From Elusimicrobiota bacterium (GTDB lineage Bacteria; Elusimicrobiota; Elusimicrobia; UBA1565; UBA9628), in NCBI GenBank assembly GCA_016212795.1, contig JACRDT010000015.1:132770-196769 (forward strand): a DNA stretch of 64,000 bases. The letters are read 5' to 3'. The position numbers were made by a program, and so were the translations under genes. Positions 1 through 64,000 of this stretch are shown one piece after another (the first letter of the stretch is position 1; every line of letters begins with the position of its first letter). The notes beneath the pieces were generated by a model. That model did not search any database. It was not told the origin of the DNA and was given only the letters and a program-made list of their open reading frames with translations.

Positions 1-819
1 GATGCTCAGGGACTCGCTGCCGAGCCTCGCGCCCAGGCGCATCTTCTCGCGCATCGCCGGCAGCGTCTCGACGATGTCCGCCTCCGAGAAGTGCCCGAAG
101 GCCTCGTGGGCGAACACGCCGGCCAGGTTGCAGTTGAGCACGCAGTCGTGCGAGCCCCCCTGGACGGGCCGCGCCTTGAGGAGGTCGAGCGCGATCCGGG
201 TGCGCTCCTCGATGAGGGCCTCCTGGCCCCGGACGTGCTGGAAGCCCTGGCTCCCCCCGCAGGCGACCCGGACGTTCTGGGTGAGGCCGCCGTCCTTGGC
301 GATGATCTCGCCGAGCACGCGGGTGGTCACGAGCTCCTCCCGGATTTCGCCGCCCTCCGTGCTGACGAACCACTTCTCGCGCACCGTCTCGCCGTAGCCG
401 AGCGCCGTCGTGGCGACGCCCTCGTGGGCCAGGGGGATGTCGTTGTAGCGGCGCAGGAGGTCGAGCTTCTCCTCGATGGAGACGGCCCGGGGGTCCTCCT
501 TCAGCGCCGGCTTGAAGGAGTCCTTGACGGCCTCGGCGGGCGCCAGGGCGACGGGCTTCTTGACCGCGCGGCCGATGAGCCTGGCGTTGGCCAGCGCCGT
601 GGCCGCCGCCTTGCGGCCGTCGGCCTCCTTGGTGAACACCACGGAAGCCATGCCCCCGCCCGCCAGCACGCGGACGACGAACCCGTCCGTGGCGTTGGAG
701 CCGACGGTGGTCAGCTCCCTGCCGGCGAAGGCCAGCGAGGTCGCCGTCTTGACCTCGTAGCGCGCGTCGGCGTAGTCGGCGTCCAAGCCGGCCAGCAAGC
801 CCTTCAGCTTGTCGAACAT
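1..819 (-). CDS. tldD: TldD/PmbA-family metalloprotease, N-terminal 273 codons (3' end lies beyond window start)
   Basis: Own translation of the minus strand from ATG at 819: MFDKLKGLLAGLDADYADARYEV...NLAGVFAHEAFGHFSEADIV (HExxGH-type motif as in TldD). Absent from the ORF track because there is no stop in the window. The + ORF 91..873 is its antisense shadow. Confidence 0.8.
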   Translation of the reverse strand, partial: MFDKLKGLLAGLDADYADARYEVKTATSLAFAGRELTTVGSNATDGFVVRVLAGGGMASVVFTKEADGRKAAATALANARLIGRAVKKPVALAPAEAVKDSFKPALKEDPRAVSIEEKLDLLRRYNDIPLAHEGVATTALGYGETVREKWFVSTEGGEIREELVTTRVLGEIIAKDGGLTQNVRVACGGSQGFQHVRGQEALIEERTRIALDLLKARPVQGGSHDCVLNCNLAGVFAHEAFGHFSEADIVETLPAMREKMRLGARLGSESLSI

Positions 820-870
820 GGTCCCCTCCAGGGCGGCTGCCGCCATGATACAAAGTACGGGCTCCATTTG

Positions 871-879
871 TGATAGACT
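871..879 (+). promoter_or_regulatory. extended -10-like box TGATAGACT for the DUF4342 gene (leadered, with SD)
   Basis: TGnTAGACT lies 33 nt upstream of ATG 913. AGGAGG at 900..905 is 7 nt before the ATG. Confidence 0.4.
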
Positions 880-912
880 CTCAAGGCGGGATCCTATCCA
901 GGAGGCGCTGAC

Positions 913-1164
913 ATGGCCAAGAAGACGCTGAAGGCGGACATCAAGGTGAAGGGCGTGGACCTTCTCAGGAAGGTCAAAGAGCTCATCCATGAGGGCAACG
1001 TCAGGAAGATCATCATCAAGGACGGCGACGGCAAGGTCTTCGTGGAGATCCCCCTCAACGTGGGCGTGGTGGGCGCGTTCCTGCTGCCCGTCTGGGCCGC
1101 CGTGGGCGCGCTGGCGGCGATGGCCTCGGATTTCTCCATCCAGGTCATCCGCAAGGACGACTAA
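913..1164 (+). CDS. DUF4342-like small protein
   Basis: 83 aa. VKGVDLLRKVKELIHEGNVRKIIIKDGDGKVFVEIPLNVGVVGAFLLPVWAAVGALAAM matches my memory of the DUF4342 pattern. Strong SD. Confidence 0.75.
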   Translation: MAKKTLKADIKVKGVDLLRKVKELIHEGNVRKIIIKDGDGKVFVEIPLNVGVVGAFLLPVWAAVGALAAMASDFSIQVIRKDD

Positions 1165-1204
1165 CCCTCGGTCCTCGCCGGTCCAGCCTTCGCACGGAGC
1201 GACC

Positions 1205-2368
1205 ATGAAGCGACCGCGTCCGTTCGCCGTCCTCGCCGCCGTCCTCCTCGCCGGCCCCCTGCCGCTGGCCGCCCTGCCGCTGGGGGTCAGCCTGCCGATG
1301 AGCCGCGACCCGTCCGAGCCCCTGGAGCGGCGCCTCGACGAGCTCAAGGCCCTGGGGTTCGCCTCCGTGACCTTCATCCCGAACTTCGCCTACCCGGGCC
1401 TCGACAAGGTGGACGCCGCGGAGGCCCCGGACTGGGACGAGGTCGGCCGGGCCCTCGCCTACGCCCTGAGGATCGGCCTGCAGGCCGTGGTCAAGCCCCA
1501 TCTCGAGCCCCCCATGTACACCGCGGGGTTCGACTCCTTCAGGTCCGAGAGCCACTCCTGGCGGACGCGCTGCCCGTGGCGGGGGTACTTCGACGTGGAC
1601 CCCATGTCCAAGGACTACCGGCGCAAGGTGGTCCTCCCCGGCCTGGCCGCCCTGGCCGACGCGCTCGCCGGGGTCCCGGCGGGCCACGGCCCGGTCCGCT
1701 TCGAGCTGGGGACCGAGCTCATGAACTCCACCGTCTACCACCCGCAGCGCTGGGTCGAGCTCCTGGCCGTGGCCCGGCTGGAGGTCGCGGGCCTCGGCCT
1801 CAAGGGCCGCGTCGTCCTCTCCCACGACTTCAGCCACCACATCGAGATCGCCGAGGACTTCGTCCTGCGCATGGACCCCGCCGGCCGCCGCGCCCTGGCC
1901 CGGTATATCAAGGGGCTCGACGCCGTCGCCCTCTCCCAGTACATGGACCTGACCGCGGCCGTCCCCGCCTCGCAGCGTGACAAGCGGCTGCCGACGCCCG
2001 CCGAGATCGCCCGCGCCCTGGTCATCCACGAGGCCGACTTCCGCCAGGACATCCTCGTCGGCCTGCTGGGGCTCAAGCCCTCCGAGATCCCGGAGCTGCA
2101 CATCGGGGAGTTCGGCGTGGGCCGGGGCGGCCTGCGCCACCCCAACCTCTGGGAAGGCCCCGCGACCCCGGACGAGGACAGGGCCCTGCGTCACGAGATC
2201 GCCCTGGGGCACCGGGGCCTCATCGAGTACCTGAGGCTCAAGGAGGGCCGGACGGCCCGGAGCGCGACGCTCTGGGTCACGGGGAGGTATTTCGACGTGT
2301 TCGGCTGGATGGAGCCGGGCTTCGCCGTGCCCGAGGCCGCCGACGCCATCAAGGAGGGGCTCCGGTAA
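1205..2368 (+). CDS. secreted clan GH-A (TIM-barrel) glycoside hydrolase-like protein
   Basis: Internal ATG of ORF 989..2368 is followed by signal peptide MKRPRPFAVLAAVLLAGPLPLAA. Candidate acid/base motif FELGTELMNS and nucleophile motif LHIGEFGVG. Confidence 0.6.
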   Translation: MKRPRPFAVLAAVLLAGPLPLAALPLGVSLPMSRDPSEPLERRLDELKALGFASVTFIPNFAYPGLDKVDAAEAPDWDEVGRALAYALRIGLQAVVKPHLEPPMYTAGFDSFRSESHSWRTRCPWRGYFDVDPMSKDYRRKVVLPGLAALADALAGVPAGHGPVRFELGTELMNSTVYHPQRWVELLAVARLEVAGLGLKGRVVLSHDFSHHIEIAEDFVLRMDPAGRRALARYIKGLDAVALSQYMDLTAAVPASQRDKRLPTPAEIARALVIHEADFRQDILVGLLGLKPSEIPELHIGEFGVGRGGLRHPNLWEGPATPDEDRALRHEIALGHRGLIEYLRLKEGRTARSATLWVTGRYFDVFGWMEPGFAVPEAADAIKEGLR

Positions 2369-3721
2369 ATGGACCTCGACCGCCCGATCCCGCTGGCCTC
2401 CCGCCTGGTCAGGAAAGCCTGGGGCAGCGAGGCCTGGCTCAACGCCGCCCACCCCGGGGGGATGGCCGCCATCAGGGGCGGGCCCGGCGAGGCCGGAGGA
2501 CCGGCGACTCTCGCGGAGTTGGTGCGGCGCCACCCGCAGGTGCTGGGGCCGTGGTCCCGCGCGCTGTTCGGCGACAGGGCGCCGGTCTTCGCCAAGCTCA
2601 TCACGACCGACTTCCCTCCCCTGGCCCACATCGGCTTCCGCCGGCGAGTCGCCCCCGGGGCCTTCCTGCGGCGGCTCTTCATGGAGCACGCCTTGATGCG
2701 CAGCCTGTTCGGGATGCTGGCCGTGAGGGACGCCGCCCGGTTCGCCGGCTTCCAGCGCGCCTACCACGACTGGGCCGCGCTCCAATCCATCGGCGGCTGG
2801 CGGCAGGACATCACCGAAGACCTCGAGCGCGCCCTGCGCCGGTTCCTGAAGCCGGGGCAGGAGGCGTCGCTCGCCTCCCTGCTCAGGTCCGTCCGGCAGA
2901 ACAGGGCGCTCATCGCGGCGGACCTCAACGAGGTCGACCTGCGCGAGCAGGCCGGCCGCCTCATCCTCCTCAGGGGCGGCGTCATCCACTCCCTGTTCGG
3001 GCTCTCGCACCAGGTCCACCCGAGGGACCACGCCCAAGCCGCGCTCCAGGAGTTGATCACCGAGATCCGGGCCCGGGCGTCCCGCGGGGCCCCCGGCGCG
3101 CTGCTGGAGAGCGCGGCCCGCCGGGCGCACCGGTGGAGGCCCGAGGACCCCGCCCCCAAGAGCGAGGCGTGGCTGCCCCTCGACGAGCGCGGCGGCCTGA
3201 CCCTGGCGGAGGTCCAACAGGCGGCCGACACGACCCACAGCCTCTGCGACTTCTTCACCCCCTTCGTCTGGAAGGGCCGGCTGGCCTTCCGGAAGGGCGA
3301 CCCAACAACGGGCCTGAACAACGACGACCTCTCGTCCTTCGCGGCCGGAGTCGAGTTCTCCCCGCACCGGCCCGCCGACTACCTTTGCCAGCCGGCGACG
3401 CAGCGATGCCGGGGAGGCCGGCTGACGCGGCTGCTCGACGCTCCCGGGAAGTGGCCGTTCTTCAGCATCTACCGCCTGGACCTCGATGGGACGAGCCGGG
3501 CGGAGGCGGTCTGGCGGGCGGACAGGCCGAAGGCGGCCTTCCGGCACATCGTGGCCCTCGGAGGCTCCGTCGCCGTGCGGACGCCAGGCCGCCGGGCCGT
3601 GGCCCGGCCGCTCGAGCCCGTCTTCGTCCCGGCGACCCTGTCCACGGGCTACGAGCTGGCCTCGCGGGGCGAAGCGAGCGTCCTCATCATCGCCGTCCCG
3701 GGCCCGCGGCCCGGCCCTTGA
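2369..3721 (+). CDS. divergent class I mannose-6-phosphate isomerase-like (cupin) protein
   Basis: ATG directly follows upstream TAA. RKAWGSEAW, PVFAKLITTDFPPLAHIGF and LAEVQQAADTTHSLCDF resemble the PMI motifs (kpWG, fK.l.a...LSiQVHP, EiQq.SD.TyR.yD), but with substitutions. Confidence 0.45.
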   Translation: MDLDRPIPLASRLVRKAWGSEAWLNAAHPGGMAAIRGGPGEAGGPATLAELVRRHPQVLGPWSRALFGDRAPVFAKLITTDFPPLAHIGFRRRVAPGAFLRRLFMEHALMRSLFGMLAVRDAARFAGFQRAYHDWAALQSIGGWRQDITEDLERALRRFLKPGQEASLASLLRSVRQNRALIAADLNEVDLREQAGRLILLRGGVIHSLFGLSHQVHPRDHAQAALQELITEIRARASRGAPGALLESAARRAHRWRPEDPAPKSEAWLPLDERGGLTLAEVQQAADTTHSLCDFFTPFVWKGRLAFRKGDPTTGLNNDDLSSFAAGVEFSPHRPADYLCQPATQRCRGGRLTRLLDAPGKWPFFSIYRLDLDGTSRAEAVWRADRPKAAFRHIVALGGSVAVRTPGRRAVARPLEPVFVPATLSTGYELASRGEASVLIIAVPGPRPGP

Positions 3722-4923
3722 ACCGTCTCAAGGTCGGCGTCGACCTGGGCGGCAGCTCGGTCCGGGTCGGCTTCGTCCGCGCCCCCCTCCCGGCCGGCCG
3801 CGTCGCCCTGGCCTGCGTTGAGTTCCACCGCATGAGCGTCGGCCGGGGGTCCGACTGCGGCGTCGTCGTCCGGCGAGCGGCGCGCCGCATCCTGGAGAGG
3901 ACGGCGGCGCTCGAGGCGAGAGGCTGGCGCGTGGACAGGCGGCCGGGCATCGGGGCGCCGGGAGCCTACCGCCAAGACGGCAGCGTCCACCCCGGCACGG
4001 TCCCGAACCTGCCGGGGCTCGAGCGCGGGAAGCTCCACAGGCTCTTCCAACGGCATCTGGGCCCTGCGTGGCGCGTCCCCCCGCGCAGCGTGAACAACGA
4101 CGGCGTGGTCCAAGGCCTGCTCATGGCCGACCGATACGCGGCGGGCTCGGGCCTGCGCCGGGGCACGGTCGTCGCGATCATCCCCGGGACGGGCCTCGGC
4201 GCCGGCGTCTACCGGATCCTGGACGGCAAGGCCAGCGCCGTGCCGGGCCCCCAGCAGCTCTTCGACGTGGTCGTGCGGCCCGCGGAGCCGGGCGAGTGCG
4301 CCGTCCTGGCCGGGAGCGCCGGGCCGGTCGGGGCCAAGGCGCGGGGCGGCGAGCCCCTCATCGCCGAAGGCCTCCTCACGGGGATGTCGCTGCGCCTGCG
4401 CGCCAGCCGCCTCCTCGGGCGACCCGTGAGGGGAGAGACCCTCTCCCGCCTGGCGCTGGCCGGCCGCGCCGGGGGACCCCATACGGCCTTCGGCCCCCAC
4501 CCCCGGCACGGCCGGAATCGGAACCCCGCCGGCCGCGCCGGGGGACCCCATACGGCCTTCGGCCCCCACCCCCGGCACGGCCGGAATCGGAACCCCGCCG
4601 GTCGCGGCCCGGGAGCCGCGGCGGCGGCGCGGCTCTTCGAGCAGGTCGGGCGCGACCTCGGGCGCTTCATCGCGCTCGTCCACCGAGGCCGCCTGGAAAA
4701 GCGGGCCGTACCGTTCGCGCCGGCGACGAAGGGCGCCGCGGTCTTCCTCCTCGGCGGGCGCTGGATGCTCGAGGGCGCGGGGCTGGCCATCTCCCTGCCG
4801 GCGGCGCGCCGCGAGCTGCGCTCCCAAGGCCTGGCCGCCATCCGGCTGGTCACCCTGGCCGAGATCCCGGGCTTGGCCGGGGCCTCCGAGGTCATGGGCG
4901 TCCTCGGGGCATCCCTCCTATAG
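3718..4923 (+). CDS. ROK-family sugar kinase carrying an in-frame 2x69-bp repeat insertion
   Basis: Motifs LKVGVDLGGS, GAPGAY, NNDG, PGTGLGAG. No ATG near the N-terminus; TTG 3718 overlaps the upstream TGA (cTTGAa). The start is inferred. Confidence 0.7.
   Translation: MNRLKVGVDLGGSSVRVGFVRAPLPAGRVALACVEFHRMSVGRGSDCGVVVRRAARRILERTAALEARGWRVDRRPGIGAPGAYRQDGSVHPGTVPNLPGLERGKLHRLFQRHLGPAWRVPPRSVNNDGVVQGLLMADRYAAGSGLRRGTVVAIIPGTGLGAGVYRILDGKASAVPGPQQLFDVVVRPAEPGECAVLAGSAGPVGAKARGGEPLIAEGLLTGMSLRLRASRLLGRPVRGETLSRLALAGRAGGPHTAFGPHPRHGRNRNPAGRAGGPHTAFGPHPRHGRNRNPAGRGPGAAAAARLFEQVGRDLGRFIALVHRGRLEKRAVPFAPATKGAAVFLLGGRWMLEGAGLAISLPAARRELRSQGLAAIRLVTLAEIPGLAGASEVMGVLGASLL
4462..4599 (+). repeat. GC-rich hairpin element, two identical tandem 69-bp units (4462..4530, 4531..4599); 50-bp cores at 4465..4514 and 4534..4583
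   Basis: Units are identical base for base on manual comparison. Core is CGCGCCGGGGGACCCC...CTTCG...CCCCCGGCACGGCCG, with outer stem GCCGGGGG/CCCCCGGC and inner GGCC-TTC-GGCC. Confidence 0.9.
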
Positions 4924-4954
4924 GCCCAAGGGCCCTGGCGGCCCCCGCCAAGAC

Positions 4955-4963
4955 TGATATAAT
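4955..4963 (+). promoter_or_regulatory. extended -10 TGATATAAT, 7 nt upstream of ATG 4971 (leaderless-type geometry)
   Basis: TGnTATAAT ends at 4963; ATG at 4971. The alternative ATG at 4962 lies inside the -10 box. Confidence 0.5.
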
Positions 4964-4970
4964 GACGGCG

Positions 4971-6041
4971 ATGATTGCCGCCTCGATGGCGCGCCGCGCC
5001 CTGCTGGCCGCGAGCCTGGCCGGTCTTTCCCTCACGGCCCGGGCGTTCGACGACGGCCTCGGCATCCCCCTGCCGGACAAGCCCCGCCTGACCGCCCCCT
5101 CGGCGCCGATGCCTTCCGCGCCGTTCGTCGCCGGCGTGAACTACCCCTGGCTCAACTACGGCTGGGACTTCGGCCGCAACGCCTGGGGGCACCGCGGGAT
5201 GTCCGCGCCCGAGAGCCGCGCCAAGGTCTCGGCGGATTTCGCCTTCCTCAAGAGCAAGGGCGTCAAGGTGGTCAGGGTGTTCCTCCTCTGCGACGGCAGG
5301 GCTTCGCCCGAGTTCGACGAGCGCGGCCGCGTCACCGGGTTCGACGACATGTTCTACCCCGACGTCGACGCGCTGCTGGCCGTCGCCCGGGAGAACGACC
5401 TCCGCCTCGTCCTGGTCATCCTCAACTTCGAGCTGCTCAACAAGGCGGCCTGGAGCGGCGGCGTGCAGTTGGGCGGCCGCGCGGCCGTCGTGGCGGACCC
5501 CGCGGTGGCCGAGTCGTTCTTCCAGAACGCCCTCGGGCCGCTCCTCGACAGGTACGGCGGCGACCCCGCCATCCTGGCCTGGGAGGTCATGAACGAGCCC
5601 GAGATGCGCACCGGCAGGCAGGGGATCGTGATCAGGTCCTACAAGGCGGTCGAGCCCGCCTCCATGCAGGCGTTCGCCGGGCGGGTGGCGGCCGAGGTCC
5701 ACGCGAGGACCGGCCACCTCGTGACCCTCGGCAGCCTAGGCCGCTCGAACGTCAGGACGTGGAAGGACGTCGGCCTCGATTTCTACCAGTACCACTACTA
5801 CGACTACCAGGAGCCGAGCCAGCCGCTCGACGTGCGCTACCGCGACCTGGGCCTGGACAAGCCCTGCGTCCTGGGGGAGTTCCCGACCAAGAGGTCCCTG
5901 CGCGGCATCGAGACCTACCTGGACACGATGCGCGACAACGGCTTCTCCGGCGCGTGGGCCTGGAGCTTGCGGGCCTCGGACGCGTACTCCGGTTTCGAAG
6001 GGGTCGCGGACCGCTTCCACGGCTGGGTCAAGTCGCACTGA
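4971..6041 (+). CDS. secreted GH5-like (clan GH-A) beta-mannanase/cellulase-type hydrolase
   Basis: Signal peptide MIAASMARRALLAASLAGLSLTARA. WEVMNEPE acid/base motif and CVLGEFP nucleophile motif. The start could also be ATG 4962. Confidence 0.7.
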   Translation: MIAASMARRALLAASLAGLSLTARAFDDGLGIPLPDKPRLTAPSAPMPSAPFVAGVNYPWLNYGWDFGRNAWGHRGMSAPESRAKVSADFAFLKSKGVKVVRVFLLCDGRASPEFDERGRVTGFDDMFYPDVDALLAVARENDLRLVLVILNFELLNKAAWSGGVQLGGRAAVVADPAVAESFFQNALGPLLDRYGGDPAILAWEVMNEPEMRTGRQGIVIRSYKAVEPASMQAFAGRVAAEVHARTGHLVTLGSLGRSNVRTWKDVGLDFYQYHYYDYQEPSQPLDVRYRDLGLDKPCVLGEFPTKRSLRGIETYLDTMRDNGFSGAWAWSLRASDAYSGFEGVADRFHGWVKSH

Positions 6042-7475
6042 GTGAGATTCTATTACTTCGACGGCCAGACGATCCGGGACCCGCTGGAGGTCTCGGAGCT
6101 CGTCCAACAGGCCGGCTTCGGCCCGGAGAGCCTCGTCTGCCCCGTCGGCTCGCAGAACACCGGCGACTGGAAAGCCGCGGTCAACTACGAGGCCCTCAGG
6201 CGCGCCCTCCTCGACGCCCCGCCCAAGGCGTCCGGCCCGGAAGCCCGCTGCCCCCTCTGCGGCCACGACAACCCCGGGGACGCCGTCTTCTGCAATCACT
6301 GCGGAGCGAGGTTGCAGGGCGGCCCGGACATCCCCCTGACAGAGCCCTGGATGCCGCCTCCGCCCGAGGCTCCTCCCGCGGCCCGCCCCGAAGGCCGCGG
6401 CCACGGCGGCGGCATGGGCCGCATCGGCGACGCCATGCCCGACCTCCCCGCTCCCGCGGCTGCCGGCGCCCTACCCGCGAGCGCCGCGGACGCTCGGCCG
6501 GACCAAGCCGACCTCGCCCGATCCAAGAAGCGCCGCGTGTGGCTCTCAGCCCTCGTCGTCGGCTGCCTGGTCCTGGCCGCGCTCGCCGCCGTCCACCTGA
6601 AGCGCAAGAAGCCCTCCCGCCGGCCGGCCGCACGGCGCGCCGCGGCGAAAAGCCTCGTGGCTCCCGCGCCGGGGGACCCCCTGCGGCCTTCAGCCGCCGC
6701 CCCCGGCACGGCCGGAGTCGGAATCTCGCCGGCCGCGGCGACGGCGGCCGGCCTGCCCGCAAGCCAAGCCGAGCCCGCGACCCGGCCCCTGGGGCTGCCG
6801 CCCCAGGCCGCGCCCCTTCCGCCGCCGTCCAGGCGCGCCAAACCCAGGATCAAGCCCAAGCCGGCCGCGACCGACCCCGGCGAAGCCAGCCAGCCTTCCC
6901 CGCGCCCCCGGCCCAAGTTCGGCCGGAAGGCCTCGGCCGCGCCCCGGCCCGCCAACACCTTACCTGAGGGCGGCCGGGACGCTCGGCCTCCGGCCTCGGC
7001 CGCGCCCCCATCCGAGGATCCGCAGGAACAGAAGGCGTTGGAGCTTCCCGGCATCCCGAAGAAGGTCAAGCGCGCTCCCGCGGCGGAGCCGGGCGCGTCC
7101 TCAGTCTCCCCCGACGCCGATCGGATCCTGATGGAGAGCGCCAAAGACCAGTTCACCTACTGCCAGCAGCTCCTCAAGGGCAGGTCCTTCGAGACGGCCT
7201 TCAGGAACTGCCTGTGCCCTGCGAGGCGCGACGGCCCCCACTTCAAAGGCAAGCTGAAGAGATTCGTCAAGGAAGCGGAGCGGGGGCCGGAGGTCGGGAG
7301 CGCTTTCCAGGTCCTGTCCACCCAGGTCCAGGAGCAGTCCGTCATCATCACGGCGCGATGGTCCCCGACCGCCAAGGAGCCCGTCGAACGCGCGGAGAAA
7401 TGGTCTTTCGAGGAGGGCCGCTGGTGCCAGGCGGGGCAGTTCTTCTTCGCGCCGGTCGACGAGCCCGGCTCGTGA
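6042..7475 (+). CDS. GYF_2-like domain + zinc-ribbon + Pro-rich linker + single TM + C-terminal domain protein
   Basis: GTG immediately after upstream TGA. N-terminus FYYFDGQTIRDPLEVSELVQQAGF...DWKAAV. CPLCGHDNPGDAVFCNHCGARL zinc ribbon. TM VWLSALVVGCLVLAALAAV. Contains repeat copy B. Confidence 0.6.
   Translation: MRFYYFDGQTIRDPLEVSELVQQAGFGPESLVCPVGSQNTGDWKAAVNYEALRRALLDAPPKASGPEARCPLCGHDNPGDAVFCNHCGARLQGGPDIPLTEPWMPPPPEAPPAARPEGRGHGGGMGRIGDAMPDLPAPAAAGALPASAADARPDQADLARSKKRRVWLSALVVGCLVLAALAAVHLKRKKPSRRPAARRAAAKSLVAPAPGDPLRPSAAAPGTAGVGISPAAATAAGLPASQAEPATRPLGLPPQAAPLPPPSRRAKPRIKPKPAATDPGEASQPSPRPRPKFGRKASAAPRPANTLPEGGRDARPPASAAPPSEDPQEQKALELPGIPKKVKRAPAAEPGASSVSPDADRILMESAKDQFTYCQQLLKGRSFETAFRNCLCPARRDGPHFKGKLKRFVKEAERGPEVGSAFQVLSTQVQEQSVIITARWSPTAKEPVERAEKWSFEEGRWCQAGQFFFAPVDEPGS
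6665..6738 (+). repeat. GC-rich hairpin element copy B (core 6665..6714)
   Basis: CGCGCCGGGGGACCCCCTGCGGCCTTCAGCCGCCGCCCCCGGCACGGCCGGAGTCGGAATCTCGCCGGCCGCG aligns with the 4462 units, including the 3' tail. Confidence 0.85.
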
Positions 7476-7489
7476 CCCGGCGAAGAGGC

Positions 7490-7519
7490 TTGCGCCCGGG
7501 CCGGACGGCGAGCTAAACT
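7490..7519 (+). promoter_or_regulatory. TTGCGC-N18-TAAACT promoter-like motif, -10 box 7 nt from ATG 7527
   Basis: Read directly. Same TAAACT-N7-ATG geometry as at 30717. Confidence 0.4.
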
Positions 7520-7526
7520 AATCCCT

Positions 7527-9914
7527 ATGGAAGACGCCGGCGCAACAGGCCCGGACTGGCGCGCGCTGGACCGGATCGCGGATTACTTCGCCACCTCCCA
7601 GTACGACCTGGCCGACATCTACAACCACATCCTCTTCGAGAGCGGGGGCTCCCTCTGGACCGCCGAGCAGGTGCGCTCGGAGTGGGCGGCCGCGGCGGAG
7701 GGCGAAGGGACCCCGCCCAACGTCAACCTCTACCCCTACATCCCCTTCTGCCGCCGGCGCTGCGGCTTCTGCGGGGACCCGATCGTGATCGTCCGCGACG
7801 GCGCCGAACTCGAGGCCTACCTGGCCAGGCTCATCGCTGAGCTGGAGTTCATGTCCCCCGCGTTCCAGCGGCTGCCCGTGACAGCCGCCTGGCTCGGCGG
7901 CGGCACCCCCACCCTGCTGGACGCCGCCCAGCTCGAGCGCCTGCTCTCCACGGTGCGCTCCCGGTTCCTCTTCCCCGAAGGCGCCGAGATGACCCTCGAG
8001 TGCCACCCCGCGAGCCTCGCCGAGGACAAGCTCAAGACGGCCAGGCTGCACGGCGTCAGCCGCATCAGCCTGGGGGTCCAGACCCTGGACCCGGCGACCC
8101 TGCGCTCCATCAACCGGGCCGACCAGTCCGAGGCGGAGGTCCTGCGCCACATCCGGCAAGCGCGCGCCCTGGGCTTCCCGCACGGGATCAACGTCGACAT
8201 GATCATGGGCCTGCCTGGCGAGAGCCCGGAGGCGTGCCTGCGCACGCTGCGGGTCCTCGCCGCCGAAGGCCCCGACGAGATCTCCGTCTTCACCATCACG
8301 CCCAGCGGCGCGAACTACGTGGGCAAGTTCTACGAAGGAGACGGCGCGGGCTTCGAGCGCCACGGCGCCCTGTACGCCGGCCTCAAGGAGCGGCTCTGCC
8401 AGGAGGCCGAAACGGCCGGCTACGCGCTGATGACCTCGGTGCCGGGCCGCGAATGGCACTTCATGCGCCGGGGCGGCGCCGCCGCGCGGCGCCATCCCGA
8501 GGCCGACGTCTTCGACTCCAACCTGTGCAACCGCCGCATCTTCCTGTTCGGGGTCGGGTCCCGGATGACCTCCATGGTGGGCGACCGGTTCGCCTACGGG
8601 GACATCACGTTCCCCGGGGACCCCTTCGACCCGTCGGCGCCCATGCACAAGGGCACCCGCCTGACGCCGCGGCTGAGGATGCTCCAGTTCCTCTTCCACC
8701 GCCTCCGGACGGACGGCGCCGTCGACGGCGCCGAGTTCCGCGCGCAGTTCCAAGAGGGCCTCCTGGACGCCTTCCCGGAGGTCGTGCAAGCCCTGGCGGA
8801 CCGCGGCCGGGCGAGCCTCGAGGGCGACAGGCTCGCGCTCTCCCGGCGGGACGCGCGCGAGACTTTCCTGTCCGGCATCGCCTTCCTGGACCAGGCGACG
8901 GTCTCGGACGTGCTCCGCTCGAAGAGCATCGCCATCCCTTCCCTGGCGTCCGCCCGCCCTCGGCCGATCGACAAGCCCCTGCCCTCCCCGGGACCCGAGC
9001 CGGAGGAACCCTCCGTGCCGGTGGGCCTGACCGCCGACGGCGTCCTGCTGCCGGGGGCCAACGGCTTCGAGCGGGTCTCCGACGAGGCGGCGCTCGAGCG
9101 CCTCGCCGGGGCCGGCCAGCCCTCCCGGCCGGGCGTGCTCTTCTGCCTCGAGACCCTCCCGGCGGCGCGGTTCCTGGAGTGGGGCCGGCGCCTGCGCGCG
9201 GCCGGCGCGTCGGGCTGGGCGGCGCACCTGGACGGCGTCCTCGACGACGGCGAGGAGGCCGCCGAGGTCTTCGACGAGCTGCGCCTCACGGTGCTCTCGC
9301 TGGACCCGGACCGGCAGGACGCCCTCGACAGGCAGCCGCAGAGCTTCCGCAGGAAGCTCCGGCTGCTCGGGCGCCTGCAGTCGCTGAAGGTCGAGGCGCC
9401 CTCCTTCCGGCTGGCCGTGGACGTCCCCCTCCTGCGGGCCAACTACCGCGACATGCTCGCCATGGCCGTCTCCCTCAAAGGCCTCGGGGCCGACGAGGTC
9501 GCCATCCATTGCCCGGACTTCCGCCTCGGCCAGGCCGCCGGGGAGCCGGACGCCGCGCCCACCTTCAGGGAAGCGATGCCCTTCCTCCTGAGGCTGCTCC
9601 TCAAGAACGCCGCCGGCCCGAAGACGACCCTGCGGCTGTGCGGCTTCGCCCCCTGCTGCTTCCGGCTCCTGCGCAACTCGGTCTCGGACAAGCTCATCGA
9701 GCATCTCGCCGGCAAGCACCTCTGCGCCTCGGCCGCGAGCCTGCCGGCCCGCCTCGCCCTCAAGAGCTCGGCCTTCGACGGGGCGCCCTGGCCCCCGGGC
9801 CGCATGAAGATCCCGGCGTGCTCGCCCTGCCGCTACGCGTCGACCTGCCAGGGCTTGTGGCGCAACTACGCGCTCCTGCACGGCACGCAGGAGATGTGCG
9901 CCATCACCGCCTGA
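7527..9914 (+). CDS. HemN-like radical SAM enzyme fused to a second, Cys-cluster-poor barrel with SPASM/twitch-like Cys-rich C-terminus
   Basis: LYPYIPFCRRRCGFCG (CxxxCxxC) and LGGGTPTLL as in the HemN/HemZ family. C-terminus: CGFAPCC...HLC...IPACSPCRYASTCQG. Confidence 0.7.
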   Translation: MEDAGATGPDWRALDRIADYFATSQYDLADIYNHILFESGGSLWTAEQVRSEWAAAAEGEGTPPNVNLYPYIPFCRRRCGFCGDPIVIVRDGAELEAYLARLIAELEFMSPAFQRLPVTAAWLGGGTPTLLDAAQLERLLSTVRSRFLFPEGAEMTLECHPASLAEDKLKTARLHGVSRISLGVQTLDPATLRSINRADQSEAEVLRHIRQARALGFPHGINVDMIMGLPGESPEACLRTLRVLAAEGPDEISVFTITPSGANYVGKFYEGDGAGFERHGALYAGLKERLCQEAETAGYALMTSVPGREWHFMRRGGAAARRHPEADVFDSNLCNRRIFLFGVGSRMTSMVGDRFAYGDITFPGDPFDPSAPMHKGTRLTPRLRMLQFLFHRLRTDGAVDGAEFRAQFQEGLLDAFPEVVQALADRGRASLEGDRLALSRRDARETFLSGIAFLDQATVSDVLRSKSIAIPSLASARPRPIDKPLPSPGPEPEEPSVPVGLTADGVLLPGANGFERVSDEAALERLAGAGQPSRPGVLFCLETLPAARFLEWGRRLRAAGASGWAAHLDGVLDDGEEAAEVFDELRLTVLSLDPDRQDALDRQPQSFRRKLRLLGRLQSLKVEAPSFRLAVDVPLLRANYRDMLAMAVSLKGLGADEVAIHCPDFRLGQAAGEPDAAPTFREAMPFLLRLLLKNAAGPKTTLRLCGFAPCCFRLLRNSVSDKLIEHLAGKHLCASAASLPARLALKSSAFDGAPWPPGRMKIPACSPCRYASTCQGLWRNYALLHGTQEMCAITA

Positions 9915-9983
9915 CCGGCATGAAGAGCCCCTGGTCGCAGTACCTCTTCATCAAGGCCTGCCGGTTCGCCGCCTGCAAGGCGT

Positions 9984-11309
9984 TCACTTGACGTCGCGGA
10001 CCGGACGCAGCCCGAGGTAGCGGATGTGCTCGGCGAGGCCGCTGCCCGCCCGGAACATGACGTCGAGCTCCACGGCGCGGCTCTCCGCGGCGCCGCCCCG
10101 GATGACCCGCACGGTCCCGGGAGGGTCCTCCCAGGCGCGGCTGTCCGCCGGGGCGCCCCTGTACGAGTCGTGGTACCAATCCTGGACCCATTCCCAGGCG
10201 TTGCCCGCCATGTCGCAGAGCCCCTGCTCCGTGTGGCCCTTGGGCTTCGAGCACACGGGCATGGTGGCCCCCGTCCCGCAGCCGTCGCCGGCCTGGCCGG
10301 CGTCGTCCTCCTCGCCGCCGCCCTCCTCGCCGGGGCCGTCGCCGTGGCGCATCACCGCGTAGGCGCACGTCGGCGCGGCGTTCCCCCACGGGAACCGGCG
10401 CTCCGCCCCGCCGCCGCGCGCCGCGTACTCCCACTCCGTCTCGCTGGGCAGCCTGCCGCCGGCCCAGGCCGCGAACGCGCGCGCCTGGTCCCAGGTCAGG
10501 CAGACCGCCGGGTGGCTGTCGTCCTCCTCGGCGGACCATTGGCAGAACGCGGCCGAGCAGACGCCGGCGTCCATGCAGGCGCCGTATTGGGCCCTCGTGA
10601 CCTCGTGCTTGGCGATCTCGAACGTCTTGACCTGGGCGAAATGGTGGGCTCCCATCCTGAAGGAACCGCCGGGGATGGCCACCCAGGTGATTTTCGTCGG
10701 CGACTTCCTCTCCTTCTTGGCCGCCGGCGCGGCCTGGGTCTTGGGCCCCGGCGCGGGGGCGGGCATGAGGGTCACCCCCGCCGCGAGCCGCGGTTGTTGC
10801 CGGGCGGGCTGGGGCGCGGCCTGGCTCTTCGGCGCGGGGACCGGAGGCCGGGCGTCATGCGCGGCGGACGGGGGCGCGGCCTGGACCTTGGGCGAGGCCC
10901 CGCGCTCCTCCGGGAGGGCCCGGGCAGCCGGGAAGAGGGGCACGGGAGCGGCCGCCCTCCGGCCCGGCGGCAAGGACAGGACCGGCGCGTCCGAGCCCGC
11001 CGCCAGGTTGGTCCCGATGGCCCGGTGCCGGGTCCGGAGGCGCAGCGCCAGGGAGATCACGCCGGCCAAGACGCACAGGAGCGCGAGGCCGGCGATGACG
11101 ATGAGGAGCTGGCGCGTCACCCGCTCGGACGCGATCGCGGCGAAGGAGACGCGGGGGAAGGCCGGGGCCGAGTCCTCCACGGGCTCCGGGGCGACGAGCC
11201 TCATCGCGCACACGCCGCAGAGCCTGGCGGCGGCGCGGTTGACGTAGCCGCAGACGGGGCAGCCCGCGGGCGGCGGCGGGCGCTTGGGGACGCTCGCGGT
11301 GGCGCTCAC
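9984..11309 (-). CDS. zinc-ribbon / TM / Pro-rich / FGE-sulfatase-domain protein (lacks the FGE catalytic Cys pair)
   Basis: GTG 11309 overlaps the kinase TGA (GTGA). CPVCGYVNRAAARLCGVCAMRL. TM LLIVIAGLALLCVLAGVISLAL. FGE-fold motifs WVAIPGGSFRMG, GGRLPSETEWEYAARGG, CDMAGNAWEWVQDWY, RVIRGG. Confidence 0.75.
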   Translation of the reverse strand: MSATASVPKRPPPPAGCPVCGYVNRAAARLCGVCAMRLVAPEPVEDSAPAFPRVSFAAIASERVTRQLLIVIAGLALLCVLAGVISLALRLRTRHRAIGTNLAAGSDAPVLSLPPGRRAAAPVPLFPAARALPEERGASPKVQAAPPSAAHDARPPVPAPKSQAAPQPARQQPRLAAGVTLMPAPAPGPKTQAAPAAKKERKSPTKITWVAIPGGSFRMGAHHFAQVKTFEIAKHEVTRAQYGACMDAGVCSAAFCQWSAEEDDSHPAVCLTWDQARAFAAWAGGRLPSETEWEYAARGGGAERRFPWGNAAPTCAYAVMRHGDGPGEEGGGEEDDAGQAGDGCGTGATMPVCSKPKGHTEQGLCDMAGNAWEWVQDWYHDSYRGAPADSRAWEDPPGTVRVIRGGAAESRAVELDVMFRAGSGLAEHIRYLGLRPVRDVK

Positions 11310-13054
11310 AGGGAGCCGAGCCTCTGCAGGAACTCCGCCGGAGAGCGGAACCTGTACTTGTGGTTCGGCTCGAGCGCCGTCGCGATCATGTCGTCGACCG
11401 CGGGAGGGAACCCCATGAGCTTGCGGCCGGAAGCGGCGCGCCGGCGCTGCTCCTTCTGAGCCACGAAATCCGGGCCGGGGAACATCATCTCCCCGGTCAG
11501 CATCTCGTAGAGGCAGGCCCCCAGCGAGAACACGTCGGAGGCGGGCACGGCCTCGCCGTGGTGCTGCTCGGGCGCCATGTACGCCCACGCCCGCGAGGGC
11601 CCGGCGCCCGTCAGGCGGACGAGCGCGTCCTTGGCGGCCCGCGCCAGGGCGAAATCCGTCACCTTGACGACGCCGTCCGCCCCCACCATCACGTTCGACG
11701 GGTTGAGCCCGAGATGGAGCACCTTGCCGCCGTGCGCGAACTCCAGGGCCTCGCACACCGGGGCGAGGAGTCGCTTGCAGTCCGCGAGCGGCAGCCTCCA
11801 GCTCTCGGCCAGGACGGCGGCCAGGGGCTTGCCGCCGAAGAACTCGTACACGAGGAAGAGGTCCCCCCCAGCCTCCACGACGTCGCAGAGGCGCACGATG
11901 CCAGGGTGCTCCAGCTGGGCGATGGCCCTGGCCGAGGATTGGAAGCGGTCGGACTCCCGAGGCTCGGACCGGATCTCCCGGCGCAGCCTCTTGACCGCGA
12001 CCTTGCGGTTCGCGTCGCGGTCGAAGCCGTCGATGACCACCCCGATGCTGCCTTCGGCGATGACCCCGCGCAAGTCGTATCGTTTCGCGATGGTCGGCGG
12101 CAGGGAGATGGGGGCGGGGGCCGGCGCCGGGGCGGCGTCCGCCGACGGGGAGCCGGGCGCCGGCGCCGAGACCGCCCGGAGCGCGGCCAGCCTCTCGCCG
12201 GCGTCCCGGTAGGACACCTTGGCGGCCGCGAACTTCCCGTAGACGCTCTCGGCCGTCGCCAGGTCGCCGGCTTTCTCGCAGGCCGCGGCGAACCGGTAGT
12301 GGAGGTCGGGGTCGGTCTTGACCGGCCTCAGGTCGTCGATGCGCCCGTAGAGCGCCTTGGCGCGCTCCATCCGCCCCGCTCCCACGAACAGCTTGAAGAC
12401 CAGGAGGAGGTCCTCCACCTGGCACTCGGCCGCGGGGATGGCGTCCCAGGCGGCGGTGGCCTCGTCGAGCCGCCCGTCCACGACGAACGCGCGGAACGCC
12501 AGCCGGCGGCAGCCCGGGGCCGACGCCTCGCACCGCGCCAGCAGGAGCAGGCACGGCTTCGGCTTGCCCGTGTCCAGCAGCGCGCGCGCCATGGGCAGGA
12601 GGAAGTCCGACCCGAGCCTCATCCAGCCGTCCAGGCAGACCTCGAGCTGGCCGACGCTCTGGGCGAACCGGACCACCTCCTCATGGCCGCGCGGCCCCGC
12701 GCACAACGAGCGCAGGGGCTCCTCCTCGGTCAGGAACCGGATGGGCTCGCCCATCTGCCCGGCGGCCGCGAAGCACTTGAGGATGCCCAGGACCTGGGCG
12801 GGATCGCATTTCCCAGGCCAGGGCAGGAGGGTGTCCTTCTTGCCGGTGCCGGCGTACGCGGCGTGGATCCACTCCGGGGGGATCCGCCGGATGACGTCCG
12901 TCGCCATGAGCCGCTCGAAGGCGACCTGGATCCTGTGCAGGTCGACGGCGAATTCCCCGGACCCGCCCCGGCCGGCCTGCCAGTCCAGCGGCCGGCCGCA
13001 CTGGTCGCAATAGACGAGCCCGGGCACCTGCGCCAAGCACTCGCGGCAGACCAT
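11306..13054 (-). CDS. zinc-ribbon + helical-repeat + Ser/Thr-kinase-like domain protein, predicted pseudokinase
   Basis: N-terminus MVCRECLAQVPGLVYCDQCGRPL. Kinase fold: GSIGVV, VAVKRL, YMAPEQ. The catalytic loop reads HLGLNPSN (canonical HRDLKPxN) and DFG reads DFA. Confidence 0.75.
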   Translation of the reverse strand: MVCRECLAQVPGLVYCDQCGRPLDWQAGRGGSGEFAVDLHRIQVAFERLMATDVIRRIPPEWIHAAYAGTGKKDTLLPWPGKCDPAQVLGILKCFAAAGQMGEPIRFLTEEEPLRSLCAGPRGHEEVVRFAQSVGQLEVCLDGWMRLGSDFLLPMARALLDTGKPKPCLLLLARCEASAPGCRRLAFRAFVVDGRLDEATAAWDAIPAAECQVEDLLLVFKLFVGAGRMERAKALYGRIDDLRPVKTDPDLHYRFAAACEKAGDLATAESVYGKFAAAKVSYRDAGERLAALRAVSAPAPGSPSADAAPAPAPAPISLPPTIAKRYDLRGVIAEGSIGVVIDGFDRDANRKVAVKRLRREIRSEPRESDRFQSSARAIAQLEHPGIVRLCDVVEAGGDLFLVYEFFGGKPLAAVLAESWRLPLADCKRLLAPVCEALEFAHGGKVLHLGLNPSNVMVGADGVVKVTDFALARAAKDALVRLTGAGPSRAWAYMAPEQHHGEAVPASDVFSLGACLYEMLTGEMMFPGPDFVAQKEQRRRAASGRKLMGFPPAVDDMIATALEPNHKYRFRSPAEFLQRLGSL

Positions 13055-13063
13055 GGCCCCCCA

Positions 13064-13072
13064 ATGATAGCA
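13064..13072 (-). promoter_or_regulatory. extended -10 TGCTATCAT, 9 nt upstream of ATG 13054
   Basis: Minus strand reads TGCTATCAT-TGGGGGGCC-ATG. Confidence 0.45.
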
Positions 13073-13095
13073 GGTTTTCGCCGCCCACGGCTCGC

Positions 13096-13108
13096 GGGGG
13101 GGGGGGGG
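13096..13108 (-). repeat. 13-nt homopolymer (G13 on +, C13 on the coding strand of flanking genes)
   Basis: Counted from the sequence. It lies between the ptb-like stop (13113) and the promoter/start of the pseudokinase gene. Confidence 0.9.
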
Positions 13109-13112
13109 CGGG

Positions 13113-14042
13113 TCAGGCCGGCAGGGTCCGGCCCTTCATGAAGGACGCCAGCGCGATGGAGAGCATCTTGGTCCTCGGCTCGTCGGCCCTCGACGGCAGG
13201 ATGACCGGCAGCCTGGCGCCGGCCACGATCGCCGCCGAGGCGAAGCCGTCGGCGAAGAACGAGATGGCCTTGTAGACCGCGTTGGCCGCGTCGAGGTCCG
13301 GGAGGACGGCGATGTCCGCGTCTCCGGGAACGAGCCCGCCCTTCACGCCCTTCTCGTCGGCGAGCCTGCGGGAGAAGGCGATGTAGAGGTCGTAGGGCCC
13401 CTCGACCACGGCGTTCCCGATGCGGCCGTCCCGGCTCATGGCCGCCAGCGCCGCGGCGTCCTCGGTGCTGGGGATGCCGGGGTTGACCTTCTCGATGGGG
13501 CAGATCACCGCGACCTTGGGGGTCGCCACGCCAAGCCTGCGCATCACGCCGACGGCGTTCCTGACGATGAGCCGCTTCTCCTCGAGGCTCGGGGCGATCA
13601 TGATGGCGGCGTCGCTCAGGGCGAAGAGCTTGTGGTAGCGGGCCGTCTGGAACAGGACGACATGGCTCAGGGCCGCCCCCTCGTCCACCAGCCCGGACTC
13701 CCGCCTCATGATCGACTTGAGGAAGGACTTGGTGTCCACCATGCCTTTCACCAGGAAATCCCCCCCGCCGTCCTTGATGAGGCCGGCCGCCAGGTCGCAC
13801 ATCCTGGAGACCTCCGTCTCCTGGAAGAGCTGGAACCGGCCGAGGCCCAGGCCCACCCGGGCGGCCAGCGCCTCGACCTCCTTCTTGTCTCCGACGAGCG
13901 CGCCCCCCGACAGCAGGCCGGCCTCGTCGCTCATCTTGAGGGCCTCGAGGACCTCCGCGCTGGCCGCGCCCGGCACCACGACGCGGTTGGGCTTGCCCCT
14001 CACCAGCTTCACCAGCTCCGAGAAGTCCTTGAACTCCATCAT
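13113..14042 (-). CDS. phosphate butyryl/acetyltransferase family protein (PTA_PTB)
   Basis: MMEFKDFSELVKLVRGKPNRVVVPGA...FLVKGMVDT...SDAAIMIAP...GPYDLYIAFS...AANAVYKA pattern. Start moved to ATG 14042, behind a GAGGGGGG SD. Confidence 0.75.
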   Translation of the reverse strand: MMEFKDFSELVKLVRGKPNRVVVPGAASAEVLEALKMSDEAGLLSGGALVGDKKEVEALAARVGLGLGRFQLFQETEVSRMCDLAAGLIKDGGGDFLVKGMVDTKSFLKSIMRRESGLVDEGAALSHVVLFQTARYHKLFALSDAAIMIAPSLEEKRLIVRNAVGVMRRLGVATPKVAVICPIEKVNPGIPSTEDAAALAAMSRDGRIGNAVVEGPYDLYIAFSRRLADEKGVKGGLVPGDADIAVLPDLDAANAVYKAISFFADGFASAAIVAGARLPVILPSRADEPRTKMLSIALASFMKGRTLPA

Positions 14043-14112
14043 CCCCCCTCGCCGCGCGTCCGCCCGCGGCTCGTCCTGCGAGGAGACATGCAATGCTCCG
14101 GCCAGCGGGGTA

Positions 14113-14121
14113 TGCTACAAT
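14113..14121 (+). promoter_or_regulatory. extended -10 TGCTACAAT for the M20 peptidase gene (leadered)
   Basis: TGnTACAAT. AGGAGA SD at 14175..14180, 5 nt before ATG 14186. Confidence 0.45.
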
Positions 14122-14185
14122 GGGCGCTGCCGCCCTCCTTGGCGCGCGGACGGCCGGGCCCATGGCCCTTCAACAGGAGACAGCG

Positions 14186-15418
14186 ATGAAGCAGCACATC
14201 CTCCGCAGCATCCAGTCCTATCGAGACTACGCCGTCGAGCTCCAGCGCGGCTTGACCGCCATCCCGGCCATCGCCCCGTCCAGCGGCGGGGAGGGCGAAT
14301 ACGACAAGGCCGTCTGGCTCGAAAAAGAGCTGCGCAAGCTGAAATTCGACAGCGTGACGCGCTACGACGCCCCGGACAAGAAGGCCAAGAAAGGGGTGCG
14401 GCCCAACATCGTCGCTCGCTACAAGGGGCAAAGCTCCAGGAAGACGCTCTGGCTCATGTCGCACCTCGACATCGTCCCGCCGGGCGAGCGCAAGCTCTGG
14501 AAGACCGACCCCTACGTCATGCACGTCCGGGGCGGCGCGCTCTACGGCAGGGGCGTCGAGGACAACCAGCAGGCCGTCGTGTCGAGCATCCTGGTGGCCC
14601 GCGCCTTCATGGACTCGGGCGCCCGGCCCCCCATCGACCTGGCGCTCCTCTTCGTCGCGGACGAGGAGGTGGGCAGCGGCTACGGGGCCGACTTCCTCAC
14701 GAGCAGGCACAGGAACCTCTTCGGCAAGGACGACATGTTCCTCGTCCCGGACGGCGGCAACAAGCAGGGGACCCTGGTCGAGGTCGCCGAGAAATCGATC
14801 TGGTGGCAGAAGGTCACGACCCACGGGGCCCAGTGCCACGCCTCCATGCCGGAGGCCGGCCGCAACGCCTTCCGGGCCTCCTGCGACCTGGTCACGCGGC
14901 TGGGCGGGCTCTACAAGAAGTTCGCCCTCAAGGACCCGCTCTACCGGCCCTCCTACTCCACCTTCGAGCCCACCAAGAAGGAGCCCAACGTCCCGAACAT
15001 CAACACCATCCCCGGGGAGGACGTCTTCTACCTGGACTCCCGCGTCCTGCCCCAGTACAAGCTCGCCGACATCGCCAGGGAGCTGCGCCGGGTCGCCGAC
15101 GCCGTCGAGCGCGACCACAAGGTGACGATCTCCTTCGAGGACGTCCAGCGCGGCGACGCCGCCCCCCCCACCCGGCCGGACGCCGGGATCGTCCTGGCGC
15201 TCATCGACTCCATCAGGGAGGTCCACGGCATCCGGCCCAAGCCCCAGGGCATCGGCGGCGGGACCGTGGCGGCGTTCCTGCGGCGGCTGAACCTGCCGGC
15301 CGTGGTCTACTCCAAGATCGACGAGACCGCCCACCAGCCCAACGAGCGCTGCACGCTGGACTTCCTCATCGGCGACGCCAAGGTCTTCGCCCTGACCCTG
15401 CTGAACTCCCGGCCTTGA
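14186..15418 (+). CDS. M20-family metallopeptidase/deacylase (ArgE/DapE-like)
   Basis: LWLMSHLDIVPPG, GRGVEDNQQ, FVADEEVGS motifs. Start chosen at the SD-preceded ATG inside ORF 14093..15418. Confidence 0.75.
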   Translation: MKQHILRSIQSYRDYAVELQRGLTAIPAIAPSSGGEGEYDKAVWLEKELRKLKFDSVTRYDAPDKKAKKGVRPNIVARYKGQSSRKTLWLMSHLDIVPPGERKLWKTDPYVMHVRGGALYGRGVEDNQQAVVSSILVARAFMDSGARPPIDLALLFVADEEVGSGYGADFLTSRHRNLFGKDDMFLVPDGGNKQGTLVEVAEKSIWWQKVTTHGAQCHASMPEAGRNAFRASCDLVTRLGGLYKKFALKDPLYRPSYSTFEPTKKEPNVPNINTIPGEDVFYLDSRVLPQYKLADIARELRRVADAVERDHKVTISFEDVQRGDAAPPTRPDAGIVLALIDSIREVHGIRPKPQGIGGGTVAAFLRRLNLPAVVYSKIDETAHQPNERCTLDFLIGDAKVFALTLLNSRP

Positions 15419-16152
15419 CACAGCTCGACGACTGGAGCTCGCCCGGGTTCGTCGCGCGCTACAACGGGCTCTACGGCATGAGCCCGGCAGAGGCCCTCGC
15501 CATCCTCGAGCCGCTCTCGCTCGGCCGGGGAGACCGCTTCGCGGACTACGGGTGCGGCAACGGCAGCTTCCTGGCCCTGGCCCGCCCTCTGGTGGCCGGC
15601 GCCGTCGGCGTGGATTCATCCCCCGAGCAGATCAAGCTGGCGCGGGAGAACCTCGCCGGGGTCCCCGGCGTCGAGCTCGTCGAGATGGACCTCCTGCGCT
15701 TCGCCCGGGACTGGACGGAGGCGGCCGGGTTCACCAAGGCCTTCAGCCGCAAGGCCCTCCACCACCTCGACGACGCGCGGAAGGGAAGCTTCTTCCAGGG
15801 CGCCTCCCGACAGCTCGACCGGGGGGCGCTCTTCCTCATCGAGGACGCCGTCTTCGATTTCGACAAGTCCGAGCTCGCCGCCCGGATGCCCCAGGTGGAA
15901 CGGGAAGCCCAGGCCTTCTTCGGGGACCTGTGGCCGCGCAAGCGCGCCGACGTGCTCCGGACCCTGGCCAACGAGTTCCCCACGGGCTGGCGCCAGTGGG
16001 AGGAGGCCCTGCGCCAGGGAGGCTTCGACATCGTGCGCCGCTGGCAGAAGACCTGCTTCTACGGCGCCATCCTGGCGAGGAATCACTCGCCCCCAGTCAC
16101 TCGCCCCCCCCACGGGGGGGCGAGTAGCGGGGGGGCATATTATGTTTTATAA
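15415..16152 (+). CDS. class I SAM-dependent methyltransferase
   Basis: FADYGCGNGSF SAM motif. TTG 15415 overlaps the upstream TGA (TTGA); the start is inferred. The last ~22 codons are encoded by the hairpin element at 16083..16152. Confidence 0.6.
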   Translation: MTQLDDWSSPGFVARYNGLYGMSPAEALAILEPLSLGRGDRFADYGCGNGSFLALARPLVAGAVGVDSSPEQIKLARENLAGVPGVELVEMDLLRFARDWTEAAGFTKAFSRKALHHLDDARKGSFFQGASRQLDRGALFLIEDAVFDFDKSELAARMPQVEREAQAFFGDLWPRKRADVLRTLANEFPTGWRQWEEALRQGGFDIVRRWQKTCFYGAILARNHSPPVTRPPHGGASSGGAYYVL

Positions 16153-16212
16153 GAAACTCCCTCAGAAACGGCATTTGCCCCCCACTACTCGCCCCCCGTG
16201 GGGGGGCGAGTG
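16083..16212. repeat. MITE-like palindromic element: two ~38-40-bp G/C-run hairpin arms in inverted orientation (16098..16137, 16176..16212) around an AT-rich core
   Basis: The left arm CACTCGCCCCCCCCACGGGGGGGCGAGTAGCGGGGGGGCA and the reverse complement of the right arm differ only in run lengths and one C/T. There is a partial extra left-arm copy TCACTCGCCCCC at 16083..16094. Confidence 0.85.
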
Positions 16213-16214
16213 AT

Positions 16215-17153
16215 ATGACCGTCGAGCTGTTCGCCAAAGGCTGCCTGGACGCGTGCTGGTACGGGGCCTACCATTACGTCGAGCCCTGGGTGGGCTGCGG
16301 CCACGGCTGCCACTACTGCTACGCGCGCTTTCGCGGCGCGGTCAGGAATTCGCTCGCCGCCCGGGGCGCGGCCTACGAGCGCCCCGTCCCCCTGCTCGAG
16401 CGCAAGGCCCTCCTCGACAGCGTCCGCCGCGGCGTCAAGGAGCACCAGGTCGAGAGCGTGAAGCTCTGCCGCTTCACCGACATCATGAACCCCGCCTTCG
16501 TGAAGGACGGGCTCGCCCTCGGGATCCTCGAGGCCCTGCTGGAAGGAGGGGCCCGGCGCATGATCATCACGACCAAGGGCCTGCCCGACGCCAGGATCAT
16601 GGACCTCATCAGCCGCCACCCGGACCGCTTCTCCTACAACGCGGCCGCCCGTCCCGCGCGGGGCCTGCCCCTGGAGCCCGGCCTCCCGCCGCTGGCCAAA
16701 CGGCTGGACGCGGCCGCGCGGCTCAAGGCCGCGGGGGTCCTGGTGACCGTGCACCTCGACCCCATGGCCCCCGGGTTCGACGACGACCCCGAGTCCCTGC
16801 GGCCCTTCCTGGAGGACCTGCGCGCCCGGGGCCTCCAGCGCGCCATGTTCTCCTACCTCCTGATCAACCCGGCGATCCGCGAGCGCCTCTCGAAGAAGCT
16901 CCCCCCCGCCGTCTTCGAGCGCATCCTCGGCAGCTACGACCTCCGCCGGCCCGAACGCATGCTCCCGGGCCAGGAGGAGACGGACTACTTCACCATCAAG
17001 CCCGAGATCCGCCGCGCCTCGGTGGAGCGCGTCGTCGCCCTGCTCGACGAGCTGGGGTTCCAATACGTGCTGTGCTCCCTCAAGAGCGTGGCCGGCGACG
17101 ACCAGGGCAAGCTGGGCAAGGCCAAGCTCTGCGACGGCTCGTTCTATGCCTAA
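16215..17153 (+). CDS. radical SAM protein, SplB/DNA-photolyase-like family (COG1533-like)
   Basis: VGCGHGCHYCYA CxxxCxxC motif near the N-terminus. Size and layout match spore-photoproduct-lyase-like radical SAM proteins. Confidence 0.65.
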   Translation: MTVELFAKGCLDACWYGAYHYVEPWVGCGHGCHYCYARFRGAVRNSLAARGAAYERPVPLLERKALLDSVRRGVKEHQVESVKLCRFTDIMNPAFVKDGLALGILEALLEGGARRMIITTKGLPDARIMDLISRHPDRFSYNAAARPARGLPLEPGLPPLAKRLDAAARLKAAGVLVTVHLDPMAPGFDDDPESLRPFLEDLRARGLQRAMFSYLLINPAIRERLSKKLPPAVFERILGSYDLRRPERMLPGQEETDYFTIKPEIRRASVERVVALLDELGFQYVLCSLKSVAGDDQGKLGKAKLCDGSFYA

Positions 17154-18408
17154 GGTCTGGGTCTTCAACGCCGAGGAGGTGGCCTCCTCGGAGGACCTGC
17201 ACTACGACAAGGTGCTGGTCCCGAAAATTCAGGACATCCTCATCCGGTTCGTGCTCTGCCTCGGCCGCGACGACCTCCTCATCGCCCCGGGGAGCATCCC
17301 GGAGGAGTTCGTCCGCTACACCCGGCGGGTCAAGGGCTTCCCCGAGTCGTTCTCGCCCATCCTGCGACTGCGCCGCAAGTCGAACCCCTGGCACCTGGCG
17401 GACAGCGTCTTCGAGGACGGGGAACTCCTCGAGACCCTGCGGGGCCTGGGCCGGCGGGGAGGGTGGGTCATCGAGCCGTACATCGAGTCCCCCCGCGTCG
17501 TCAGGCTCTGCCGCGCCGTACGCATGCCGACGGACAAGACCAACGCGGACCTGGCCCTGGCCGGCATCATCATCGAGCTCAACGAGAAGGCCCGCTTCAA
17601 GGACTTCGCCGCGAGCCTCGGCATCCCGACGCCGCCCGGGCGGGTGGCGGGCGACCGCGCCGGGATCGTCTCGGCCATGGAGGAGCTCGCCCGGGTGTCG
17701 CCCCGGCTCATCCTGCGCAAGTCCCGCTACGGGGGCGGCATGGGCAACCTGGTGGGCACGCCCGACGACATCCTGCGCAAGCTGCCGGACTGGTACAACG
17801 AGGGCGAGGTCCTGGTGGAGTGCTTCCTCGAGTTCTCGGCGGTCGCGGGGACGCTGGCCACCATCACGCACGACTCCGTGCGCTACTGGGGGGCCGACCA
17901 GCAGGCCTTCGAGCGCTCGGGGTGGGTCGGGTTCAGCTTCCCCTTCTGCGACCGCGCCGCGGCCGCCAGGCTCTGCAGCCAGTCCCTGCGCATCGCCAAC
18001 GCCGTGCACCGCCGGCGGGCCCGGGGCGAGATGAACCTGGACTGGGGCCTCAGGCCCGACGGCTCGGGCGGGCTCGAGCCGGTGGCCCTGGAGTGCAACC
18101 TCCGGCACAACGGCTTCGGCCACATGCTGCGCTTCGCGGAGGGCTACTTCCCGGGGGGCTTGGGCAAGCTGCGCATCCGCTACCTCGAGAACATCCGGTG
18201 CGGCGACCGGGATTTCACGGCCCTCGCCGCGGCGCTGCGCGCCGAGACCTTCCACGGCGAGCCCATCCTCATCGAGAGCCCCGGCCGGCGCCGGGGGGTG
18301 GTCATCGTGATGCCTCCCCGCGCCGGGAGGTTCGCGGCCGCCTGCTTCGCGGCCGACGCCCCGGGCCTGCGCGCCCTCGAGGAACACCTCGAAGCCGCTC
18401 TAGCGTGA
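17146..18408 (+). CDS. ATP-grasp domain protein
   Basis: 8-nt overlap with the upstream gene (ATGCCTAA). ILRKSRYGGGMGN, EVLVECFLE, MNLDW...ALECNLRHNG resemble ATP-grasp nucleotide/Mg-binding motifs. Confidence 0.55.
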   Translation: MPKVWVFNAEEVASSEDLHYDKVLVPKIQDILIRFVLCLGRDDLLIAPGSIPEEFVRYTRRVKGFPESFSPILRLRRKSNPWHLADSVFEDGELLETLRGLGRRGGWVIEPYIESPRVVRLCRAVRMPTDKTNADLALAGIIIELNEKARFKDFAASLGIPTPPGRVAGDRAGIVSAMEELARVSPRLILRKSRYGGGMGNLVGTPDDILRKLPDWYNEGEVLVECFLEFSAVAGTLATITHDSVRYWGADQQAFERSGWVGFSFPFCDRAAAARLCSQSLRIANAVHRRRARGEMNLDWGLRPDGSGGLEPVALECNLRHNGFGHMLRFAEGYFPGGLGKLRIRYLENIRCGDRDFTALAAALRAETFHGEPILIESPGRRRGVVIVMPPRAGRFAAACFAADAPGLRALEEHLEAALA

Positions 18409-19631
18409 TGGATCGGGTCCGGGTGGCGCTCTCCTTCGCCCTGATCTTCTGCCTCGCCTCCATCGACAGCTCCATCGCGCCCATGGTCAGGGAGCTGAGC
18501 GCCCACTTCGGCGCCCCCATGGACCAGACCCTCTGGCTCATCTCGGCGTGCACGGCGGGCATCGTAGCCGGCGTGCTGCTGGGCCCCGCGCTCATCTCGA
18601 GCTTCCCGGCCCCGCGGCTCCTGGCCGCCTCGGTGGCCGCGCTGGCCGCCAGCCACCTGCTGTTCCTGCTGGCTCCGGGCTTCGGCGCCGCCCTGCTGTG
18701 GCGAGCTGTCTTCGGCCTGGCCTGCGGCATGACCGCCTCGCTCCTTTGGTGGCTGACCTTTGAAGGCGTGTCCCAGGCCTACTACCAGGCCATGGTGGTC
18801 GTCATGATGTCGGCCCGGCCCCTGGCCACCGCCGTCGGCGTGCCCGCGGCGGGGCTCCTGGCGTCCAGCGCGGGCTGGCGGCCGCCCTTCTGGGCCCTCG
18901 GCGGGCTCATGGCCGCCGCCGGGGCCGCGCTCTGCATGGCGATGCCGGCCGACACGGCGCCGAAGCGCTCCTTCGCCCCGGCCGGCGTGTTCTCCGAATA
19001 CGCCGAGGCGCTCAGGCTCCCCCGCGCCGCGGCCTTCTACGCCGGCATGACCGTCAACCGGATGTGCTATTTCGGCTTCTACGCCCTGACCGGCATCTGG
19101 TTCCTGCGCCACTACGGGCTGGGGCTGGCCCGGATCAGCTTCGCCCTGCTCGTCATCGGGCTGGCCGAGGGCCTGGTGAACTTCGCGGCGCCGGCGCTGC
19201 AGCGCCGGTGGGGCCTGGCCGCGACCTTCACCTGGGGCCTGGCGGGCTCGGCGGTCCTGCTCCCCATGTTCCTGTTCGGCTGGCTTCCGCTGGCGGCCGC
19301 CGTGGGGCTGGTCGCCGCCTTCATGCTCCTCGACCGGGTCTACGTCATGGCCGCGGTCGTCAGCATCAGGGAGCTGTTCGCGGACTCGGGCAGCAAGACC
19401 GCCTTCGGCAGCCTCAACACCCTGACGGCCTGGCTGGGCTTGACCTTCATCTCCTGGCTCGAGGGGCGCTTCACCGACGCCTGGGGCCTGGCCGCCATGG
19501 AGTGCGTGCTCCTGGCGTGCTTCGCGGCCGGCTCGCTGCTGCTCTACAGGGCGCTCAGCCTCGCCGCCCCGCGCGGGGCGCGGCCCCCTCCCGCCGGAGG
19601 AAGCGGAAACCCGCTCTCGATTTTTATATGA
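18408..19631 (+). CDS. MFS transporter
   Basis: ATG shares its A with the upstream TGA. About 12 hydrophobic segments, MFS-like N-terminus. Confidence 0.7.
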   Translation: MDRVRVALSFALIFCLASIDSSIAPMVRELSAHFGAPMDQTLWLISACTAGIVAGVLLGPALISSFPAPRLLAASVAALAASHLLFLLAPGFGAALLWRAVFGLACGMTASLLWWLTFEGVSQAYYQAMVVVMMSARPLATAVGVPAAGLLASSAGWRPPFWALGGLMAAAGAALCMAMPADTAPKRSFAPAGVFSEYAEALRLPRAAAFYAGMTVNRMCYFGFYALTGIWFLRHYGLGLARISFALLVIGLAEGLVNFAAPALQRRWGLAATFTWGLAGSAVLLPMFLFGWLPLAAAVGLVAAFMLLDRVYVMAAVVSIRELFADSGSKTAFGSLNTLTAWLGLTFISWLEGRFTDAWGLAAMECVLLACFAAGSLLLYRALSLAAPRGARPPPAGGSGNPLSIFI

Positions 19632-21109
19632 TAGGCAGCCCGACGGACATCGGAATCGCTTCCGGTCGAAACCCTCGACACCTCATCATGAACGGCCATT
19701 GGCACGCCCGCGTCCTAGCCACGATCGTCATCTTCCTGACGGTTTTCAGCCTCGTCATGGTGGGGCTCACCCGCAGGCAGGACGCGATGCTGCAGACCCA
19801 GCAGTACGAGCAGGCCGCCGCCACCTTCGACCTCATCGGCATCGTCTGGAAGTGGAACTCGGATCACGGCGGGGTCTTCGTGGAGAAGAAGCCGGGCATG
19901 CCGTCGAGCCCGTTCCTGCCGCACCCCGACCTCAAGACCGTCTCGGGCAAGACCTACACCCTGAAGAACCCCGCCCTCATGACCAGGGAGTTGTCGGACC
20001 TCGCCCGAGCGGGCCTGGGCATCGGCTTCCATATCACGAGCCTCAAGCCCCTGAACCCCGGCAACGCGCCGGACCCCTGGGAACGGGAGGCCCTCTCGGC
20101 CTTCGAACAGGGCGCCGGCGAGAAGACCACGGTGGCGCGCCAGGACGGCAAGCGCCAGTACCGGCTCATGAGACCCCTCCACGTCGAGGCGTCATGCCTC
20201 CCCTGTCACGCCAGCCAGGGCTACGAGGTCGGCCAGGTGAGAGGCGGCATCAGCGTCACCATGCCGGCCGACGATCATTGGGGGCTCATCCGGCGCAACA
20301 TCGTCTTCATGGCGGTCCTGTCCGTCGCTCTCCTGGCGGCCTTCGCGATGGTCCTCTACTACTTCATCTGGACCCTGCTGGAGAAGCTCTCGCGGCAGAA
20401 CGAGGCCCTGGCCGGGCTGAACGCGACCAAAGACCGGTTTTTGGGCATGGCGGCCCACGACATCAGGAACCCCCTCTCCGTGATCTACTCGGCGCTCAAG
20501 GTCCTCCAACCCGAGTCCGAGGGCAAGCCCCACGCCGCCCTGGTCGACCTGATGGCGTCCTCCGCCGACCGGATGCTGAAGCTCGTCACCGACCTCCTCG
20601 ACGTCTCCAAGATCAACAGCGGGCATCTCGACCTGCGACTCAAGGAAGTCGACGTCGCGGCGCTGGTGCGGGAAGCCGTGGCGGCCAGCGCCCCCATCGC
20701 CCACCAGAAGCACATCGCCCTGCGCCACGAGACGCCTCAGGGACTTGGGACCGCGTCCCTCGACCCCGACCGGATCAGGCAGGTCCTCGACAACCTCATC
20801 AGCAACGCCATCAAGTTCTCCTGCATCGACACGACGGTGACGGTGGGGGCGTCCAAGCGGGACAAGACGCTCTCGCTCTGGGTGCAGGACCAGGGCCTGG
20901 GCATCCGGCCCGAGGACCGGCCCAAGCTCTTCGGCGAGTTCTCCAAGACCAGCTCCCGGCCGACCGCGGGCGAGTCGACCCACGGCCTGGGGCTGGCCAT
21001 CTGCAAGAGGCTCGTGGAGCTGCACGGCGGCGCCATCGAGGTCGACAGCGAACCCGGCCGGGGCAGCAGGTTCACGGTGGTGCTGCCGGCGGGCAAGGCG
21101 CATGGCTGA
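19628..21109 (+). CDS. sensor histidine kinase with DUF3365-like CxxCH (heme c) sensor domain
   Basis: ATGA overlap with the MFS gene (alternative start ATG 19688). ASCLPCHAS. H-box FLGMAAHDIRNPL. N/G boxes DNLISNAIKF, DQGLGI, GLGLAICK. Confidence 0.8.
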   Translation: MIGSPTDIGIASGRNPRHLIMNGHWHARVLATIVIFLTVFSLVMVGLTRRQDAMLQTQQYEQAAATFDLIGIVWKWNSDHGGVFVEKKPGMPSSPFLPHPDLKTVSGKTYTLKNPALMTRELSDLARAGLGIGFHITSLKPLNPGNAPDPWEREALSAFEQGAGEKTTVARQDGKRQYRLMRPLHVEASCLPCHASQGYEVGQVRGGISVTMPADDHWGLIRRNIVFMAVLSVALLAAFAMVLYYFIWTLLEKLSRQNEALAGLNATKDRFLGMAAHDIRNPLSVIYSALKVLQPESEGKPHAALVDLMASSADRMLKLVTDLLDVSKINSGHLDLRLKEVDVAALVREAVAASAPIAHQKHIALRHETPQGLGTASLDPDRIRQVLDNLISNAIKFSCIDTTVTVGASKRDKTLSLWVQDQGLGIRPEDRPKLFGEFSKTSSRPTAGESTHGLGLAICKRLVELHGGAIEVDSEPGRGSRFTVVLPAGKAHG

Positions 21110-21410
21110 CCAGAAACTGGTCGACTGGGGCCTCTTCAAGCGCATGGTCGGCAAGCATCTGCTCGTGGGCGTCGACATCGAGGACGACCGGGGCAAGGTC
21201 GTCGAACGGCGGCAATTCCACGGCGAGGTCGTCAGGGTCAGCGCCGAGGAAGGCATCGTCGTGCAGGTGGACGGCGCCTCCCAGCTCAAGACCCTGCCGC
21301 TGAGCGTCAAGGTCTTCGCGGCCAAGCCGGGCCACTACCTGCTCTGCTCCTCGGGCGAGGTCGTGGAGGACCCCGACTACGTCGCGCGCTGGCCGGTCCG
21401 CAGGAGCTAG
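21102..21410 (+). CDS. hypothetical 102-aa protein translationally coupled to the histidine kinase
   Basis: ATG overlaps the kinase stop by 8 nt. Non-shadow-like composition. No motif recognised. Confidence 0.45.
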   Translation: MADQKLVDWGLFKRMVGKHLLVGVDIEDDRGKVVERRQFHGEVVRVSAEEGIVVQVDGASQLKTLPLSVKVFAAKPGHYLLCSSGEVVEDPDYVARWPVRRS

Positions 21411-21513
21411 CCGGACAAGCTCCCAGGCGGTGCGAAGGTCCTACCTGGACATAGGCAATCTGCGGGCCCCTCCTTGGGCCCCCTGCCGGATGCCGCCCGC
21501 CGCGCAGCCGGCA

Positions 21514-21519
21514 TATAAT
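21514..21519 (+). promoter_or_regulatory. TATAAT -10 box, 7 nt upstream of ATG 21527
   Basis: gcaTATAATacaccccATG read directly. Confidence 0.45.
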
Positions 21520-21526
21520 ACACCCC

Positions 21527-23770
21527 ATGAAAGACCGGGGACATGCCGCCGCGCGACTGACCACCCTCCTCCTGGCGACGCTCCTGGCCCTGCCGTCGGC
21601 CGCGCGGGCGCAGGCCGTCGTCGCCGGGGCCGCGGGCCGGGCGCCGGTGGTCCGCGTCCCGGTCATCGCCGCGCCGGCCTACCAACCCTCGCCCGCCCTG
21701 GGGGGCGCGGCCGCCCTGCCCCTGGGCGCAGCCGGCCTGCCCCAGGTCCCCGACTGGTCGCTCGACGCCCGCCAGATGAAGGAGGCCTACAAGGCCGCCG
21801 AGGTGCGCATGCTCCGGACGGCCGACGCCGTGGCGGCCATCCCGGCCGAGTCCCGCACGTTCGAGAACACGGCGCTGGCCCTGGAGCGCGCGGAGTCCGA
21901 TTTCCAGGACGCCATGCTGCCCCTGAGGTTCCTGTCCGAGGTCTCGCCGGACGCCAAGGTGCGCCGCATGGCGGACGCCATCGAGCGCCGGACCAGCAGG
22001 ATGTTCCAGTCGTACGGGGACCGTTCGGACCTTCACCGGGCCTATCAGGAAGTCGCGGCCAAGGGCCTGGAACTCGGCGGGCTGGAGAAGAAGCTCCTCG
22101 ACGACGCCCTCCGGGGATTCGAGCGCCGCGGCATGAACCTCCCCCGGGAGTCGCGCGACAAGCTCAACCGCATCAGCCGGCGGCTCTCGGACCTCAGCCA
22201 GCAGTTCTCCAGGAACGTTTCGGGCATCTTCGAGGGCATCGAGGTCACCCGCGAACAGCTCGACGGCCTTCCCGAGGACTACGTCAAGGGCCTGGAGGCC
22301 GCGCCGGAGGGCCGCTACCGCGTCACCCTCGACTACCCCACCTTCTTCCCGTTCATGAAGTACGCCAAGGACGCCGCCCTGCGCAAGGAGCTCTACCTCA
22401 AGTTCGAGAACAAGGCGGCCGAGGCCAACCTCCCCATCCTCGGCGAGACCCTGGCCCTGCGGCGGGAGGAGAGCCTCCTCCTCGGCCGCCAGGACTTCGC
22501 CCACCTCGTCATCGAGGAGCGGATGGCCAAGACCCCGGAGAAGGTCAAGACCTTCCTCGAGCGCATCAAGGACCTGCTCAAGGGGCCGGCCGAGGCCGAG
22601 TACCAGGCGCTCCTCGAGACCAAGCGCCAGGACGACCCCGCGGCCGAGTCCGTGCCCGGCTGGGATCGCAGCTACTACGCCAACAAGCTCAAGCAGAAGC
22701 TCTTCTCCTTCGACTCGGAGGAGGTCCGCCAGTACTTCCCCGTCGAGCAGGTCATCAAGGGGACGCTCGAGGTCTACCAGGAGCTCCTCGGGGTGCGCTT
22801 CCGGGAGCTGGCCTCCGACGCCTGGCACAAGGACGCCCGGCTCTTCGAGGTCATCGACGCGGCCTCGGGACGCAGCGTCGCCTACTTCTACCTGGACCTC
22901 CACCCCCGGGAGAACAAGTACGGCCACGCGGCGCAGTTCACGCTCAGGAAGGGCAGGGCCCTGCCGGACGGCTCCTACCAGAAGCCCGTCGGCGCGGTGG
23001 TCGCGAACTTCTCCAAGCCCACCCCGGACAAGCCCGCGCTCCTGACCCTCGGCGAGGTCGAGACCCTCTTCCACGAGCTGGGCCACTGCATGCACGAGAC
23101 CCTCACGCAGGTCAAGCTCGGCAGCTACGCCGGCGCCAGCGTGGCCTGGGACTTCGTGGAGACCCCCTCGCAGATGATGGAGAACTTCGTGTGGCAGCCC
23201 GAGGTGCTAAGAAGGATATCGGGACATTACCAGGACCCTTCGAGGAAACTCCCGGAGGAGCTCCTGAAGAAGATGGTCGCGGCTCGCAACTTCCTCGCCG
23301 CGACCAGTCATCTCTGGAACGCGGCCCTGGCCGCCGTGGACCTGGCCTACCACACCCTGACCGGGCCCTTCGACCCGGCCGCGGTCTACCGGGAGGTGTT
23401 CGAGGCGTTCGGCCTGAAGGTCATCGAGCCGGGCACCCACCCCGAGGCCGCCTTCGACCACATCATGGGAGGCTACGCGGCCGGCTACTACGGCTACATC
23501 TGGTCCGAGGTCTACGCCCAGGACATCTTCTCCGTCTTCAAGAAAGCCGGGGTCCTGAGCCCCGAGGTGGGCATGCGCTACCGGAAGGCCATCCTGGAGC
23601 GCGGATCGAGCGTGGACGAAGGCCGGCTCCTGCGGGACTTCCTGGGCCGCGAGCCCGACGAGAAGGCCTTCCTCGAAGGCATGGGGATCAAGACCAGCCC
23701 CCGGGCCCGGCGGCCGGGGTTCGCGTGGTACAAGCCCTGGACCTGGTTCGGCTTCCTGCTGAAGTCCTAG
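21527..23770 (+). CDS. secreted M3-family zinc metallopeptidase (oligopeptidase A / Dcp-like)
   Basis: Signal peptide LLLATLLALPSAARA. HELGHCMH HExxH motif with downstream E. Size is typical of the M3 family. Confidence 0.85.
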   Translation: MKDRGHAAARLTTLLLATLLALPSAARAQAVVAGAAGRAPVVRVPVIAAPAYQPSPALGGAAALPLGAAGLPQVPDWSLDARQMKEAYKAAEVRMLRTADAVAAIPAESRTFENTALALERAESDFQDAMLPLRFLSEVSPDAKVRRMADAIERRTSRMFQSYGDRSDLHRAYQEVAAKGLELGGLEKKLLDDALRGFERRGMNLPRESRDKLNRISRRLSDLSQQFSRNVSGIFEGIEVTREQLDGLPEDYVKGLEAAPEGRYRVTLDYPTFFPFMKYAKDAALRKELYLKFENKAAEANLPILGETLALRREESLLLGRQDFAHLVIEERMAKTPEKVKTFLERIKDLLKGPAEAEYQALLETKRQDDPAAESVPGWDRSYYANKLKQKLFSFDSEEVRQYFPVEQVIKGTLEVYQELLGVRFRELASDAWHKDARLFEVIDAASGRSVAYFYLDLHPRENKYGHAAQFTLRKGRALPDGSYQKPVGAVVANFSKPTPDKPALLTLGEVETLFHELGHCMHETLTQVKLGSYAGASVAWDFVETPSQMMENFVWQPEVLRRISGHYQDPSRKLPEELLKKMVAARNFLAATSHLWNAALAAVDLAYHTLTGPFDPAAVYREVFEAFGLKVIEPGTHPEAAFDHIMGGYAAGYYGYIWSEVYAQDIFSVFKKAGVLSPEVGMRYRKAILERGSSVDEGRLLRDFLGREPDEKAFLEGMGIKTSPRARRPGFAWYKPWTWFGFLLKS

Positions 23771-23978
23771 GCCGCAAGGTCTGGATTCCTCGACCGGGAA
23801 GACCGCAAGCTTCCCTCATGGCGTGCGCGACGTTCCCGAGGCCCGCCCACCGAAGGAGGTCCGCTACGCCCTGACGAGCCATCTCGTGGGATTATCCTAC
23901 TAGAACTGAGCGGCGCACATTCAAATTACTGTTTCAGTATCAATATTAATCTGGATATTTGCACAATGCATATTCAAC

Positions 23979-24007
23979 TTGCATAATGTACGATTCTTTG
24001 CTACACT
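23979..24007 (+). promoter_or_regulatory. TTGCAT-N17-TACACT sigma70-like promoter for the DUF4143 ATPase gene
   Basis: Read directly in the AT-rich stretch 23880..24030. Confidence 0.45.
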
Positions 24008-24029
24008 TCTTGTCATAGGCGATCTGAAA

Positions 24030-25217
24030 ATGGTGGACAGGACAGCGGGACCCATCATCAAGAGGCTGGCCCAGACGCATCCGGTCGTGACAGTCACCGG
24101 ACCGCGCCAGAGCGGCAAGACCACTCTTTGCAGGATGGTCTTTCCGGAGAAGCCGTATGTCAACCTGGAGAATCCGGCGACCAGGTCTTTCGCGCTCGAT
24201 GATCCGGTCGCGTTCCTCAGACAGCACCGTGACGGCGCCATCTTCGATGAGATCCAGCGGGCGCCGGACCTGACTTCCCATATCCAAGCTTCCCTCGAGG
24301 ATGACTCCCGCCCAGGCTTGTTCATCTTGACGGGAAGCAGGCAACTGGAGGTGATGGAAGCGGTGAGCCAAAGCCTCGCCGGCAGGACCGCTCTGGTCAA
24401 ACTGCTCCCGTTCAGTCTCGACGAATTGCGCGGCAGCTATGACATAGGGTCTCTCGACGCGTTGGTCGCGCGCGGATTTTTCCCGAGGATCTACGACCGA
24501 GGCCTGGACCCGGCGCAAGCCTTGGGGGACTATTTCGAGACCTGTGTGGAGCGCGATGTCCGCAGGGTCGTCCAAGTCAAGGACCTGAGCACGTTCGGGC
24601 GGTTCGTCCGGCTCTGCGCCGCGAGAGTCGGGCAGCTTCTCAATCTGAACGGCCTGGCCGATGACGCGGGCGTCTCGCATACCACGGCGCGGTCATGGAT
24701 GAGCGTCTTGGAAGCCATGTATGTCGTCTTCCTCCTCCAGCCCTACCACAAGAACATCGGCAAGCGGCTCATCAAGTCGCCCAAGGTCTATTTCTACGAT
24801 GTCGGCTTGGCCAGCCATCTCCTCGGCATCGAGAACGAGGTCCATGTCGCGGGCCATCCTCTGCGCGGGAGCCTCGTCGAGAACCTTGTCATCATGGAGG
24901 TCTTGAAACACCGCCTTCATCGGGGAGGCGGGGCGGGCTTGAGTTTCTACCGCGACAGCGCGGGCCACGAGGTGGACCTGCTCGTGCCGATCGGGCCCGA
25001 GCCGTTCCCCATCGAGATCAAGGCCGGCGCCACCTTCGGCCCGGATTACCTGAAGGGGCTGGCCGCTTTCTCCAAGGCGCACCGTCAGGCGGCCGTCCGA
25101 GGAGCCGTCGTGTACGCCGGAGACGCGGCGCAGGAACGCCACGGCATCCTCATCCATCCCGTGATGGATGTCCACGCCCTGCTCGATCGCTTGCCCGGGG
25201 CCTACAGCCGCGCGTAG
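24030..25217 (+). CDS. AAA ATPase with DUF4143 domain (AAA_14-type)
   Basis: VTVTGPRQSGKTTL Walker A, IFDEIQ Walker B-like. Start set at MVDRTAGPIIKRL. Visibly lower GC than the surroundings. Confidence 0.75.
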   Translation: MVDRTAGPIIKRLAQTHPVVTVTGPRQSGKTTLCRMVFPEKPYVNLENPATRSFALDDPVAFLRQHRDGAIFDEIQRAPDLTSHIQASLEDDSRPGLFILTGSRQLEVMEAVSQSLAGRTALVKLLPFSLDELRGSYDIGSLDALVARGFFPRIYDRGLDPAQALGDYFETCVERDVRRVVQVKDLSTFGRFVRLCAARVGQLLNLNGLADDAGVSHTTARSWMSVLEAMYVVFLLQPYHKNIGKRLIKSPKVYFYDVGLASHLLGIENEVHVAGHPLRGSLVENLVIMEVLKHRLHRGGGAGLSFYRDSAGHEVDLLVPIGPEPFPIEIKAGATFGPDYLKGLAAFSKAHRQAAVRGAVVYAGDAAQERHGILIHPVMDVHALLDRLPGAYSRA

Positions 25218-25314
25218 AGGTTTTCGCCCTCCACCTTGGCAATGAGCCGTTCGAAGGCCGCGTCACGGCCCGAAAGGGCTTTGCCTTCCCCCCAGGTCCC
25301 GATCCGGTCGCTAA

Positions 25315-25349
25315 ATCAGCCCCGGACGACCGCGGACTCCACCGGCCCG
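25315..25349 (+). repeat. 35-bp direct repeat, copy 1 (left flank of TA cassette)
   Basis: ATCAGCCCCGGACGACCGCGGACTCCACCGGCCCG. 33 of 35 positions are identical to 26049..26083 by manual alignment. Confidence 0.85.
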
Positions 25350-25403
25350 CATCGCCGAATGTTCAACCCTGGTTGTAGGCCTGGGGGATGGGGGCGCGCC
25401 CGG

Positions 25404-25679
25404 CTAAAATGACTTCAGGAAGCGTCTGACATCGTCATGGCTGCCGTAAAGCAGGTACAAAATCGCGCCTTCGCGTTTGAGATACAGGACCCGTTTCTTG
25501 ATGCCCGCCCGGAACTCGAAGAAGTCGCCCCGGAGGTGTTTCATCCCAAGTCCCCTGGGAAACCGGCCGGCTTCCCAGGCTGTCTCGAATTTCGCGACTG
25601 CTTGATAAAGGCGCCTGCCTTCGCCCGGGGATAGCTCGGAGATCGTCGCGTGGAAAGACCCCGAGTAGCCGAACCGCAC
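25404..25679 (-). CDS. RelE/ParE-superfamily type II toxin
   Basis: GTG 25679 lies 4 nt after the antitoxin stop. GMKHLRGDFFEFRAGIKKRVLYLKREGAILYLLYGSHDDVRRFL fits the RelE/ParE C-terminal pattern. Confidence 0.6.
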   Translation of the reverse strand: MRFGYSGSFHATISELSPGEGRRLYQAVAKFETAWEAGRFPRGLGMKHLRGDFFEFRAGIKKRVLYLKREGAILYLLYGSHDDVRRFLKSF

Positions 25680-25683
25680 GGCG

Positions 25684-25968
25684 TCAGCGCGGCTTGAGCC
25701 GCGACTTGAGATGCCGCAAGGAAGCTTGGGAGTCGAGCCCGGCCGCAGCCGGGGGCTTGGCCGCGAGCCCGCGAATCTTCTCCCACTCCTCATCGGTAAA
25801 TGGGTCGCTGGTCGGGACCGGCTCAATGCGGGTCAACGCCACGCGCCGGCCGTCTACTATGAACCCCACCAAGTCGCGAGCCTCGCGCAGGCTCAGGGCT
25901 TTGCGCACGGCCTTGGGCAGGGTCACCTGCGCCTTGTTGCCCAAATGGCTGAAATAGACATGCTGCAT
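25684..25968 (-). CDS. AbrB/MazE/SpoVT-type antitoxin
   Basis: N-terminus LGNKAQVTLPKAVRKALSLREARDLVGFIVDGRRVALTRIE is a swapped-hairpin (SpoVT-AbrB)-like motif. It sits upstream of the toxin. Confidence 0.65.
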   Translation of the reverse strand: MQHVYFSHLGNKAQVTLPKAVRKALSLREARDLVGFIVDGRRVALTRIEPVPTSDPFTDEEWEKIRGLAAKPPAAAGLDSQASLRHLKSRLKPR

Positions 25969-25974
25969 GGGAAT

Positions 25975-26003
25975 ATCCTATTTTACGGAAATCTCAGATT
26001 TCC
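25975..26003 (-). promoter_or_regulatory. TA promoter/operator: TAGGAT-N6-ATG plus perfect inverted repeat GGAAATC-N3-GATTTCC
   Basis: Minus strand reads GGAAATCTGAGATTTCCGTAAAATAGGATATTCCCATG. The palindrome at 25987..26003 is a likely antitoxin operator. Confidence 0.45.
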
Positions 26004-26048
26004 TCCATTCAGTATAGCAGGCCCTCGCGCGTTCGTCAAGCGGCGGCG

Positions 26049-26083
26049 ATCAGCCCCGGATGACCGCGGACTCCACCGGACCG
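26049..26083 (+). repeat. 35-bp direct repeat, copy 2 (right flank of TA cassette, immediately 3' of the kinase stop)
   Basis: ATCAGCCCCGGATGACCGCGGACTCCACCGGACCG. Confidence 0.85.
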
Positions 26084-26088
26084 GCGCG

Positions 26089-28917
26089 TCAAGAAGCCGC
26101 CGGCGCGGACACGGAGGCAGTCAGGAATGCGGCCAGGGCCGAGCGCACTTCCATGGCCGTCTGCGGCCGGCCCGCGGGATCGGCCTTGAGGCAGCGGGCC
26201 ACGAGTTCCTTGAGCGCCGGGGGGACATCCTCGGGCAGGGGGCGGTACGCCTCCGCGCGCTTCTGCGCGGCGGGATCAGGACCCCGGAAGGGAATCTCGC
26301 CTACGAGCATCTCGTAGGCCGTCGCCCCGAGCCCGAAGAGGTCCGACCTGGCCGAGGAGCGCCCCTCGTGCTGCTCGGGCGCCATGTAGGCCAAGGTCCC
26401 GGAGACCCCGCTCTCCCGGATGGACTGGCCTCCCGCCGTCTCCCGAGCCAGCCCGAAATCCATCACCTTGACCTGGCCCCGGCGGTCGACCATGACGTTG
26501 CCGGGCTTCAAGTCCCGGTGCACCACCCCTTTGCCGTGCGCGTGCTCCAGGGCCGCGGCGATCGAATCGAGCAGCCGGGCGCACTCCCGGGCCGGGACCC
26601 GGCCGCGGTGGGCGATGAGGGCCGAGAGGGTCTCTCCGTCGACGAACTCGAGCACGAGGTAGAAGGTCCCGGCCCCCTCGATGAGCTCCGCCAGGCCCAC
26701 GATGTTGGGATGGCTCAAAGCCGCCAGGATGCGGGCCTCGTTCCTCAAGTCCTCGCGGTGGCTGGAACTGGCTGCCAGCTCCCCACGCAGCCTCTTCAAG
26801 GCCACGTCCCGGCCGGTCTTCAAGTCCTTGGCGCGGTAGACGATCCCCATCCCGCCGACCCCGGCCGACTTGAGCAGCAGGTAGCGCTCGTTGATCAACC
26901 CCGCCCGCTCCTTGTCCTCCAGGCTCCTCAGGAGCGCCGCCATGTCCGCCCCGGCCGTCGCCGCTTTGGCCGCGGTCGCGGTCGTCGTCAGGGTGGCGAT
27001 GAGCCGGGATTCCTCGGCCGGGATGGCCTCCAGGTTCCTCATCCGCTCCGACAGGTCCTTGAAGGAGCCGACGGCCGCGAGCAGCGCCTTGTAGACCGCC
27101 TGCGCCCGGTCGAACGCCCCGGCCTTCTCGCAGGCCAGCCCGAAATAGTAATGGACCTCCGGGGCGCTCTCGACGCTCAGGACCTTCGCCAGGTCCGCGT
27201 AGAGCCGCGCCGCCTCGGGGAAGCGGTCGAGGCGGTTGAAGACCCTCAGGCCCAGGCCGTAGCCCCGCGCCCCCCACTTGGACCTGGGCACGCTCTCGAG
27301 GACCTTGAGGCCCCGCTCCTCCAGGCCCGCCTCGGCCAGGGCCTCGGCCAGGAGCAGGCGGTGAGCCTCGGGGATGGAGGCGGGATCGAGCGTCTCCAGG
27401 CTGCCCAAGCCCGCGTGGGCCCGGATCAAGACCGGATAATCCGCCGGATCGAGCCTGCCCTTGGCCTTGAGGAGTTCCAGGGCGGACGCGCTCGCTCCCA
27501 ACTCCTGGAAGGCCTGGGCATAGCCTGACCAGAACTCAGGGGAACGCTCCTTGGAGCCCGCGCGTCCGAGGAACTCCCACCCGGCCTTGGCGGTGATGAA
27601 GTGCCCCGCCACGACCATCGCGTCGGCCTCCTCGCGGGAAGCCGTCCTCAACAGTTCCTCATCGAGCATCCCCAGGGCCTCATCCCAAAGCCCCATGCCG
27701 GAGAAAGCGTTGGCCAGGGTCAGGCGCTCCCAGTAGGTCCGGGCAGCCAGCCCGCCCCTCCTCAGGCGCAGGACCTTGTCGATGATCCCGAACAAGGCCG
27801 CCTGCTCCCGGTCCAGGCCGCGGCCCTTCTTCAGGAGCGCGTGGGCGGCCTCGTAGTCTCCCGCCGCGAGGAAGGCCCGTGCGAAGGCCTGGGGAGCGTC
27901 CTCGGCCGCTCCGCCGCGGGATGTGCTGCTAAAGAGCGCCAGGAACTCCTGGACCTTGCGCCGCTCGACGCATAACCGCGCAAGCTTGAGTCGTTCCTCG
28001 GGGCTATTGAGGGCCGCCAGCAACTCCGGCAGGCCCGGCTTCCAGCGGTCTTCGAGCCGGGCGGGAAGGTCCCCGGCCCCGGACGCGGCGGCGGCGCCAG
28101 AACCATCGGTCGGAACTTGGGCAGGCTTGGCCAGGACTTTCCGGATAATGAAGACGAGCCCGCCCAGCACGGCCAGGCCCGCCAGGCCCGCGAGGACGAC
28201 CACAAACAGCGCCTGCGACTCCCCCAGCTTGAAGCGCTTGCCCGCGTCTTCAAGCTCGCGGCCGCGCAGGGCCAGGGCGTCCGACGGGAAGAGCTTGGCT
28301 GCCGAGGAAAGGTCCTCCAGGGCCGCGTCATATTCCCGGGCGGCCGCGCGCTCATCGACCTTGCGAAGGAGCGTCAGGTACTCCTCGAGCCGGGCGGCCC
28401 GGCCCATCGCCTTGCCATGGACCTCCTCCCCCCGGTTCTTGCCGGGGCCGTCGGCAAGAGCGGCCTTGAAAGCCGCCAGGGCCTCCGGCATGCGATGGGA
28501 CGCCAGCAGGGCCTCCCCGAAGTAATAGTTCCAGACCGCGGCCGGCTGGGCCTTGCCCACCGACTCGAACTGCGCGACGGCCTTTCCATGCTCGCCTGAC
28601 AGGAGATAGACGGAGCCGAGCCAGTTTCGGGCCTCGAGGTTCGAGGGGTCATCCGCCAGGATGGACTCGAAGCCCGCGGCCGCGTCGGCGAACTTCCCCT
28701 GTCGGGCCAGCCCGACAGCCTTCTCCAAACCGGCCCGGGCGGCCTGGGCGCGGCCCCGCGCCGCCAGCCCGCCGTCGATGGCCCCAGGCGGCGTCACGGC
28801 CCGCAACGGCTTTGCCTTCCCCGAAGAGGATGCCGCGCAGGCCGGAACCGCGCTGGCCGCGGCCAGGGCGAGCGCCAGAAAGCCGGCCGAAATCCGGTCC
28901 ATGCGCGCGATGATCAT
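26089..28917 (-). CDS. membrane Ser/Thr protein kinase with exported TPR region, TM, cytoplasmic TPR-like repeats and C-terminal canonical kinase domain
   Basis: Signal peptide FLALALAAASAVPACAA. TM ALFVVVLAGLAGLAVLGGLVFII. GGMGIVYRA, VALKRL, HRDLKPGNVMV, DFGLAR, YMAPEQ. Confidence 0.85.
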   Translation of the reverse strand: MIIARMDRISAGFLALALAAASAVPACAASSSGKAKPLRAVTPPGAIDGGLAARGRAQAARAGLEKAVGLARQGKFADAAAGFESILADDPSNLEARNWLGSVYLLSGEHGKAVAQFESVGKAQPAAVWNYYFGEALLASHRMPEALAAFKAALADGPGKNRGEEVHGKAMGRAARLEEYLTLLRKVDERAAAREYDAALEDLSSAAKLFPSDALALRGRELEDAGKRFKLGESQALFVVVLAGLAGLAVLGGLVFIIRKVLAKPAQVPTDGSGAAAASGAGDLPARLEDRWKPGLPELLAALNSPEERLKLARLCVERRKVQEFLALFSSTSRGGAAEDAPQAFARAFLAAGDYEAAHALLKKGRGLDREQAALFGIIDKVLRLRRGGLAARTYWERLTLANAFSGMGLWDEALGMLDEELLRTASREEADAMVVAGHFITAKAGWEFLGRAGSKERSPEFWSGYAQAFQELGASASALELLKAKGRLDPADYPVLIRAHAGLGSLETLDPASIPEAHRLLLAEALAEAGLEERGLKVLESVPRSKWGARGYGLGLRVFNRLDRFPEAARLYADLAKVLSVESAPEVHYYFGLACEKAGAFDRAQAVYKALLAAVGSFKDLSERMRNLEAIPAEESRLIATLTTTATAAKAATAGADMAALLRSLEDKERAGLINERYLLLKSAGVGGMGIVYRAKDLKTGRDVALKRLRGELAASSSHREDLRNEARILAALSHPNIVGLAELIEGAGTFYLVLEFVDGETLSALIAHRGRVPARECARLLDSIAAALEHAHGKGVVHRDLKPGNVMVDRRGQVKVMDFGLARETAGGQSIRESGVSGTLAYMAPEQHEGRSSARSDLFGLGATAYEMLVGEIPFRGPDPAAQKRAEAYRPLPEDVPPALKELVARCLKADPAGRPQTAMEVRSALAAFLTASVSAPAAS

Positions 28918-29300
28918 CGGGCGGGCCGAAGGCCGACGACGTTACTGCGGTAGGCCGGGGCGAACCAGGGGCGGTACGCAGCCCGCAAGTCGTCGGCGCT
29001 GCAGATCCAGGAGAAGTCCCCGCCGAGGGCCTTGGGATAGAGCGCGAAGGTCCGGCCCCCGTCCCCGGAGAGGCTCAAGCCGACGTCGAACACCCTGTTC
29101 TCGGGATTGTCCAGCCGGTAGAATATCAACACCCGCCCGGAGGCGTCCTGCTCGAAACGCGCAGATGTCTCCTTTCGAGCGAGACCCGCCGGAGGCTCAG
29201 GAGGGACAAGCTCGGCAACAGCCATCGTGCGCGCGCGGGCCGGCCCCAGGGAAACGGCCAGAAGGGCTCCCGCAACCAGCCTCCCCCAGCGCGGCCTCAT
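28914..29300 (-). CDS. 128-aa secreted protein, paralogous to the signal peptide, N-domain and extreme C-terminus of the FGE-domain protein at 29617..30717 (FGE domain missing)
   Basis: MRPRWGRLVAGALLAVSLGPARA and ARFEQDASGRVLIFYRLDNPENRVFDVGLSLSGDGGRTFAL align with MSARWVRLAGGFLLAAALGPGRA and ARFEQDASGLVRISYRLDNPENRQFDVSLSLSRDGGRIFAL. It ends VGLRPAR versus LGLRPARSR. ATGA overlap with the kinase start. Confidence 0.6.
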   Translation of the reverse strand: MRPRWGRLVAGALLAVSLGPARARTMAVAELVPPEPPAGLARKETSARFEQDASGRVLIFYRLDNPENRVFDVGLSLSGDGGRTFALYPKALGGDFSWICSADDLRAAYRPWFAPAYRSNVVGLRPAR

Positions 29301-29465
29301 GGCCCAGCCGAGTCCTTCTCCGATGGGCCCTCCAAGTCGTCCCTCTGATCGAGGAGCACCTGTTTGAGGTCTTCGTAGCTCACCAGAGATATGATACTCT
29401 GATTGCATAAGAAAGTCAGGTATCATGCAGTTGACTGCACAAGAATAGTCATATCCCAGGAGAAG

Positions 29466-29503
29466 TTATCCACAAAACTTTCCCGGGAAAGTCCGGTGGA
29501 TAA
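29466..29503. promoter_or_regulatory. 38-bp nested palindrome TTATCCAC-AAAA-CTTTCCCGGGAAAG-TCCG-GTGGATAA in an AT-rich intergenic region
   Basis: Read directly. The outer arms equal the DnaA-box core TTATCCAC(A). On the minus transcript the inner hairpin is followed by UUUU (terminator-like). Confidence 0.4.
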
Positions 29504-29616
29504 CCCGAAGCCTCCCTCAAGGACGCGTCAAGACGCTGCCGACGCGGACACGGAGGACATTAAGGAACGCGGCCAGGGCCGAGCCCCCCTCCGCCAAGCT
29601 CCCAAGAGCCGAGAGG

Positions 29617-30717
29617 TCAACGGGACCTCGCCGGGCGCAACCCGAGGAGGTCGTAGCTGCGGCCCGCGTCGCGGTAGTAGCGGAACGCGGTCCGGGCGTT
29701 CCCGGCGGGGAGGCTCCAGGAGCCGCCGCGAAACACCCGGCCCGAACCCCTGGGGCTTTCCCATGCGCTGCCGTCGACCGGCGCGCCATCGTACGAGCCA
29801 TGATACCAATCCTGCGTCACCTCCCAGACATTGCCCGCCATGTCGCACAGGCCCTGCTCGGTGTTCCCGGCGGGCTTTGAGCATACAGGCCAGGTCGAAT
29901 CGCGGCCGCAGCCGACGCCGCCGTCGTCCATGACGGCTCTCGAGCAGCTCGCCTGCTCGTCGCCCCAAGGATATGCCCAGTCCTTGCCGGCGGAACGCGC
30001 CGCGTATTCCCATTCGGCTTCCGTCGGCAACCTCGCTCCCACCCACGCCGAGAACGCCTTGGCCTGGCTCCAGTCCACGCACACCACGGGCTGGCCGTCG
30101 CCTTGGAAGGACGCGGGCAGGTCGCCCTGTTTCCACGCCGAGCCGCTGTACACATAGCACGTCCCGTCGGCGACGTGCGCCGGCGAGCATGCGCCGGCGC
30201 TGACGCAAGCCCTGTACTGCTTGTTGGTCACCTCGGTCTTCGCCATGTATAAGCCCTTCACGGTCACCCGGTGGACGGGTTTCTCGTCGTCGGCCTCGCC
30301 AGCCTCCGAGCCCATCAGGAAGCTTCCGCCCGGGATGAAGACCCACTCGATGCCGGCCCGCTCCTCCGCGGGAGTCCCCTCCACCGCGAAGACGCAGTCC
30401 CGGCACGACAAGCCGGGGTAGTCCTTGTCGACATCCCAGGTGATGAGCTTGGGTCCCGACCCGGCGACCGTCCCGATATCCCCGGCAAGGGCCCTGGGAA
30501 GAAGGGCGAAGATCCGGCCCCCGTCACGGGAGAGGCTCAGGCTGACGTCGAACTGCCTGTTCTCGGGGTTGTCCAGCCGGTAAGATATTCGCACCAGCCC
30601 GGAGGCGTCCTGCTCGAAGCGCGCCGAACCGATGGAGGCCGCCCCATGCGCGCGGCCGGGCCCCAGGGCCGCGGCGAGGAGAAATCCTCCGGCCAGCCTC
30701 ACCCAACGCGCCGACAT
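29617..30717 (-). CDS. secreted FGE-sulfatase-domain protein (no catalytic Cys pair) with N-terminal beta-rich domain
   Basis: WVFIPGGSFLMG, GARLPTEAEWEYAARS, CDMAGNVWEVTQDWYH, RVFRGGSW. Start set at ATG 30717, which sits 7 nt after a perfect promoter. Confidence 0.8.
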   Translation of the reverse strand: MSARWVRLAGGFLLAAALGPGRAHGAASIGSARFEQDASGLVRISYRLDNPENRQFDVSLSLSRDGGRIFALLPRALAGDIGTVAGSGPKLITWDVDKDYPGLSCRDCVFAVEGTPAEERAGIEWVFIPGGSFLMGSEAGEADDEKPVHRVTVKGLYMAKTEVTNKQYRACVSAGACSPAHVADGTCYVYSGSAWKQGDLPASFQGDGQPVVCVDWSQAKAFSAWVGARLPTEAEWEYAARSAGKDWAYPWGDEQASCSRAVMDDGGVGCGRDSTWPVCSKPAGNTEQGLCDMAGNVWEVTQDWYHGSYDGAPVDGSAWESPRGSGRVFRGGSWSLPAGNARTAFRYYRDAGRSYDLLGLRPARSR

Positions 30718-30724
30718 GGCTTTC

Positions 30725-30753
30725 AGTTTACGCGGCCCGGAGAGACGTGTCAA
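30725..30753 (-). promoter_or_regulatory. TTGACA-N17-TAAACT promoter with -10 box 7 nt from ATG 30717 (leaderless)
   Basis: Minus strand reads TTGACAcgtctctccgggccgcgTAAACTgaaagccATG. Positions verified base by base. Confidence 0.65.
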
Positions 30754-30772
30754 CCCTCCTAGTCTATCGCCG

Positions 30773-32098
30773 CTAGGCGTCTTCTTTCAGCCGGGGGTTG
30801 GCGCGGACATAGGCGGCCATCAGGAGGCGGACCGCGGCCCACGACGCGGCGTGAGCGAGGACCCCCGCCACCCCGGCCACGGCCATCTGCTTGGGCAAGA
30901 CCTTGGCCAGGACGACCAAGGAAGCCAGCGCGGCCAGCGTGATGAGCGGGTTGTAGTGGCTCATGACGCCGACCCACACGCCCGCGCCCCAGAGCAGGAA
31001 GACCGCGGCCGCGGCCGCCACGGTCACGACGGGCGCCGCGACGACGCCCAGCCTCGCCGCGACCACGACCACCGCCATGCAGACGAGCACGGAGAACATC
31101 CAGTGGACCGCCGCGCCCGTCCTGTAGGCGCTGAAGCCCTCCGTGCCGGGCACGACGAAGTAGTTCTCCATCAGCCACCGGCCGGCGTCCGCCGCCATTT
31201 CCCACGGATCCTGGGAAGGGACGTCGACCGGCGCGCCCCGCTTCCTCATGGCCTTGAGGGTCGAGCGCGCCGCCTCGCGGACGGGCTTGGCCGGATCCTT
31301 GAGCAGCCTCAGGAGCGGCGCCACGCAGGCCTCGTCGCCGGCCTTCTCGAGAGCGGCGGCGCAGCCCGCGCGCACCGCGGGGGCCGGGCTGGCGAGCCCC
31401 TTGAGCACCGCGGCCTTGTCGTGCCGGCAGAGCGACGCCAGGTAGGACGCGACCCACCCGGCGTCCGACGGCGGGAGCCCGCGGCCGAGCACGGCCACCA
31501 GGGGCTCTAGGCCCAGGGGAGCGTCGATCTCGGCAAGCGCCTGGGCCGCGGCTTTGACCATGAACTGCCAGCTCTCCTTGTCGTAGGCCAGGGCCTTCAC
31601 GAGGGCCGGCACGGCGCGGGCGTCCTTGAACCTTCCCAAGACATCGGCCGCCTGGCAGCGCGCGTACCATGACGGATCCTCGAGGAGCACCTCGATGAGC
31701 GGCTCGACCGCCCGCCGGTCCTCCAGGAACCCCAGGGCGACCACGGCGTGCTCGCGGACCTCCCGGTCGGCGTGCTTGAGAGTCTTGATCACGGGGTCCA
31801 CGGCGCGGGGATCCTCCAGTCGTCCAAGCGAGCTGACGGCCCACCGCACCGCGTCGGCCTCGTCGTCGCCGAGCGCCGCGATCAACGGCTCGACCGCCCG
31901 CTGATCCTCGAGGTCGCCGAGGGCGTTGATCGCCCACCAGCGGTACGGGCAGCTGTTGTCGGACAGGACCTTGATGAGGTGCGGGACCGCCTCCCGGCCG
32001 CGGCGCTCGAGCTCCGAGCGCGCCGAGTCGCTGCCGCGCCACAGCCCCTCCTTGATCAGGTCCGCGATGTCCGTCTTCTCGTCATCGGTCGTTGCCAT
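30773..32098 (-). CDS. HEAT-repeat (PBS-lyase-type) protein with C-terminal multi-TM region
   Basis: Repeated motif D.RAVEPLI..L.D....VR..A..ALG. C-terminal hydrophobic segments VLVCMAVVVVAARLGVVAAPVVTVAAAAAVFLLW... Confidence 0.75.
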   Translation of the reverse strand: MATTDDEKTDIADLIKEGLWRGSDSARSELERRGREAVPHLIKVLSDNSCPYRWWAINALGDLEDQRAVEPLIAALGDDEADAVRWAVSSLGRLEDPRAVDPVIKTLKHADREVREHAVVALGFLEDRRAVEPLIEVLLEDPSWYARCQAADVLGRFKDARAVPALVKALAYDKESWQFMVKAAAQALAEIDAPLGLEPLVAVLGRGLPPSDAGWVASYLASLCRHDKAAVLKGLASPAPAVRAGCAAALEKAGDEACVAPLLRLLKDPAKPVREAARSTLKAMRKRGAPVDVPSQDPWEMAADAGRWLMENYFVVPGTEGFSAYRTGAAVHWMFSVLVCMAVVVVAARLGVVAAPVVTVAAAAAVFLLWGAGVWVGVMSHYNPLITLAALASLVVLAKVLPKQMAVAGVAGVLAHAASWAAVRLLMAAYVRANPRLKEDA

Positions 32099-32118
32099 CC
32101 TGCCTCCGCGCTGCGCCT

Positions 32119-32124
32119 ATTATA
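32119..32124 (-). promoter_or_regulatory. TATAAT -10 box for the HEAT gene (short leader with GGAGG SD at 32103..32107)
   Basis: Minus strand reads gcTATAATaggcgcagcgcGGAGGcaggATG. Confidence 0.45.
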
Positions 32125-32170
32125 GCTCTCATCGGCCGGGGAAGTGGGCCCCCTGTCCACGCCCGATGTG

Positions 32171-32179
32171 TGATATCAT
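32171..32179 (+). promoter_or_regulatory. extended -10 TGATATCAT, 8 nt upstream of ATG 32188
   Basis: Read directly. Confidence 0.45.
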
Positions 32180-32187
32180 AGCGGTGC

Positions 32188-34368
32188 ATGGAACGCCCCG
32201 TCATCGTCATCGCGATTTCCCTCACGGCGGCCGCCCTCCTGGCCGCGGGCCCGGCCGGCGCGCAGCTCGACGTGCCGGAGCCCCCCCTGTTCAAAGCCGT
32301 CGCGGAAGGAGACGTCCAGGAGGTCCGGCGGTCGCTGGCCTTGACTCTCTCACCCCGTGACCGGTGCTACATGGGCGAATCGATCGCGGCCCACGCCAGC
32401 GCCTACGGCGACCTGGAGATCCTCGAGCTGCTGGTCCAAGCCGGGGCTTCCCTCCAGGAAGAGGACTGCCGGGACGACTCCCCCCTCTACCACGCCGCGG
32501 AGCAAGGCCACGCGAAGGCCGTGCGCTTCCTCCTCTCGAAGAAGGCCGACGTCAAGTTCAGGACCGGCAACGGCTCGACCCCTCTGCTGGCGGCCGTCAC
32601 GGGCCCGCTGTTCCAACGGGGACCGAAGGGCGACGCCCGGGAGACCGTCCGCCTCCTCCTCGAGGCCGGCTCCGACCCCGACGCCGAGAACCGGTTCGAG
32701 CAGACCCCCCTGCTCCTCGCCGTGCGCCGCGCCGACGCCAGGCTCGCCCGGCTGCTCTTGGACCGCAAGGCCGACCCGCGCCGGAAGAACGGGCGCGGCG
32801 TCAGCGCCCTCGACCTGGCCAGGCAGGCGGGCCTGGACTACATGGTGGCCGTCCTCGAGAAGCGCGCTCGCGCCGAGCCGACCCGCCCCGGCCGCAAGCT
32901 CATCGACGCGGCCCAAGCCGGCGATCTCGCCGTCGTGGACAAGCTCGTCAAGGAGGGCGCGCCGCTCGACGCCCTCGACGAGGGCGGCAGCACGCCGCTC
33001 ATCCACGCCGCCTTCATGGGCCACGAAGCCGTCGGGGTGGCGCTCGTGAGAGCCGGCGCGGACGCGGGCGCCAGGAACCAGAGCAACGACACGGCGCTCA
33101 TCTACGCCGCCGCCAGGGGCTGCGCCGGCCTCCTCAAGGCCCTGCTCGACCGCGGCGCCGACCCGCTCGCCCGGGACCACTTCCGCGGCACCGGCCTGTC
33201 CTACGCGGTCCGGGAAGGCAAGCCCGAGACCGCCGCCCTCCTCCTGGCCCGCGGCGCGCCCCCGGACGAGAGCGACGACGACGGCAAGACCCTGCTCATG
33301 GAGGCGGCCGTCGCGGGCGACGCGGCCTTGGTCCGGACCCTCCTCGACGGCCAGGCCGCCGTCGACGCCGTCGACAAGTACGGCCGCTCGGCCCTGATGC
33401 ACGCGCTCAAGGAAGGCAAGGACGCCGTCGCCCGCGTCCTCATCGAGCGGGGCGCCGACACCGTGAAGGCGGACAAGGACGGCGCGACCCCGATGCGCTA
33501 CGCGGCCCAGGCCCGGCTCCCCGACATCGCGTCCCTGCTCCTCCAGCGAGGGTCCCGCCCCGACCCAGACGCGCTCCTGGCCTCCATCGCCAACTGGGAT
33601 GTCGCCAGCCTCAAGCTCCTGCTCAAGAACGGGGCGGACCCCGACGGCAAGACGGACGGCAAGCTCCCTCTCGTGGAGGCCGCCGGGGCGTACAGCGACA
33701 AGCTGGCGCTGACCACGCTCCTCGTGGAGGCCGGCGCGGCCGTCGACGCGAGCGACGACGAGGGGAACACGCCGCTCATGAAAGCCGCCGAGTGGGACAA
33801 CGAGGAGTCGACGGCGACCCTCAAGTACCTGCTGGCCCGCGGGGCCGACCCCAAGGCCAAGGACAAGAAGGGCATGACGGCCTGGACCCGCGCCATGCTC
33901 AACGGGCACGACGCGGCCGCCGCGGCCCTGCGGAGCGCCGGCGCGGCGGCGGCCTACGACACCCTCGGATGGCGGGGGTCCAACCTGGACGGCGACGAGA
34001 AGACCGCGGCCGTCGTCTCGGACCAGGCCGGCTGGGAGCGCGTCTGGCGGCGGATGCGGCGCGACCCCGGGGGCCCCACCATCGACTTCAAGGGCTTCGT
34101 CGTGGTCCTCGTCTCCCTCGGCAGGATCCCGGGGCCGGAGTGCCCGTCCGTCGCGTTCAAGGAGCCGGTCCTCGCCGGGGGCGTGACGACCGTCGACTAC
34201 GACATCCACCCCGGAATCGTCTACGACGCCCCCTGGACGACCCCCTACGCGGTCAAGGTGTTCAAGCGCCCGAAAGCCGGCAAGATCGTGGTCAAGGAGC
34301 CTCCGGACCTCTCCTCCTCCCGCGGCAGGTTCGGGCCGGGGGATGGGCCGGGCTTCCTCCGGGAGTAG
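32188..34368 (+). CDS. secreted ankyrin-repeat protein (more than 12 ANK repeats) with a non-ANK C-terminal domain
   Basis: Signal peptide VIVIAISLTAAALLAAGPAGA. Many repeats of the G.TPL..A...G......LL..GAD pattern. Confidence 0.85.
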   Translation: MERPVIVIAISLTAAALLAAGPAGAQLDVPEPPLFKAVAEGDVQEVRRSLALTLSPRDRCYMGESIAAHASAYGDLEILELLVQAGASLQEEDCRDDSPLYHAAEQGHAKAVRFLLSKKADVKFRTGNGSTPLLAAVTGPLFQRGPKGDARETVRLLLEAGSDPDAENRFEQTPLLLAVRRADARLARLLLDRKADPRRKNGRGVSALDLARQAGLDYMVAVLEKRARAEPTRPGRKLIDAAQAGDLAVVDKLVKEGAPLDALDEGGSTPLIHAAFMGHEAVGVALVRAGADAGARNQSNDTALIYAAARGCAGLLKALLDRGADPLARDHFRGTGLSYAVREGKPETAALLLARGAPPDESDDDGKTLLMEAAVAGDAALVRTLLDGQAAVDAVDKYGRSALMHALKEGKDAVARVLIERGADTVKADKDGATPMRYAAQARLPDIASLLLQRGSRPDPDALLASIANWDVASLKLLLKNGADPDGKTDGKLPLVEAAGAYSDKLALTTLLVEAGAAVDASDDEGNTPLMKAAEWDNEESTATLKYLLARGADPKAKDKKGMTAWTRAMLNGHDAAAAALRSAGAAAAYDTLGWRGSNLDGDEKTAAVVSDQAGWERVWRRMRRDPGGPTIDFKGFVVVLVSLGRIPGPECPSVAFKEPVLAGGVTTVDYDIHPGIVYDAPWTTPYAVKVFKRPKAGKIVVKEPPDLSSSRGRFGPGDGPGFLRE

Positions 34369-34380
34369 CGCGGTGTCAAG

Positions 34381-35121
34381 CTACCAGCCTTGGATCCGCG
34401 TGAAGCCGCCGTCCCCGCGCACGATGAAGGCCGAGCCGCCGCGCTGCTCGCCGGCGAGGCCCTTGGCCCTCCACTGGACGGCCAGGACGATGGCCGCGAC
34501 CGGGTCCGCGAGCGTGCCGACGTTGCTGACGGCGAGCACCTTGGCGGCCATGGAGAGCTCGTACCCCGCCCTGACCTCGACCGTGGTCGGCTGGACCGAC
34601 ACCCCGGTCAGGAACCTCCCTTTGCCCGCGTAGCGCCCGCCCGTCGTCCTCACGACCGAATAGGCGACGCGGGCCGCCGGCAGGCCGACGACGTCCTTGA
34701 CCTCGAACTCGAACCGGTCCGCCTCGGCCCCGGACCACTGGCACAGCCCCGTCCAATCGCGCAGGCCCTCGGGAAGGGCCGCGGCGAAGCGCTGGCCGGC
34801 GTCCGGCAGCACCGCGTTGTTCTCGACGATCTTCCACGAAGCCCGGCCGGCGTTCACGATCGTCGCGAGGTCCACCTCCGGGCCGGCGGCGCCGCGCATC
34901 ATGCAGGACGCCGCGACCTCGCCCAGGAAGTCCCGGAAGCCGCGGCCCACGGCGTCGAAGTCGACCCTCGGGAGGTCCCCGACGCCGCCGGCCGCGCCGG
35001 GGGACCCCAGACGCCCTTCGGGCGCCGCCCCCGGCACGGCCGCGAGCGGTACCAGGCCGGCCGCCACCGCCGTCGAAGCCGTCAACGCCGCCGCGACCAA
35101 CACGCTCGTCGCCCCTCTCAT
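34381..35121 (-). CDS. secreted hypothetical protein carrying hairpin-element copy C near its N-terminus
   Basis: GGAGGTGAG SD before ATG 35121. Signal peptide MRGATSVLVAAALTASTAVAA. No family recognised. Confidence 0.55.
   Translation of the reverse strand: MRGATSVLVAAALTASTAVAAGLVPLAAVPGAAPEGRLGSPGAAGGVGDLPRVDFDAVGRGFRDFLGEVAASCMMRGAAGPEVDLATIVNAGRASWKIVENNAVLPDAGQRFAAALPEGLRDWTGLCQWSGAEADRFEFEVKDVVGLPAARVAYSVVRTTGGRYAGKGRFLTGVSVQPTTVEVRAGYELSMAAKVLAVSNVGTLADPVAAIVLAVQWRAKGLAGEQRGGSAFIVRGDGGFTRIQGW
34993..35063 (+). repeat. GC-rich hairpin element copy C (core 34993..35042), antisense to its host gene
   Basis: CGCGCCGGGGGACCCCAGACGCCCTTCGGGCGCCGCCCCCGGCACGGCCG. The host reads it as AAVPGAAPEGRLGSPGAAG. 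Confidence 0.85.
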
Positions 35122-35297
35122 GGTCTCACCTCCCCTGTCCCCCCGGAAATCAAGCCGGCGCCGCACCCCTCAGAGCGGCGCCGGCAGTTGCGGCGTGTAA
35201 ACCGACCAGTCGTCCAGCGCATCATGGTTGTGGAAACTGCGTATTCCATTGTAATCCGCCGAAGAAACCTTGTCAAGGGCCTTAGGGCCCAAAAAGA

Positions 35298-35305
35298 TGT
35301 AGAAT
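35298..35305 (+). promoter_or_regulatory. TG-TAGAAT -10 box, 9 nt upstream of ATG 35315
   Basis: aaagaTGTAGAATgcctccgccATG. Confidence 0.4.
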
Positions 35306-35314
35306 GCCTCCGCC

Positions 35315-35986
35315 ATGGCCAGACCGGCCCTCCCCAAGGGCGAGAAGACCCGCCAGAACATCATCCGGACCGCGCTGCGGCTCGTGGCCAAGCGGGGCTT
35401 CAGCGAGACCAGCTTCCAGATGATCGCGGACGCCCTGGGCCTCAGCCAGTCCGCGGTCCTGTACCATTACAAGACCAAGTACGCCCTCTTCGAGGACACC
35501 ATCAAGACCATCGTGCGGCACAACCACGAGACGGTCAACGCACTGACGCGCATGACGGACAACGCCGGCCAGCGCCTCGTCAAGCACTGCCTGGGCAACG
35601 TCCTCTGGGCGCATCGCTATAGGGCGGACGGCCAGGTCCTCATCCTCCTCTATTACTTCGCCTGCTTCGAGAGGAAGTTCACCTCCCTCTTCACGCAGAT
35701 GATGGAGCGCGGCCGCGAGAGGCTCATGGTCCACCTGCTGGCCGGGGAGAGGGAAGGGCTGTTCCGCTTGCCGTCCGGGCCGGCCACCGCGGCCGAGACC
35801 CTGCAGGACGCGCTGTTCGGCGCGATGCTCCACGCCATCTCGGCCCCGGAGGGCAGCGTCCCGCGCGGGGAGCTCGAGGGCAAGTGGCGCCAGGTGGTCG
35901 CGGCCCACACGGGCTGGACCGATCCCCGCCCGTCTCTAGTCACTCTACCCTCCCCGCGGGAGGGTAGAGTAGGGGGAGGCGAGTAG
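35315..35986 (+). CDS. TetR/AcrR-family transcriptional regulator
   Basis: KTRQNIIRTALRLVAKRGFSETSFQMIADALGLSQSAVLYHYKTK HTH motif. The last ~15 codons are encoded by the hairpin element. Confidence 0.85.
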   Translation: MARPALPKGEKTRQNIIRTALRLVAKRGFSETSFQMIADALGLSQSAVLYHYKTKYALFEDTIKTIVRHNHETVNALTRMTDNAGQRLVKHCLGNVLWAHRYRADGQVLILLYYFACFERKFTSLFTQMMERGRERLMVHLLAGEREGLFRLPSGPATAAETLQDALFGAMLHAISAPEGSVPRGELEGKWRQVVAAHTGWTDPRPSLVTLPSPREGRVGGGE

Positions 35987-36007
35987 CGAGGGGGCCGATG
36001 CCGCATT
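35941..36007 (+). repeat. solo copy of the G/C hairpin element with a covarying stem
   Basis: Perfect 13-bp stem ACTCTACCCTCCC/GGGAGGGTAGAGT, followed by GCGAGTAGCGAGGGGGCCGATGCCGCATTT. This tail resembles the arm tail GCGAGTAG(C/T)GGGGGGGCA and the GGCATTTG at 16170. Confidence 0.7.
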
Positions 36008-36016
36008 TGGTAAAAT
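36008..36016 (+). promoter_or_regulatory. extended -10 TGGTAAAAT upstream of the LuxC-like fusion gene
   Basis: TGnTAAAAT lies 19 nt before ATG 36036, directly abutting the hairpin element. Confidence 0.4.
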
Positions 36017-36035
36017 CTCCCCGGCAACGACGCCC

Positions 36036-38648
36036 ATGACACCCGCGAAGAACCGCTTCGTTTTCGGACGATGGGAGACGGCCGGGCCCCTCACTCCCGA
36101 GGACGCCTCCCGCATCGGCGGCCAGGCCCGGACGGCCATGCCCGCCCTCGCGGACTATCCCGTCGACAAGATCCTCTCCCTGCTCGGCCGGACGGCCGAC
36201 CGCTGGGCCGGCCCGCGGTCCGGCCTGCGCCGCGAGGCGCTGCGCCGGCTGCCCGCCATCACCGGCTTCTCGCCCGCGATGGTGGCCAAGGGGCTCGACG
36301 AGCTCTGCTGGACCCTGGACCCCGGCCTGCTGGCGAGGAAGCTCGAGACGGAACTGCGGCCCGACGCCGCCCCCCAGCGGCTGATCTGGGAGCCCCTGGG
36401 GGTCGTCCTGCACGTCCTGGCCGGCAACGTCTTCGTGGGCGCGGCCGGCGCCCTGGTCGAGGGGCTCGTCACCCGCAACGTCTCCATCCTGAAGATGCCC
36501 TCCGCCGACACCTTCTTCCTGCCGGCGCTCCTGCGCTCTCTGGCCGAGCTCGACCAAGACGGCGTGGTCGCCGGGTCCGTGGCGGCCGTCGAGTACGGCT
36601 CGGGCCAGCAGGACGTCATCGACCGCTTCAAGTCGTCCGTGGACGCCGTCGCGGTGTGGGGCGGCGAGGGCTCCGTCCGGGCGTACCGCGATGGGCTGCC
36701 GGCCAGGACGAGGCTGCTGGTCTTCGGCCCGAAGATCAGCCTGGCGGTCGTGACAAAGGAAGGGCTTGAGGAAACGGATCTCGCCTCAACGGCCCGACGG
36801 CTGGCCGCTGAGGCGAGCATATGGGACCAGAACGCCTGCACGGCGCCCCAGGTCTGCTACGTGGAAGGAGAGCGCGCGGCGCGCGCTCTCGTCGAAGCCC
36901 TCCCGCAAGCCTTCGAGGCGGCGGCCCGACGCCTGCCGCCCGGCGCGATCGGCCGGGACAACGCCGTCGAGATCCAGAAGCTGCGCGCCATCGCTTCGGT
37001 CGCCCAAGGCCGCGGGGAAGGGGTCCTCAAGCGCTCCCCCCGCGGGCTGGACTGGACCGTGATCCTCGACCGGGACCTCACCCTGGAGCCCTCCCCCCTG
37101 CACCGGACGCTGCGCGTCGCGCCGTTCCGGGACGTCTCGGAAGTCCTGGGGCAGATCGAGTCCCTGCGGGGGTACATCCAGACCGTCGGGCTCGTGGCGT
37201 CCGCGGGCGAGCAGCGCGGCCTGGCCGAAAGCCTCGCCCGAGCCGGAGCCCTGCGCGTCCTGGAGCTGGGCGCGATGGCCTCGGGGGAGATCGACGACCC
37301 GCACGACGGCCAATACGACCTCCCCCAGTACATGAACCTCGTCATCGGGCGGGTCGGCAGGACCCGGGGCTCCACCCTGCACCTGCCCGAGGCCGAGAGG
37401 CGGCGGCTCGTCGACGCGCGCCTCCGATGCCTCGTCGCGGCGGCCCGGCGCTCCGCGTTCTACGGCAAGCGGCTCAAGGGGCTGACCCTCGAGACCGCCG
37501 CGGACCTGCCCCGGGTGCCCGTCCTCACCCGGTCCGAGATGGAGGCGAACATGCCCCCCCAGGGCGACGGGCTCTCCACGGGCCCCTGGGCGGGCGGGTA
37601 CGTCTCGCGCAGCGGCGGCTCGACCGGCGAGCCCAAGTTCTCGGTCTACGACCGGCACGACTGGGACGCCATGATCTCGAGCGCCGTCGACGTCTTCAGG
37701 GACATGGGCTTCGCCGAGGACGACCGGCTGGGCAACTTCATGCTGGCCGGGGACCTCTACGGGAGCTTCGTCTCCTTCGACCACATCAACGCCAGGCTCG
37801 GGCTCACGAGCTTCGCGTTCGCCGGGAATTCCAACCCCGAGACGTTCGTGAAGGTCTGGAGGAAGTTCCGCCTTACGGCCGTCCAGGGGATACCCTCCCA
37901 CCTCCTGCCCTTCCTCCGGCGAGCCAAGGAGCTTGAGCCGGGCCTGACCCTGCGCAAGCTCATGTACGCCGGCGTCCCCCTGGCCCCCTCCGACTACGAC
38001 TGGCTCAAGGCCTCCCTCAAGGTCGAGCGCATCGCCTCGGTCATCGGCGCCAACGACGGGGGGCAGATCGCCTACCAGTGCCCCATGATGCGGGGGGCCG
38101 CGCACCACGCCGTCGACGAGTTCAACTTCCTCGAGGTCGTCGACGGCAAGGACCGCCCCGTGCCGGAGGGCCAGGCCGGGCAGATCGTCATCACGAGCCT
38201 CCTCAAGCTCGCCTTCCCCCTCATCCGCTACGCTCTCGGCGACAGCGCCCGGATCGTCCCCCGGCCCTGCCCCTGCGGCGGGACGGCCCGGGTGATCGAG
38301 TACCTGGGCCGCTGCGACGACGTCCTCGCCGTCGGCATGCTCAACGTCCGCTACCGCGACTTCCAAGACGCGCTCGGGCGCTTCCCCGTCTCGGCCCTCC
38401 AGCTGGCCGCGACGAACGACGCCAGGGGCGAGTCCGTCGTGGTGCGGGTGGAGACCGGCGCGCCGGCGTCCGGCGACGGCCTGGCCGAGCGCATGCGCCG
38501 GTCCATCCTCGCCGCCATGGAGAAGGTCCGCGAGCGCCTCGCCGCCGGCGCCCTGGCCGGGCTGCGCGTCGAGCTCTTCGGCCCCGGCGAGCTTCCCCGC
38601 AACCTTCGGAGCGGCAAGGTCAAGGCGCTCGTCGACGAGAGGCGATGA
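36036..38648 (+). CDS. fusion protein: LuxC-like acyl-CoA reductase (N, ~430 aa) + PaaK/coenzyme-F390-synthetase-like adenylate-forming enzyme (C)
   Basis: N-terminal half: LHVLAGNVF, ILKMPS, IWDQNACTAPQVCYV (LuxC-type catalytic Cys context). C-terminal half: SRSGGSTGEPKF, IVITSL...PLIRYALGD, PCPCGGTARVIEYLGRCDD as in PaaK-like ligases. Confidence 0.7.
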   Translation: MTPAKNRFVFGRWETAGPLTPEDASRIGGQARTAMPALADYPVDKILSLLGRTADRWAGPRSGLRREALRRLPAITGFSPAMVAKGLDELCWTLDPGLLARKLETELRPDAAPQRLIWEPLGVVLHVLAGNVFVGAAGALVEGLVTRNVSILKMPSADTFFLPALLRSLAELDQDGVVAGSVAAVEYGSGQQDVIDRFKSSVDAVAVWGGEGSVRAYRDGLPARTRLLVFGPKISLAVVTKEGLEETDLASTARRLAAEASIWDQNACTAPQVCYVEGERAARALVEALPQAFEAAARRLPPGAIGRDNAVEIQKLRAIASVAQGRGEGVLKRSPRGLDWTVILDRDLTLEPSPLHRTLRVAPFRDVSEVLGQIESLRGYIQTVGLVASAGEQRGLAESLARAGALRVLELGAMASGEIDDPHDGQYDLPQYMNLVIGRVGRTRGSTLHLPEAERRRLVDARLRCLVAAARRSAFYGKRLKGLTLETAADLPRVPVLTRSEMEANMPPQGDGLSTGPWAGGYVSRSGGSTGEPKFSVYDRHDWDAMISSAVDVFRDMGFAEDDRLGNFMLAGDLYGSFVSFDHINARLGLTSFAFAGNSNPETFVKVWRKFRLTAVQGIPSHLLPFLRRAKELEPGLTLRKLMYAGVPLAPSDYDWLKASLKVERIASVIGANDGGQIAYQCPMMRGAAHHAVDEFNFLEVVDGKDRPVPEGQAGQIVITSLLKLAFPLIRYALGDSARIVPRPCPCGGTARVIEYLGRCDDVLAVGMLNVRYRDFQDALGRFPVSALQLAATNDARGESVVVRVETGAPASGDGLAERMRRSILAAMEKVRERLAAGALAGLRVELFGPGELPRNLRSGKVKALVDERR

Positions 38649-38661
38649 CGAGGGGGGCCTG

Positions 38662-39906
38662 ATGCTCATCGCCCGCAACCGGGACATGCTCCTGCTGTGG
38701 CTCGGGCAGGTCCTCAGCCAGGCCGGGACCCGCATGCACCAGATCGCCCTGGCCTGGTGGATCGTGACCTGGGCCTCCGGCCCAGGGGCGGGAGGCTCCG
38801 GCGCCAAGCTCGGGACCTTCATGGTCGCCGGGGCCCTGCCGGCCATCCTCCTGGTCAAGGTCATCGGGCGCACGGTCGATGAGAACCCCTCCCGGCGGGT
38901 CCTGGTGGCCGCCGACGTCCTCTCGGCCGCGGTCGCGGCCGTCATGGCCGCGGCCCTGGCGGCCTCGCTGCTCGATTTCGCCTGGGCCTGCGCCGGGGGG
39001 TTCGTCCTGGCCGGGCTGCAGGCCTTCTTCGACCCCGCGCTCAACAAGGCGGTGTCGGAGGTCGTCGAGCCCCGGGACATCGAGGAAGCGGTCGCCTTCC
39101 AGTCGTCGACCCAATCCCTCGCGAGCTTCGCGGGCGCGGTCGCCGGCGCGCTCCTCATCGAGCGCCTCGGCATCGCGGGGGTGGTCAGGCTCAACGCCGC
39201 GAGCTTCCTGCTCTCCGGGGCGCTCAACGCGTGCCTGCGCATGAAGCACGCCCGGCCGGCGACCCCCGAAGCCCAACAGCCCGGGCTCTCGGGGTGGGCC
39301 ATCGTCAACCGGATGCCCCTCGTCAAGAAGGTGCTGCTGGGGTTCGGCTTCGTCAACTTCTTCATGACCCCGATCCTGGTGGTCCTGCCCCTGTACGTCA
39401 AGGAGACGCTCTCCGGCTCGGCTTCGCTCCTCGGGGCGCTCGAGGCCGGCCTCTGGGTGGGCCTCGTGACGGGCACGGCCGTCGCCGGCTGGCGGGGGTT
39501 CCCCAAGGACACGCTCCGCCTGGGCGCCTGGTGCCTGGCCGTCATCGGCGGGTGCCTCGCCGTCCCGGGCGTCGTCGCGGCGGCGCCGCTGTTCCTCGCG
39601 CTGCTCTTCATCGCCGGGGCGGCGCTCGGCGTCAACAACGTCAAGTTCGTCGCGCTCTTCCAGGTCGCGGTCGCGCCCGAGCACAAGGGCAGGTTCTTCG
39701 CCCTGATGGCCGCGCTCGTCAGCTTCACCTTCCCGGTCGCCTTCTTCCTCTTCGGCATGCTCGCGGACGTGCTCAAGCCGCAGCACGTGTGCCTCATCCA
39801 AGGGCTGGGGATCCTGGGGCTCGCCGCCTATTTCGCCAGGCTCGCGGCTGTCGCGCGCACCCCCTGCGGGGGGGCAAGCATCGGAGGGGCATGCCAGACC
39901 GCATGA
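38662..39906 (+). CDS. MFS transporter (EntS/MFS_3-like)
   Basis: NRDMLLLWLGQVLSQAGTRMHQIALAWWIV N-terminus. About 12 TM segments. Confidence 0.75.
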   Translation: MLIARNRDMLLLWLGQVLSQAGTRMHQIALAWWIVTWASGPGAGGSGAKLGTFMVAGALPAILLVKVIGRTVDENPSRRVLVAADVLSAAVAAVMAAALAASLLDFAWACAGGFVLAGLQAFFDPALNKAVSEVVEPRDIEEAVAFQSSTQSLASFAGAVAGALLIERLGIAGVVRLNAASFLLSGALNACLRMKHARPATPEAQQPGLSGWAIVNRMPLVKKVLLGFGFVNFFMTPILVVLPLYVKETLSGSASLLGALEAGLWVGLVTGTAVAGWRGFPKDTLRLGAWCLAVIGGCLAVPGVVAAAPLFLALLFIAGAALGVNNVKFVALFQVAVAPEHKGRFFALMAALVSFTFPVAFFLFGMLADVLKPQHVCLIQGLGILGLAAYFARLAAVARTPCGGASIGGACQTA

Positions 39907-41105
39907 CCTGCCGCTGGGCCACGCCCTCCGACGACCCCGCCATCCGCGCCCTCTGCGCCGGGCGGCCCGCCGCCGCGAAGGACCGCTCGTCGCTCCCGCG
40001 CCCATCGGGCATCGCGTCGGCGTTCCGGGACGCGGTCGAGGCAGGAGGCCGAGCGTCCCGGCCGTCCTCGGGAATGGCGTCGACGGGCCGGGAGACGGCG
40101 TGGGCCGTCGCCGAGGAGGACGGCGCCATCGTCGCGGCGGCGCTCGTGAGCGTGGAGCCGGCGACCCGGCTGGGCAAGCTGCAGTCCCTGCGCGCCGACG
40201 GCCCGGCGGAGCGCCGGCCGCCGCGCCTGCGGGACCTGGCGGGGTTCCTGACCCGCCACTTCCAGGAGGCCGGCACGGTCGACCTCCTCTACGGCACGAC
40301 TCGCAACCTCAGCATGGAGGAGCAGTCCGCGACCGTCGCCGCGGGCTTCAAGGTGCTGGGGGTCTTCCCCGGCGCCGTCGCGGCCGACCCCACGGCGACC
40401 ACCGGGCTGGCCGCCTGGTACGCCCCGGGGGTCCTCGCGGACAAGCGCCACGCCGACTTCGCCCTCCACCCGGCCATCGCGCCGTTCTACGACATCGCGG
40501 CGAGCCAATGCGGCCTGGCAAGCCTGCCCCCGGCGGCCCAGCCCCTGGGCCCGGCGGCCTTCCCCCAGCCCGAGGCGCCCGCGCCGTCCCGGGCCCTGCT
40601 CGAGGTCATCGATGCCCCCGCCTTCGCCGCCGAGCGCTTCCGGCGGCTCAAGGAGCGCCGCAGCCTCTCCGTGAATTTCTACCCCTTCACGGACCCCAAC
40701 GTCATCCTCATGAGCGCCGACGAGAGCATCCAGGTCTTCGCGTCCCTGTCCCGCGAGGTGCGCTTCGCCACCATCATCGGGGAGCACCTGCGCGCGGGCA
40801 CCGACCCGGTGCAGCTCTACAGCGAGGCCCTCCGCCTGCTCCACGGACATGGCGCCCTCTATATCGAGGTCATCAACGACGCCGCCGACGCGGCGGGCAT
40901 CGAGTACATCCTGCGCGCCGGCTTCTCCCCCTGCGGCTACGTCCCGTGCCTCAAGCTCCTGGGCGACAAGCGCCGCGACTTCGTGGTCTTCGCCAACTCC
41001 AAGGAGACCGCGGTCCAGCCCGGGCGCGACCACCCCGAGCACCGCCGCTTCTTCGAGGAGTACGTCAAGATCAGCCTGGGCGGCTGGCCCCCCAAACGAC
41101 CGTGA
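39903..41105 (+). CDS. double-domain GNAT-like protein, paralog 1 (N-terminal acetyl-CoA motif degenerate)
   Basis: ATGA overlap with the MFS gene. The C-terminal half aligns by eye with 42526..43695 (FYPFTDPNVILMS / FFPFHEPNLLLVA; YIEVINDAADAAGIEYILRAGFSPCGYVP / YLELLTSAYHPEVVKRIMDARFLPSAYYP). Confidence 0.5.
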   Translation: MTCRWATPSDDPAIRALCAGRPAAAKDRSSLPRPSGIASAFRDAVEAGGRASRPSSGMASTGRETAWAVAEEDGAIVAAALVSVEPATRLGKLQSLRADGPAERRPPRLRDLAGFLTRHFQEAGTVDLLYGTTRNLSMEEQSATVAAGFKVLGVFPGAVAADPTATTGLAAWYAPGVLADKRHADFALHPAIAPFYDIAASQCGLASLPPAAQPLGPAAFPQPEAPAPSRALLEVIDAPAFAAERFRRLKERRSLSVNFYPFTDPNVILMSADESIQVFASLSREVRFATIIGEHLRAGTDPVQLYSEALRLLHGHGALYIEVINDAADAAGIEYILRAGFSPCGYVPCLKLLGDKRRDFVVFANSKETAVQPGRDHPEHRRFFEEYVKISLGGWPPKRP

Positions 41106-42529
41106 ACATCCTCCTCGTCAACCCCCTGCTGGCCCCCGACAGGACCCCGGAGACGTGCAACCTCGGGCTGGCCTACATCGCAAGCGCCCTCCGCCAGGAC
41201 GGCCACCGCCTCACCGTGCTGGACCTGGACGCCCGAAGGATGCCCCCCGAGCGGGTCCGCGAGGTCCTCGCCAAGACCGACTTCGACGCCGCGGGCATCG
41301 GGACGCTCGTCAGCGGCTTCCGCTCGACCCGCTGGCTGACTCGGCAGATCAGGGAGCTCAAGCCCCAAGCCCACATCTGGGTGGGCAACAGCATCGCGAC
41401 GCCCATCCCCGAGGTCATCCTGCGGGAGATGCCGGTGGACGTCGTGGCGCTCGGCGAGGGCGAGGCCACCGTCCGGGAGCTGGCCCGGGCGACGGAACGC
41501 GGGGAGGACCTCTCGTCGGTCGCGGGCATCGTCTACCGGGGCCCCGGCGGCCCGGTCGCGACGGCCCAGCGCCCCGTCATCGCGGACATCGACTCCATCC
41601 CGATGCCGGCCTGGGACCTCTTCCAGCAGGACGTCTACACGAAGTCCTCCACGGCCGGCATGCCCGGTCCCAAGATGTACGTGATCACGACCCGCGGCTG
41701 CCCCTATCGCTGCACCTACTGCTACCACCCCTTCCAGAACGTCAAGGTCCGGTTCCACTCCGCCGAGCGCGTGGTCGCGGAGATCGCGGAGCTCCAGGGC
41801 CGCTACGGGGTCAGGAGCATCCACTTCGGCGACGACCTCTTCGTGGTCGACAAGAAGCGCGTCTACGAGATCTGCGACCTGATGGAGAAGCGCCGCGTCA
41901 AGGTCCTCTGGAGCGCCGCCAGCCGCGTCAACACGCTCGACGAGGACATGCTCAAGCGCATGAAGAGCGCCGGCTGCGTCGTCCTGGGGTTCGGCATCGA
42001 ATCCGGCAGCCAGACGATCCTCGACAACATCAAGAAGCGCACGACCGTCGCCCAGGGGCTCGACGCGGTCAGGCTCTGCCGGAAGGTCGGCATCGAGGCC
42101 GCCTGCAGCTTCATGATCGGCAACGTCGGCGAGACCCCCGAGACGGTGGCGGCCAGCGTCGACTTCATCAAGCGGGCCGACCTGCCGCCGACGGTCTTCT
42201 TCTTCACCACGCCCTACCCGGGCACCGAGCTCTACGAGCACGGCCGGGCCGCCGGCCTCATCAAGGACGAGGTGGCCCTCTTCGAGTCCTACGGGGAGCA
42301 GAACGACCAGTTCCTGGTCAATTTCACCGGCATGACCGACGCCGAGCTCCTGCGCGTGAAGAAGGCCGCCGAGGACCGGCTGCTCGTCGACTACGGGCGG
42401 CGCCACCCCCTGCGCTGGCTGCGGCACATGGGCCGCCACCTGCGCCACAACGTGCGCAACTACGGCTGGGCGGCCGTCCTGCGGCGCATCGTCCGCAGGC
42501 TGGGCCGCCTGGTTCGGAGCCGGCCATGA
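41102..42529 (+). CDS. B12-binding-domain radical SAM enzyme
   Basis: GTGA overlap. N-terminal Rossmann-like NILLVNPLL...GLAYIASAL...DVVALGEGE. TTRGCPYRCTYC CxxxCxxC motif. Confidence 0.8.
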   Translation: MNILLVNPLLAPDRTPETCNLGLAYIASALRQDGHRLTVLDLDARRMPPERVREVLAKTDFDAAGIGTLVSGFRSTRWLTRQIRELKPQAHIWVGNSIATPIPEVILREMPVDVVALGEGEATVRELARATERGEDLSSVAGIVYRGPGGPVATAQRPVIADIDSIPMPAWDLFQQDVYTKSSTAGMPGPKMYVITTRGCPYRCTYCYHPFQNVKVRFHSAERVVAEIAELQGRYGVRSIHFGDDLFVVDKKRVYEICDLMEKRRVKVLWSAASRVNTLDEDMLKRMKSAGCVVLGFGIESGSQTILDNIKKRTTVAQGLDAVRLCRKVGIEAACSFMIGNVGETPETVAASVDFIKRADLPPTVFFFTTPYPGTELYEHGRAAGLIKDEVALFESYGEQNDQFLVNFTGMTDAELLRVKKAAEDRLLVDYGRRHPLRWLRHMGRHLRHNVRNYGWAAVLRRIVRRLGRLVRSRP

Positions 42530-43695
42530 AGAGCTCCCCCGGGCGGAAGGCCCGGCTCAAGAAGCCGGCCGCCGTCATCCGGCGGGCGACCCCCGAGGAC
42601 GCCGACGAGCTGCGGCGCATGTACCACGACGTCTACGAGGGCAAATACACCCTCAGCATCATCTACGACGCCGACGAGACCGCCGACGCCCTCAAGAAGG
42701 ACGACGTCCATTGGTTCGTGGCCGAGGACGCCGGCCGGATCGTGAGCTCCGTCATCTTCTCCGTCGAACGGGACCTCAAGCTCGCCAAGGTCTTCGGGGC
42801 CGTGGTCCTTCCAGAGTACCGGGGCTCGGACCTGACCGAGCGCGCCATCGCCATGGGGCTCGCCTCGATCATCGACGAGGAAGGCCAGGCCCACAGCGCC
42901 TACGCCACCGCCCGCACGATCTCGCCCGCCCCCACGCGCCTCCTGCGCAACCTCGGGTTCGCGGACCTGGGGGTGCTGCCCAACGTCCGCAAGGTCCAGA
43001 ACTACGAGACCCACTGCATGTGCGCCTACTTCCGCAAGGGGGCGCTGGCCGACCGGGTGGTCCCGCCCAGGCTCCCGACCGCGCTCAAGCCCTTCTACTC
43101 CATCGTCCGGCGCGCCACGGGCATCGGGGACGCCGAGTGGCACGAGCTCCCCATCGAGCCCTCCTCCCCGTACGCCGGCAAGTGGATCGAGTTCGAGATC
43201 ATCGAGGCCCCGCACTACATCCTGGGGCGCTGGAAGGCGCTCAAGGCCGAGCACAAGCTCAAGATGCAGTTCTTCCCCTTCCACGAGCCCAACCTCCTGC
43301 TCGTGGCCAAGGACCGCCCCGCGGAGATCTACGTCTACTACTCCAAGTCCGACCACTACGCGGCCATCATCGGGGGCCACGAGCACGTCCCCGACCTGAC
43401 GCACCTGCTCAACTCGATCGTCATGGCCCTCGAGGAGCACGGGGCGCGCTACCTGGAGCTCCTGACCTCGGCCTACCACCCGGAGGTCGTCAAGAGGATC
43501 ATGGACGCGAGGTTCCTGCCGAGCGCCTACTACCCCGCCCTGCGGTGGAACCACGGGCAGGGCCACGACTACATCGTCTTCAGCAAGTCCTTCGTGCTGC
43601 TGGACTTCAGCAACATCGTGGCCGAGGGGCTCGTCAGCGACTACATGCGGGAGTACTTCAACCTCTGGCGGGCGCTGTACATCAGGGGCGTCTGA
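42526..43695 (+). CDS. double-domain GNAT-family protein, paralog 2
   Basis: ATGA overlap. IRRATPEDADELRRMY and VVLPEYRGSDLTERAIAMGL (R-x-x-G-x-x-type CoA motif). Confidence 0.6.
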   Translation: MKSSPGRKARLKKPAAVIRRATPEDADELRRMYHDVYEGKYTLSIIYDADETADALKKDDVHWFVAEDAGRIVSSVIFSVERDLKLAKVFGAVVLPEYRGSDLTERAIAMGLASIIDEEGQAHSAYATARTISPAPTRLLRNLGFADLGVLPNVRKVQNYETHCMCAYFRKGALADRVVPPRLPTALKPFYSIVRRATGIGDAEWHELPIEPSSPYAGKWIEFEIIEAPHYILGRWKALKAEHKLKMQFFPFHEPNLLLVAKDRPAEIYVYYSKSDHYAAIIGGHEHVPDLTHLLNSIVMALEEHGARYLELLTSAYHPEVVKRIMDARFLPSAYYPALRWNHGQGHDYIVFSKSFVLLDFSNIVAEGLVSDYMREYFNLWRALYIRGV

Positions 43696-43725
43696 CCCCA
43701 GGGCGGGCCGGGGCCGGCCCGGCGC

Positions 43726-45138
43726 TCAATGGGCCAACAGGCGCAGGCCGGCGGACAGCTGGTGCCTCAAGGCAGCCAGGGAACGCACCGAGGCCAGGCG
43801 CCGGAAGATGTAGCCTGGCCGCAGATAGAACCTCCGGTAGATGTCCTTGATCATCGCCGCGAGTTCTTCACGGGTGAAATGCTCGTTCCATACCTCGGGC
43901 GTGAAGCCGGGCGAGGGATCCTGCGCGTAGCGCCGCCAATAATCCCCGGGGAACAATCCCTTGGCGAGGCCGAGCCGGTACAGGTCGGTGCCCGGGAACG
44001 GCGTCGCCGCCCCCAGATGGATGTAGTCGGCGTCGAGGCCGAGGAGGTAGTCCACCGTCGCCGCGATGTGGCGGCGCTGCTCGCCCGGGCATCCGATCAT
44101 GAAATAGGCGAGGGTCTCGAACCCCAGCCTCTTCGCCGCCGAGAACGTCTCTTTCGCCTTCGCCAGGTCGATGTCCTTTCGGAGGGCCTTCAGGATGTCC
44201 GGATGGCCCGATTCGATGCCCAGATGGAGCCGGTAACAGCCGCTCTCCCGGAGCCGCTCGAGCATCTCCCGGTCGAGCGTGTCGACCCGCGCGCGGACGT
44301 CCCAGAGGACCTTCAGCCTCCTTCGCGCGATCAGGGAGCATATCTCCATCACCCGAGACCGGTCGATCGTGAAGGTGTCGTCGTAGAATTTGATCTCGCC
44401 GATCCCCCGCGACACGCAGTCCTCCATCTCCCGCACCACGGAGCCGGGCGAGCGGGCCCTGAATCTCTTGCCGAGGTGCGGCCGTTCGCAGAACAGGCAA
44501 GGGTAGGGGCAACCCCTGCTCGAGATCATCGTCGTGATGCGATCCGCCCTGCCCAGCAGCGAATGGTAGAGCCCGTTGTCGAGCAGGCCTCGGTCCGGCG
44601 ACGGGACGTCATCGAGGTCCGCGATCAGGCCTCTCTCGGCGGTGCGCACGACGGCGCCGTTCTCCCGCAGCACCAGGCCCGGGACAGCCTTGAGGTCGCC
44701 CTTGCCGGCGAGCGAACGCAGGAGGTCGACGACGGCGGATTCCCCTTCCCCCAGCACGAGCGAATCGACCGGGGGGAACCCGATCGACTCCTCGGGATAG
44801 ATGTTCACGTGCGGGCCGCCCAGGCAGACGTGCGCGCCGGGCCGGACCCTCTTCGCCGCCGCCGCGACGCGATACGCGTCGAGGAGCGAGAACGTCAGGA
44901 CCTGGATGCCGACGAAGTCGGGCCTGCGGCGCGCGATCTCGCGCTCGATGCCGGGTTCGTCGAGCCGTTCGGCGGCGCAGTCGAGGACTTCGACGTCCCA
45001 ATCGGTGCCGGCCCGGGCGGCAGAGGCCACATAGAGCAGACCCATCGGGGGGTAGCAGCCCGTGGAATCATCCACGAAGGCCGGGACATTCGAGCGGATC
45101 ATGTGCCGCGACGGCGGGTAGATGAACAGGGCCTTCAT
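43726..45138 (-). CDS. B12-binding-domain radical SAM enzyme (second copy, different subfamily by eye)
   Basis: MKALFIYPP...GLLYVASAA...SLVLGEGE. SSRGCPYPCLFC. Start at ATG 45138 inside ORF 43726..45720. Confidence 0.8.
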   Translation of the reverse strand: MKALFIYPPSRHMIRSNVPAFVDDSTGCYPPMGLLYVASAARAGTDWDVEVLDCAAERLDEPGIEREIARRRPDFVGIQVLTFSLLDAYRVAAAAKRVRPGAHVCLGGPHVNIYPEESIGFPPVDSLVLGEGESAVVDLLRSLAGKGDLKAVPGLVLRENGAVVRTAERGLIADLDDVPSPDRGLLDNGLYHSLLGRADRITTMISSRGCPYPCLFCERPHLGKRFRARSPGSVVREMEDCVSRGIGEIKFYDDTFTIDRSRVMEICSLIARRRLKVLWDVRARVDTLDREMLERLRESGCYRLHLGIESGHPDILKALRKDIDLAKAKETFSAAKRLGFETLAYFMIGCPGEQRRHIAATVDYLLGLDADYIHLGAATPFPGTDLYRLGLAKGLFPGDYWRRYAQDPSPGFTPEVWNEHFTREELAAMIKDIYRRFYLRPGYIFRRLASVRSLAALRHQLSAGLRLLAH

Positions 45139-45191
45139 GGTCTCAGGTCCGCGCGGAGCGGCCCCTTCGGCGCGAGGCCGGCGGGACCCCG

Positions 45192-46118
45192 CTATTTCCT
45201 CGCGCCGTGCTGGCGGCGCAACAGAGAGAATTGATCCGCCAGGATGCCGAACAGCAAAATCAAGAGAGCGCCCAGCGACATGACGACGCCCGTGTTGGGC
45301 ACCCTGCCATGCAGGCCGATGTTGAGGATCGTCATCCCGACCCCGATGACGCCGCAGACCACGGCGGCGGGGATGAAGACCCTCAGCGGGTTGAACAGCG
45401 AGATGGTCCTCATGATCATGATGACGGTGTTGATCCCGTCGCTGACGACATTCACGTTGCTTGCCCTGCCGGCGCGCTCGTACACCGTGACCGGGACGAA
45501 CGTCACGCTGTACCCGTCGCCCATGAAGGCGAGAGTGGTCGTCGTGGAGATGGAGAACCCGTTCGGATAGAGGGGAAGGAACTCGAGGAACACGCTCTTC
45601 TTGAACAGCCGCAGGCCGGAATTGACGTCGGGGATCGCCGTCCCGGCCAGGTAATTGGATACCAGCCGCATGATCATCTTCCCGGGGCGCCTGACCCAGG
45701 CGGGGTGCGCCCCATGGCACCGGTTCCCGATGATCAGATCATACCCTTCTTCCTGAGCCTTGAAGAACGACGGCAGGCTGTCCAGGCGATGCTGCCCGTC
45801 GCTGTCGAGAGTCAGGATCCATCCATGCCCCGCCGATCTCGTCCCCGCCTTGATGGCGGCCCCGTAGCCCATGTTGTACGGCAGCCTGATCACCTTGACC
45901 CCTTCCACCGACCCCGCGATGGCCGCTGTTCGATCGGTCGACCCGTCGTCGACCACGATGACCTCGCAGCCCCGATGGCAGGCCGCCCGCGAAAGGGCCT
46001 CCCGCACGTGCTCGAGGAGCGCGCCGATCTCCGACTCCTCGTTGTACGCGGGGATGACGACGCTGACGTCGTCGTCGCGCCTGCCGCCCCCTTGCGCTCG
46101 CGGTCCTGATCCGATCAT
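45192..46118 (-). CDS. GT2 glycosyltransferase, polyprenol-phosphate glycosyltransferase-like (DPM1/ArnC-type) with C-terminal TMs
   Basis: VSVVIPAYNEE, VVDDGSTDRT, LDSDGQH (DxD). C-terminal hydrophobic helices. Confidence 0.8.
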   Translation of the reverse strand: MIGSGPRAQGGGRRDDDVSVVIPAYNEESEIGALLEHVREALSRAACHRGCEVIVVDDGSTDRTAAIAGSVEGVKVIRLPYNMGYGAAIKAGTRSAGHGWILTLDSDGQHRLDSLPSFFKAQEEGYDLIIGNRCHGAHPAWVRRPGKMIMRLVSNYLAGTAIPDVNSGLRLFKKSVFLEFLPLYPNGFSISTTTTLAFMGDGYSVTFVPVTVYERAGRASNVNVVSDGINTVIMIMRTISLFNPLRVFIPAAVVCGVIGVGMTILNIGLHGRVPNTGVVMSLGALLILLFGILADQFSLLRRQHGARK

Positions 46119-46179
46119 ATCCCGATGCCCAGGCCGGAGCGAGCCGCCATCGCTCGAAGTCCGGCTTGATGGGCCCTTA

Positions 46180-46872
46180 TTATAGCTGATGTCCGGCCGG
46201 CGTCGGGCGGGCAGCCACGCAGCAGATATCGAACCCGATGCTCCTGAGCGGCGTCTTGCCGAGCATTCGTCCGATCGGTATCCACCAGCAGGGAGCCTTG
46301 TTGGGGACAAGCCATCCTTCCACGTGGACATGAACGGATAGGAGTCCCGTCTTCACGAACAGCCCACGCATGTAGCCGGGAGAGAAACGCCATGCCATGC
46401 GTTCTTCTCGCTCGAGCAGAGAGAACGCTAATACCAGAGGGTTCGTTCGGTTAGGCTCGAACGAGATGACGGCACGGCTGGCAACCCTCCTCATCTCCAT
46501 CAGGGTTCGGATCCGGGCGGGTTCTTCAAGATGATGGAGGAGGTGGGAAGCGACCGCAACGTCAAAACTCCCATCAGCGAACGGAAGCCCCTCGGAGGAA
46601 CCGAGGTACTTCTCCTTGCAGGGGTTGACCTCGAGCATCCGCGCAGAGCGGTCCACCCCGGCGACCCGCCCGAACCGCTTCTCCAGCGCCCATTGCAGAT
46701 ATCCATTCCCGCACCCGACGTCGAGCACGCTGGAAGCGCCCGCGCCGTCGACGGCTGACGCGACGATGGCCGCGAACGGGGCGAACGTCGCTTCTACGAC
46801 GGGGTGGTCCGGTGTCCGTCGGTCATGGTTGTCTCTAGACCAATGCTCATCCTGAATCTTCTGTTCGCCCAA
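46180..46872 (-). CDS. class I SAM-dependent methyltransferase
   Basis: VLDVGCGNGYL and FDVAVASHLLHHL. The region is visibly less GC-rich. Confidence 0.7.
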   Translation of the reverse strand: MGEQKIQDEHWSRDNHDRRTPDHPVVEATFAPFAAIVASAVDGAGASSVLDVGCGNGYLQWALEKRFGRVAGVDRSARMLEVNPCKEKYLGSSEGLPFADGSFDVAVASHLLHHLEEPARIRTLMEMRRVASRAVISFEPNRTNPLVLAFSLLEREERMAWRFSPGYMRGLFVKTGLLSVHVHVEGWLVPNKAPCWWIPIGRMLGKTPLRSIGFDICCVAARPTPAGHQL

Positions 46873-46989
46873 TCGCCCCTCTTCCTATGGCTGGTCGCGC
46901 AACGATCCGGGATCCCAGCCTGTCCCGGCACCATGAGTCTGACATTCCTCGCCAAGCGCTCGCAAGAGGACTTTGATATCATTCTCCCG

Positions 46990-48546
46990 ATGGCCCGCGA
47001 GCATCCTCCCAGAACCGGCGGGTCCTCGCCCGCCGGCCCCCGTCCGGCCTCCTGGGCCGTCCCGCTCGGCATCGCCCTGGGCGTGTTCCTCTTCAACATC
47101 AGCTTCGCCGCCTTCGGCTTCATGTCGCCGGACGCGTCCCTCTATCTCGACATCGGCAGGAACATCCTCTCCGGGAAGGGCGCGGTGACCTCGTCCAACT
47201 TCTATCATTTCTGGCTCGCCAAGCACCACCCCGCCCTTCCCTACGTCCCTCCGCTCTACCCCGTCTTCGCCGGGGTCGTCTGGAAGCTCGCGGGGCTCAA
47301 AGGGGCCATCGGCGCCAACATCCTCCTCCTGGGGGCCAACTGCGGCCTCCTCTACGCCATCCTCTCCAGGACCAGCGGCCGCCTGGCCGCCGCCCTCGCG
47401 GCGCTCCTTGTCGGGGTCACCTTCCCCGTCGTCAAAACCTCGATCTACCCCTGGACCGAGCAGCTCCACCTGCTCTTCCTGCTCTCGGCCTTCCACCTGC
47501 ACCTGGCCGGAAGGCGCAAGGACGTCCTGGTCGGCGTGATCCTCGGGGCGAGCTGCCTCGTCCGGGTCGCCTCCCTCCACAACATCGCGGCCTTCGCTCT
47601 TTCGAGAGTCGTCCTGGAAGGCCTTTCAAGGGAGGCCCTCCTGCGCCAAGCCAAGACGGCCCTCGGCGTCCTGGCGGTCCTGCTCCCCTACGAGGCCTTC
47701 TGCTGGCTGGCCTACGGCATCGTCTTCCCCGAGTATCCAGCGGCCTCGAAGACGTTCACCCTGGCGGGCTACCACCCCGGAGCTTACTACGCCCTGGCCA
47801 TGCCGGTCCTTAGGGCCCCGCCAATACCCCTGGAGACCGGCACCATCGCCATGAGGTTCCTCGCCCACCTCGGCTCCTTCATCACGGCCTTCGACACAGC
47901 GGTCTTCGCGCTCGTCCTGGCCCCACTCCTGCTGATCTTGAACCGGGAGCGGCGCCGAGACCCCGTCCTCGTCACCCTCCTGGCCCAAGGGTTCGTGCCG
48001 ATCCTCCTCTTCAGCATCAGTTTCACCTGGAGACCCGACGTCGATGGGCCTCGCTACCTCCTCATCCCGCTCGTCGCGATCATGAGCTCGACCCTCGTCC
48101 TGACCAGGGACCTGGCCGCCGGATTCCTCGAGGGCCTCGAGAAGCGCTGGCGGCTTGCGACCGCCCTGTCCGCCGTCCCGTTCTTCGCCCTCGCCCTGCC
48201 CGAGACCTGGGAGTCCCGCCGCAATCCACTGCTCCTAAGGCCGGACCTGACCGCCGACCACGTCAGGGACAGGGACGTCGTGTACCGCTGGATCAGGGAG
48301 AACACGCCCGAGGACAGCCTGGTCGTCTCCGACCAGATCATGGACTCGTTCCTTTTCGATCGACCCTTCGTCTGCTTCCCGTTCGGAGCCGCGTACACCC
48401 CGACGAACGTCGAGGGCTTCCTATCGGTCTACAAGCCCGATTACGCCCTGACGAACAACCCCCAGCTCTACCCCTTCCTGCTCAAGCGCGGCTACGCGTC
48501 GGTCATGGAGACCCGATCGCTTGCCGTCTTGCGGAGGAAACCGTGA
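46990..48546 (+). CDS. polytopic membrane protein, GT-C (ArnT/PMT)-like glycosyltransferase candidate, tandem paralog 1
   Basis: Multiple TMs. SPDASLYLDIGRNI first-loop acidic motif. Start chosen by alignment with paralog 2 (alternatives 46933, 46804). Confidence 0.55.
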   Translation: MAREHPPRTGGSSPAGPRPASWAVPLGIALGVFLFNISFAAFGFMSPDASLYLDIGRNILSGKGAVTSSNFYHFWLAKHHPALPYVPPLYPVFAGVVWKLAGLKGAIGANILLLGANCGLLYAILSRTSGRLAAALAALLVGVTFPVVKTSIYPWTEQLHLLFLLSAFHLHLAGRRKDVLVGVILGASCLVRVASLHNIAAFALSRVVLEGLSREALLRQAKTALGVLAVLLPYEAFCWLAYGIVFPEYPAASKTFTLAGYHPGAYYALAMPVLRAPPIPLETGTIAMRFLAHLGSFITAFDTAVFALVLAPLLLILNRERRRDPVLVTLLAQGFVPILLFSISFTWRPDVDGPRYLLIPLVAIMSSTLVLTRDLAAGFLEGLEKRWRLATALSAVPFFALALPETWESRRNPLLLRPDLTADHVRDRDVVYRWIRENTPEDSLVVSDQIMDSFLFDRPFVCFPFGAAYTPTNVEGFLSVYKPDYALTNNPQLYPFLLKRGYASVMETRSLAVLRRKP

Positions 48547-50081
48547 CGCCGGACTCGACCCGCCCTCCCCTCGGGGAAAGGCTGGTCCCGCTCATCCCGT
48601 GGGGCATCGCGCTGACCGTCTTCCTCGTCAACCTTCCGTTCGCTTCCCTTGGCCTCCTGTCGCCGGACGCCTGCCTCTACCTGGACATCGGCAGGAACAT
48701 CTTCTCCGGCAACGGCGCGGTCACCTCGTTCAACTTCTATCAGTTCTGGCCCGGGAAGTATTACCCCGCCCTTCCCTATGTCCCTCCCATCTACCCCGTC
48801 TTCGCCGGCCTCGTCTGGAAGCTCGCCGGGCTCAAGGGCGCCATCGGCGCCAACATCCTCATCCTGGGGGCCAACTGCGCGCTTCTTTACGCCATCCTCT
48901 CCCGGACGAGCGGCCGCCTGGCCGCCGCCCTCGTGGCCATCTACGTCGGGACCCGTTGGCACGTCGTCCTCACCGCCCTCCTTCCATGGACGGAACAGCT
49001 CCACCTGCTCTTCATCCTCGCGGCGATCTTCCTGCATCTGCGGGAGACGCGGCGGGAATTCCTGGTCGGCGTGATCCTCGGGGCGAGCTGCCTCGTCCGG
49101 ATCGCCTCTCTCTACAACATCGCGGCCTTCGCCATCTCCACGGCCCTGCTCGAAGGCCTCTCTTGGGACGCCCTCAAGCGCCAGGCCAAGACGGCCCTCG
49201 GGGTCCTGGCCGTGCTGGTTCCCTACCAGGCCTTCTGCTGGCTGGTCTACGGCCGTGTCTTCCCCCAGTATACCGCGGCCGCGACGTCCTCCATCCTGGC
49301 GGAATCCTACCCCGGCGCGTCCTACGCCCTGGCCATGCCGGTCCTCAAGGCCCCCCCCATGCCCTTGGCCACCGGGAACATCGTCCTATGGGCCATCTCC
49401 CACCTAGGCTCCTTCAAGAAGGCCTTCGGCAGGGAATACCTCCTTCTCGCGCTCGCCCCCCTCGCGCTCTACCTGAGCCGGGAACGGCGCCGGAACCCCG
49501 TCTTCGTCACTCTCCTGGTCCAGGGATTCGCCCCGATCGCACTCTTCAGCATCAGCTTGTCCTGGAAGCCGATCGTCGACGCGTACCGATACAACCTCAT
49601 CCCCTTCATCATGATCGCGAGTTCGGCGCTCGTCCTGACCAGGGAGCTGGCCGCCGGTTATCTCAAGGGCTTGGAACAGCGCTTCAGGCTCGCGACGATC
49701 CTCGTCTTCGCCCCCTTCTTCGCCCTCTCCCTGACCGAGGCCGGGAAGTACCATCGGAACCATGCGCTGATCCGGCCGCATGGGACCGCCGCCTTGAAGA
49801 AAGACAAGGCCGTCGTGTACCGCTGGATCAGGGAAAACACGCCGGGGGACGCTCTGGTCGCCTCCGACCAGCTCTCGGACCCGTTCCTCTTCGAGCGGCC
49901 CTTCGTCCGTTTCCCGCCGGGCGCCGCGTTCACCCCGAAGACCGTCGAGGAGTTCATGGGGGTCTTCAAGCCAGAATACGTCCTGACGGAGAACCCCGCG
50001 CTCTTCGCCTTCCTGCTGGAGCGCGGCTATGAACGCTCCATGGAGACGCGCCTCCTGGCCGTCCTGCGAAGGAGAAAATGA
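48543..50081 (+). CDS. GT-C-like membrane protein, tandem paralog 2
   Basis: GTGA overlap. Collinear with paralog 1 over the full length (e.g. PALPYVPPIYPVFAGLVWKLAGLKGAIGANILILGANCALLYAILSRTSGRLAAAL). Confidence 0.6.
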   Translation: MTPDSTRPPLGERLVPLIPWGIALTVFLVNLPFASLGLLSPDACLYLDIGRNIFSGNGAVTSFNFYQFWPGKYYPALPYVPPIYPVFAGLVWKLAGLKGAIGANILILGANCALLYAILSRTSGRLAAALVAIYVGTRWHVVLTALLPWTEQLHLLFILAAIFLHLRETRREFLVGVILGASCLVRIASLYNIAAFAISTALLEGLSWDALKRQAKTALGVLAVLVPYQAFCWLVYGRVFPQYTAAATSSILAESYPGASYALAMPVLKAPPMPLATGNIVLWAISHLGSFKKAFGREYLLLALAPLALYLSRERRRNPVFVTLLVQGFAPIALFSISLSWKPIVDAYRYNLIPFIMIASSALVLTRELAAGYLKGLEQRFRLATILVFAPFFALSLTEAGKYHRNHALIRPHGTAALKKDKAVVYRWIRENTPGDALVASDQLSDPFLFERPFVRFPPGAAFTPKTVEEFMGVFKPEYVLTENPALFAFLLERGYERSMETRLLAVLRRRK

Positions 50082-50123
50082 CGCCGCTCGGGAGGAAGGG
50101 CCCGGCCGAGGACGCTCCCCCGC

Positions 50124-51458
50124 CTACTCCCCCAGGGCTCCGAACGCATGGGGCCCCCCGGTCCTCTCGCCGGCAAGGGGGTTGTCCGCGCCCAGGACAC
50201 GCTTGCTCGTGAAGGTCGTCGCGCCGCCGGGCGGCAGGTCGACGTCCCAGGTCTCCCCGCTCTTGCTCGCGAGGCGCGCCTTGAGGGGCTTGTCCGCGGC
50301 GTTGAGGAACCTGTAGTGGTACTGCGACCCGCACCGCCCGAGCAGCCAGGCCTTCCCGTTCAACTCGAGGGCCGTCACCTGGATGAACCGGTCGGGCGTC
50401 ACCTCCAGCTTGCGCAGGCAGGGCGCGACGACCGCGCCGTCCAAGGCGCAGGCCAGCTCGCCGCAAGCCGCGGGTGCCCGGGGCGAAGGCCCGGGGGCTG
50501 AAAGCATGGGGGCCTCGCGGACAGGAAGCAAGGGCCGAGAGAATTCCTGCGGCGCGAGGCCTTCCGCTTCGGCCGCCGGCGCCGGCGCCTCCTTGTAGAA
50601 GATCCCGTCGGTGGAGTTCGCCCTCATGGGCGCGGGCTGGACCCGAACGCCCTGGATGAAGGCCGGGATATCCTCGCCGCGGGGGCCGGTGCCGTCCACC
50701 GATTTCTTGTTGTCCTCGGCGCAGTCCGCCGCCCCCCAGGCCTTGCAGTCGCGGCGGGTCCCCTGGGTCGTCACGACCCCGCGCTCGTCGATGCAGTAGG
50801 CCCCCGGCCGCATGACGTTCCAGGAGCACGGAGGCACGATCTTGTACCAGTCCCGATCCGAGGCCGCCTTGGCCCTCTCGGCGGTCCTCTGGGCGGCGGC
50901 CGCGGCCTCTTCCTGGGTGGCGGGCCGGCCCGCGATGAAGCTCTTGTTCTCGACCTGCGAGGTGCTCAGGCCACCATCGGAGGACCCGGACGGCTTCGCG
51001 ATGGCCGCGAGGTACCGGACCGGCTTGAGGCGCGGGGCCGAGGCCGGCGGCCGGCCGGCGAGCCGGCCCGGCTCCTCGGCGGGAACGGGGCCCCGCTGAG
51101 CCTGGCGCTCGGGATACGGCACGAGCCCGTCGGCGGGCTGAAGCGCCGAAGGCTCGGCCGCCGGCCTGGCCGCACCCCCCCCGAACGGCGCGTCATCCAT
51201 CCTGGCCTGCGCCGCGGGCCTGGCCGGGACGTCCCGCGGCGACGACGCGGGGCGCGTCGCGGCCGGCCCTCCCCTCCCGACGTCCTTGAAGATCAGGGCC
51301 GACGCCAGCCCGGCCGCGAGGACCGCCACCGCGGCGAACTTGGCGCGCTCCGCGCCGGCCGGGGCCTTCGGGCGGGCGCGCGACGGGATGACGACGGGAG
51401 GGCTCGCCGGGACGGGACCGGGCTCCGGGTCCGGCCGGGGCGAGGGGTCGATGGCCAC
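50124..51458 (-). CDS. hypothetical membrane-anchored, Pro/Ala-rich and Cys-containing exported protein
   Basis: GTG start. TM FAAVAVLAAGLASALIF. No family recognised. Confidence 0.45.
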   Translation of the reverse strand: MAIDPSPRPDPEPGPVPASPPVVIPSRARPKAPAGAERAKFAAVAVLAAGLASALIFKDVGRGGPAATRPASSPRDVPARPAAQARMDDAPFGGGAARPAAEPSALQPADGLVPYPERQAQRGPVPAEEPGRLAGRPPASAPRLKPVRYLAAIAKPSGSSDGGLSTSQVENKSFIAGRPATQEEAAAAAQRTAERAKAASDRDWYKIVPPCSWNVMRPGAYCIDERGVVTTQGTRRDCKAWGAADCAEDNKKSVDGTGPRGEDIPAFIQGVRVQPAPMRANSTDGIFYKEAPAPAAEAEGLAPQEFSRPLLPVREAPMLSAPGPSPRAPAACGELACALDGAVVAPCLRKLEVTPDRFIQVTALELNGKAWLLGRCGSQYHYRFLNAADKPLKARLASKSGETWDVDLPPGGATTFTSKRVLGADNPLAGERTGGPHAFGALGE

Positions 51459-51497
51459 GCAGATAGTATGCTAGAGCAAGACGGGTGATGCAAGCCC

Positions 51498-51526
51498 TTG
51501 CCTCCCGCCTTCCAGAATGGTAAACA
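51498..51526 (+). promoter_or_regulatory. TTGCCT-N17-TAAACA (with TGn) promoter, -10 box 10 nt from ATG 51537
   Basis: Read directly. Confidence 0.45.
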
Positions 51527-51536
51527 CATGGTGCCC

Positions 51537-52010
51537 ATGAAGCTCTACCTGCTCCGGCACGGCCATGCGTTGTCGGCCACCGAGGCCAAGGTCGCCAGCG
51601 ACGCCGACCGGCCTCTCTCCGACCAGGGGCTCGCCGACGTCAGCCGGATGGCGCTCTACCTCTCCAGCCGGGGCGTCGTGCCGAACCTCATCCTCCACAG
51701 CCCGCTCAAGCGGGCCAGGCAGACGGCCGCTCACGCCCGCTCCGCCTGGCCCAGCCATCCGGCCATCGAGGTCTTCGACCCGCTTGCCAACATCCTCGGC
51801 CCCGAGGAGCTCCTGGACCGCCTCCTGGAGCGCTCGGCGGGCGTGCCCGAACTCCTGGCGGTCGGGCACCAGCCCCAGCTCGGGGAGCTCGCCCGGCACC
51901 TCAGCGACGCGCAGTTCGCCCTGAGGCCGGCCGGCGTCATCGCCCTGGAGACCACGGACAAGAAAGCCCGCACCCTCTGGGCCTTCAACCCCGAAGACCT
52001 CATGCTGTGA
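51537..52010 (+). CDS. sixA: SixA-type phosphohistidine phosphatase (histidine phosphatase superfamily)
   Basis: MKLYLLRHGHA (RHG motif), SPLKRARQTA, AVGHQPQL. Confidence 0.75.
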   Translation: MKLYLLRHGHALSATEAKVASDADRPLSDQGLADVSRMALYLSSRGVVPNLILHSPLKRARQTAAHARSAWPSHPAIEVFDPLANILGPEELLDRLLERSAGVPELLAVGHQPQLGELARHLSDAQFALRPAGVIALETTDKKARTLWAFNPEDLML

Positions 52011-53242
52011 ACCGTCCAAACGCCCGCCGGCGCGCCGGCCTCCTCGCGGCGATGGCGGCGCTGGGGCTCCTCCTGCCGGCCCCCGCGTCGGCCTTGTTCA
52101 GCGCCAAGGAGCTGGAGCGGGTGGACACCGAGCCTTTCCTGGACTACGAGTACTTCTCGGACCTCCAGGCCTTCTCCTACCCGATGGAATGGGACCTCGC
52201 GTGGCGCGCCTCCACCATGTCCTACCGGGCCAGCGGGGCGAGCCTCGACTGTTGCGACCTCCTTTGGTCCCAGGAGCTCCTGACCAGGTTCCAGCTGGCG
52301 GACACGCTGGCCTTCTCCGTGCGCCTCGCCCAGCAGGAAGACAAGGAGCGCCGCGACCTCCACTACCTGCTCGAGTTCGAGAAGAAGCTCCCCTGGGGGC
52401 TGACGGCCTGGGTCTTCGGCGAGCCCACGTACGACAAGAAGGACGCGGACGCCGGGCTGGGCCTGGGTTGCGCGCTCTCCAAGGGCCTCCAGCTCTCCTA
52501 CAGGCGCACGGCCGCGGACTTCCCCTTCAACCGCAAGGCCGGCGACCCCCAGCGCTACAGCCGCCAGCCCTTCACGGACGAGTTCCGCGTCGACGCGGAC
52601 TTCGCGCGAGGCCGGCTCTCGCTCCAGGTCGAGCTGGACCAGCCCCTGCGGCGCGAGTTCTGGAACGAGAGCCGCAGCTACTCCTACCGCAGGACCACGG
52701 GCAGGGCCAGTTACCAGGGGCCCGTCCTGGGCGTGACGGGCAGGCTGGGCTACACCTACGAGTACCAGCACGAAGGCGACTATCTCTCCCCCGACCCGGG
52801 CACGCGCTCGGTCGACTACCGGCGGCGGACCCACACCCTGCTGGCCGCCGTCCTCGCCGACCTGGGGGCCCGCGACTCCCTGGAGGCGGGCCACAACCTC
52901 ATCCTGCGCGACGCGCGCAACGACAACCCCCACGACCCGGACGCCGGCATCATGTACCGCCGGTGGGAGGCCGAACCCTACGCCCGCTGGCGCCACCGCG
53001 CCAGCGACCTCGTCACGACGGAGCTCGCCGCCTTCCTCTCCCTCGGCGAGTACCGCAAGCGCTACCCCGCGCACCTCATCCCGTCCGTCTTCGACCCCAT
53101 CATCCAAGCCAAGCTCGGGACGGGCCTGGACTTCACCTTCGGCCCTAGAGGCCGGGTCGGGCTCTACGGGGCCTTCGACCTCGACGGCGCGGCCACCCAC
53201 CCCTGGGACGGCGGCAGCATCCGGGCCATGTTTGTCTTCTAA
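52007..53242 (+). CDS. putative outer-membrane beta-barrel protein
   Basis: GTGA overlap. Signal peptide LLAAMAALGLLLPAPASA. Alternating amphipathic strands. C-terminal IRAMFVF (terminal Phe). Confidence 0.45.
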   Translation: MNRPNARRRAGLLAAMAALGLLLPAPASALFSAKELERVDTEPFLDYEYFSDLQAFSYPMEWDLAWRASTMSYRASGASLDCCDLLWSQELLTRFQLADTLAFSVRLAQQEDKERRDLHYLLEFEKKLPWGLTAWVFGEPTYDKKDADAGLGLGCALSKGLQLSYRRTAADFPFNRKAGDPQRYSRQPFTDEFRVDADFARGRLSLQVELDQPLRREFWNESRSYSYRRTTGRASYQGPVLGVTGRLGYTYEYQHEGDYLSPDPGTRSVDYRRRTHTLLAAVLADLGARDSLEAGHNLILRDARNDNPHDPDAGIMYRRWEAEPYARWRHRASDLVTTELAAFLSLGEYRKRYPAHLIPSVFDPIIQAKLGTGLDFTFGPRGRVGLYGAFDLDGAATHPWDGGSIRAMFVF

Positions 53243-53251
53243 TGCTATAAT
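53243..53251 (+). promoter_or_regulatory. perfect extended -10 TGCTATAAT for the GGDEF gene (leadered)
   Basis: Read directly, 65 nt before ATG 53316. Confidence 0.5.
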
Positions 53252-53315
53252 CGTCTTCCCGCATGACCGAGCCTAGCGAGGGAATGGTAGATTCCGAGGT
53301 CGTGGGAAAGAAACC

Positions 53316-54152
53316 ATGACGATCCCCAAGCGCCGACGGTCCGACCGCGACGAGGTCCCGTTCTGGAAGACGATCCCGCACCACGTCCTCTTCCCCGTGG
53401 TCGGGTTCGTGTGCGGGGTCTGCTCGCCGGTGGGCGCCTTCGCCATGCGGTACTGGCTCGCCGACCCGATCCTGCAGACCCTCTGGGTGCGCCACGAGCT
53501 CCAGTACAACCTCCTGTTCTACGGCTACATGGCGGTCGGCTCCATCACCACCTTCGTGGCCTTCGGGTACGTCGTGGGCCGGCGCAGCGAGAGCCAGCGT
53601 CTCTCCAACAAGACCCTCCAGGCGCGCGTCGAGGAGCTCCACCTCAAGTCGGTGACGGACAGCCTGACGGGCGCGTTCGGGCACGCGTACCTCCACGAGA
53701 TGCTGGAGATCGAGATCCAGCACGCCCTGACGAGCAAGTCCCCCCTGTCGGTCCTGATGCTCGACATCGACGACTTCAAGAAGATCAACGACACCCACGG
53801 CCACCTCTTCGGGGACCGGGTCATCAAGGAGACCGCGGAGACCATCCGCGCCAGCATCCGCTCCGAGGACATCCTGGGCCGCTACGGCGGGGACGAATTC
53901 CTGGTCATCATGCCCAAAGCGGACCAGGAGACCGCCATCCAGGCGGCCAAACGCATGCTGTCGGGCTTCGCGGGGCGCGGCAAGCTCGCCACGGTCTCCA
54001 TCGGGGCGGCGACCTTCCTCGGCCAGGGCAAGGAAGGCCCGCAGGACCTGCTCGAGCGGGCCGACGCCAACCTCTACGAAGCCAAGCGGGACGGCAAGAA
54101 CAGGGTGAGCGCCCTCACCTTCCCCACCAAGTCCATCCCCCAACCAGAATAG
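53316..54152 (+). CDS. membrane-anchored diguanylate cyclase (GGDEF)
   Basis: N-terminal TMs. DSLTGAFGHAY, MLDIDDFKKINDTHGH, RYGGDEFLVI, LYEAKRDGKNRV. Confidence 0.85.
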   Translation: MTIPKRRRSDRDEVPFWKTIPHHVLFPVVGFVCGVCSPVGAFAMRYWLADPILQTLWVRHELQYNLLFYGYMAVGSITTFVAFGYVVGRRSESQRLSNKTLQARVEELHLKSVTDSLTGAFGHAYLHEMLEIEIQHALTSKSPLSVLMLDIDDFKKINDTHGHLFGDRVIKETAETIRASIRSEDILGRYGGDEFLVIMPKADQETAIQAAKRMLSGFAGRGKLATVSIGAATFLGQGKEGPQDLLERADANLYEAKRDGKNRVSALTFPTKSIPQPE

Positions 54153-54180
54153 GCTCCGGCGCGGGGCCGGCCGGGGGGAG

Positions 54181-54774
54181 CTACGCCAGCAGCTGGCGGG
54201 GCGCCCTGAAGAAGCTCAGGAAGCTGTCCCCGTATTTCTCGCGGCGGAACATCTCGAGACCCTCGGGGGGCTCCACCGGCTCCTTGGCGTGGTGCTGGCA
54301 GACGATCCAGCCCTCGGGGGCGAGCAGACGCGCCTCGAGGATGCGGCGCAGGGTGGGGACCGTGTAGGCCAGGGGCTTCTTCTGGGCGTCCTTGTACGGC
54401 GGCCCGGTGAAGATGAGGTCGTAGAGGGCCAGGCCGGACCTGAACGGGATCCAGGACAGGTCCGAAAGGGCGTTGCCGGGCAGGACCGCCGCGCGGCCCG
54501 CCAGCCCCGCCAGCTCGAGGTTCCCCTTGAGGCTCTCCACCAGGCGGCGGTCGAGCTCGACGAACGACACGCGCTCCGCCCCGCGGCTGAGCGCCTCGAT
54601 GCCCACGGCGCCGGTCCCGGCGTAGAGGTCCAGCAGGCGCGCTCCCCCGACCCGGACCTTGAGGATGTCGAACAGGGACTGCTTGATCCTGCCCGAGATG
54701 GGCCTGAGGGTCTCCGTGCTCCTGAGGCCCGTGGGCAGGCTCCTGCCGCGCAGCTTGCCTCCGATGATCCTCAT
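54181..54774 (-). CDS. rsmD: 16S rRNA (guanine966-N2)-methyltransferase RsmD
   Basis: MRIIGGKLRGRSL, LRPISGRIKQSLFDIL, LDLYAGTGAVGIEALSRGA, IFTGPPY. Confidence 0.8.
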   Translation of the reverse strand: MRIIGGKLRGRSLPTGLRSTETLRPISGRIKQSLFDILKVRVGGARLLDLYAGTGAVGIEALSRGAERVSFVELDRRLVESLKGNLELAGLAGRAAVLPGNALSDLSWIPFRSGLALYDLIFTGPPYKDAQKKPLAYTVPTLRRILEARLLAPEGWIVCQHHAKEPVEPPEGLEMFRREKYGDSFLSFFRAPRQLLA

Positions 54775-54782
54775 GGGAGGAT

Positions 54783-54788
54783 ATTATA
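54783..54788 (-). promoter_or_regulatory. TATAAT -10 box, 8 nt upstream of the rsmD ATG 54774
   Basis: Minus strand reads gtgTATAATatcctcccATG. Confidence 0.45.
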
Positions 54789-54823
54789 CACTCGATGGGC
54801 CCGGCCCGGCATGTCGGCAAGCA

Positions 54824-54852
54824 TTGCATAAGCCTTGGCGTATTAATAGAAT
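54824..54852 (+). promoter_or_regulatory. TTGCAT-N17-TAGAAT promoter, -10 box 10 nt from ATG 54863
   Basis: Read directly. Confidence 0.45.
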
Positions 54853-54862
54853 AACCGCCGTT

Positions 54863-56140
54863 ATGCCCAGGGTCATCGTGGTGGACGACGACGAGATCGT
54901 CGGGAACCTCACCCTCGACCTCGTCACCGGGATGGGCTTCGACGCGGAGCTCATCCAGGACAGCACCACGGTCATGGCCGCCGTCAAGGCCAAGAAGCCG
55001 GAGCTGGTCATCCTCGACATCCTCATGCCCGGCATCGACGGGCTGACGCTGTGCCACCACATCAAGAGCGACCCGGCCACCCAGAACATCAAGGTCGCCA
55101 TGGTCTCCGGCAAGGTCTTCGCCGAGGAGCGCGACCGGGCCAAGCAGTACGGGGCCGACCTCCTCATCAAGAAGCCCTACGACGTCATGACCTTCGGCGA
55201 GCAGATCAAGGCGCTGCTGTCGGGCCCCGCGCCCGTGGAGGAGCCCGAGGCTCCCCCCCTCAAGGACTTCAACGCGGTCAAGGACCCGAAGTACGCCTTG
55301 ACCGTCTGGGGCTGCCGCAGCCTCTCGTCCCACACGACGAGGATGCGCTCCCGCTACGGCTTCCAGACCTCCTGCGTCTCCGTCGAAGTCGGGGGGCACT
55401 ACCTCATCCTCGACGCGGGCTCGGGCATCATCGACCTCGGCCAGGACCTCCTGAGCGGCGACGCCAAGCGCAAGGAGGTCTGGCTGTTCCTCACCCACTT
55501 CCACCAGGACCACATCCAGGGGCTGGCGTTCCTCCCCTGCCTGCGCAGGCCCGACTACACCGTGAACATCGGCGGGGCCAACGACCCCGACAAGAGCCTC
55601 GAGACCCTGATCAAGGAATCCTTCGAGAAGTACCCCTCGACCATGCGCGACCCGTTCGTCGCCGAGGTCCAGCTCTACGAGCTCCAAGAGGACTCCTACG
55701 AGATGCTCCCCGGCATCAACTTGACCGCCTTCTACGCCAACCACCCGTCCACGACGCTGGGCTTCATGTTCGAGACGGGGGGCAGGAAGATGATCTACTG
55801 CCCCGACAGCGAGATCTACGGCGAGACGGCCACGGCCCTGCAGGACTACGACGAGAAGCTGGGCGCCATGTGCGCCGGCGCGGACCTCATCATCCACAAC
55901 GCCCGCTTCCTGCCCGACGACTACAAGCGGCGCAAGAACAACGGCCACACCAGCTACGTGAGCGCCATCGAGTTCGCGGCCCGCAACAAGATCAAGCGCC
56001 TGCTGATGTTCCACCACGACGACCAATACGACGACGAGACCCTCGACGGCATCAGCGAGGACGCGGCCAAGCTCATCGCCCGGAAAGGCTACGCCCTCGA
56101 ATGCGTCATGGCGCGGGCCGGCATGAAGTTCTCCGTCTGA
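54863..56140 (+). CDS. response-regulator receiver domain fused to an MBL-fold metallo-hydrolase
   Basis: RVIVVDDDE...LVILDILMPGIDG...KP receiver motifs. LFLTHFHQDHIQG (HxHxDH). Confidence 0.8.
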   Translation: MPRVIVVDDDEIVGNLTLDLVTGMGFDAELIQDSTTVMAAVKAKKPELVILDILMPGIDGLTLCHHIKSDPATQNIKVAMVSGKVFAEERDRAKQYGADLLIKKPYDVMTFGEQIKALLSGPAPVEEPEAPPLKDFNAVKDPKYALTVWGCRSLSSHTTRMRSRYGFQTSCVSVEVGGHYLILDAGSGIIDLGQDLLSGDAKRKEVWLFLTHFHQDHIQGLAFLPCLRRPDYTVNIGGANDPDKSLETLIKESFEKYPSTMRDPFVAEVQLYELQEDSYEMLPGINLTAFYANHPSTTLGFMFETGGRKMIYCPDSEIYGETATALQDYDEKLGAMCAGADLIIHNARFLPDDYKRRKNNGHTSYVSAIEFAARNKIKRLLMFHHDDQYDDETLDGISEDAAKLIARKGYALECVMARAGMKFSV

Positions 56141-56151
56141 CGGCCTCCCGC

Positions 56152-57051
56152 ATGCCGCGGTTCGACTGCGTCTGCGTGGGCCTGACCACGGTGGACGTGC
56201 TGGCCCTGCACGCCGGCGAGCTGCGGGAGGACGAGAAGATCCCCGCGGAGCGCATCGCCGTGGACGGCGGCGGCCCGGCGGGGACCTGCGCGGCCGTCCT
56301 GGGGCGCTGCGGGCTCAGGACCGCCGTCCTGTCCTTCATCGGCCAAGACGCCTGGACGGGCCTCGTGCTGGGCCAACTCGAGGCCATGGGCGTGTCGACC
56401 GGCCTGGTGCAGGCCGTCCGCGGCATGGCCACCCCGGTCTCCCTGGTCGCGGTCAGCCGGCGCAACGCCTCCCGGACCATCCTCTGGAACAGCCAGGGAG
56501 CCGGCCGGCGCCGGGTCCCCATGGCGCGCCTGCTCCGGGGAGGGGCCCTCGACACGGCCTGCCTCCACAGCGACGGGCACCTCATGGACCTCTCCCTCCG
56601 GCTGGCCGCGGCGGCGCGCCGGGCGGGGATCCTGGTGTCCTACGACTGCGGCTCGGTCAAGCCTGGCTGGGAACGCCTGGCGGGCCTGGCCGACGTGTTC
56701 ATCGCGTCGCACAAGTTCACGCGCCAGCTCGGGATGGCGATCCCCGCCGCCATCCGGGCCCTGCGCGCCCGCCACGGCTTCCAGGTCGCGGTCACCGCGG
56801 GAGAGAAGGGCTGCTACTACTACGACGAGGCCAGGGGCAAGGTGGGCTTCCTGCGCCAGCGGCCCTACGCGGCCGTGGACACCACCGGCTGCGGCGACGT
56901 GTTCCACGGCGCCTTCCTGGCGCGCTATCTCGGGCGGCGGGATTTCCTCGGGGCCCTCGGCTTCGCCCAGGAGACCGCCGGGCTCAAGACCCTCGAGCTC
57001 GGGGGCCGCGCCGGCATCCCCAGCCGCTCGTGGCTGAGGCGCCGCTTGTGA
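56152..57051 (+). CDS. PfkB-family carbohydrate kinase
   Basis: VCVGLTTVDV, GGGPAGTCAAV, DTTGCGDVFHGAF. Confidence 0.8.
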   Translation: MPRFDCVCVGLTTVDVLALHAGELREDEKIPAERIAVDGGGPAGTCAAVLGRCGLRTAVLSFIGQDAWTGLVLGQLEAMGVSTGLVQAVRGMATPVSLVAVSRRNASRTILWNSQGAGRRRVPMARLLRGGALDTACLHSDGHLMDLSLRLAAAARRAGILVSYDCGSVKPGWERLAGLADVFIASHKFTRQLGMAIPAAIRALRARHGFQVAVTAGEKGCYYYDEARGKVGFLRQRPYAAVDTTGCGDVFHGAFLARYLGRRDFLGALGFAQETAGLKTLELGGRAGIPSRSWLRRRL

Positions 57052-60000
57052 TCAGCTGATCCTGGCCCCCTTCGCGATCTTCTTCTTGAGGATGTTGCGC
57101 AGGCTCTTGGCGAACTCGGCGGCGTCCTTGAGCCACCAGCCCTGACCCGCCGGGAAGAGGTCCAGCACGAGCTGGGCGCCGGGCCCCAGGCCGATGCCGT
57201 GGATCTCGACGTCCCTGGCGCCCTTGATGAGCTCGCGGTACTGGTCCCGGTCGAAGTTGTAGTCCGGGTCCCCGTCGTTGACCATGATGACGAGCTTGTC
57301 GCCCCGGCCCAGGCGGATGCGCTCGATGGCCTCCTTGAGCGCCACGTGGGCCTCGGTCGAGCCCGAGCCCGACATGATCATGGAGACGATCTTGCTCTTG
57401 AGCTCGGGGGAGAGCTTCGTCCCGTAGGGCTTGATGACCTTGGGGTCGGAGTCGTACTTCACGATCTCGAAGACCACGCCCGGGACCTTCTCCAGGGCCT
57501 CCATCATCATGACCGCGCCCTCGACGGCGCGCTCCTTCTTCTCCCGGTCCATGCTGCCGCTGGTGTCGATGAGCAGGGAGACCCGGTAGAGGACCTTGTT
57601 GGGCGACATCTCCTCTTTGAAGACGTCCCGCTCGCCCCGGGGGATGGACGGGAGGGCGTCCTCGTCGAGGTCGCCGGTGTCCCGGTTGTGGATGGTGCGC
57701 TGCCTGAGCTTCTGCTTGAGGGCGTGCATCAGCTCCCGGCGCATGGTCGGGACGAGGCCCCGCACCCGGGAGAGGAACTCCTGGTACTGGCGCCGGTCCT
57801 CGAGGGAAAGGTCCTCCTTCTCCTGGTCGGCCTTGTTGAGCCGGGACTTCTGCTTGGCGGCCTGCTCGGGGGTCTGGGGCTTGTCCGCGGAGCTCTTCTT
57901 GGAGGCCTGGCCCGACCCACCCTGCCCTTGCTTGCCGTCCTGGGGCTCGCCGGATTCCTGCTGGCCCTCCTTGCCCTCCTGCCCTTTCTGGCGGGCCTGC
58001 TCCATCTTCTTGCGCAACTCCTCCATCTCGCGCTTGGCCTTTTCGCGGGCGTCCTTCGACATCTTCTCGGGGTCGTCGACGACCTTGCTGGCGTGCTTGT
58101 CCCGGTACTCCTTGGAGGCTTTCTCGAGCTTCTCCTTGGCCTGCCGCTCGAGCTCCTTGCGCTCGGAGTCGCTCAAGTTGTCGTCGGAAGACCGACCCTG
58201 GCCCTGGCCTTGGCCCTGCTGCCGCTTCTGTTGCTGCTTGGCCCTCTGCTCCATCTCAGACTTGGTCGCCTCGTCGAGGAGCTCCTGGTAGATGGGCCAG
58301 ATCTCATAGAGCACGATATCGAAGGCGCGCCGCGCGTCGGCCGCCTTGAAAGCGCGCTGGAGGGCGCCGTCCGCCCGCCGCAGGGCGTCCCGGACGCGCT
58401 CGTCGACCACGCGGGGATCGGGCTTCCCGGTCCACCACTCGTAGATGAGCGCGTAGTTGAACTGCAGGTGCAGGGGAATGGACTGCCACTGGTTGCGCTC
58501 CAAGCCCAGGTCCCTGATCTCGTAGTCCTTGGCGTAGGCGGCGTCCACCCATGGCTGGGCCCCGGGGTGGGCGCCCAAGCCCAGGTTGTTCACCCTGGGA
58601 TCCTCCACGGCCCACCAGAGCGCCTGGAAGGACATGTTGTCCGCCAGGTCGGGATGGTCGAAGATCAGCTCTGGTCGGCTGTGGAGAAGGTGCCAGGACT
58701 CGTGCGCGGTCCGGCCGAGGGAGACGTTGCGGTCCGGATCCGCGAGGTCCTCGGGGAGGTAGTGGATCTCCGACAAGCCCGAGACCACGCGCCAGGTGCG
58801 CGGCGTCTCGTCGGAGCGCTCGCCGTGCTTCTCGAGGTAGTAGAAGGGGACGAGCCTGATCGGGGGATATTGGGCCAAGAGCCTCGCCACGTTCTCGAGG
58901 ACCTTGGCCCAGGCTTCCTGCCCCTGGTCGGCCGCTCCCCCGGCGGGCTGGCCCTTGGGCGACGTGAAGGGCATCGGCGGGAGGTGCCTTCCGAACCTGT
59001 TCCACCGCCCATGGACCCCCAGGAACTCGCCGTCCCAGTCGTGGTCGTGGACCCGGGACTTCCAATGCTCGCCCGGCGGACTGGGCGGCGGGTCGGCCGG
59101 CTTGGGGTCCTGCGTCCCTGCGTCGGCGGCCTTGGGCCTGGGCGCCGGCTTCTCGAGGGCCTCCTCTACGGCAGGTTCAAGGGACTTTTTTTTTACATCC
59201 TCGCCCTCGGCCGCCGCCTGCCGCGCAGCGGCAGGTGCCTTGCCCAGGCCGTTGGCCGTGAGCACCTTCGAGATGGCCTCGCCGATGGCCGGGTCCTCCA
59301 CGATGGAGGAGGGGTTGTAGGTCTTGGTGAAGATGTCCGCCACGCTGTCCTGCGGGAACTGCTGGACGTGCTGCACGATGTGCATGAGCGTTCGGGGCGC
59401 GATCGGCAGCGGCAGGATCTCGGGGTACATCCTGCGCAGGTCGTTGGCGATGGAGACCAGGCGGTGGATGATGTCCCTGGACACCTTGCCGAAGAAGATC
59501 GCGAGCAACGCCTCCTCCTCCTCCGGCGGCAGGTACTTGACGTCCAGGGTCATGCCGAAGCGGCTGGAGAGCTCGCCCGAGGGGGGCTCGCCCTTGTAGG
59601 GGGGCTTCACCGGGTTCATCGTGCCGATGACCCAGGACTTGGTCCGGTCGTACTTGATGACCCGGCCGTCCGCCAGCCGGTACTCGCCGTTCTGAAGGAT
59701 GTTGTTGAGGACCGCGATGCCCTCGAGCGGCTTGTGCATCTCGTCGAGCACCAGGATGCCGCCTTCCTGCATCCAGCGCAGGACCGTCGAAGGCGTCAGG
59801 CCCGTCTTGTTCTTGCCTTCCTCGCCGAAGGTCTCCCGGGCGATGAGGTCCTTGTTCCGGGTGTACTCGTTCATCGAGACCATCCAGAGCTCGTTGCCCG
59901 TGAGCTGGGCCAGCATCGAGGCGATCCAGGTCTTGCCGCCCCCGGTCTCGCCGATGTAGAGCACGTGCTGCTGGAGCGAGAAGCCCTTCAAGGTGTCGTA

Positions 60001-61866
60001 GATGAGCCGCTTGTTCGACGGCAGGTTGAGCGCCTGCCAATCCCGCTCGCTGATGCCCATGTCAAGCGCCGCCGCAGGCGGCGCTTCTCTTCCCAGGAGC
60101 CTCCTGACGGCGGCCCATGCGCGCTCGGTCCAGGGCCTTGGCTTGGCCTGTTTCCTCGCGACGGGAAAGGCGAAATCCCCGATGTGCAGGAAGCCGCCCT
60201 GCACGAACATCGGGTTGGCCTGGGACCACAGCCTGACCTCGGCGGCCCGGGAGCCCAGGAATTCCCTGGCCTCGCCGAGTTGCAGCTGGAAGACCTTGCG
60301 CCCCGCGGCGACGGCGACCGTCTGGTCGCCGGCCGACATCATGAGGCTGACCGCCCCGCCCTGGGCCGCGGCCTCGGCGAGGCCCGGCACCTTGAACGTG
60401 CGATAGCGCCCGCCGGCCGCGTCGAGCTCGACGACGCCCTCGGGGGCGACGGCGAAGAACGTCCCGCGCACGGCGCCGCGCACCACCGACTTGACGTCCA
60501 GAGGCAACGCCGCCACCTCTTCGAAGACCGGGTCGTCGGAGGCGTACGACCGGGCGTAGATCCTCGTGCCGTCGGCCGTCTTCTGAAGGTAGAGCCCTTC
60601 CGAGACCCGCTCCACGCCGGCGATCAGGTTGCCGTGCAGGTCGACGATGTCCTCCTTCTGCGTCAGCCGGATCAGGCGGTCGTTGATCCAGTAGAGCCTG
60701 GAGCCGGCCGTCTGGACGGCCACCCCTTTCTCGGACTTGTACTCGACGGCGGCCAGGGACCGGGCGGCCTCGAGGCCCAACGAGGGGCCTTCGACCTGGA
60801 GCGTCTCGGCGGCGGGCTTGAAGGAGAACAAGTCCCACTTCTGCAGCTTCCCGCCGGCCAGCACGTAGAGCTTCCCGCCGTCGGAGTCCGCGGCCATCAG
60901 GGACACCGGGCCGGGCGTCTCGACCTTGAAGGTCCGGCCCTTGGCGATGTCGTGGTAGCGGACCGTCCCCTGTTCGTCGAGCCACACGACGGCCTCGTTG
61001 TCGTTGCGCTTGAGCGACACGGCGCTCTTGATGCCGGCGGGCACGGTCCATGACCGGCCCGTGAGCCTGGCCTGCAGGTCGGCGGAAAGCCGCGCCTCGA
61101 TGAACGCCGCATCCGCCGCCACCACGGTCAGGTCCGAGCTCTGCTTGGAGATCGGGGCATCCTCGCCGAGCTCCTTGACCTCCGTTTCCAAGGCGCGCAC
61201 CCTGAGCTTCCTGCCCTGCGAAGCGCCGGCGGACCTCCACTGCGGATCGACCTCCGGCAAGGCCGCCTCGGCGGGCTTGCCTAGGTAGGACTCCTTCGGG
61301 GTCAGGTCGTACTCGCCGGCGACCTCGGATTGGCCGCCGACAGCCGGGAGCTTGGCTCCGTCGAAGACCTGGCCCAGCACCTGCGGCGCGAGCCGCACGT
61401 CGGCGCCTTCCCCTTGGGGCAGACCCTGAGCGGCTTCCTTAATATCAGTGAACGCCGCGCCGGGGGACCCCAGACGACCTTCGGGCGCCACCCCCGGCAC
61501 GGCCGGGAGCTGCATCACGGAATCCCCGCCCGCGAAGCTCGCCCGCAGTACGGCCGGCTGGCCCGGGGCCGCCGGCGCGAGCGCCAGGGGCGGGGCAACG
61601 ACGCCGCCCACCGGGGCGCCTTGGAACGCTGGCGCCTGAAAGCCGGGCAGCGAGGGCGCCGCCAGGACGCCGGCCGACAGGCCGGGCACCGCGGCGCCGA
61701 TGCCGGGGTTGGTCAAGCTGTTGAGTCCGGCGGCGACCGGCTGGGTCACGGGGGTCGCGTTGACGACCCTCGTGGCCGTGAGGTTCGCGGCCGGGGCGAC
61801 GGCAGGGACAATCAGGAAGGCGATCGCCAGGGGAATGGCGATCCGCCAGTGGGATTGGGGATCCAT
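57052..61866 (-). CDS. giant multidomain protein: signal peptide/TM, ~600-aa beta-rich region, MoxR/AAA_5-like ATPase, HExxH region, Lys/Glu/Gln-rich coiled coil, C-terminal VWA (MIDAS)
   Basis: Walker A GETGGGKT (~59929..59952). Walker B ILVLDEMH (~59736..59762). AHESWHLLH (~58681..58707). MIDAS LLIDTSGSMD (~57551..57580). First ATG is 61866; the ORF-track start 61899 is a TTG. Confidence 0.8.
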   Translation of the reverse strand: MDPQSHWRIAIPLAIAFLIVPAVAPAANLTATRVVNATPVTQPVAAGLNSLTNPGIGAAVPGLSAGVLAAPSLPGFQAPAFQGAPVGGVVAPPLALAPAAPGQPAVLRASFAGGDSVMQLPAVPGVAPEGRLGSPGAAFTDIKEAAQGLPQGEGADVRLAPQVLGQVFDGAKLPAVGGQSEVAGEYDLTPKESYLGKPAEAALPEVDPQWRSAGASQGRKLRVRALETEVKELGEDAPISKQSSDLTVVAADAAFIEARLSADLQARLTGRSWTVPAGIKSAVSLKRNDNEAVVWLDEQGTVRYHDIAKGRTFKVETPGPVSLMAADSDGGKLYVLAGGKLQKWDLFSFKPAAETLQVEGPSLGLEAARSLAAVEYKSEKGVAVQTAGSRLYWINDRLIRLTQKEDIVDLHGNLIAGVERVSEGLYLQKTADGTRIYARSYASDDPVFEEVAALPLDVKSVVRGAVRGTFFAVAPEGVVELDAAGGRYRTFKVPGLAEAAAQGGAVSLMMSAGDQTVAVAAGRKVFQLQLGEAREFLGSRAAEVRLWSQANPMFVQGGFLHIGDFAFPVARKQAKPRPWTERAWAAVRRLLGREAPPAAALDMGISERDWQALNLPSNKRLIYDTLKGFSLQQHVLYIGETGGGKTWIASMLAQLTGNELWMVSMNEYTRNKDLIARETFGEEGKNKTGLTPSTVLRWMQEGGILVLDEMHKPLEGIAVLNNILQNGEYRLADGRVIKYDRTKSWVIGTMNPVKPPYKGEPPSGELSSRFGMTLDVKYLPPEEEEALLAIFFGKVSRDIIHRLVSIANDLRRMYPEILPLPIAPRTLMHIVQHVQQFPQDSVADIFTKTYNPSSIVEDPAIGEAISKVLTANGLGKAPAAARQAAAEGEDVKKKSLEPAVEEALEKPAPRPKAADAGTQDPKPADPPPSPPGEHWKSRVHDHDWDGEFLGVHGRWNRFGRHLPPMPFTSPKGQPAGGAADQGQEAWAKVLENVARLLAQYPPIRLVPFYYLEKHGERSDETPRTWRVVSGLSEIHYLPEDLADPDRNVSLGRTAHESWHLLHSRPELIFDHPDLADNMSFQALWWAVEDPRVNNLGLGAHPGAQPWVDAAYAKDYEIRDLGLERNQWQSIPLHLQFNYALIYEWWTGKPDPRVVDERVRDALRRADGALQRAFKAADARRAFDIVLYEIWPIYQELLDEATKSEMEQRAKQQQKRQQGQGQGQGRSSDDNLSDSERKELERQAKEKLEKASKEYRDKHASKVVDDPEKMSKDAREKAKREMEELRKKMEQARQKGQEGKEGQQESGEPQDGKQGQGGSGQASKKSSADKPQTPEQAAKQKSRLNKADQEKEDLSLEDRRQYQEFLSRVRGLVPTMRRELMHALKQKLRQRTIHNRDTGDLDEDALPSIPRGERDVFKEEMSPNKVLYRVSLLIDTSGSMDREKKERAVEGAVMMMEALEKVPGVVFEIVKYDSDPKVIKPYGTKLSPELKSKIVSMIMSGSGSTEAHVALKEAIERIRLGRGDKLVIMVNDGDPDYNFDRDQYRELIKGARDVEIHGIGLGPGAQLVLDLFPAGQGWWLKDAAEFAKSLRNILKKKIAKGARIS
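61456..61533 (+). repeat. GC-rich hairpin element copy D (core 61456..61505), antisense to the giant gene
   Basis: CGCGCCGGGGGACCCCAGACGACCTTCGGGCGCCACCCCCGGCACGGCCG. The host reads it as LPAVPGVAPEGRLGSPGAAF. Confidence 0.85.
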
Positions 61867-61872
61867 GCCGAC

Positions 61873-61899
61873 ATCATACGAACATCCGGCGTCTTCCAA
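61873..61899 (-). promoter_or_regulatory. TTGGAA-N15-TATGAT promoter-like motif, -10 box 6 nt from ATG 61866
   Basis: Minus strand reads TTGGAAgacgccggatgttcgTATGATgtcggcATG. Confidence 0.4.
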
Positions 61900-61960
61900 T
61901 AGAATCCATGGACCCAGAGCGGCAGCGCTATTCGGCCCAGGAGATTGTGGGACTATGGGG

Positions 61961-62371
61961 TCAGGAAGGGTCCGGGCCCAAGTGCTTCAGCAAGTCGACG
62001 ACCTTGTCCAGGTGCTCGCGGTCCTCGGCGAGGATGCCCTTCAGGACCAGCCTGTCGCGCGGCTTGAGGGGCGACCGCAGGATCGCCTCGTAGAGCCGGA
62101 TCGACCTCAACTCCCTCTCGAGGTGGGCCCTCAGCGCGTCGCGCAAGGTGCGCGAGCGCGGCGGGGGCTCGCGCTTCGTCTTGGCCATGTCCTCCATGCT
62201 CAGCATGCCGAGCAGGACTTCCATGTGGCTGCGCTCCTCGGCCGCGAACCCGGCGAGCACGGGCGCGACGGCCTCGCCGGCCACCTTCTCACGGCGGAAC
62301 AGCTCGGCCTCGCGCTTGTAGAGCTCCGCGTCGGCGATCTCCTCGGCGGCCGCCTGGATCATGGCTTCCAT
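61961..62371 (-). CDS. ferritin-like/rubrerythrin-like four-helix protein
   Basis: Two E-x-x-H containing helices (AAEERSHMEVL, LAEDREHLDKV). Confidence 0.45.
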   Translation of the reverse strand: MEAMIQAAAEEIADAELYKREAELFRREKVAGEAVAPVLAGFAAEERSHMEVLLGMLSMEDMAKTKREPPPRSRTLRDALRAHLERELRSIRLYEAILRSPLKPRDRLVLKGILAEDREHLDKVVDLLKHLGPDPS

Positions 62372-62377
62372 TGCGGC

Positions 62378-62386
62378 ATCCTACCA
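62378..62386 (-). promoter_or_regulatory. extended -10 TGGTAGGAT, 6 nt upstream of ATG 62371
   Basis: Minus strand reads tTGGTAGGATgccgcaATG. Confidence 0.45.
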
Positions 62387-62455
62387 AATTCCCCGGGCCT
62401 CCGCCTGTGCCGTGATGCATGCCGTGATGCGGCATGCGCCGGCGGCGGACGCAAG

Positions 62456-62464
62456 TGGTACAAT
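62456..62464 (+). promoter_or_regulatory. extended -10 TGGTACAAT for the HD-domain gene (leadered; GAGGAGG SD 62488..62494)
   Basis: Read directly. Confidence 0.45.
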
Positions 62465-62502
62465 AGGGGGCCGCCGCCCGCGGCCATGAGGAGGCCTGGA
62501 CC

Positions 62503-63075
62503 ATGAACACCCCTTCGACGACGACCCGGGAAGACGCGCTGAAGCTCCTGCGCCAGCACGTCAAGAGCGAGCCCATGATCCGGCACTGCCTGGCCTCCGA
62601 GGCCGTGCTGCGCGCCCTGGCCAGGCGCTTGGGCGAGGACGAGGAGAAGTGGGCCTTGGCCGGGCTGCTCCACGACGTGGACGTCGAGCTGACCAACGCC
62701 GACCCGGCCGTCCACGGCGCCAAGGCGGGCGAGCTCCTGCGGCCCTCCGGCGTGCCAGAGGACGTCATCGAGGCCATCCGCATGCACAACGAGCGCTCGG
62801 CGGGGGCCAAGCGCTCCGACCGGTTCCACAAGGCGCTCGCCGCGGGCGAGACCATCACGGGCCTGGTCATGGCCACCACGCTGGTCTACCCGGACAAGAA
62901 GCTCGCGAGCGTCAAGCCCTCCTCCGTGGTCAAGCGCATGAAGGAGAAGCTCTTCGCGGCCAAGGTCGACCGGGACGTCATCCGGGAATGCGAGGCCATC
63001 GGCATCCCCCTGGCCGACTTCGCGCAGCTCGCGGTCGACGCGATGCGGCCCATCGCGGCCGAGCTGGGCCTCTGA
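62503..63075 (+). CDS. HD/HDIG-domain phosphohydrolase (COG2316-like)
   Basis: MIRHCLASEAVLRALA...LAGLLHDVD (H...HD motif). Confidence 0.7.
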   Translation: MNTPSTTTREDALKLLRQHVKSEPMIRHCLASEAVLRALARRLGEDEEKWALAGLLHDVDVELTNADPAVHGAKAGELLRPSGVPEDVIEAIRMHNERSAGAKRSDRFHKALAAGETITGLVMATTLVYPDKKLASVKPSSVVKRMKEKLFAAKVDRDVIRECEAIGIPLADFAQLAVDAMRPIAAELGL

Positions 63076-64000
63076 TGGCCTGGACCAAGGACTCCTTGGG
63101 CGACCTCGCCCGCTCCTTCATGGGGCCCTGCGTCCTCGCCGCGGCCGCGGAGCTCGACGTCTTCTCCGCGCTCAAGCGGCCGCGGGCCTCGGCGGAACTC
63201 GCCCGCGCGCTCAAGTGCGACGAGCGCGGGCTGCGGACGCTCCTGGACGCCCTGGCCAGCCTCGGGCTCCTGCTCAAGTCCGGCGGCCGCTACCGCTGCG
63301 CCGCGGGCGTCGGGCAAGCCATGGCGCGGGACGCCTCCCTGAGCCTCCTGCCCGGGGCGCGCCACCTGGCCAACTGCCTGCGGCGCTGGGCCGACCTGGC
63401 CCGGGTGGTCAAGGCAGGCGGGCGCCTGCCCGTCCGTCCGAGCATCCTGGGCGAGGCCGGCGACAGGGCGTCCTTCATCGGCGCCATGCACAGCTTCTCG
63501 GCGCCCGTCTCCGAGGCCGTCGTGAAGACGGCGCGGCCCGGGGCGTTCCGCTGCCTCCTCGATATCGGAGGTGGCTCGGGCACCTGGACCATGACCTTCC
63601 TGCGCCGCCGGCCACGGGCCCGCGCCGTCATCTTCGACCTCCCCCCGGTCATCCCCATGGCGGCCCGGCGGCTGGCCCGGGAAGGCTTCGCCGGACGGGT
63701 GCGCCTCGTGGCGGGCGACTACCTCAGGGACCCGCTCCCGACGGGCGCGGACCTCGCCTGGCTGAGCGCCATCATCCACCAGAACTCCAGGGAGCAGAAC
63801 CGGCGGCTCTTCGCCAGGGTCCACCGCTGCCTCGAACCCGGCGGGCGCCTCCTCATCCGCGACGTCGTGATGGACGAGTCCCGCACGGCGCCCGCGGCGG
63901 GGGCGCTCTTCGCGGTCAACATGCTCGTGGCCACCGACCGGGGCGGCACCTTCACCCTGCGCGAGACCCGTTCGGACCTCGAGGCCGCGGGCTTCCAGGG
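63075..64000 (+). CDS. O-methyltransferase family 2 (dimerisation domain + SAM-MT), 3'-truncated by window end
   Basis: Own translation from the ATG sharing its A with the upstream TGA: MAWTKDSLGDLARSFMGPCVLAAAAELDVFSAL...LLDIGGGSGTW...VAGDYLRDPLP. Not in the ORF track (no stop in the window). Confidence 0.7.
   Translation, partial: MAWTKDSLGDLARSFMGPCVLAAAAELDVFSALKRPRASAELARALKCDERGLRTLLDALASLGLLLKSGGRYRCAAGVGQAMARDASLSLLPGARHLANCLRRWADLARVVKAGGRLPVRPSILGEAGDRASFIGAMHSFSAPVSEAVVKTARPGAFRCLLDIGGGSGTWTMTFLRRRPRARAVIFDLPPVIPMAARRLAREGFAGRVRLVAGDYLRDPLPTGADLAWLSAIIHQNSREQNRRLFARVHRCLEPGGRLLIRDVVMDESRTAPAAGALFAVNMLVATDRGGTFTLRETRSDLEAAGFQ

Follow-up and report, generated by a model that had tools for sequence, protein, structure and literature searches.

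We found that six genes in the window, a stretch of 64,000 nucleotides from an Elusimicrobiota bacterium, are best read as a remodelled and trimmed leupeptin-type, NRPS-independent pathway that includes a radical SAM enzyme and by which a short N-acyl amino aldehyde or peptide aldehyde would be made and exported. We assign this reading a probability of about one half. In leupeptin-type pathways, which do not use an NRPS, stand-alone ATP-dependent ligases and GNAT acyltransferases work with a LuxC-type reductase to produce small N-acyl peptide aldehydes. Sequence comparison establishes the gene content, the domain identities, the catalytic cysteine, the full-length homology to LeupB, the conserved cassette and three lineage-specific changes.

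The six open reading frames lie at 35315-43695, all on the + strand and co-directional, with a GC3 of 0.93-0.98. Together with the neighbouring features they are as follows.

35315-35986, + strand: TetR-family regulator, first gene of the set (Pfam TetR_N, E 9.8e-12)
35942..35970, + strand: inverted repeat with perfect 13-bp arms and a 3-nt loop, contained in the final 45 nt of tetR, 66 nt 5' of the fusion start
36036-38648, + strand: LeupB-like LuxC::PaaK fusion, 870 aa (Pfam LuxC and PaaK-like domain)
38662-39906, + strand: MFS_1/MFS_3 transporter, presumed exporter (Pfam)
39903-41105, + strand: GNATa, a tandem GNAT of 400 aa (AlphaFold model and Foldseek; no Pfam match)
41102-42529, + strand: rSAM1, a B12-binding and Radical_SAM protein, between the two GNAT genes (Pfam)
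42526-43695, + strand: GNATb, tandem-GNAT paralogue of GNATa, 389 aa (paralogy and a weak Acetyltransf_1 match)
43726-45138, - strand: second B12 radical SAM (rSAM2), convergent neighbour outside the operon
45192-46331, - strand: polyprenyl-phosphate-type GT2, convergent neighbour outside the operon

Stop and start codons overlap by 4 nt at ATGA 39903 (MFS/GNATa), GTGA 41102 (GNATa/rSAM1) and ATGA 42526 (rSAM1/GNATb), and all the operon genes are intact, translationally coupled and host-like in codon usage. An earlier note on this DNA had described the six co-directional genes, these overlaps, the two fusion motifs IWDQNACTAPQ and SGGSTGEPK, the domains and the reductase-ligase order of the fusion; all of them were confirmed. 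It had placed the two GNATs before the radical SAM gene, while the actual order at the 3' end is GNATa, rSAM1, GNATb. In an independent Logan assembly, one contig (SRR12113407) is 100% identical to window positions 38030-45963 over 7,934 bp, indicating that the gene arrangement is not the artefact of one assembler. No curated NCBIfam equivalog names any biosynthetic protein of the operon.

The N-terminal half of the fusion is a Pfam LuxC domain (PF05893; residues 39-431, nt 36150-37328, E 1.8e-73), which scores 248 bits against a gathering threshold of 21, and the C-terminal half is a PaaK-like adenylating domain (residues about 455-870, nt 37398-38645) that matches PDB 4r1l (PaaK) with an E of 6e-32. 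The two motifs begin at residues 262 and 526, and Cys268 in the first aligns with the catalytic, acyl-accepting cysteine of P. phosphoreum LuxC (PDB 7xc6). The fusion thus shares the LuxC fold and catalytic cysteine of the LuxC-LuxE fatty acid reductase (PDB 7xc6; PMC9157457), whereas its reductase is joined to a full PaaK-like ligase, has no LuxD/LuxAB context and lacks the separate LuxE that the window's relatives retain immediately 5' of the fusion. LuxC takes acyl-CoA as well as acyl-LuxE as donor, and therefore a LuxE-free hand-off from PaaK to LuxC is chemically plausible (PMC9157457). The ligase aligns with PaaK-type enzymes (phenylacetate-CoA ligase, F390 synthetase-like, AjiA1/NatL2 and TamA-like; PDB 4r1l, 2y27, 6wuq, 6siw) across the whole fold, down to the C-terminal subdomain with its lysine, but it sits behind a reductase and falls below every curated family cut-off. 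The earlier note had called it a different ligase clade from that of LuxE; that description calls for a qualification: LuxE, too, is PaaK-like, though without the C-terminal subdomain (PMC9157457). By profile score, the fusion reaches 91.9 bits against a cut-off of 750 for the bioluminescence LuxC equivalog (NCBIfam NF052251) and 68.4 bits against 646 for curated PaaK (TIGR02155), and none of its NCBIfam PaaK, DVU_1553 and F390 matches reaches the cut-off; the ligase half resembles PaaK in its fold alone. The fusion has over 145 full-length homologues at 43-72% identity, and it carries every residue that is invariant in an alignment of 16 family members.

The leupeptin (leup) operon was reportedly described by Li et al. 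in 2020 in Angew Chem. In Klebsiella michiganensis/oxytoca, Photorhabdus and Xenorhabdus, it consists of an MFS transporter, the LuxE-like LeupA, the LuxC::PaaK fusion LeupB, the PaaK-like LeupC and the GNAT LeupD (bioRxiv 10.64898/2026.08.25.747093; PMC8283571). We retrieved a Klebsiella operon with both published primers (PMC8283571), which gave the exact 1,235-bp amplicon, and found that it encodes an MFS protein, LuxE (LeupA), an 801-aa LuxC and AMP-binding fusion (LeupB), a PaaK-like ligase (LeupC) and a GNAT (LeupD). Residues 96-870 of the window fusion align with residues 72-801 of LeupB (25.8% identity, E 1.4e-57), the Pfam architecture of the two proteins is the same, and both contain a DQxAC active site, SGGSxGxPK and a C-terminal SGK...D(E/K)RR. 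An MFS transporter and GNAT acyltransferases are also common to both operons. The view that no characterised cluster has this composition, as the earlier note held, is therefore contradicted by the leup operon, which has the same core and a full-length homologue of the fusion; a match of the fusion to a characterised pathway enzyme, which that note had named as evidence against its own reading, was found in part, in the near full-length homology to LeupB. In contrast to the leup operon, the window lacks LeupA, LeupC and a clear LeupD equivalent, has two tandem GNATs of 390-400 aa, and adds a TetR regulator and a B12-domain radical SAM protein. Because the phylum is different and the identity is low, the product is probably not leupeptin itself, and with a LeupB identity of only 26% even the product class may differ. 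The NRPS terminal-reductase routes (flavopeptin, gut dipeptide aldehydes, livipeptin) share the predicted end chemistry, in which thioester reduction leaves a small N-acyl peptide with a C-terminal aldehyde, but the window has no carrier protein, condensation or SDR-type reductase domain; we regard the likeness as analogy rather than homology.

Counting the window, we compared 57 distinct fusion-bearing places; they come from Elusimicrobia, Bdellovibrionota, Riflebacteria, Myxococcota and other groups. The canonical cassette comprises a PaaK-like ligase, a LeupD-like protein of 493 aa, LuxE, the fusion, an exporter of the MFS_3 type and a tandem GNAT, and homologues of all four Leup enzymes are found in it; the free ligase matches LeupC (33% identity, E 2e-38) and the 493-aa protein matches LeupD (E 7e-11). 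The neighbourhood conservation that the earlier note had proposed as a check is borne out in that the fusion, MFS and tandem GNAT occur together in most of the 57 places, and a Streptomyces plasmid carries a similar set in rearranged form. The free ligase is present in 33/39 places with at least 4.5 kb upstream. By an automatic count, 46 of the 48 other places with room have LuxE immediately 5' of the fusion; in a 47th, locus L040, LuxE overlaps the fusion start (47/48). Our literature search found no report of such a cassette outside Gammaproteobacteria.

Three changes are specific to the lineage of the window: LuxE, the free PaaK-like ligase and the LeupD-like 493-aa protein have been lost, TetR has been gained, and rSAM1 has been inserted. 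None of the three lost genes occurs in the 64 kb, out of a 228-kb contig of the MAG, over which these absences were scored, and the sole PaaK-like sequence there is the C-terminal half of the fusion itself. TetR has no homologue by tblastn in the other 56 places and rSAM1, unique to the window, is missing from all of them, which speaks against the earlier proposal that both are integral parts of the pathway. The closest clade (L005-L007) already does without the free ligase and 493-aa protein but retains the rest, and locus L012, in another MAG, holds a second LuxE-less pair of fusion and GNATa.

The MFS gene adjoins the fusion in 37/42 places with at least 3 kb downstream, and GNATa accompanies the fusion in 36/42. 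The window MFS protein is 36% identical to that of the Streptomyces cassette, gave no BLAST match to the partial MFS sequence of the Klebsiella leup operon and weakly matches the LplT part of Aas in NCBIfam. The AlphaFold model of GNATa (pLDDT 85.9, pTM 0.87) is a tandem GNAT, and Foldseek matched it to tandem GNATs (2wpw, 9en3) and single-domain amino-acid N-acetyltransferases; the resemblance of its modelled domains to the latter argues for the leupeptin-type reading. GNATb is a full-length paralogue of GNATa (29% identity, E 1e-32), and both are predicted to hold two GNAT folds in one chain, GNATb by way of this paralogy. Besides a weak Pfam Acetyltransf_1 match, GNATb is 63-69% identical to genes in loci L005, L006, L008 and L009 and 28% identical over its full length to the Streptomyces cassette GNAT, and its homologue lies directly 3' of GNATa in the closest Elusimicrobia loci. 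The N-domain of GNATb matches LeupD weakly (E 7e-4, in a tiny database), while GNATa has no detectable sequence relationship to LeupD.

The domain content and the predicted fold place rSAM1 among class B (cobalamin-domain) radical SAM proteins. It matches PF02310 (B12-binding) with 59 bits and PF04055 (Radical_SAM) with 94 bits, both over the cut-off, and contains the cluster motif C200-x3-C204-x2-C207 (CxxxCxxC). Its gene is host-like in codon usage (GC3 0.975). The AlphaFold model (pLDDT 93.5) has AprD4, TsrM and MgmA as its best fold matches, and shares an N-terminal Rossmann B12-type domain and a CxxxCxxC barrel with the structures of AprD4, TsrM, MgmA, OxsB, CysS and TokK (TM-score 0.65-0.77, identity 17-23%). 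Since the identity is low and the set mixes methylases with a non-methylating dehydratase, the chemistry of rSAM1 is not transferable from these structures. The top match, AprD4, is a sugar diol dehydratase, which we take to be non-methylating, and the C-methylation suggested in the earlier note is at most a candidate activity. rSAM1 also belongs to no named B12 radical SAM subfamily: its best match, HpnJ, scores 188 bits against 578, and all other listed NCBIfam matches, BchE, ApyD and PhpK among the families, are below the cut-off. These sub-threshold relatives include the lipid-associated HpnJ, HpnR and ladderane types. The nearest relatives by sequence are uncharacterised enzymes in sugar loci; all five closest homologues (51-60% identity) lie in NeuB/DegT/nucleotide-sugar/polysaccharide (nonulosonic-acid) loci.

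The inverted repeat at the end of tetR is unique in the window and folds as RNA at -57.4 kcal/mol (z = -3.4); it may serve as an operator, an attenuator or a processing hairpin. Downstream of the operon, rSAM2 and the GT2 open a block of about 7.8 kb that is lower in GC, extends to about 51.5 kb and is missing from syntenic relatives. A tblastn search with the window GT2 and both radical SAM proteins gave no comparable gene beside the fusion in related loci, with a partial GT2-domain match in L021 only.

For the leupeptin-type reading, the steps, substrates, product and radical SAM chemistry that we infer are as follows. A tandem GNAT would N-acylate an amino acid or short peptide, more likely GNATb since its N-domain keeps an acyl-CoA-type GNAT signature, and GNATa, the near-universal partner of the fusion, would perform a second acyl or aminoacyl transfer. 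rSAM1 may then tailor an unactivated carbon of the intermediate. The PaaK-like half would activate the free carboxylate with ATP to an acyl-AMP or acyl-CoA, and the acyl group would pass to Cys268 of the LuxC half, where reduction with NAD(P)H would give the aldehyde. The MFS_3 transporter would export the product, and TetR would hold the operon off until a ligand is present. Several observations weigh against this scheme: LuxE, otherwise almost universal beside the fusion, is missing together with the free ligase and the LeupD-like protein, and the pathway may be incomplete or reliant on genes elsewhere; the identity to LeupB is low; GNATa shows no sequence relationship to LeupD; and the sugar-locus relatives and AprD4 match of rSAM1 do not obviously fit a peptide substrate.

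It is conceivable, if unlikely, that the operon is an incomplete remnant, which either depends on LuxE, ligase and LeupD-like genes in other parts of the genome or has ceased to make the ancestral product. The missing LuxE, free ligase and 493-aa protein point this way, as does the fact that the inspected DNA is 64 kb of a 228-kb contig; the six intact, tightly coupled, host-like reading frames and the full set of invariant residues in the fusion do not, and the L005-L007 clade and L012 are precedents for the respective losses. The sugar-locus homologues of rSAM1 and its AprD4-like fold, which acts on a sugar, also suggest cell-envelope decoration, in which glycan or lipid modification would draw on the product, be it acyl or aldehyde, or on the radical SAM enzyme and GNATs, together with the GT2 and rSAM2 immediately 3' of the operon, and the LplT-like MFS would be a flippase or lysolipid-type transporter. 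However, that convergent, lower-GC block, missing from syntenic relatives, is a separate insertion, none of GT2, rSAM1 and rSAM2 has a comparable counterpart beside the fusion in related loci beyond the partial match in L021, and the core proteins have their homologues in a soluble small-molecule pathway; we consider envelope decoration improbable.

A Lux-like fatty acid reductase, producing fatty aldehydes or alcohols as lipid, wax or signal precursors that the GNATs and radical SAM enzyme would tailor, is very improbable. The retained catalytic cysteine and the sub-threshold HpnJ, HpnR and ladderane-type kin of rSAM1 would fit it, but the LuxC equivalog score is 92 against 750, the activating domain is PaaK-like (a type for small or aryl acids) rather than FadD- or LuxE-like, no LuxD-type transferase is present, and LeupB, the closest relative that has been characterised, is a peptide-aldehyde enzyme. 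In general terms, the idea of the earlier note is reasonable: a self-contained pathway by which an acyl or amino-aldehyde product is made and then exported. The fuller form of that idea, a wholly uncharacterised six-gene pathway with no known analogue and with TetR and the radical SAM as integral parts, agrees with the missing equivalogs and literature, but we give it hardly any credence, as the leup operon shares the core composition and has a fusion homologous to that of the window, and TetR and rSAM1 occur in 0/56 other places.

We also put forward, tentatively, a bolder twofold proposal. The LuxE-less operon may be a working minimal aldehyde route, in which LuxC::PaaK, as a self-sufficient carboxylate reductase, reduces an N-acyl amino acid supplied by a GNAT and a sugar-lineage, cobalamin-type radical SAM adds a C-methyl or other radical change, giving an unseen tailored amino or peptide aldehyde; and the extended six-gene cassettes in Elusimicrobia, Bdellovibrionota, Riflebacteria and Myxococcota, with the rearranged Streptomyces plasmid version, may be a large untapped NRPS-independent protease-inhibitor family.

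To our knowledge, leupeptin-type pathways have so far been reported only in gammaproteobacterial pathogens and symbionts. Our comparison indicates that a homologous cassette, extended by an additional tandem GNAT, is widespread in uncultured groundwater Elusimicrobia, predatory Bdellovibrionota, Riflebacteria and Myxococcota, is rearranged on a Streptomyces plasmid, and in one lineage has been rebuilt around a radical SAM enzyme. If active, these cassettes would be a source of new protease-inhibitor-like aldehydes, and the window variant makes it possible to test whether the LuxC::PaaK fusion can by itself serve as a carboxylic-acid reductase, in which case it would be a compact biocatalyst.

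The six-gene operon is confirmed, because its open reading frames, overlaps, motifs, domains and an independent Logan assembly, which matches window positions 38030-45963 at 100% identity, all agree. The three 4-nt overlaps and both sequence motifs are exactly as the earlier note had given them, and so is the gene set. The gene order is corrected here: the radical SAM gene, which had been placed after both GNAT-like genes, lies between them. In a window with a GC content of ~70%, the operon reads as follows:

35315-43695, + strand: operon of six open reading frames, GC3 0.93-0.98
First gene, + strand: TetR regulator (Pfam TetR_N, E 9.8e-12)
36036-38648, + strand: 870-aa fusion, LuxC at residues 39-431 (E 1.8e-73) with a PaaK-like adenylating domain behind it
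Third gene, + strand: transporter of the MFS_1/MFS_3 family
Fourth gene, + strand: GNATa, 400 aa, no family match in the profile search
41102-42529, + strand: rSAM1, with B12-binding and Radical_SAM domains
Sixth gene, + strand: GNATb, 389 aa, weak GNAT match

The fusion is 100% identical to HY927_07720, an NCBI protein from a groundwater Elusimicrobia MAG. Its ligase half matches the PaaK, DVU_1553 and F390 models, every one below its cut-off. Against the PDB, the fusion matches PaaK (4r1l, E 6e-32) and LuxC (7xc6, E 3.5e-21), and C268, the cysteine of the active-site motif, aligns with the acylated catalytic cysteine of P. phosphoreum LuxC. PDB sequence searches with GNATa and its paralogue GNATb returned only noise. 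The AlphaFold model of GNATa is a tandem GNAT (pLDDT 85.9, pTM 0.87), and the modelled domains resemble amino-acid N-acetyltransferases.

More than 145 full-length homologues of the fusion, with 43-72% identity, occur in Elusimicrobia, Riflebacteria, Bdellovibrionota, Oligoflexales and Pendulispora (Myxococcota). We compared the neighbourhoods of 55 species-level loci and three contexts, mapping all neighbours by tblastn; the counts include the window unless stated otherwise. The usual cassette opens with a PaaK-like ligase (~440 aa) and a 493-aa protein whose GNAT signal is weak, continues with LuxE and the fusion, and closes with MFS_3 and GNATa. Pendulispora brunnea (CP089982), a culturable species, has a canonical cassette with all six genes. 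LuxE immediately precedes the fusion in 46 of the 48 other places where there is room for it, and also in locus L040, where the genes overlap. Of the 39 places that have at least 4.5 kb upstream, 33 carry the free ligase and 32 the 493-aa protein; of the 42 that have at least 3 kb downstream, 37 carry the MFS gene and 36 carry GNATa. GNATb is seen mostly in the nearest Elusimicrobia (L005, L006, L008 and L009), right behind GNATa, while its matches in two further loci (L020 and L050) are weaker and on the opposite strand. No homologue of the TetR regulator or of the radical SAM protein was found by tblastn in any other place compared, indicating that these two genes, previously regarded as defining parts of the cluster, are rather lineage-specific additions.

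A reduced arrangement was observed in L012 (Elusimicrobia MAG CAYWAR010000077, 1885-5600), which contains the fusion and GNATa only, without LuxE or MFS; a DUF4143 gene precedes the fusion, and two convergent Rce1-like CAAX protease genes follow GNATa. In the window, an AAA_14/DUF4143 ATPase gene at 24135-25217 coincides with a GC dip (~0.63).

Synteny was analysed by tblastx against the nearest relatives, L006 and L007, whose fusions are 72% identical. Directly 5' of the operon, at 30773-34368, the window encodes two eukaryote-like repeat proteins, a 441-aa HEAT/PBS-lyase protein and a 726-aa ankyrin protein, the latter kept in synteny with L006; an upstream ankyrin gene is common to the window and L006/L007. 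A His-phosphatase gene, located at 51528-52010 in the window, comes immediately after GNATb or GNATa in the two relatives. Compared with these loci, the window lacks LuxE and has TetR and a divergent gene in its position, and rSAM1 is inserted exactly between GNATa and GNATb. Furthermore, the window has acquired a block of lower GC that is absent from both syntenic relatives, with GC3 of 0.83-0.91 over most of its length:

43726-51458: acquired block of ~7.8 kb
Within the block: rSAM2, another B12 radical SAM (36% identity with rSAM1)
Within the block: GT2 of the polyprenyl-phosphate type (AglJ/PpgS/ArnC-like)
Within the block: three open reading frames of 444-512 aa, no family match

We considered the GT2 and rSAM2 as partners of the operon and rejected them, because the synteny with L006/L007 marks them as a separate, lower-GC insertion. 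The codon usage of rSAM1 itself fully resembles that of the host (GC3 0.975), and the gene is therefore an old, integrated part of the operon.

A short distance before the fusion gene, at 35942-35970, the 3' end of tetR contains an inverted repeat with perfect 13-bp arms, ACTCTACCCTCCC cgc GGGAGGGTAGAGT. It occurs nowhere else in the window (RNA fold z = -3.4) and may serve as an operator, as an attenuator or for processing. Elsewhere in the window, a second compact cassette lies on the + strand at 14186-19628, with genes for an M20 peptidase, a SAM methyltransferase, a radical SAM protein of small size, a protein with a pre-ATP-grasp domain and an MFS transporter; a histidine kinase gene comes next. 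The cassette may be a further operon of the small-molecule or peptide-modifying kind. The - strand at 57052-61866 encodes a 1,604-aa protein that combines an AAA_5 ATPase domain (dynein-related/MoxR-like) with a VWA domain at its C-terminus.

rSAM1 contains the CxxxCxxC motif, its B12-binding domain scores above the Pfam thresholds, and it reached no curated subfamily cut-off (best HpnJ, 188 bits vs 578). All five of its closest homologues (51-60% identity) are found in loci of the NeuB/DegT/CMP-sugar, nucleotide-sugar or polysaccharide type, and the 430-, 512- and 426-aa proteins that flank them there have no counterpart in the window. rSAM1 was recruited into the operon from a sugar-associated lineage. 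The rSAM1 model (pLDDT 93.5) best matches AprD4, a sugar 1,2-diol dehydratase (TM 0.74-0.77), followed by TsrM, MgmA (MCR glutamine methylase), OxsB, CysS and TokK. Methylation by rSAM1 is therefore possible rather than established, with dehydratase-type chemistry as an alternative. Two nonulosonic-acid loci on other Elusimicrobia-like contigs (L061, 8001-17446; L075, 8001-16607) hold B12 radical SAM genes, two or three of them, alongside methyltransferases and uncharacterised proteins of 400-512 aa, which points to radical chemistry being widely used to modify surface sugars in this group.

The closest known system is the leupeptin (leup) operon of Klebsiella and others, which was reportedly established by Li et al. 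in 2020 by genetics and heterologous expression. We recovered leup contigs by scanning metagenomes with the published leupA_f primer; in one of them, L067, both published primers match with the published spacing of 1,235 bp. A leup-type operon is also present on Salmonella plasmids, where the published primers have no match. In L067, LeupA belongs to the LuxE family, LeupC is PaaK-like, LeupD is a GNAT, and LeupB is an 801-aa LuxC and AMP-binding fusion with the same domain order as the window protein. Residues 96-870 of the window fusion align with LeupB (25.8% identity, E 1.4e-57), so the locus has a precedent, contrary to what the earlier note had supposed. The active-site motif is CFDQQACSSPQ in LeupB vs IWDQNACTAPQ in the window, the ligase motif is RSGGSSGVPK vs RSGGSTGEPK, and the C-terminal SGK...D(K/E)RR is also matched. 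LeupC has a counterpart in the free ligase of the canonical cassette (33% identity, E 2e-38), and LeupD in its 493-aa protein (E 7e-11). When the GNATa family was compared by hhalign with LeupD and with the 493-aa protein, neither match was significant. A rearranged leup-like cassette occurs on Streptomyces plasmids: L064 (Streptomyces sp. NBC_00158 plasmid NZ_CP108162, 2863-12401) has the order PaaK-like ligase, MFS, tandem GNAT, LuxE and LuxC::PaaK fusion, and adjoins three 'peptidase inhibitor family I36' genes, a striking setting of protease inhibitors. A falcitidin preprint was rejected as a relevant precedent, as it describes an NRPS.

The main rival explanation sees the operon as incomplete and in need of genes that lie elsewhere: homologues of LuxE, the free ligase and the 493-aa protein are absent from the whole 64-kb window. 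LuxC is reported to take acyl-CoA besides acyl-LuxE (PMC9157457), and therefore the fused CoA-ligase-type domain could stand in for LuxE. A role in envelope decoration, which the sugar-associated origin of rSAM1 might recall, is less likely, the neighbouring GT2 being a separate insertion; a fatty-aldehyde role, which the LuxC half might serve, is also a lesser candidate. The proposal of an aldehyde pathway is reasonable, apart from the novelty first claimed for it given the leup operon. We infer the whole chemistry of the most likely mechanism: the GNATs would N-acylate an amino acid or short peptide and possibly extend the substrate, rSAM1 would tailor an unactivated carbon, and the PaaK-like half of the fusion would activate the carboxylate. 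The acyl group would then pass to Cys268 of the LuxC half and be reduced to the aldehyde, with the product exported by the MFS transporter and expression gated by TetR. The locus is distantly related to the leupeptin pathway and has been remodelled.

Follow-up and report, generated by a model that had tools for sequence, protein, structure and literature searches.

The product of a single gene in the window (the whole 64-kb stretch of Elusimicrobia DNA analysed here) is probably a remodelling machine of the CobS/CobT (NorQ/NorD) kind, with MoxR and VWA parts in one self-contained unit, and programmed slippage and Sec export would both have a part in it. The gene encodes, in this order, a signal peptide, a P/A-rich tether, a beta-propeller, a MoxR AAA+ motor and a CobT-like adaptor (Table 1). 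Few AAA+ machines are as poorly understood as the MoxR-VWA pairs.

Table 1. Features of the gene, by residue of the encoded protein and by position in the window
Feature	Residues	Positions	Strand	Basis or remark
Whole gene		57052..61866	-	1,604 codons and stop (57052-57054)
Sec-type signal-peptide-like N-terminus (MDPQSHWR / IAIPLAIAFLIVPAV / APA-AN)	1-27	61786..61866	-	sole hydrophobic segment
P/A/G/V-rich low-complexity tether	28-215	61222..61785	-	composition; gappy alignment columns 30-290
All-beta N-domain, WD40-like beta-propeller	~216-530	60277..61221	-	AlphaFold model, Foldseek
Connector, VRLWSxxNPMxxxGGxLHIGDFxFP	531-575	60142..60276	-	invariant alignment columns and model
MoxR-class AAA+, large and small (lid) subdomains	576-890	59197..60141	-	Pfam, Foldseek, PHROG
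Walker A, GETGGGKT	639-646	59929..59952	-	invariant in 20/20 aligned homologues
Walker B, ILVLDEMH	704-711	59734..59757	-	D708 and E709 invariant
Slippery joint, GTA AAA AAA AAG	V891-K894	59185..59196	-	A9 run at 59186-59194
TGA, -1 frame		59177..59179	-	two codons past the run; stop right after joint
TAG, +1 frame		59166..59168	-	few codons past the run; stop right after joint
Inter-module linker	895-972	58951..59184	-	ends in conserved LPPMPFTSP, the adaptor start in relatives
CobT_N-like zincin-like "Mid" domain	973-1215	58222..58950	-	AlphaFold; CobT matches in relatives
HESWH	1055-1059	58690..58704	-	invariant (H96 E97 W99 H100) in 13-14 homologues
E1088-D1089	1088-1089	58600-58605	-	invariant (E129 D130) in 13-14 homologues
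K/E/Q/G-rich low-complexity linker	1216-1345	57832..58221	-	composition; many indels
Pre-VWA helices and R-rich flexible loop	1346-1425	57592..57831	-	conserved; helices, then low-pLDDT loop
VWA with complete MIDAS	1426-1604	57055..57591	-	Pfam, Foldseek
DTSGS	1434-1438	57553-57567	-	MIDAS motif within VWA

Gene model and searches

The open reading frame spans positions 57052-61899 of the minus strand, opening with a TTG at 61899, with the first ATG at 61866. GC3 stays between 0.83 and 1.0 in a single frame across all 1,604 residues, arguing against any internal frameshift, and an antisense ORF of 1,284 aa opposite the gene was ruled out as a high-GC artefact. A preliminary description had claimed a single polypeptide of about 1,600 aa, and this claim holds, as do the motifs it named (GETGGGKT at 639, ILVLDEMH at 704, HESWH at 1055 and DTSGS at 1434). 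It had also raised the prospect of a fusion artefact in a frameshifted assembly, against which the continuity of the ORF (GC3 >0.83) speaks, and yet the A9 join is a single base away from the split layout found in relatives. The protein is identical to the deposited MBI5209859.1, "MAG: AAA family ATPase [Elusimicrobia bacterium]."

When the full-length protein was used as a homologue query, only the query itself was returned, and sub-region queries were used in its place; in the whole-protein search the list of candidates was probably flooded by low-complexity words from the K/E/Q linker. A metagenome scan using the adaptor profile produced four loci only, most of them ending at contig edges. 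The neighbouring genes in the window are unrelated, with no target, CobN-like partner or operon context seen. A prophage origin was rejected, the PHROG matches being solely to a generic CobS-like ATPase.

The AAA+ motor

The MoxR-type (clade 7) AAA assignment of the preliminary description is confirmed by a Pfam AAA_5 match at aa 634-770 (E 5e-18, 65.9 bits versus a cut-off of 22) and by the NorQ/CbbQ fold, the Foldseek matches to NorQ (9qh8) and CbbQ (6l1q) having E 1e-13 and TM 0.81-0.84 over ~255 residues. The nearest relatives of the motor are thus NorQ/CbbQ by fold (TM 0.82) and phage CobS by profile (PHROG 249, CobS-like, 1e-19), and the top PDB sequence matches are midasin AAA domains. 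Pfam Mg_chelatase PF01078 (the ChlI/BchI-type AAA) gave no match up to E 1. The lid may be of the CbbQ type: PF08406 (CbbQ_C) is faint in the window protein (E 0.12, 13 bits versus a cut-off of 20.6), and a relative, P0030, has a precomputed match to it. The ATPase motifs are unvarying in 20-43 homologues, and N751, R769 and R825, invariant or nearly so in 20 homologues, would by position and by analogy to CobS meet the roles of sensor 1, Arg finger and sensor 2.

The adaptor

Judging by its relatives and by a model of mean confidence 69, the adaptor is CobT-like. Two relatives match Pfam CobT (PF06213, cut-off 26.1) at 27.1 bits (P0048) and 32.3 bits (P0060), and P0048 also matches TIGR01651 CobT (4.7e-8, 32 bits versus a cut-off of 759), while the window segment matches neither model, nor any other in Pfam, peptidase families included. 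In the model of the Mid domain, pLDDT is above 70 from about aa 1055 and below 60 for the first ~80 residues (aa 973-1054). Its fold has no independent match, the Foldseek search of the adaptor model being dominated by the VWA domain, and a profile of the adaptor alignment likewise found VWA domains only among PDB sequences, with no solved relative of Mid. The HESWH motif and E1088-D1089 form a putative gluzincin-like HExxH...E metal site, in which H1055, E1056, H1059 and E1088 are invariant and the motif lies within helices of the model; distant relatives also carry HE[VI][WF]H. The preliminary description had likened this segment to the metallopeptidase-like domain that accompanies some VWA partners, in agreement with an invariant HExxH...E in a CobT-like Mid domain.

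As to the "charged coiled coil" proposed between the Mid and VWA domains, a charged K/E/Q linker is indeed present, but it is mostly a low-confidence, length-variable linker, with modelled helices of pLDDT ~55-90 placed between stretches below 50. The region that follows contains invariant residues (R429, R431, R436, G439, D442, P450 and G452, in alignment numbering) and is a candidate for the "shaft" or "finger" that would enter the pore of the AAA ring, by comparison with the CobT shaft and the NorD finger. The C-terminal MIDAS-VWA is well founded: Pfam VWA matches at aa 1431-1561 (E 7.5e-9, 36.5 bits versus a cut-off of 23.8), so that both the AAA and the VWA matches of the HMM scan exceed curated cut-offs, and DTSGS is accompanied by invariant distal Thr and Asp, the MIDAS residues invariant in homologues being D475, S477 and S479, T545 and D572-D574. 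Foldseek matches for this domain are to the MIDAS of MDN1/Rea1 (top), to integrin I domains and to the NorD VWA.

The beta-propeller and a possible sensing role

The fold of the N-terminal domain is assigned from an AlphaFold model (pLDDT 85, pTM 0.83, about 30 strands), with Foldseek matches to RACK1, Tup1 and prokaryotic WD40 proteins at TM 0.42-0.48; the region has no Pfam match, and a homologue search with it returned two matches only. The ~600 aa of beta-rich sequence first reported are in part real, in the form of a propeller of ~315 aa and its connector, while ~190 aa are P/A/G-rich low complexity. The connector, a helix and a small beta unit joining the propeller to the AAA module in the model, is highly conserved (invariant columns R545, W547, P552, M553, L560, I562, G563 and F567). 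Identity between homologues in the propeller is 28-49%, and in the tandem paralogues of one locus the propellers are 38-41% identical while the AAA modules are 87-97% identical. A variable propeller on the motor is a candidate substrate- or ligand-recognition module for MoxR proteins, whose targets are usually unknown.

One reading of this divergence, compatible with the explanation favoured here and in our view somewhat unlikely, is that of a threat-sensing or conflict system, in which the variable propeller would sense a foreign ligand and the MoxR-VWA part would serve as a thresholding switch. MoxR-vWA systems containing beta-propellers have been described (PMC7159879), and in Esr, surface beta-propeller sensors with Sec signals act alongside MoxR and vWA. 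However, these described systems place the propeller on the vWA protein or on a separate surface protein, not on MoxR, and no effector, kinase, FHA, VMAP or third component is found nearby; compared to subsystem 4 of Kaur et al. (2020), the window protein has its propeller N-terminal to MoxR, and there is no third conserved gene. A PADLOC search for anti-phage defence produced zero matches, and an anti-phage defence origin was rejected on this ground.

The poly-A joint

Across the related Elusimicrobia loci, the motor and the adaptor are always on one polypeptide, through an in-frame fusion or through a -1 shift, and there is always a route to AAA-only chains, through a tandem paralogue or through a poly-A tract at the joint. 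We infer from this that two isoforms, AAA-only and AAA-adaptor, are made by slippage or by duplication, as for chlD and dnaX. The fusion of AAA to VWA had been described as unusual; ChlD/BchD and other AAA_5-VWA fusions exist, and within this Elusimicrobia family fusion is the rule.

An A7-A10 run is found at the homologous joint in nine loci (L002=L018, L023, L038, L016, L035, L037, L017, L006 and L036), and at 9/9 of these split loci the adaptor ORF occupies the -1 frame and extends without a stop back into the run, the stretch equivalent to the inter-module linker being open in the -1 frame only (L039 was left out, as its joint contains masked bases). In 433 kb of related sequence there are nine A/T runs of at least nine bases, every one at the AAA-adaptor joint. 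Between the run and the annotated adaptor start, the linker has coding-like GC3 (0.74-0.93) and conserved motifs, and in L016, L035 and L017 it contains not one start codon; SD-like motifs precede none of eight called adaptor starts, versus four of seven AAA gene starts. Strong hairpins are predicted 3' of the run in L002, L016, L036 and L037 (z -3.3 to -3.9), and consensus folding of this region (L002, L023 and L038) gave no convincing shared structure or covariation. In-frame fusions are represented by L010, L013, L021, L024, L025, L027, L030, L031, L033 and L034, and in L001 a 1,578-aa orthologue adjoins an AAA-only paralogue. The run is missing wherever a tandem AAA-only paralogue is present, and the genomes that duplicated the motor gene and lost the tract present a natural experiment on the ways in which subunit stoichiometry can be encoded.

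The window is the lone locus combining a poly-A tract with an in-frame fusion, the join being in the zero frame, with standard decoding giving the long form. Its A9 is the sole A/T run of at least seven bases within the 64-kb, 70% GC window, where 0.004 runs of at least nine are expected. The zero-frame heptamers A_AAA_AAA and A_AAA_AAG are both present, and the codons are rare ones (AAA is used 7 times versus 94 for AAG, and GTA for 3 of 111 Val codons). With a -1 shift, or with one A added, translation would end after about 896 aa, at ...GEDVKKKVP, and leave an AAA-only chain, and losing one A would likewise result in an AAA-only product; stops in both other frames within 2-6 codons are a combination met at 0.25% of gene positions. 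Of the 1,605 codons of the -1 frame only six are stops, and the median distance to the next one is 161 codons. No significant hairpin follows the window joint (z -0.6), an Rfam search around it found no known frameshift element, and no AAA-only paralogue is encoded within the 64 kb. Upstream GAGG motifs, considered as an SD-like stimulator, were dropped, as they are not conserved at the other loci. Slippage in the window is putative and A9 may be a consensus error, this being the lone in-frame tract locus and lacking a significant hairpin.

That the organism makes the 1,604-aa protein only, with A9 a functionless relic of a frameshifting ancestor, we regard as on the improbable side. The zero-frame join and the lack of a stimulatory hairpin would fit such a plain fusion, as would the close relatives L013, L024, L027 and L030, fused in frame without a run, and the absence of an AAA-only paralogue in the 8 kb upstream in L007+L027. 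Against it stand the intact run, whose three rare codons persist although the genome has 70% GC, and the two flanking stops; nor does the window encode an AAA-only paralogue, whereas NorQD and CobST employ an excess of motor subunits. Another alternative is that the homopolymer was miscounted or is heterogeneous in the population. The true or dominant genotype would then be A10, the ordinary split layout with AAA-only in the zero frame and the adaptor in the -1 frame, and the long ORF would be an artefact of the assembly consensus, or else a single phase of a phase-variable tract. Inserting a single A gives precisely the arrangement of the nine split loci, the TGA met two codons on in the -1 frame resembles an ancestral AAA-only stop (...KKKVP-TGA), and only here does an in-frame locus have a run. 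We nevertheless hold a miscount to be unlikely: the nine split loci, assembled independently (with A7, A9 or A10), all show the same -1 relation, and for this reason poly-A tracts appear to be called reliably; the deposited ORF is continuous, with coding-like GC3 on either side of the run; and even with A10 the fused protein would still arise by slippage. A single A decides whether annotation pipelines split or fuse these genes.

The N-terminus and the question of export

The hydrophobic segment at aa ~8-30 is the only one in the 1,604-aa protein, and the resemblance of the N-terminus to a Sec signal peptide, as well as the lack of any further TM segment, both proposed earlier, are upheld. In a heuristic scan, by which signal peptides were assigned, the n/h/c tripartite pattern followed by small-x-small is present in 34/37 full-length homologues, whose sequences here are divergent, and this conservation contradicts a true start downstream of the segment and a start-codon artefact. 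In 34/37 homologues the n-region carries a net positive charge; in the window protein its net charge is 0, with the site APA-AN. By eye, no lipobox was seen in the N-terminal sequences of the homologues, and a lipoprotein reading was rejected on that basis, nor was a Tat motif, bar one RRRKR case. The tether differs between homologues in both length and sequence. Cys is nearly absent, with 13 in 45,493 residues of the family and none in the window protein, versus 1.1% for the neighbouring genes. As proof of export, this depletion is weakened by relatives without a signal peptide, which are also Cys-poor, if less so (0.35%). The conserved signal peptide and the near-absence of Cys together make export of the family plausible from its sequences, and Mid-domain relatives with both a signal peptide and AAA_5 exist in other phyla.

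The contradiction pointed out in the preliminary description, of an ATPase placed outside the cytoplasm, is therefore a real one, given the Sec-like N-terminus and the lack of a second TM segment. ATP is not known to be available extracytoplasmically, which argues against export of an active ATPase. Only tentatively do we propose a catalytically competent, Sec-exported AAA+ motor and VWA adaptor acting outside the cytoplasm (in the periplasm, at the cell surface or in another cell), with a motor to adaptor ratio set by slippage. If so, this gene would belong to a broader class, not described before, that includes signal-peptide AAA_5/WD40/zincin/VWA proteins of Omnitrophota and giant proteins of 3-6 kaa in other bacteria.

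A machine tethered to the membrane on its cytoplasmic side, with normal access to ATP, is in our estimate rather less likely than not: the N-terminal segment would be uncleaved and non-translocating, an inner-face anchor continued by the P/A-rich tether. ZipA is a cytoplasmic protein with a long P-rich tether behind an N-terminal anchor. The ATPase motifs are under strong purifying selection, which demands ATP, a second TM segment is absent, and the characterised MoxR-VWA pairs are all cytoplasmic. Such an anchor is at odds, however, with the positive n-region in 34/37 homologues, the short h-region (about 11-20 residues), and the P/G break and small-x-small site, which are the pattern of a cleaved N-in signal peptide, as well as with the about 40-fold depletion of Cys in the family; moreover, the adaptor never has a start of its own, fitting a need for a signal peptide on every chain. 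The choice is between AAA+ proteins that perform ATP-driven work beyond the cytoplasm of bacteria and an entire family for which the sequence-based rules of export break down.

Proposed mechanism

In the model that we favour, the poly-A tract would be a programmed slippage site, acting through ribosomal -1 frameshifting or through transcriptional slippage, and would determine, as in chlD and dnaX, how many AAA-only chains are made per AAA-adaptor chain; at the window joint, slipping either way would end translation within 2-6 codons and produce the short form. Frameshifting by -1 on the poly-A of chlD has been measured at 10-63% (PMC3711429; see also PMC9227772). Mechanistic templates are provided by NorQD, in which a VWA finger is presumed to sit in the ring pore while ATP hydrolysis pulls a linker (PMC13036017), and by CobST (bioRxiv 10.64898/2026.07.21.739949). 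By analogy to these structures, six AAA modules would form a ring, the zincin-like domain would dock on an AAA lid, and the VWA-adjacent loop would be inserted in the pore, so that ATP hydrolysis would tug the linker and remodel, or metal-load, a target gripped by the MIDAS face and the propeller. As far as can be read from the sequence, the entire assembly may be Sec-exported, with the adaptor gaining its signal peptide as the translated continuation of the AAA chain.

Comparison with known systems

A close parallel in architecture is CobS-CobT, with which the window protein shares an AAA_5/MoxR motor with a putative CbbQ-type lid and an adaptor whose zincin-like (M48C-like) N-domain is followed by ~90 aa of disordered linker and then by a shaft and MIDAS VWA. 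The homology is distant, however, with the CobT equivalog cut-off far out of reach and with no CobN, motor and adaptor share one chain preceded by a signal peptide, tether and beta-propeller, and in the window family HExxH...E is intact and invariant. A genuine aerobic cobaltochelatase is extremely improbable: while the best profile matches are to CobS-like (PHROG 249) and CobT models, TIGR01651 gives 32 bits, in P0048, versus a cut-off of 759, a signal peptide and propeller are foreign to CobS, and a CobN-sized gene is absent from the window and from related loci (no CobN/ChlH large subunit in six annotated related loci, and none of the other ORFs in window bases 1-40000 exceeding 1,003 aa).

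By structure, the AAA module is matched best by NorQ-NorD and CbbQ-CbbO (TM 0.82), the NorD VWA is among the VWA matches, and the presumed mechanism, of a VWA finger in the pore and a linker pulled by ATP hydrolysis, is shared; unlike the window gene, these systems have their parts in separate genes, are located in the cytoplasm with NOR and Rubisco as known targets, and possess no zincin-like domain, propeller or recoding. The propeller-containing MoxR-vWA conflict systems and Esr are alike in that MoxR, vWA and a sequence-variable WD40-type propeller act together, the propeller protein of Esr bearing a Sec signal. They differ from the window protein, in which the propeller is fused N-terminal to MoxR itself and a TM segment is lacking; kinase, FHA and effector genes are absent, as is any PADLOC match.

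The preliminary description also saw in this protein a midasin in miniature. Its AAA_5 module, charged low-complexity linker and MIDAS VWA do follow the order of midasin/Rea1, and midasin is prominent among both the VWA fold matches (MDN1/Rea1 MIDAS, at E-values comparable to those of integrin I domains) and the AAA sequence matches. However, the window protein has one AAA module (one Walker A) versus six per midasin chain, no tail or linker domains, and a linker that is K/E/Q-rich and not D/E-rich, and its nearest AAA relatives are NorQ/CbbQ and CobS; the likeness is an analogy and not membership.

As to the joint, the layout of E. coli dnaX (tau/gamma) is that of a long form made by the zero frame and a short form made by a -1 shift at A_AAA_AAG. 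The window gene has the same heptamer, zero-frame long form and near-immediate stop after the shift, while the protein is unrelated and there is no demonstrably significant upstream SD or downstream hairpin. In chlD, a -1 shift on poly-A lets one gene supply both the small subunit (AAA-only) and the medium one (AAA-linker-VWA), and some species carry an in-frame fused version; chlD differs in belonging to the Pfam Mg_chelatase AAA clade and to other phyla, in being cytoplasmic and in its partner, ChlH/CobN. At the sequence level, a -1 shift on poly-A between AAA and VWA is found in nine loci of the Elusimicrobia family, which none of the papers found describes as a recoding family. This family would be a second, independent case of the chlD/dnaX strategy, in which a motor and a motor-adaptor fusion are made from one gene via a poly-A slip.

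Gene, domains and predicted structure

The gene occupies a single open frame whose GC3 is 0.83-1.0 from the first through the last codon, which excludes a hidden frameshift, and its product is identical to MBI5209859.1, encoded on a 228-kb contig of an Elusimicrobia MAG. With AAA_5 (5e-18) and VWA (7.5e-9) both exceeding the curated Pfam cut-offs in the scan that the preliminary description had proposed, the gene joining AAA and VWA in one polypeptide is real, and the motifs that it quoted are found in their places. The antisense ORF is a high-GC artefact, as codon-position GC backs the minus-strand frame.

Features of the window and of the encoded protein (aa, protein coordinates)
Feature	Position	Strand	Remarks
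Radical SAM genes	40849-45720	both	B12-binding-like N-terminal domains; suggested by ORF translations only
Acetyltransferase-like gene	40849-45720		between the radical SAM genes; suggested by ORF translations only
Polytopic membrane protein	46804-48546	+	adjacent to its paralogue; motifs shared (LYLDIGRNI.SG.GAVTS.NFY...)
Polytopic membrane protein	48543-50081	+	ORF overlaps preceding one by 4 nt
P/A-rich protein	50124-51458	-	444 aa, 8 Cys; no Pfam match
Signal-peptide-like start, MNRPNARRRAGLLAAMAALGLLLPAPASA	52007-53242	+	411 aa; no Pfam match
Window gene, open frame	57052-61899	-	first ATG 61866; 1,604 residues
Antisense ORF	57199-61053	+	1,284 aa; rejected
A9 run	59186-59194	-	AAA-adaptor joint
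TGA, -1 frame	59177-59179	-	two codons past the run
Ferritin-like gene		-	136 aa, weak match; upstream of window gene
HD-domain gene			beyond ferritin-like gene; divergent
pfkB kinase gene			converges on 3' end of window gene
REC-MBL, RsmD-like, GGDEF, SixA-like genes			after pfkB kinase gene
Hydrophobic stretch	aa ~8-30		sole one
Modelled propeller-AAA region	aa 188-892
AAA_5	aa 634-770
HExxH domain, well-predicted part	from about aa 1055
R-rich loop	aa ~1395-1425		before VWA
VWA	aa 1431-1561

Based on 43 homologues, the AlphaFold model of the propeller-AAA region has high confidence (pLDDT 85, pTM 0.83); it packs an all-beta propeller against the AAA+ module, for which reason both are expected in the same compartment. 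In fold searches the N-domain matched the WD40 propellers RACK1, Tup1 and a prokaryotic WD40 (TM 0.42-0.48), while the AAA module superposed on NorQ and CbbQ (TM 0.81-0.84, E about 1e-13); its best profile match was PHROG 249, a phage CobS-like family (1e-19), and the window protein gave no Pfam match to Mg_chelatase (ChlI-type). The C-terminal half, a CobT-like adaptor, was modelled less confidently (mean pLDDT 69), with the helical domain around HExxH and the VWA well predicted and the K/E/Q stretch partly disordered; the top fold matches of the VWA are the MIDAS domains of MDN1 and Rea1, integrin I domains and NorD. The window's own HExxH domain has no Pfam match; two of its relatives, P0048 and P0060, exceed the Pfam CobT cut-off, and P0048 matches TIGR01651 CobT at 4.7e-8, with a score far below the equivalog cut-off. 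H1055, E1056, H1059 and E1088, the MIDAS residues and every ATPase motif are invariant across the aligned homologues. The initial domain reading (AAA_5, VWA, motifs) largely holds. Its 'midasin in miniature' survives only as an analogy, the closest relatives being the CobS/CobT and NorQ/NorD families.

Distribution and genomic context

Sub-region searches returned 57 relatives and a genome scan 29 related loci, every named one from Elusimicrobia. Most are annotated as 'AAA family ATPases' of 800-915 aa that share the front end of signal peptide, tether, propeller and AAA, and the others as 'VWA proteins' of 600-715 aa starting at ...MPF(T/N)(S/T)P. Locus L001 gives an example of the fusion: 18 nt after an AAA-only gene (862 aa) comes an orthologue of the window protein, 1,578 aa long, which carries a separate signal peptide. 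In-frame fusions are present in several further loci, and the AAA-adaptor fusion, being conserved across loci, is therefore no assembly chimera. In L001 (4949-12291), L003, L011 (8491-14334) and L012 (8310-13532), two or three paralogues with signal peptide, propeller and AAA stand in tandem, and many MAG contigs end within the AAA repeat. Within one locus, tandem paralogues are 38-41% identical in the propeller and 87-97% in the AAA module, suggesting that the propeller, as the variable part, recognizes a client or ligand.

The window gene stands alone, no AAA-only paralogue being found within the 64-kb window. In bases 1-40000 no other ORF exceeds 1,003 aa, thus no CobN-sized gene was found there, and no effector or signalling genes were found linked to the window gene or to the related loci examined. 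Downstream of the AAA/VWA pair, L002, L036, L037 and L038 all have a MerR-family regulator and an ORF of ~50 aa; the pair is preceded by a pseudouridine synthase gene in L002, L036 and L038 and by a Memo-family gene in L037. The synteny that these loci of frameshift arrangement mostly share is not found in the window.

A poly-A joint between the AAA part and the adaptor

In nine split loci, with AAA and adaptor as separate ORFs (L002=L018, L023, L038, L016, L035, L037, L017, L006 and L036), the AAA ORF stops at or just past an A7, A9 or A10 run at a homologous site, and in all nine the adaptor ORF lies in the -1 frame, extending upstream without a stop as far as the run or across it. Across 433 kb of fetched sequence, all nine A/T runs of at least 9 fall at the AAA-adaptor joint. 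The stretch from the run to the annotated adaptor start has coding-like GC3 (0.74-0.93) and conserved peptide motifs (FDFD; RAxxLAAxEAAAxG..LLxPMxFxTP), which indicate that it is translated; the peptide predicted for L002 across the run in the -1 frame reads ...PGPKKKVTDAPEAPK. Translation is also indicated by the starts: the stretch contains no possible start codon in L016, L035 and L017, the called start in L017 cuts off part of a conserved domain, and SD-like motifs precede none of eight called adaptor starts versus four of seven AAA genes. Pointing the same way, strong hairpins lie directly downstream of the run in four split loci (z -3.3 to -3.9), with a 7-nt spacer in L036; none was found in the window or L017, nor did the split-locus hairpins share a single conserved fold. 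The run is absent, in loci and MAGs, where a tandem AAA-only paralogue adjoins an in-frame fusion (L001, L010, L003+L024, L011+L025, L012+L021, L015+L013, L005/L020+L031, L022/28/29+L030). On the simplest reading of these sequences, chains of both kinds, AAA-only and AAA-adaptor, are needed by the family and would be supplied either by two genes or by one gene through slippage.

The window joint reads GAT GTA AAA AAA AAG TCC CTT GAA, and its A9 run is the sole A/T homopolymer of at least 7 in the 64 kb, with about 0.004 A/T runs of at least 9 expected from base composition. It is built of rare codons (AAA 7 versus AAG 94; GTA 3 of 111 Val codons), AAG being used in every other KK or KKK of the gene. 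Of the 1,605 codons of the -1 frame only six are stops, one of them the TGA just past the run, and in the +1 frame, too, a stop follows a few codons on; stops this near in both alternative frames occur at 0.25% of positions in the gene. The fused product reads ...EGEDVKKKSLEPAVEEALEK across the joint, and the predicted short form would end ...DVKKKVP. AAA-only paralogues P0004, P0006, P0007 and P0054 have a conserved [V/F/I]-P-F carboxy-terminus (alignment A1, columns 1090-1104), and the -1 product of the window gene would end ...KKKVP; contacts made by C-termini are known from NorQD, to which these ends could at most speculatively be linked. As judged from the frames, the window would be the mirror image of the split loci, standard decoding giving the long form and a slip the short one. 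One extra A (A10) turns the zero frame into ...VKKKVP-TGA with the adaptor in the -1 frame, the canonical split layout. The A9 may reflect a genuine mutation, a tract of variable length caught in one state, or an error of the consensus; whichever its origin, both isoforms would remain accessible.

Signal peptide and cellular location

The apparent Sec signal peptide is no start-codon artefact, as its pattern (net positive n-region, hydrophobic stretch, small-x-small site) recurs in 34 of 37 full-length homologues with little sequence identity among them, the stretch being uncharged, about 11-25 residues long and often broken by P/G. In the window protein, cleavage is predicted between APA and AN, and there is no second TM segment, as first described. 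Cysteine is absent from its 1,604 residues and accounts for 13 of 45,493 in the family (0.03%), against 1.1% in eleven neighbouring genes, and the adaptor, in no case equipped with a separate start or signal, always continues a signal-bearing chain, as would be needed if each subunit were exported by Sec. Both features are consistent with export of the whole machine. However, relatives without a signal peptide are also cysteine-poor, but ten times less so, every ATPase motif is preserved, and we know of no source of extracytoplasmic ATP. The contradiction of an ATPase behind an export signal, noted from the start, thus stands, and is common to a family.

Outside the family, the HExxH 'Mid' domain is also found in signal-peptide-bearing proteins with AAA_5 and WD40, among them P0086 (MBF0253098.1, Omnitrophota), and in P0066, a fusion without any signal. 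The set of such proteins (P0071, P0075, P0117, P0139, P0142, P0083, P0086) includes giants of 3,000-6,400 aa with signal-peptide-like N-termini, of which the two scanned, P0071 and P0075, contain AAA_5 modules, and signal-peptide-bearing proteins of ~1,800 aa, of which P0083 holds AAA_5 and a WD40 propeller. Exported AAA_5 proteins may thus form a broader class, to which those with signal peptides would belong.

Proposed mechanism and comparison with known systems

To the observed domain composition, conservation, two-isoform genetics and signal-peptide features, the structures of NorQD (PMC13036017) and CobST (bioRxiv 10.64898/2026.07.21.739949) allow a putative mechanism to be added. The AAA modules would form a hexamer, the zincin-like domain would dock on the AAA lid, and the conserved R-rich loop would enter the pore; ATP hydrolysis might then pull or twist the long linker, and this would remodel a client that the MIDAS and the propeller hold. 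The variability of the propeller recalls the Esr and MoxR-vWA conflict systems, whose surface propellers also vary.

The C-terminal half has the same plan as CobT, in which, according to a 2026 preprint on CobSTN, a zincin-like (M48C) N-domain binds the CobS lid, a disordered linker of ~90 residues forms the middle, and the shaft of the C-domain enters the CobS6 pore with the VWA MIDAS facing CobN (bioRxiv 10.64898/2026.07.21.739949). We found no report of a slippery joint in the Elusimicrobia AAA-adaptor family in the literature searched. One precedent is chlD, a single gene shown experimentally to yield both small and medium chelatase subunits through a -1 frameshift at poly-A, which reached 10-63% in reporters and was higher with longer runs, with in-frame fused versions in other species (PMC3711429; PMC9227772); such a two-chain output of one gene is the reading proposed here for the family. 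Another is E. coli dnaX, whose logic is that of the window, the long form arising by standard decoding and the short one by a slip. Overall, the window gene encodes a MoxR-VWA machine whose joint resembles the slippery sites of chlD and dnaX, unusual in the signal peptide, tether and propeller in front and in its near absence of cysteine.
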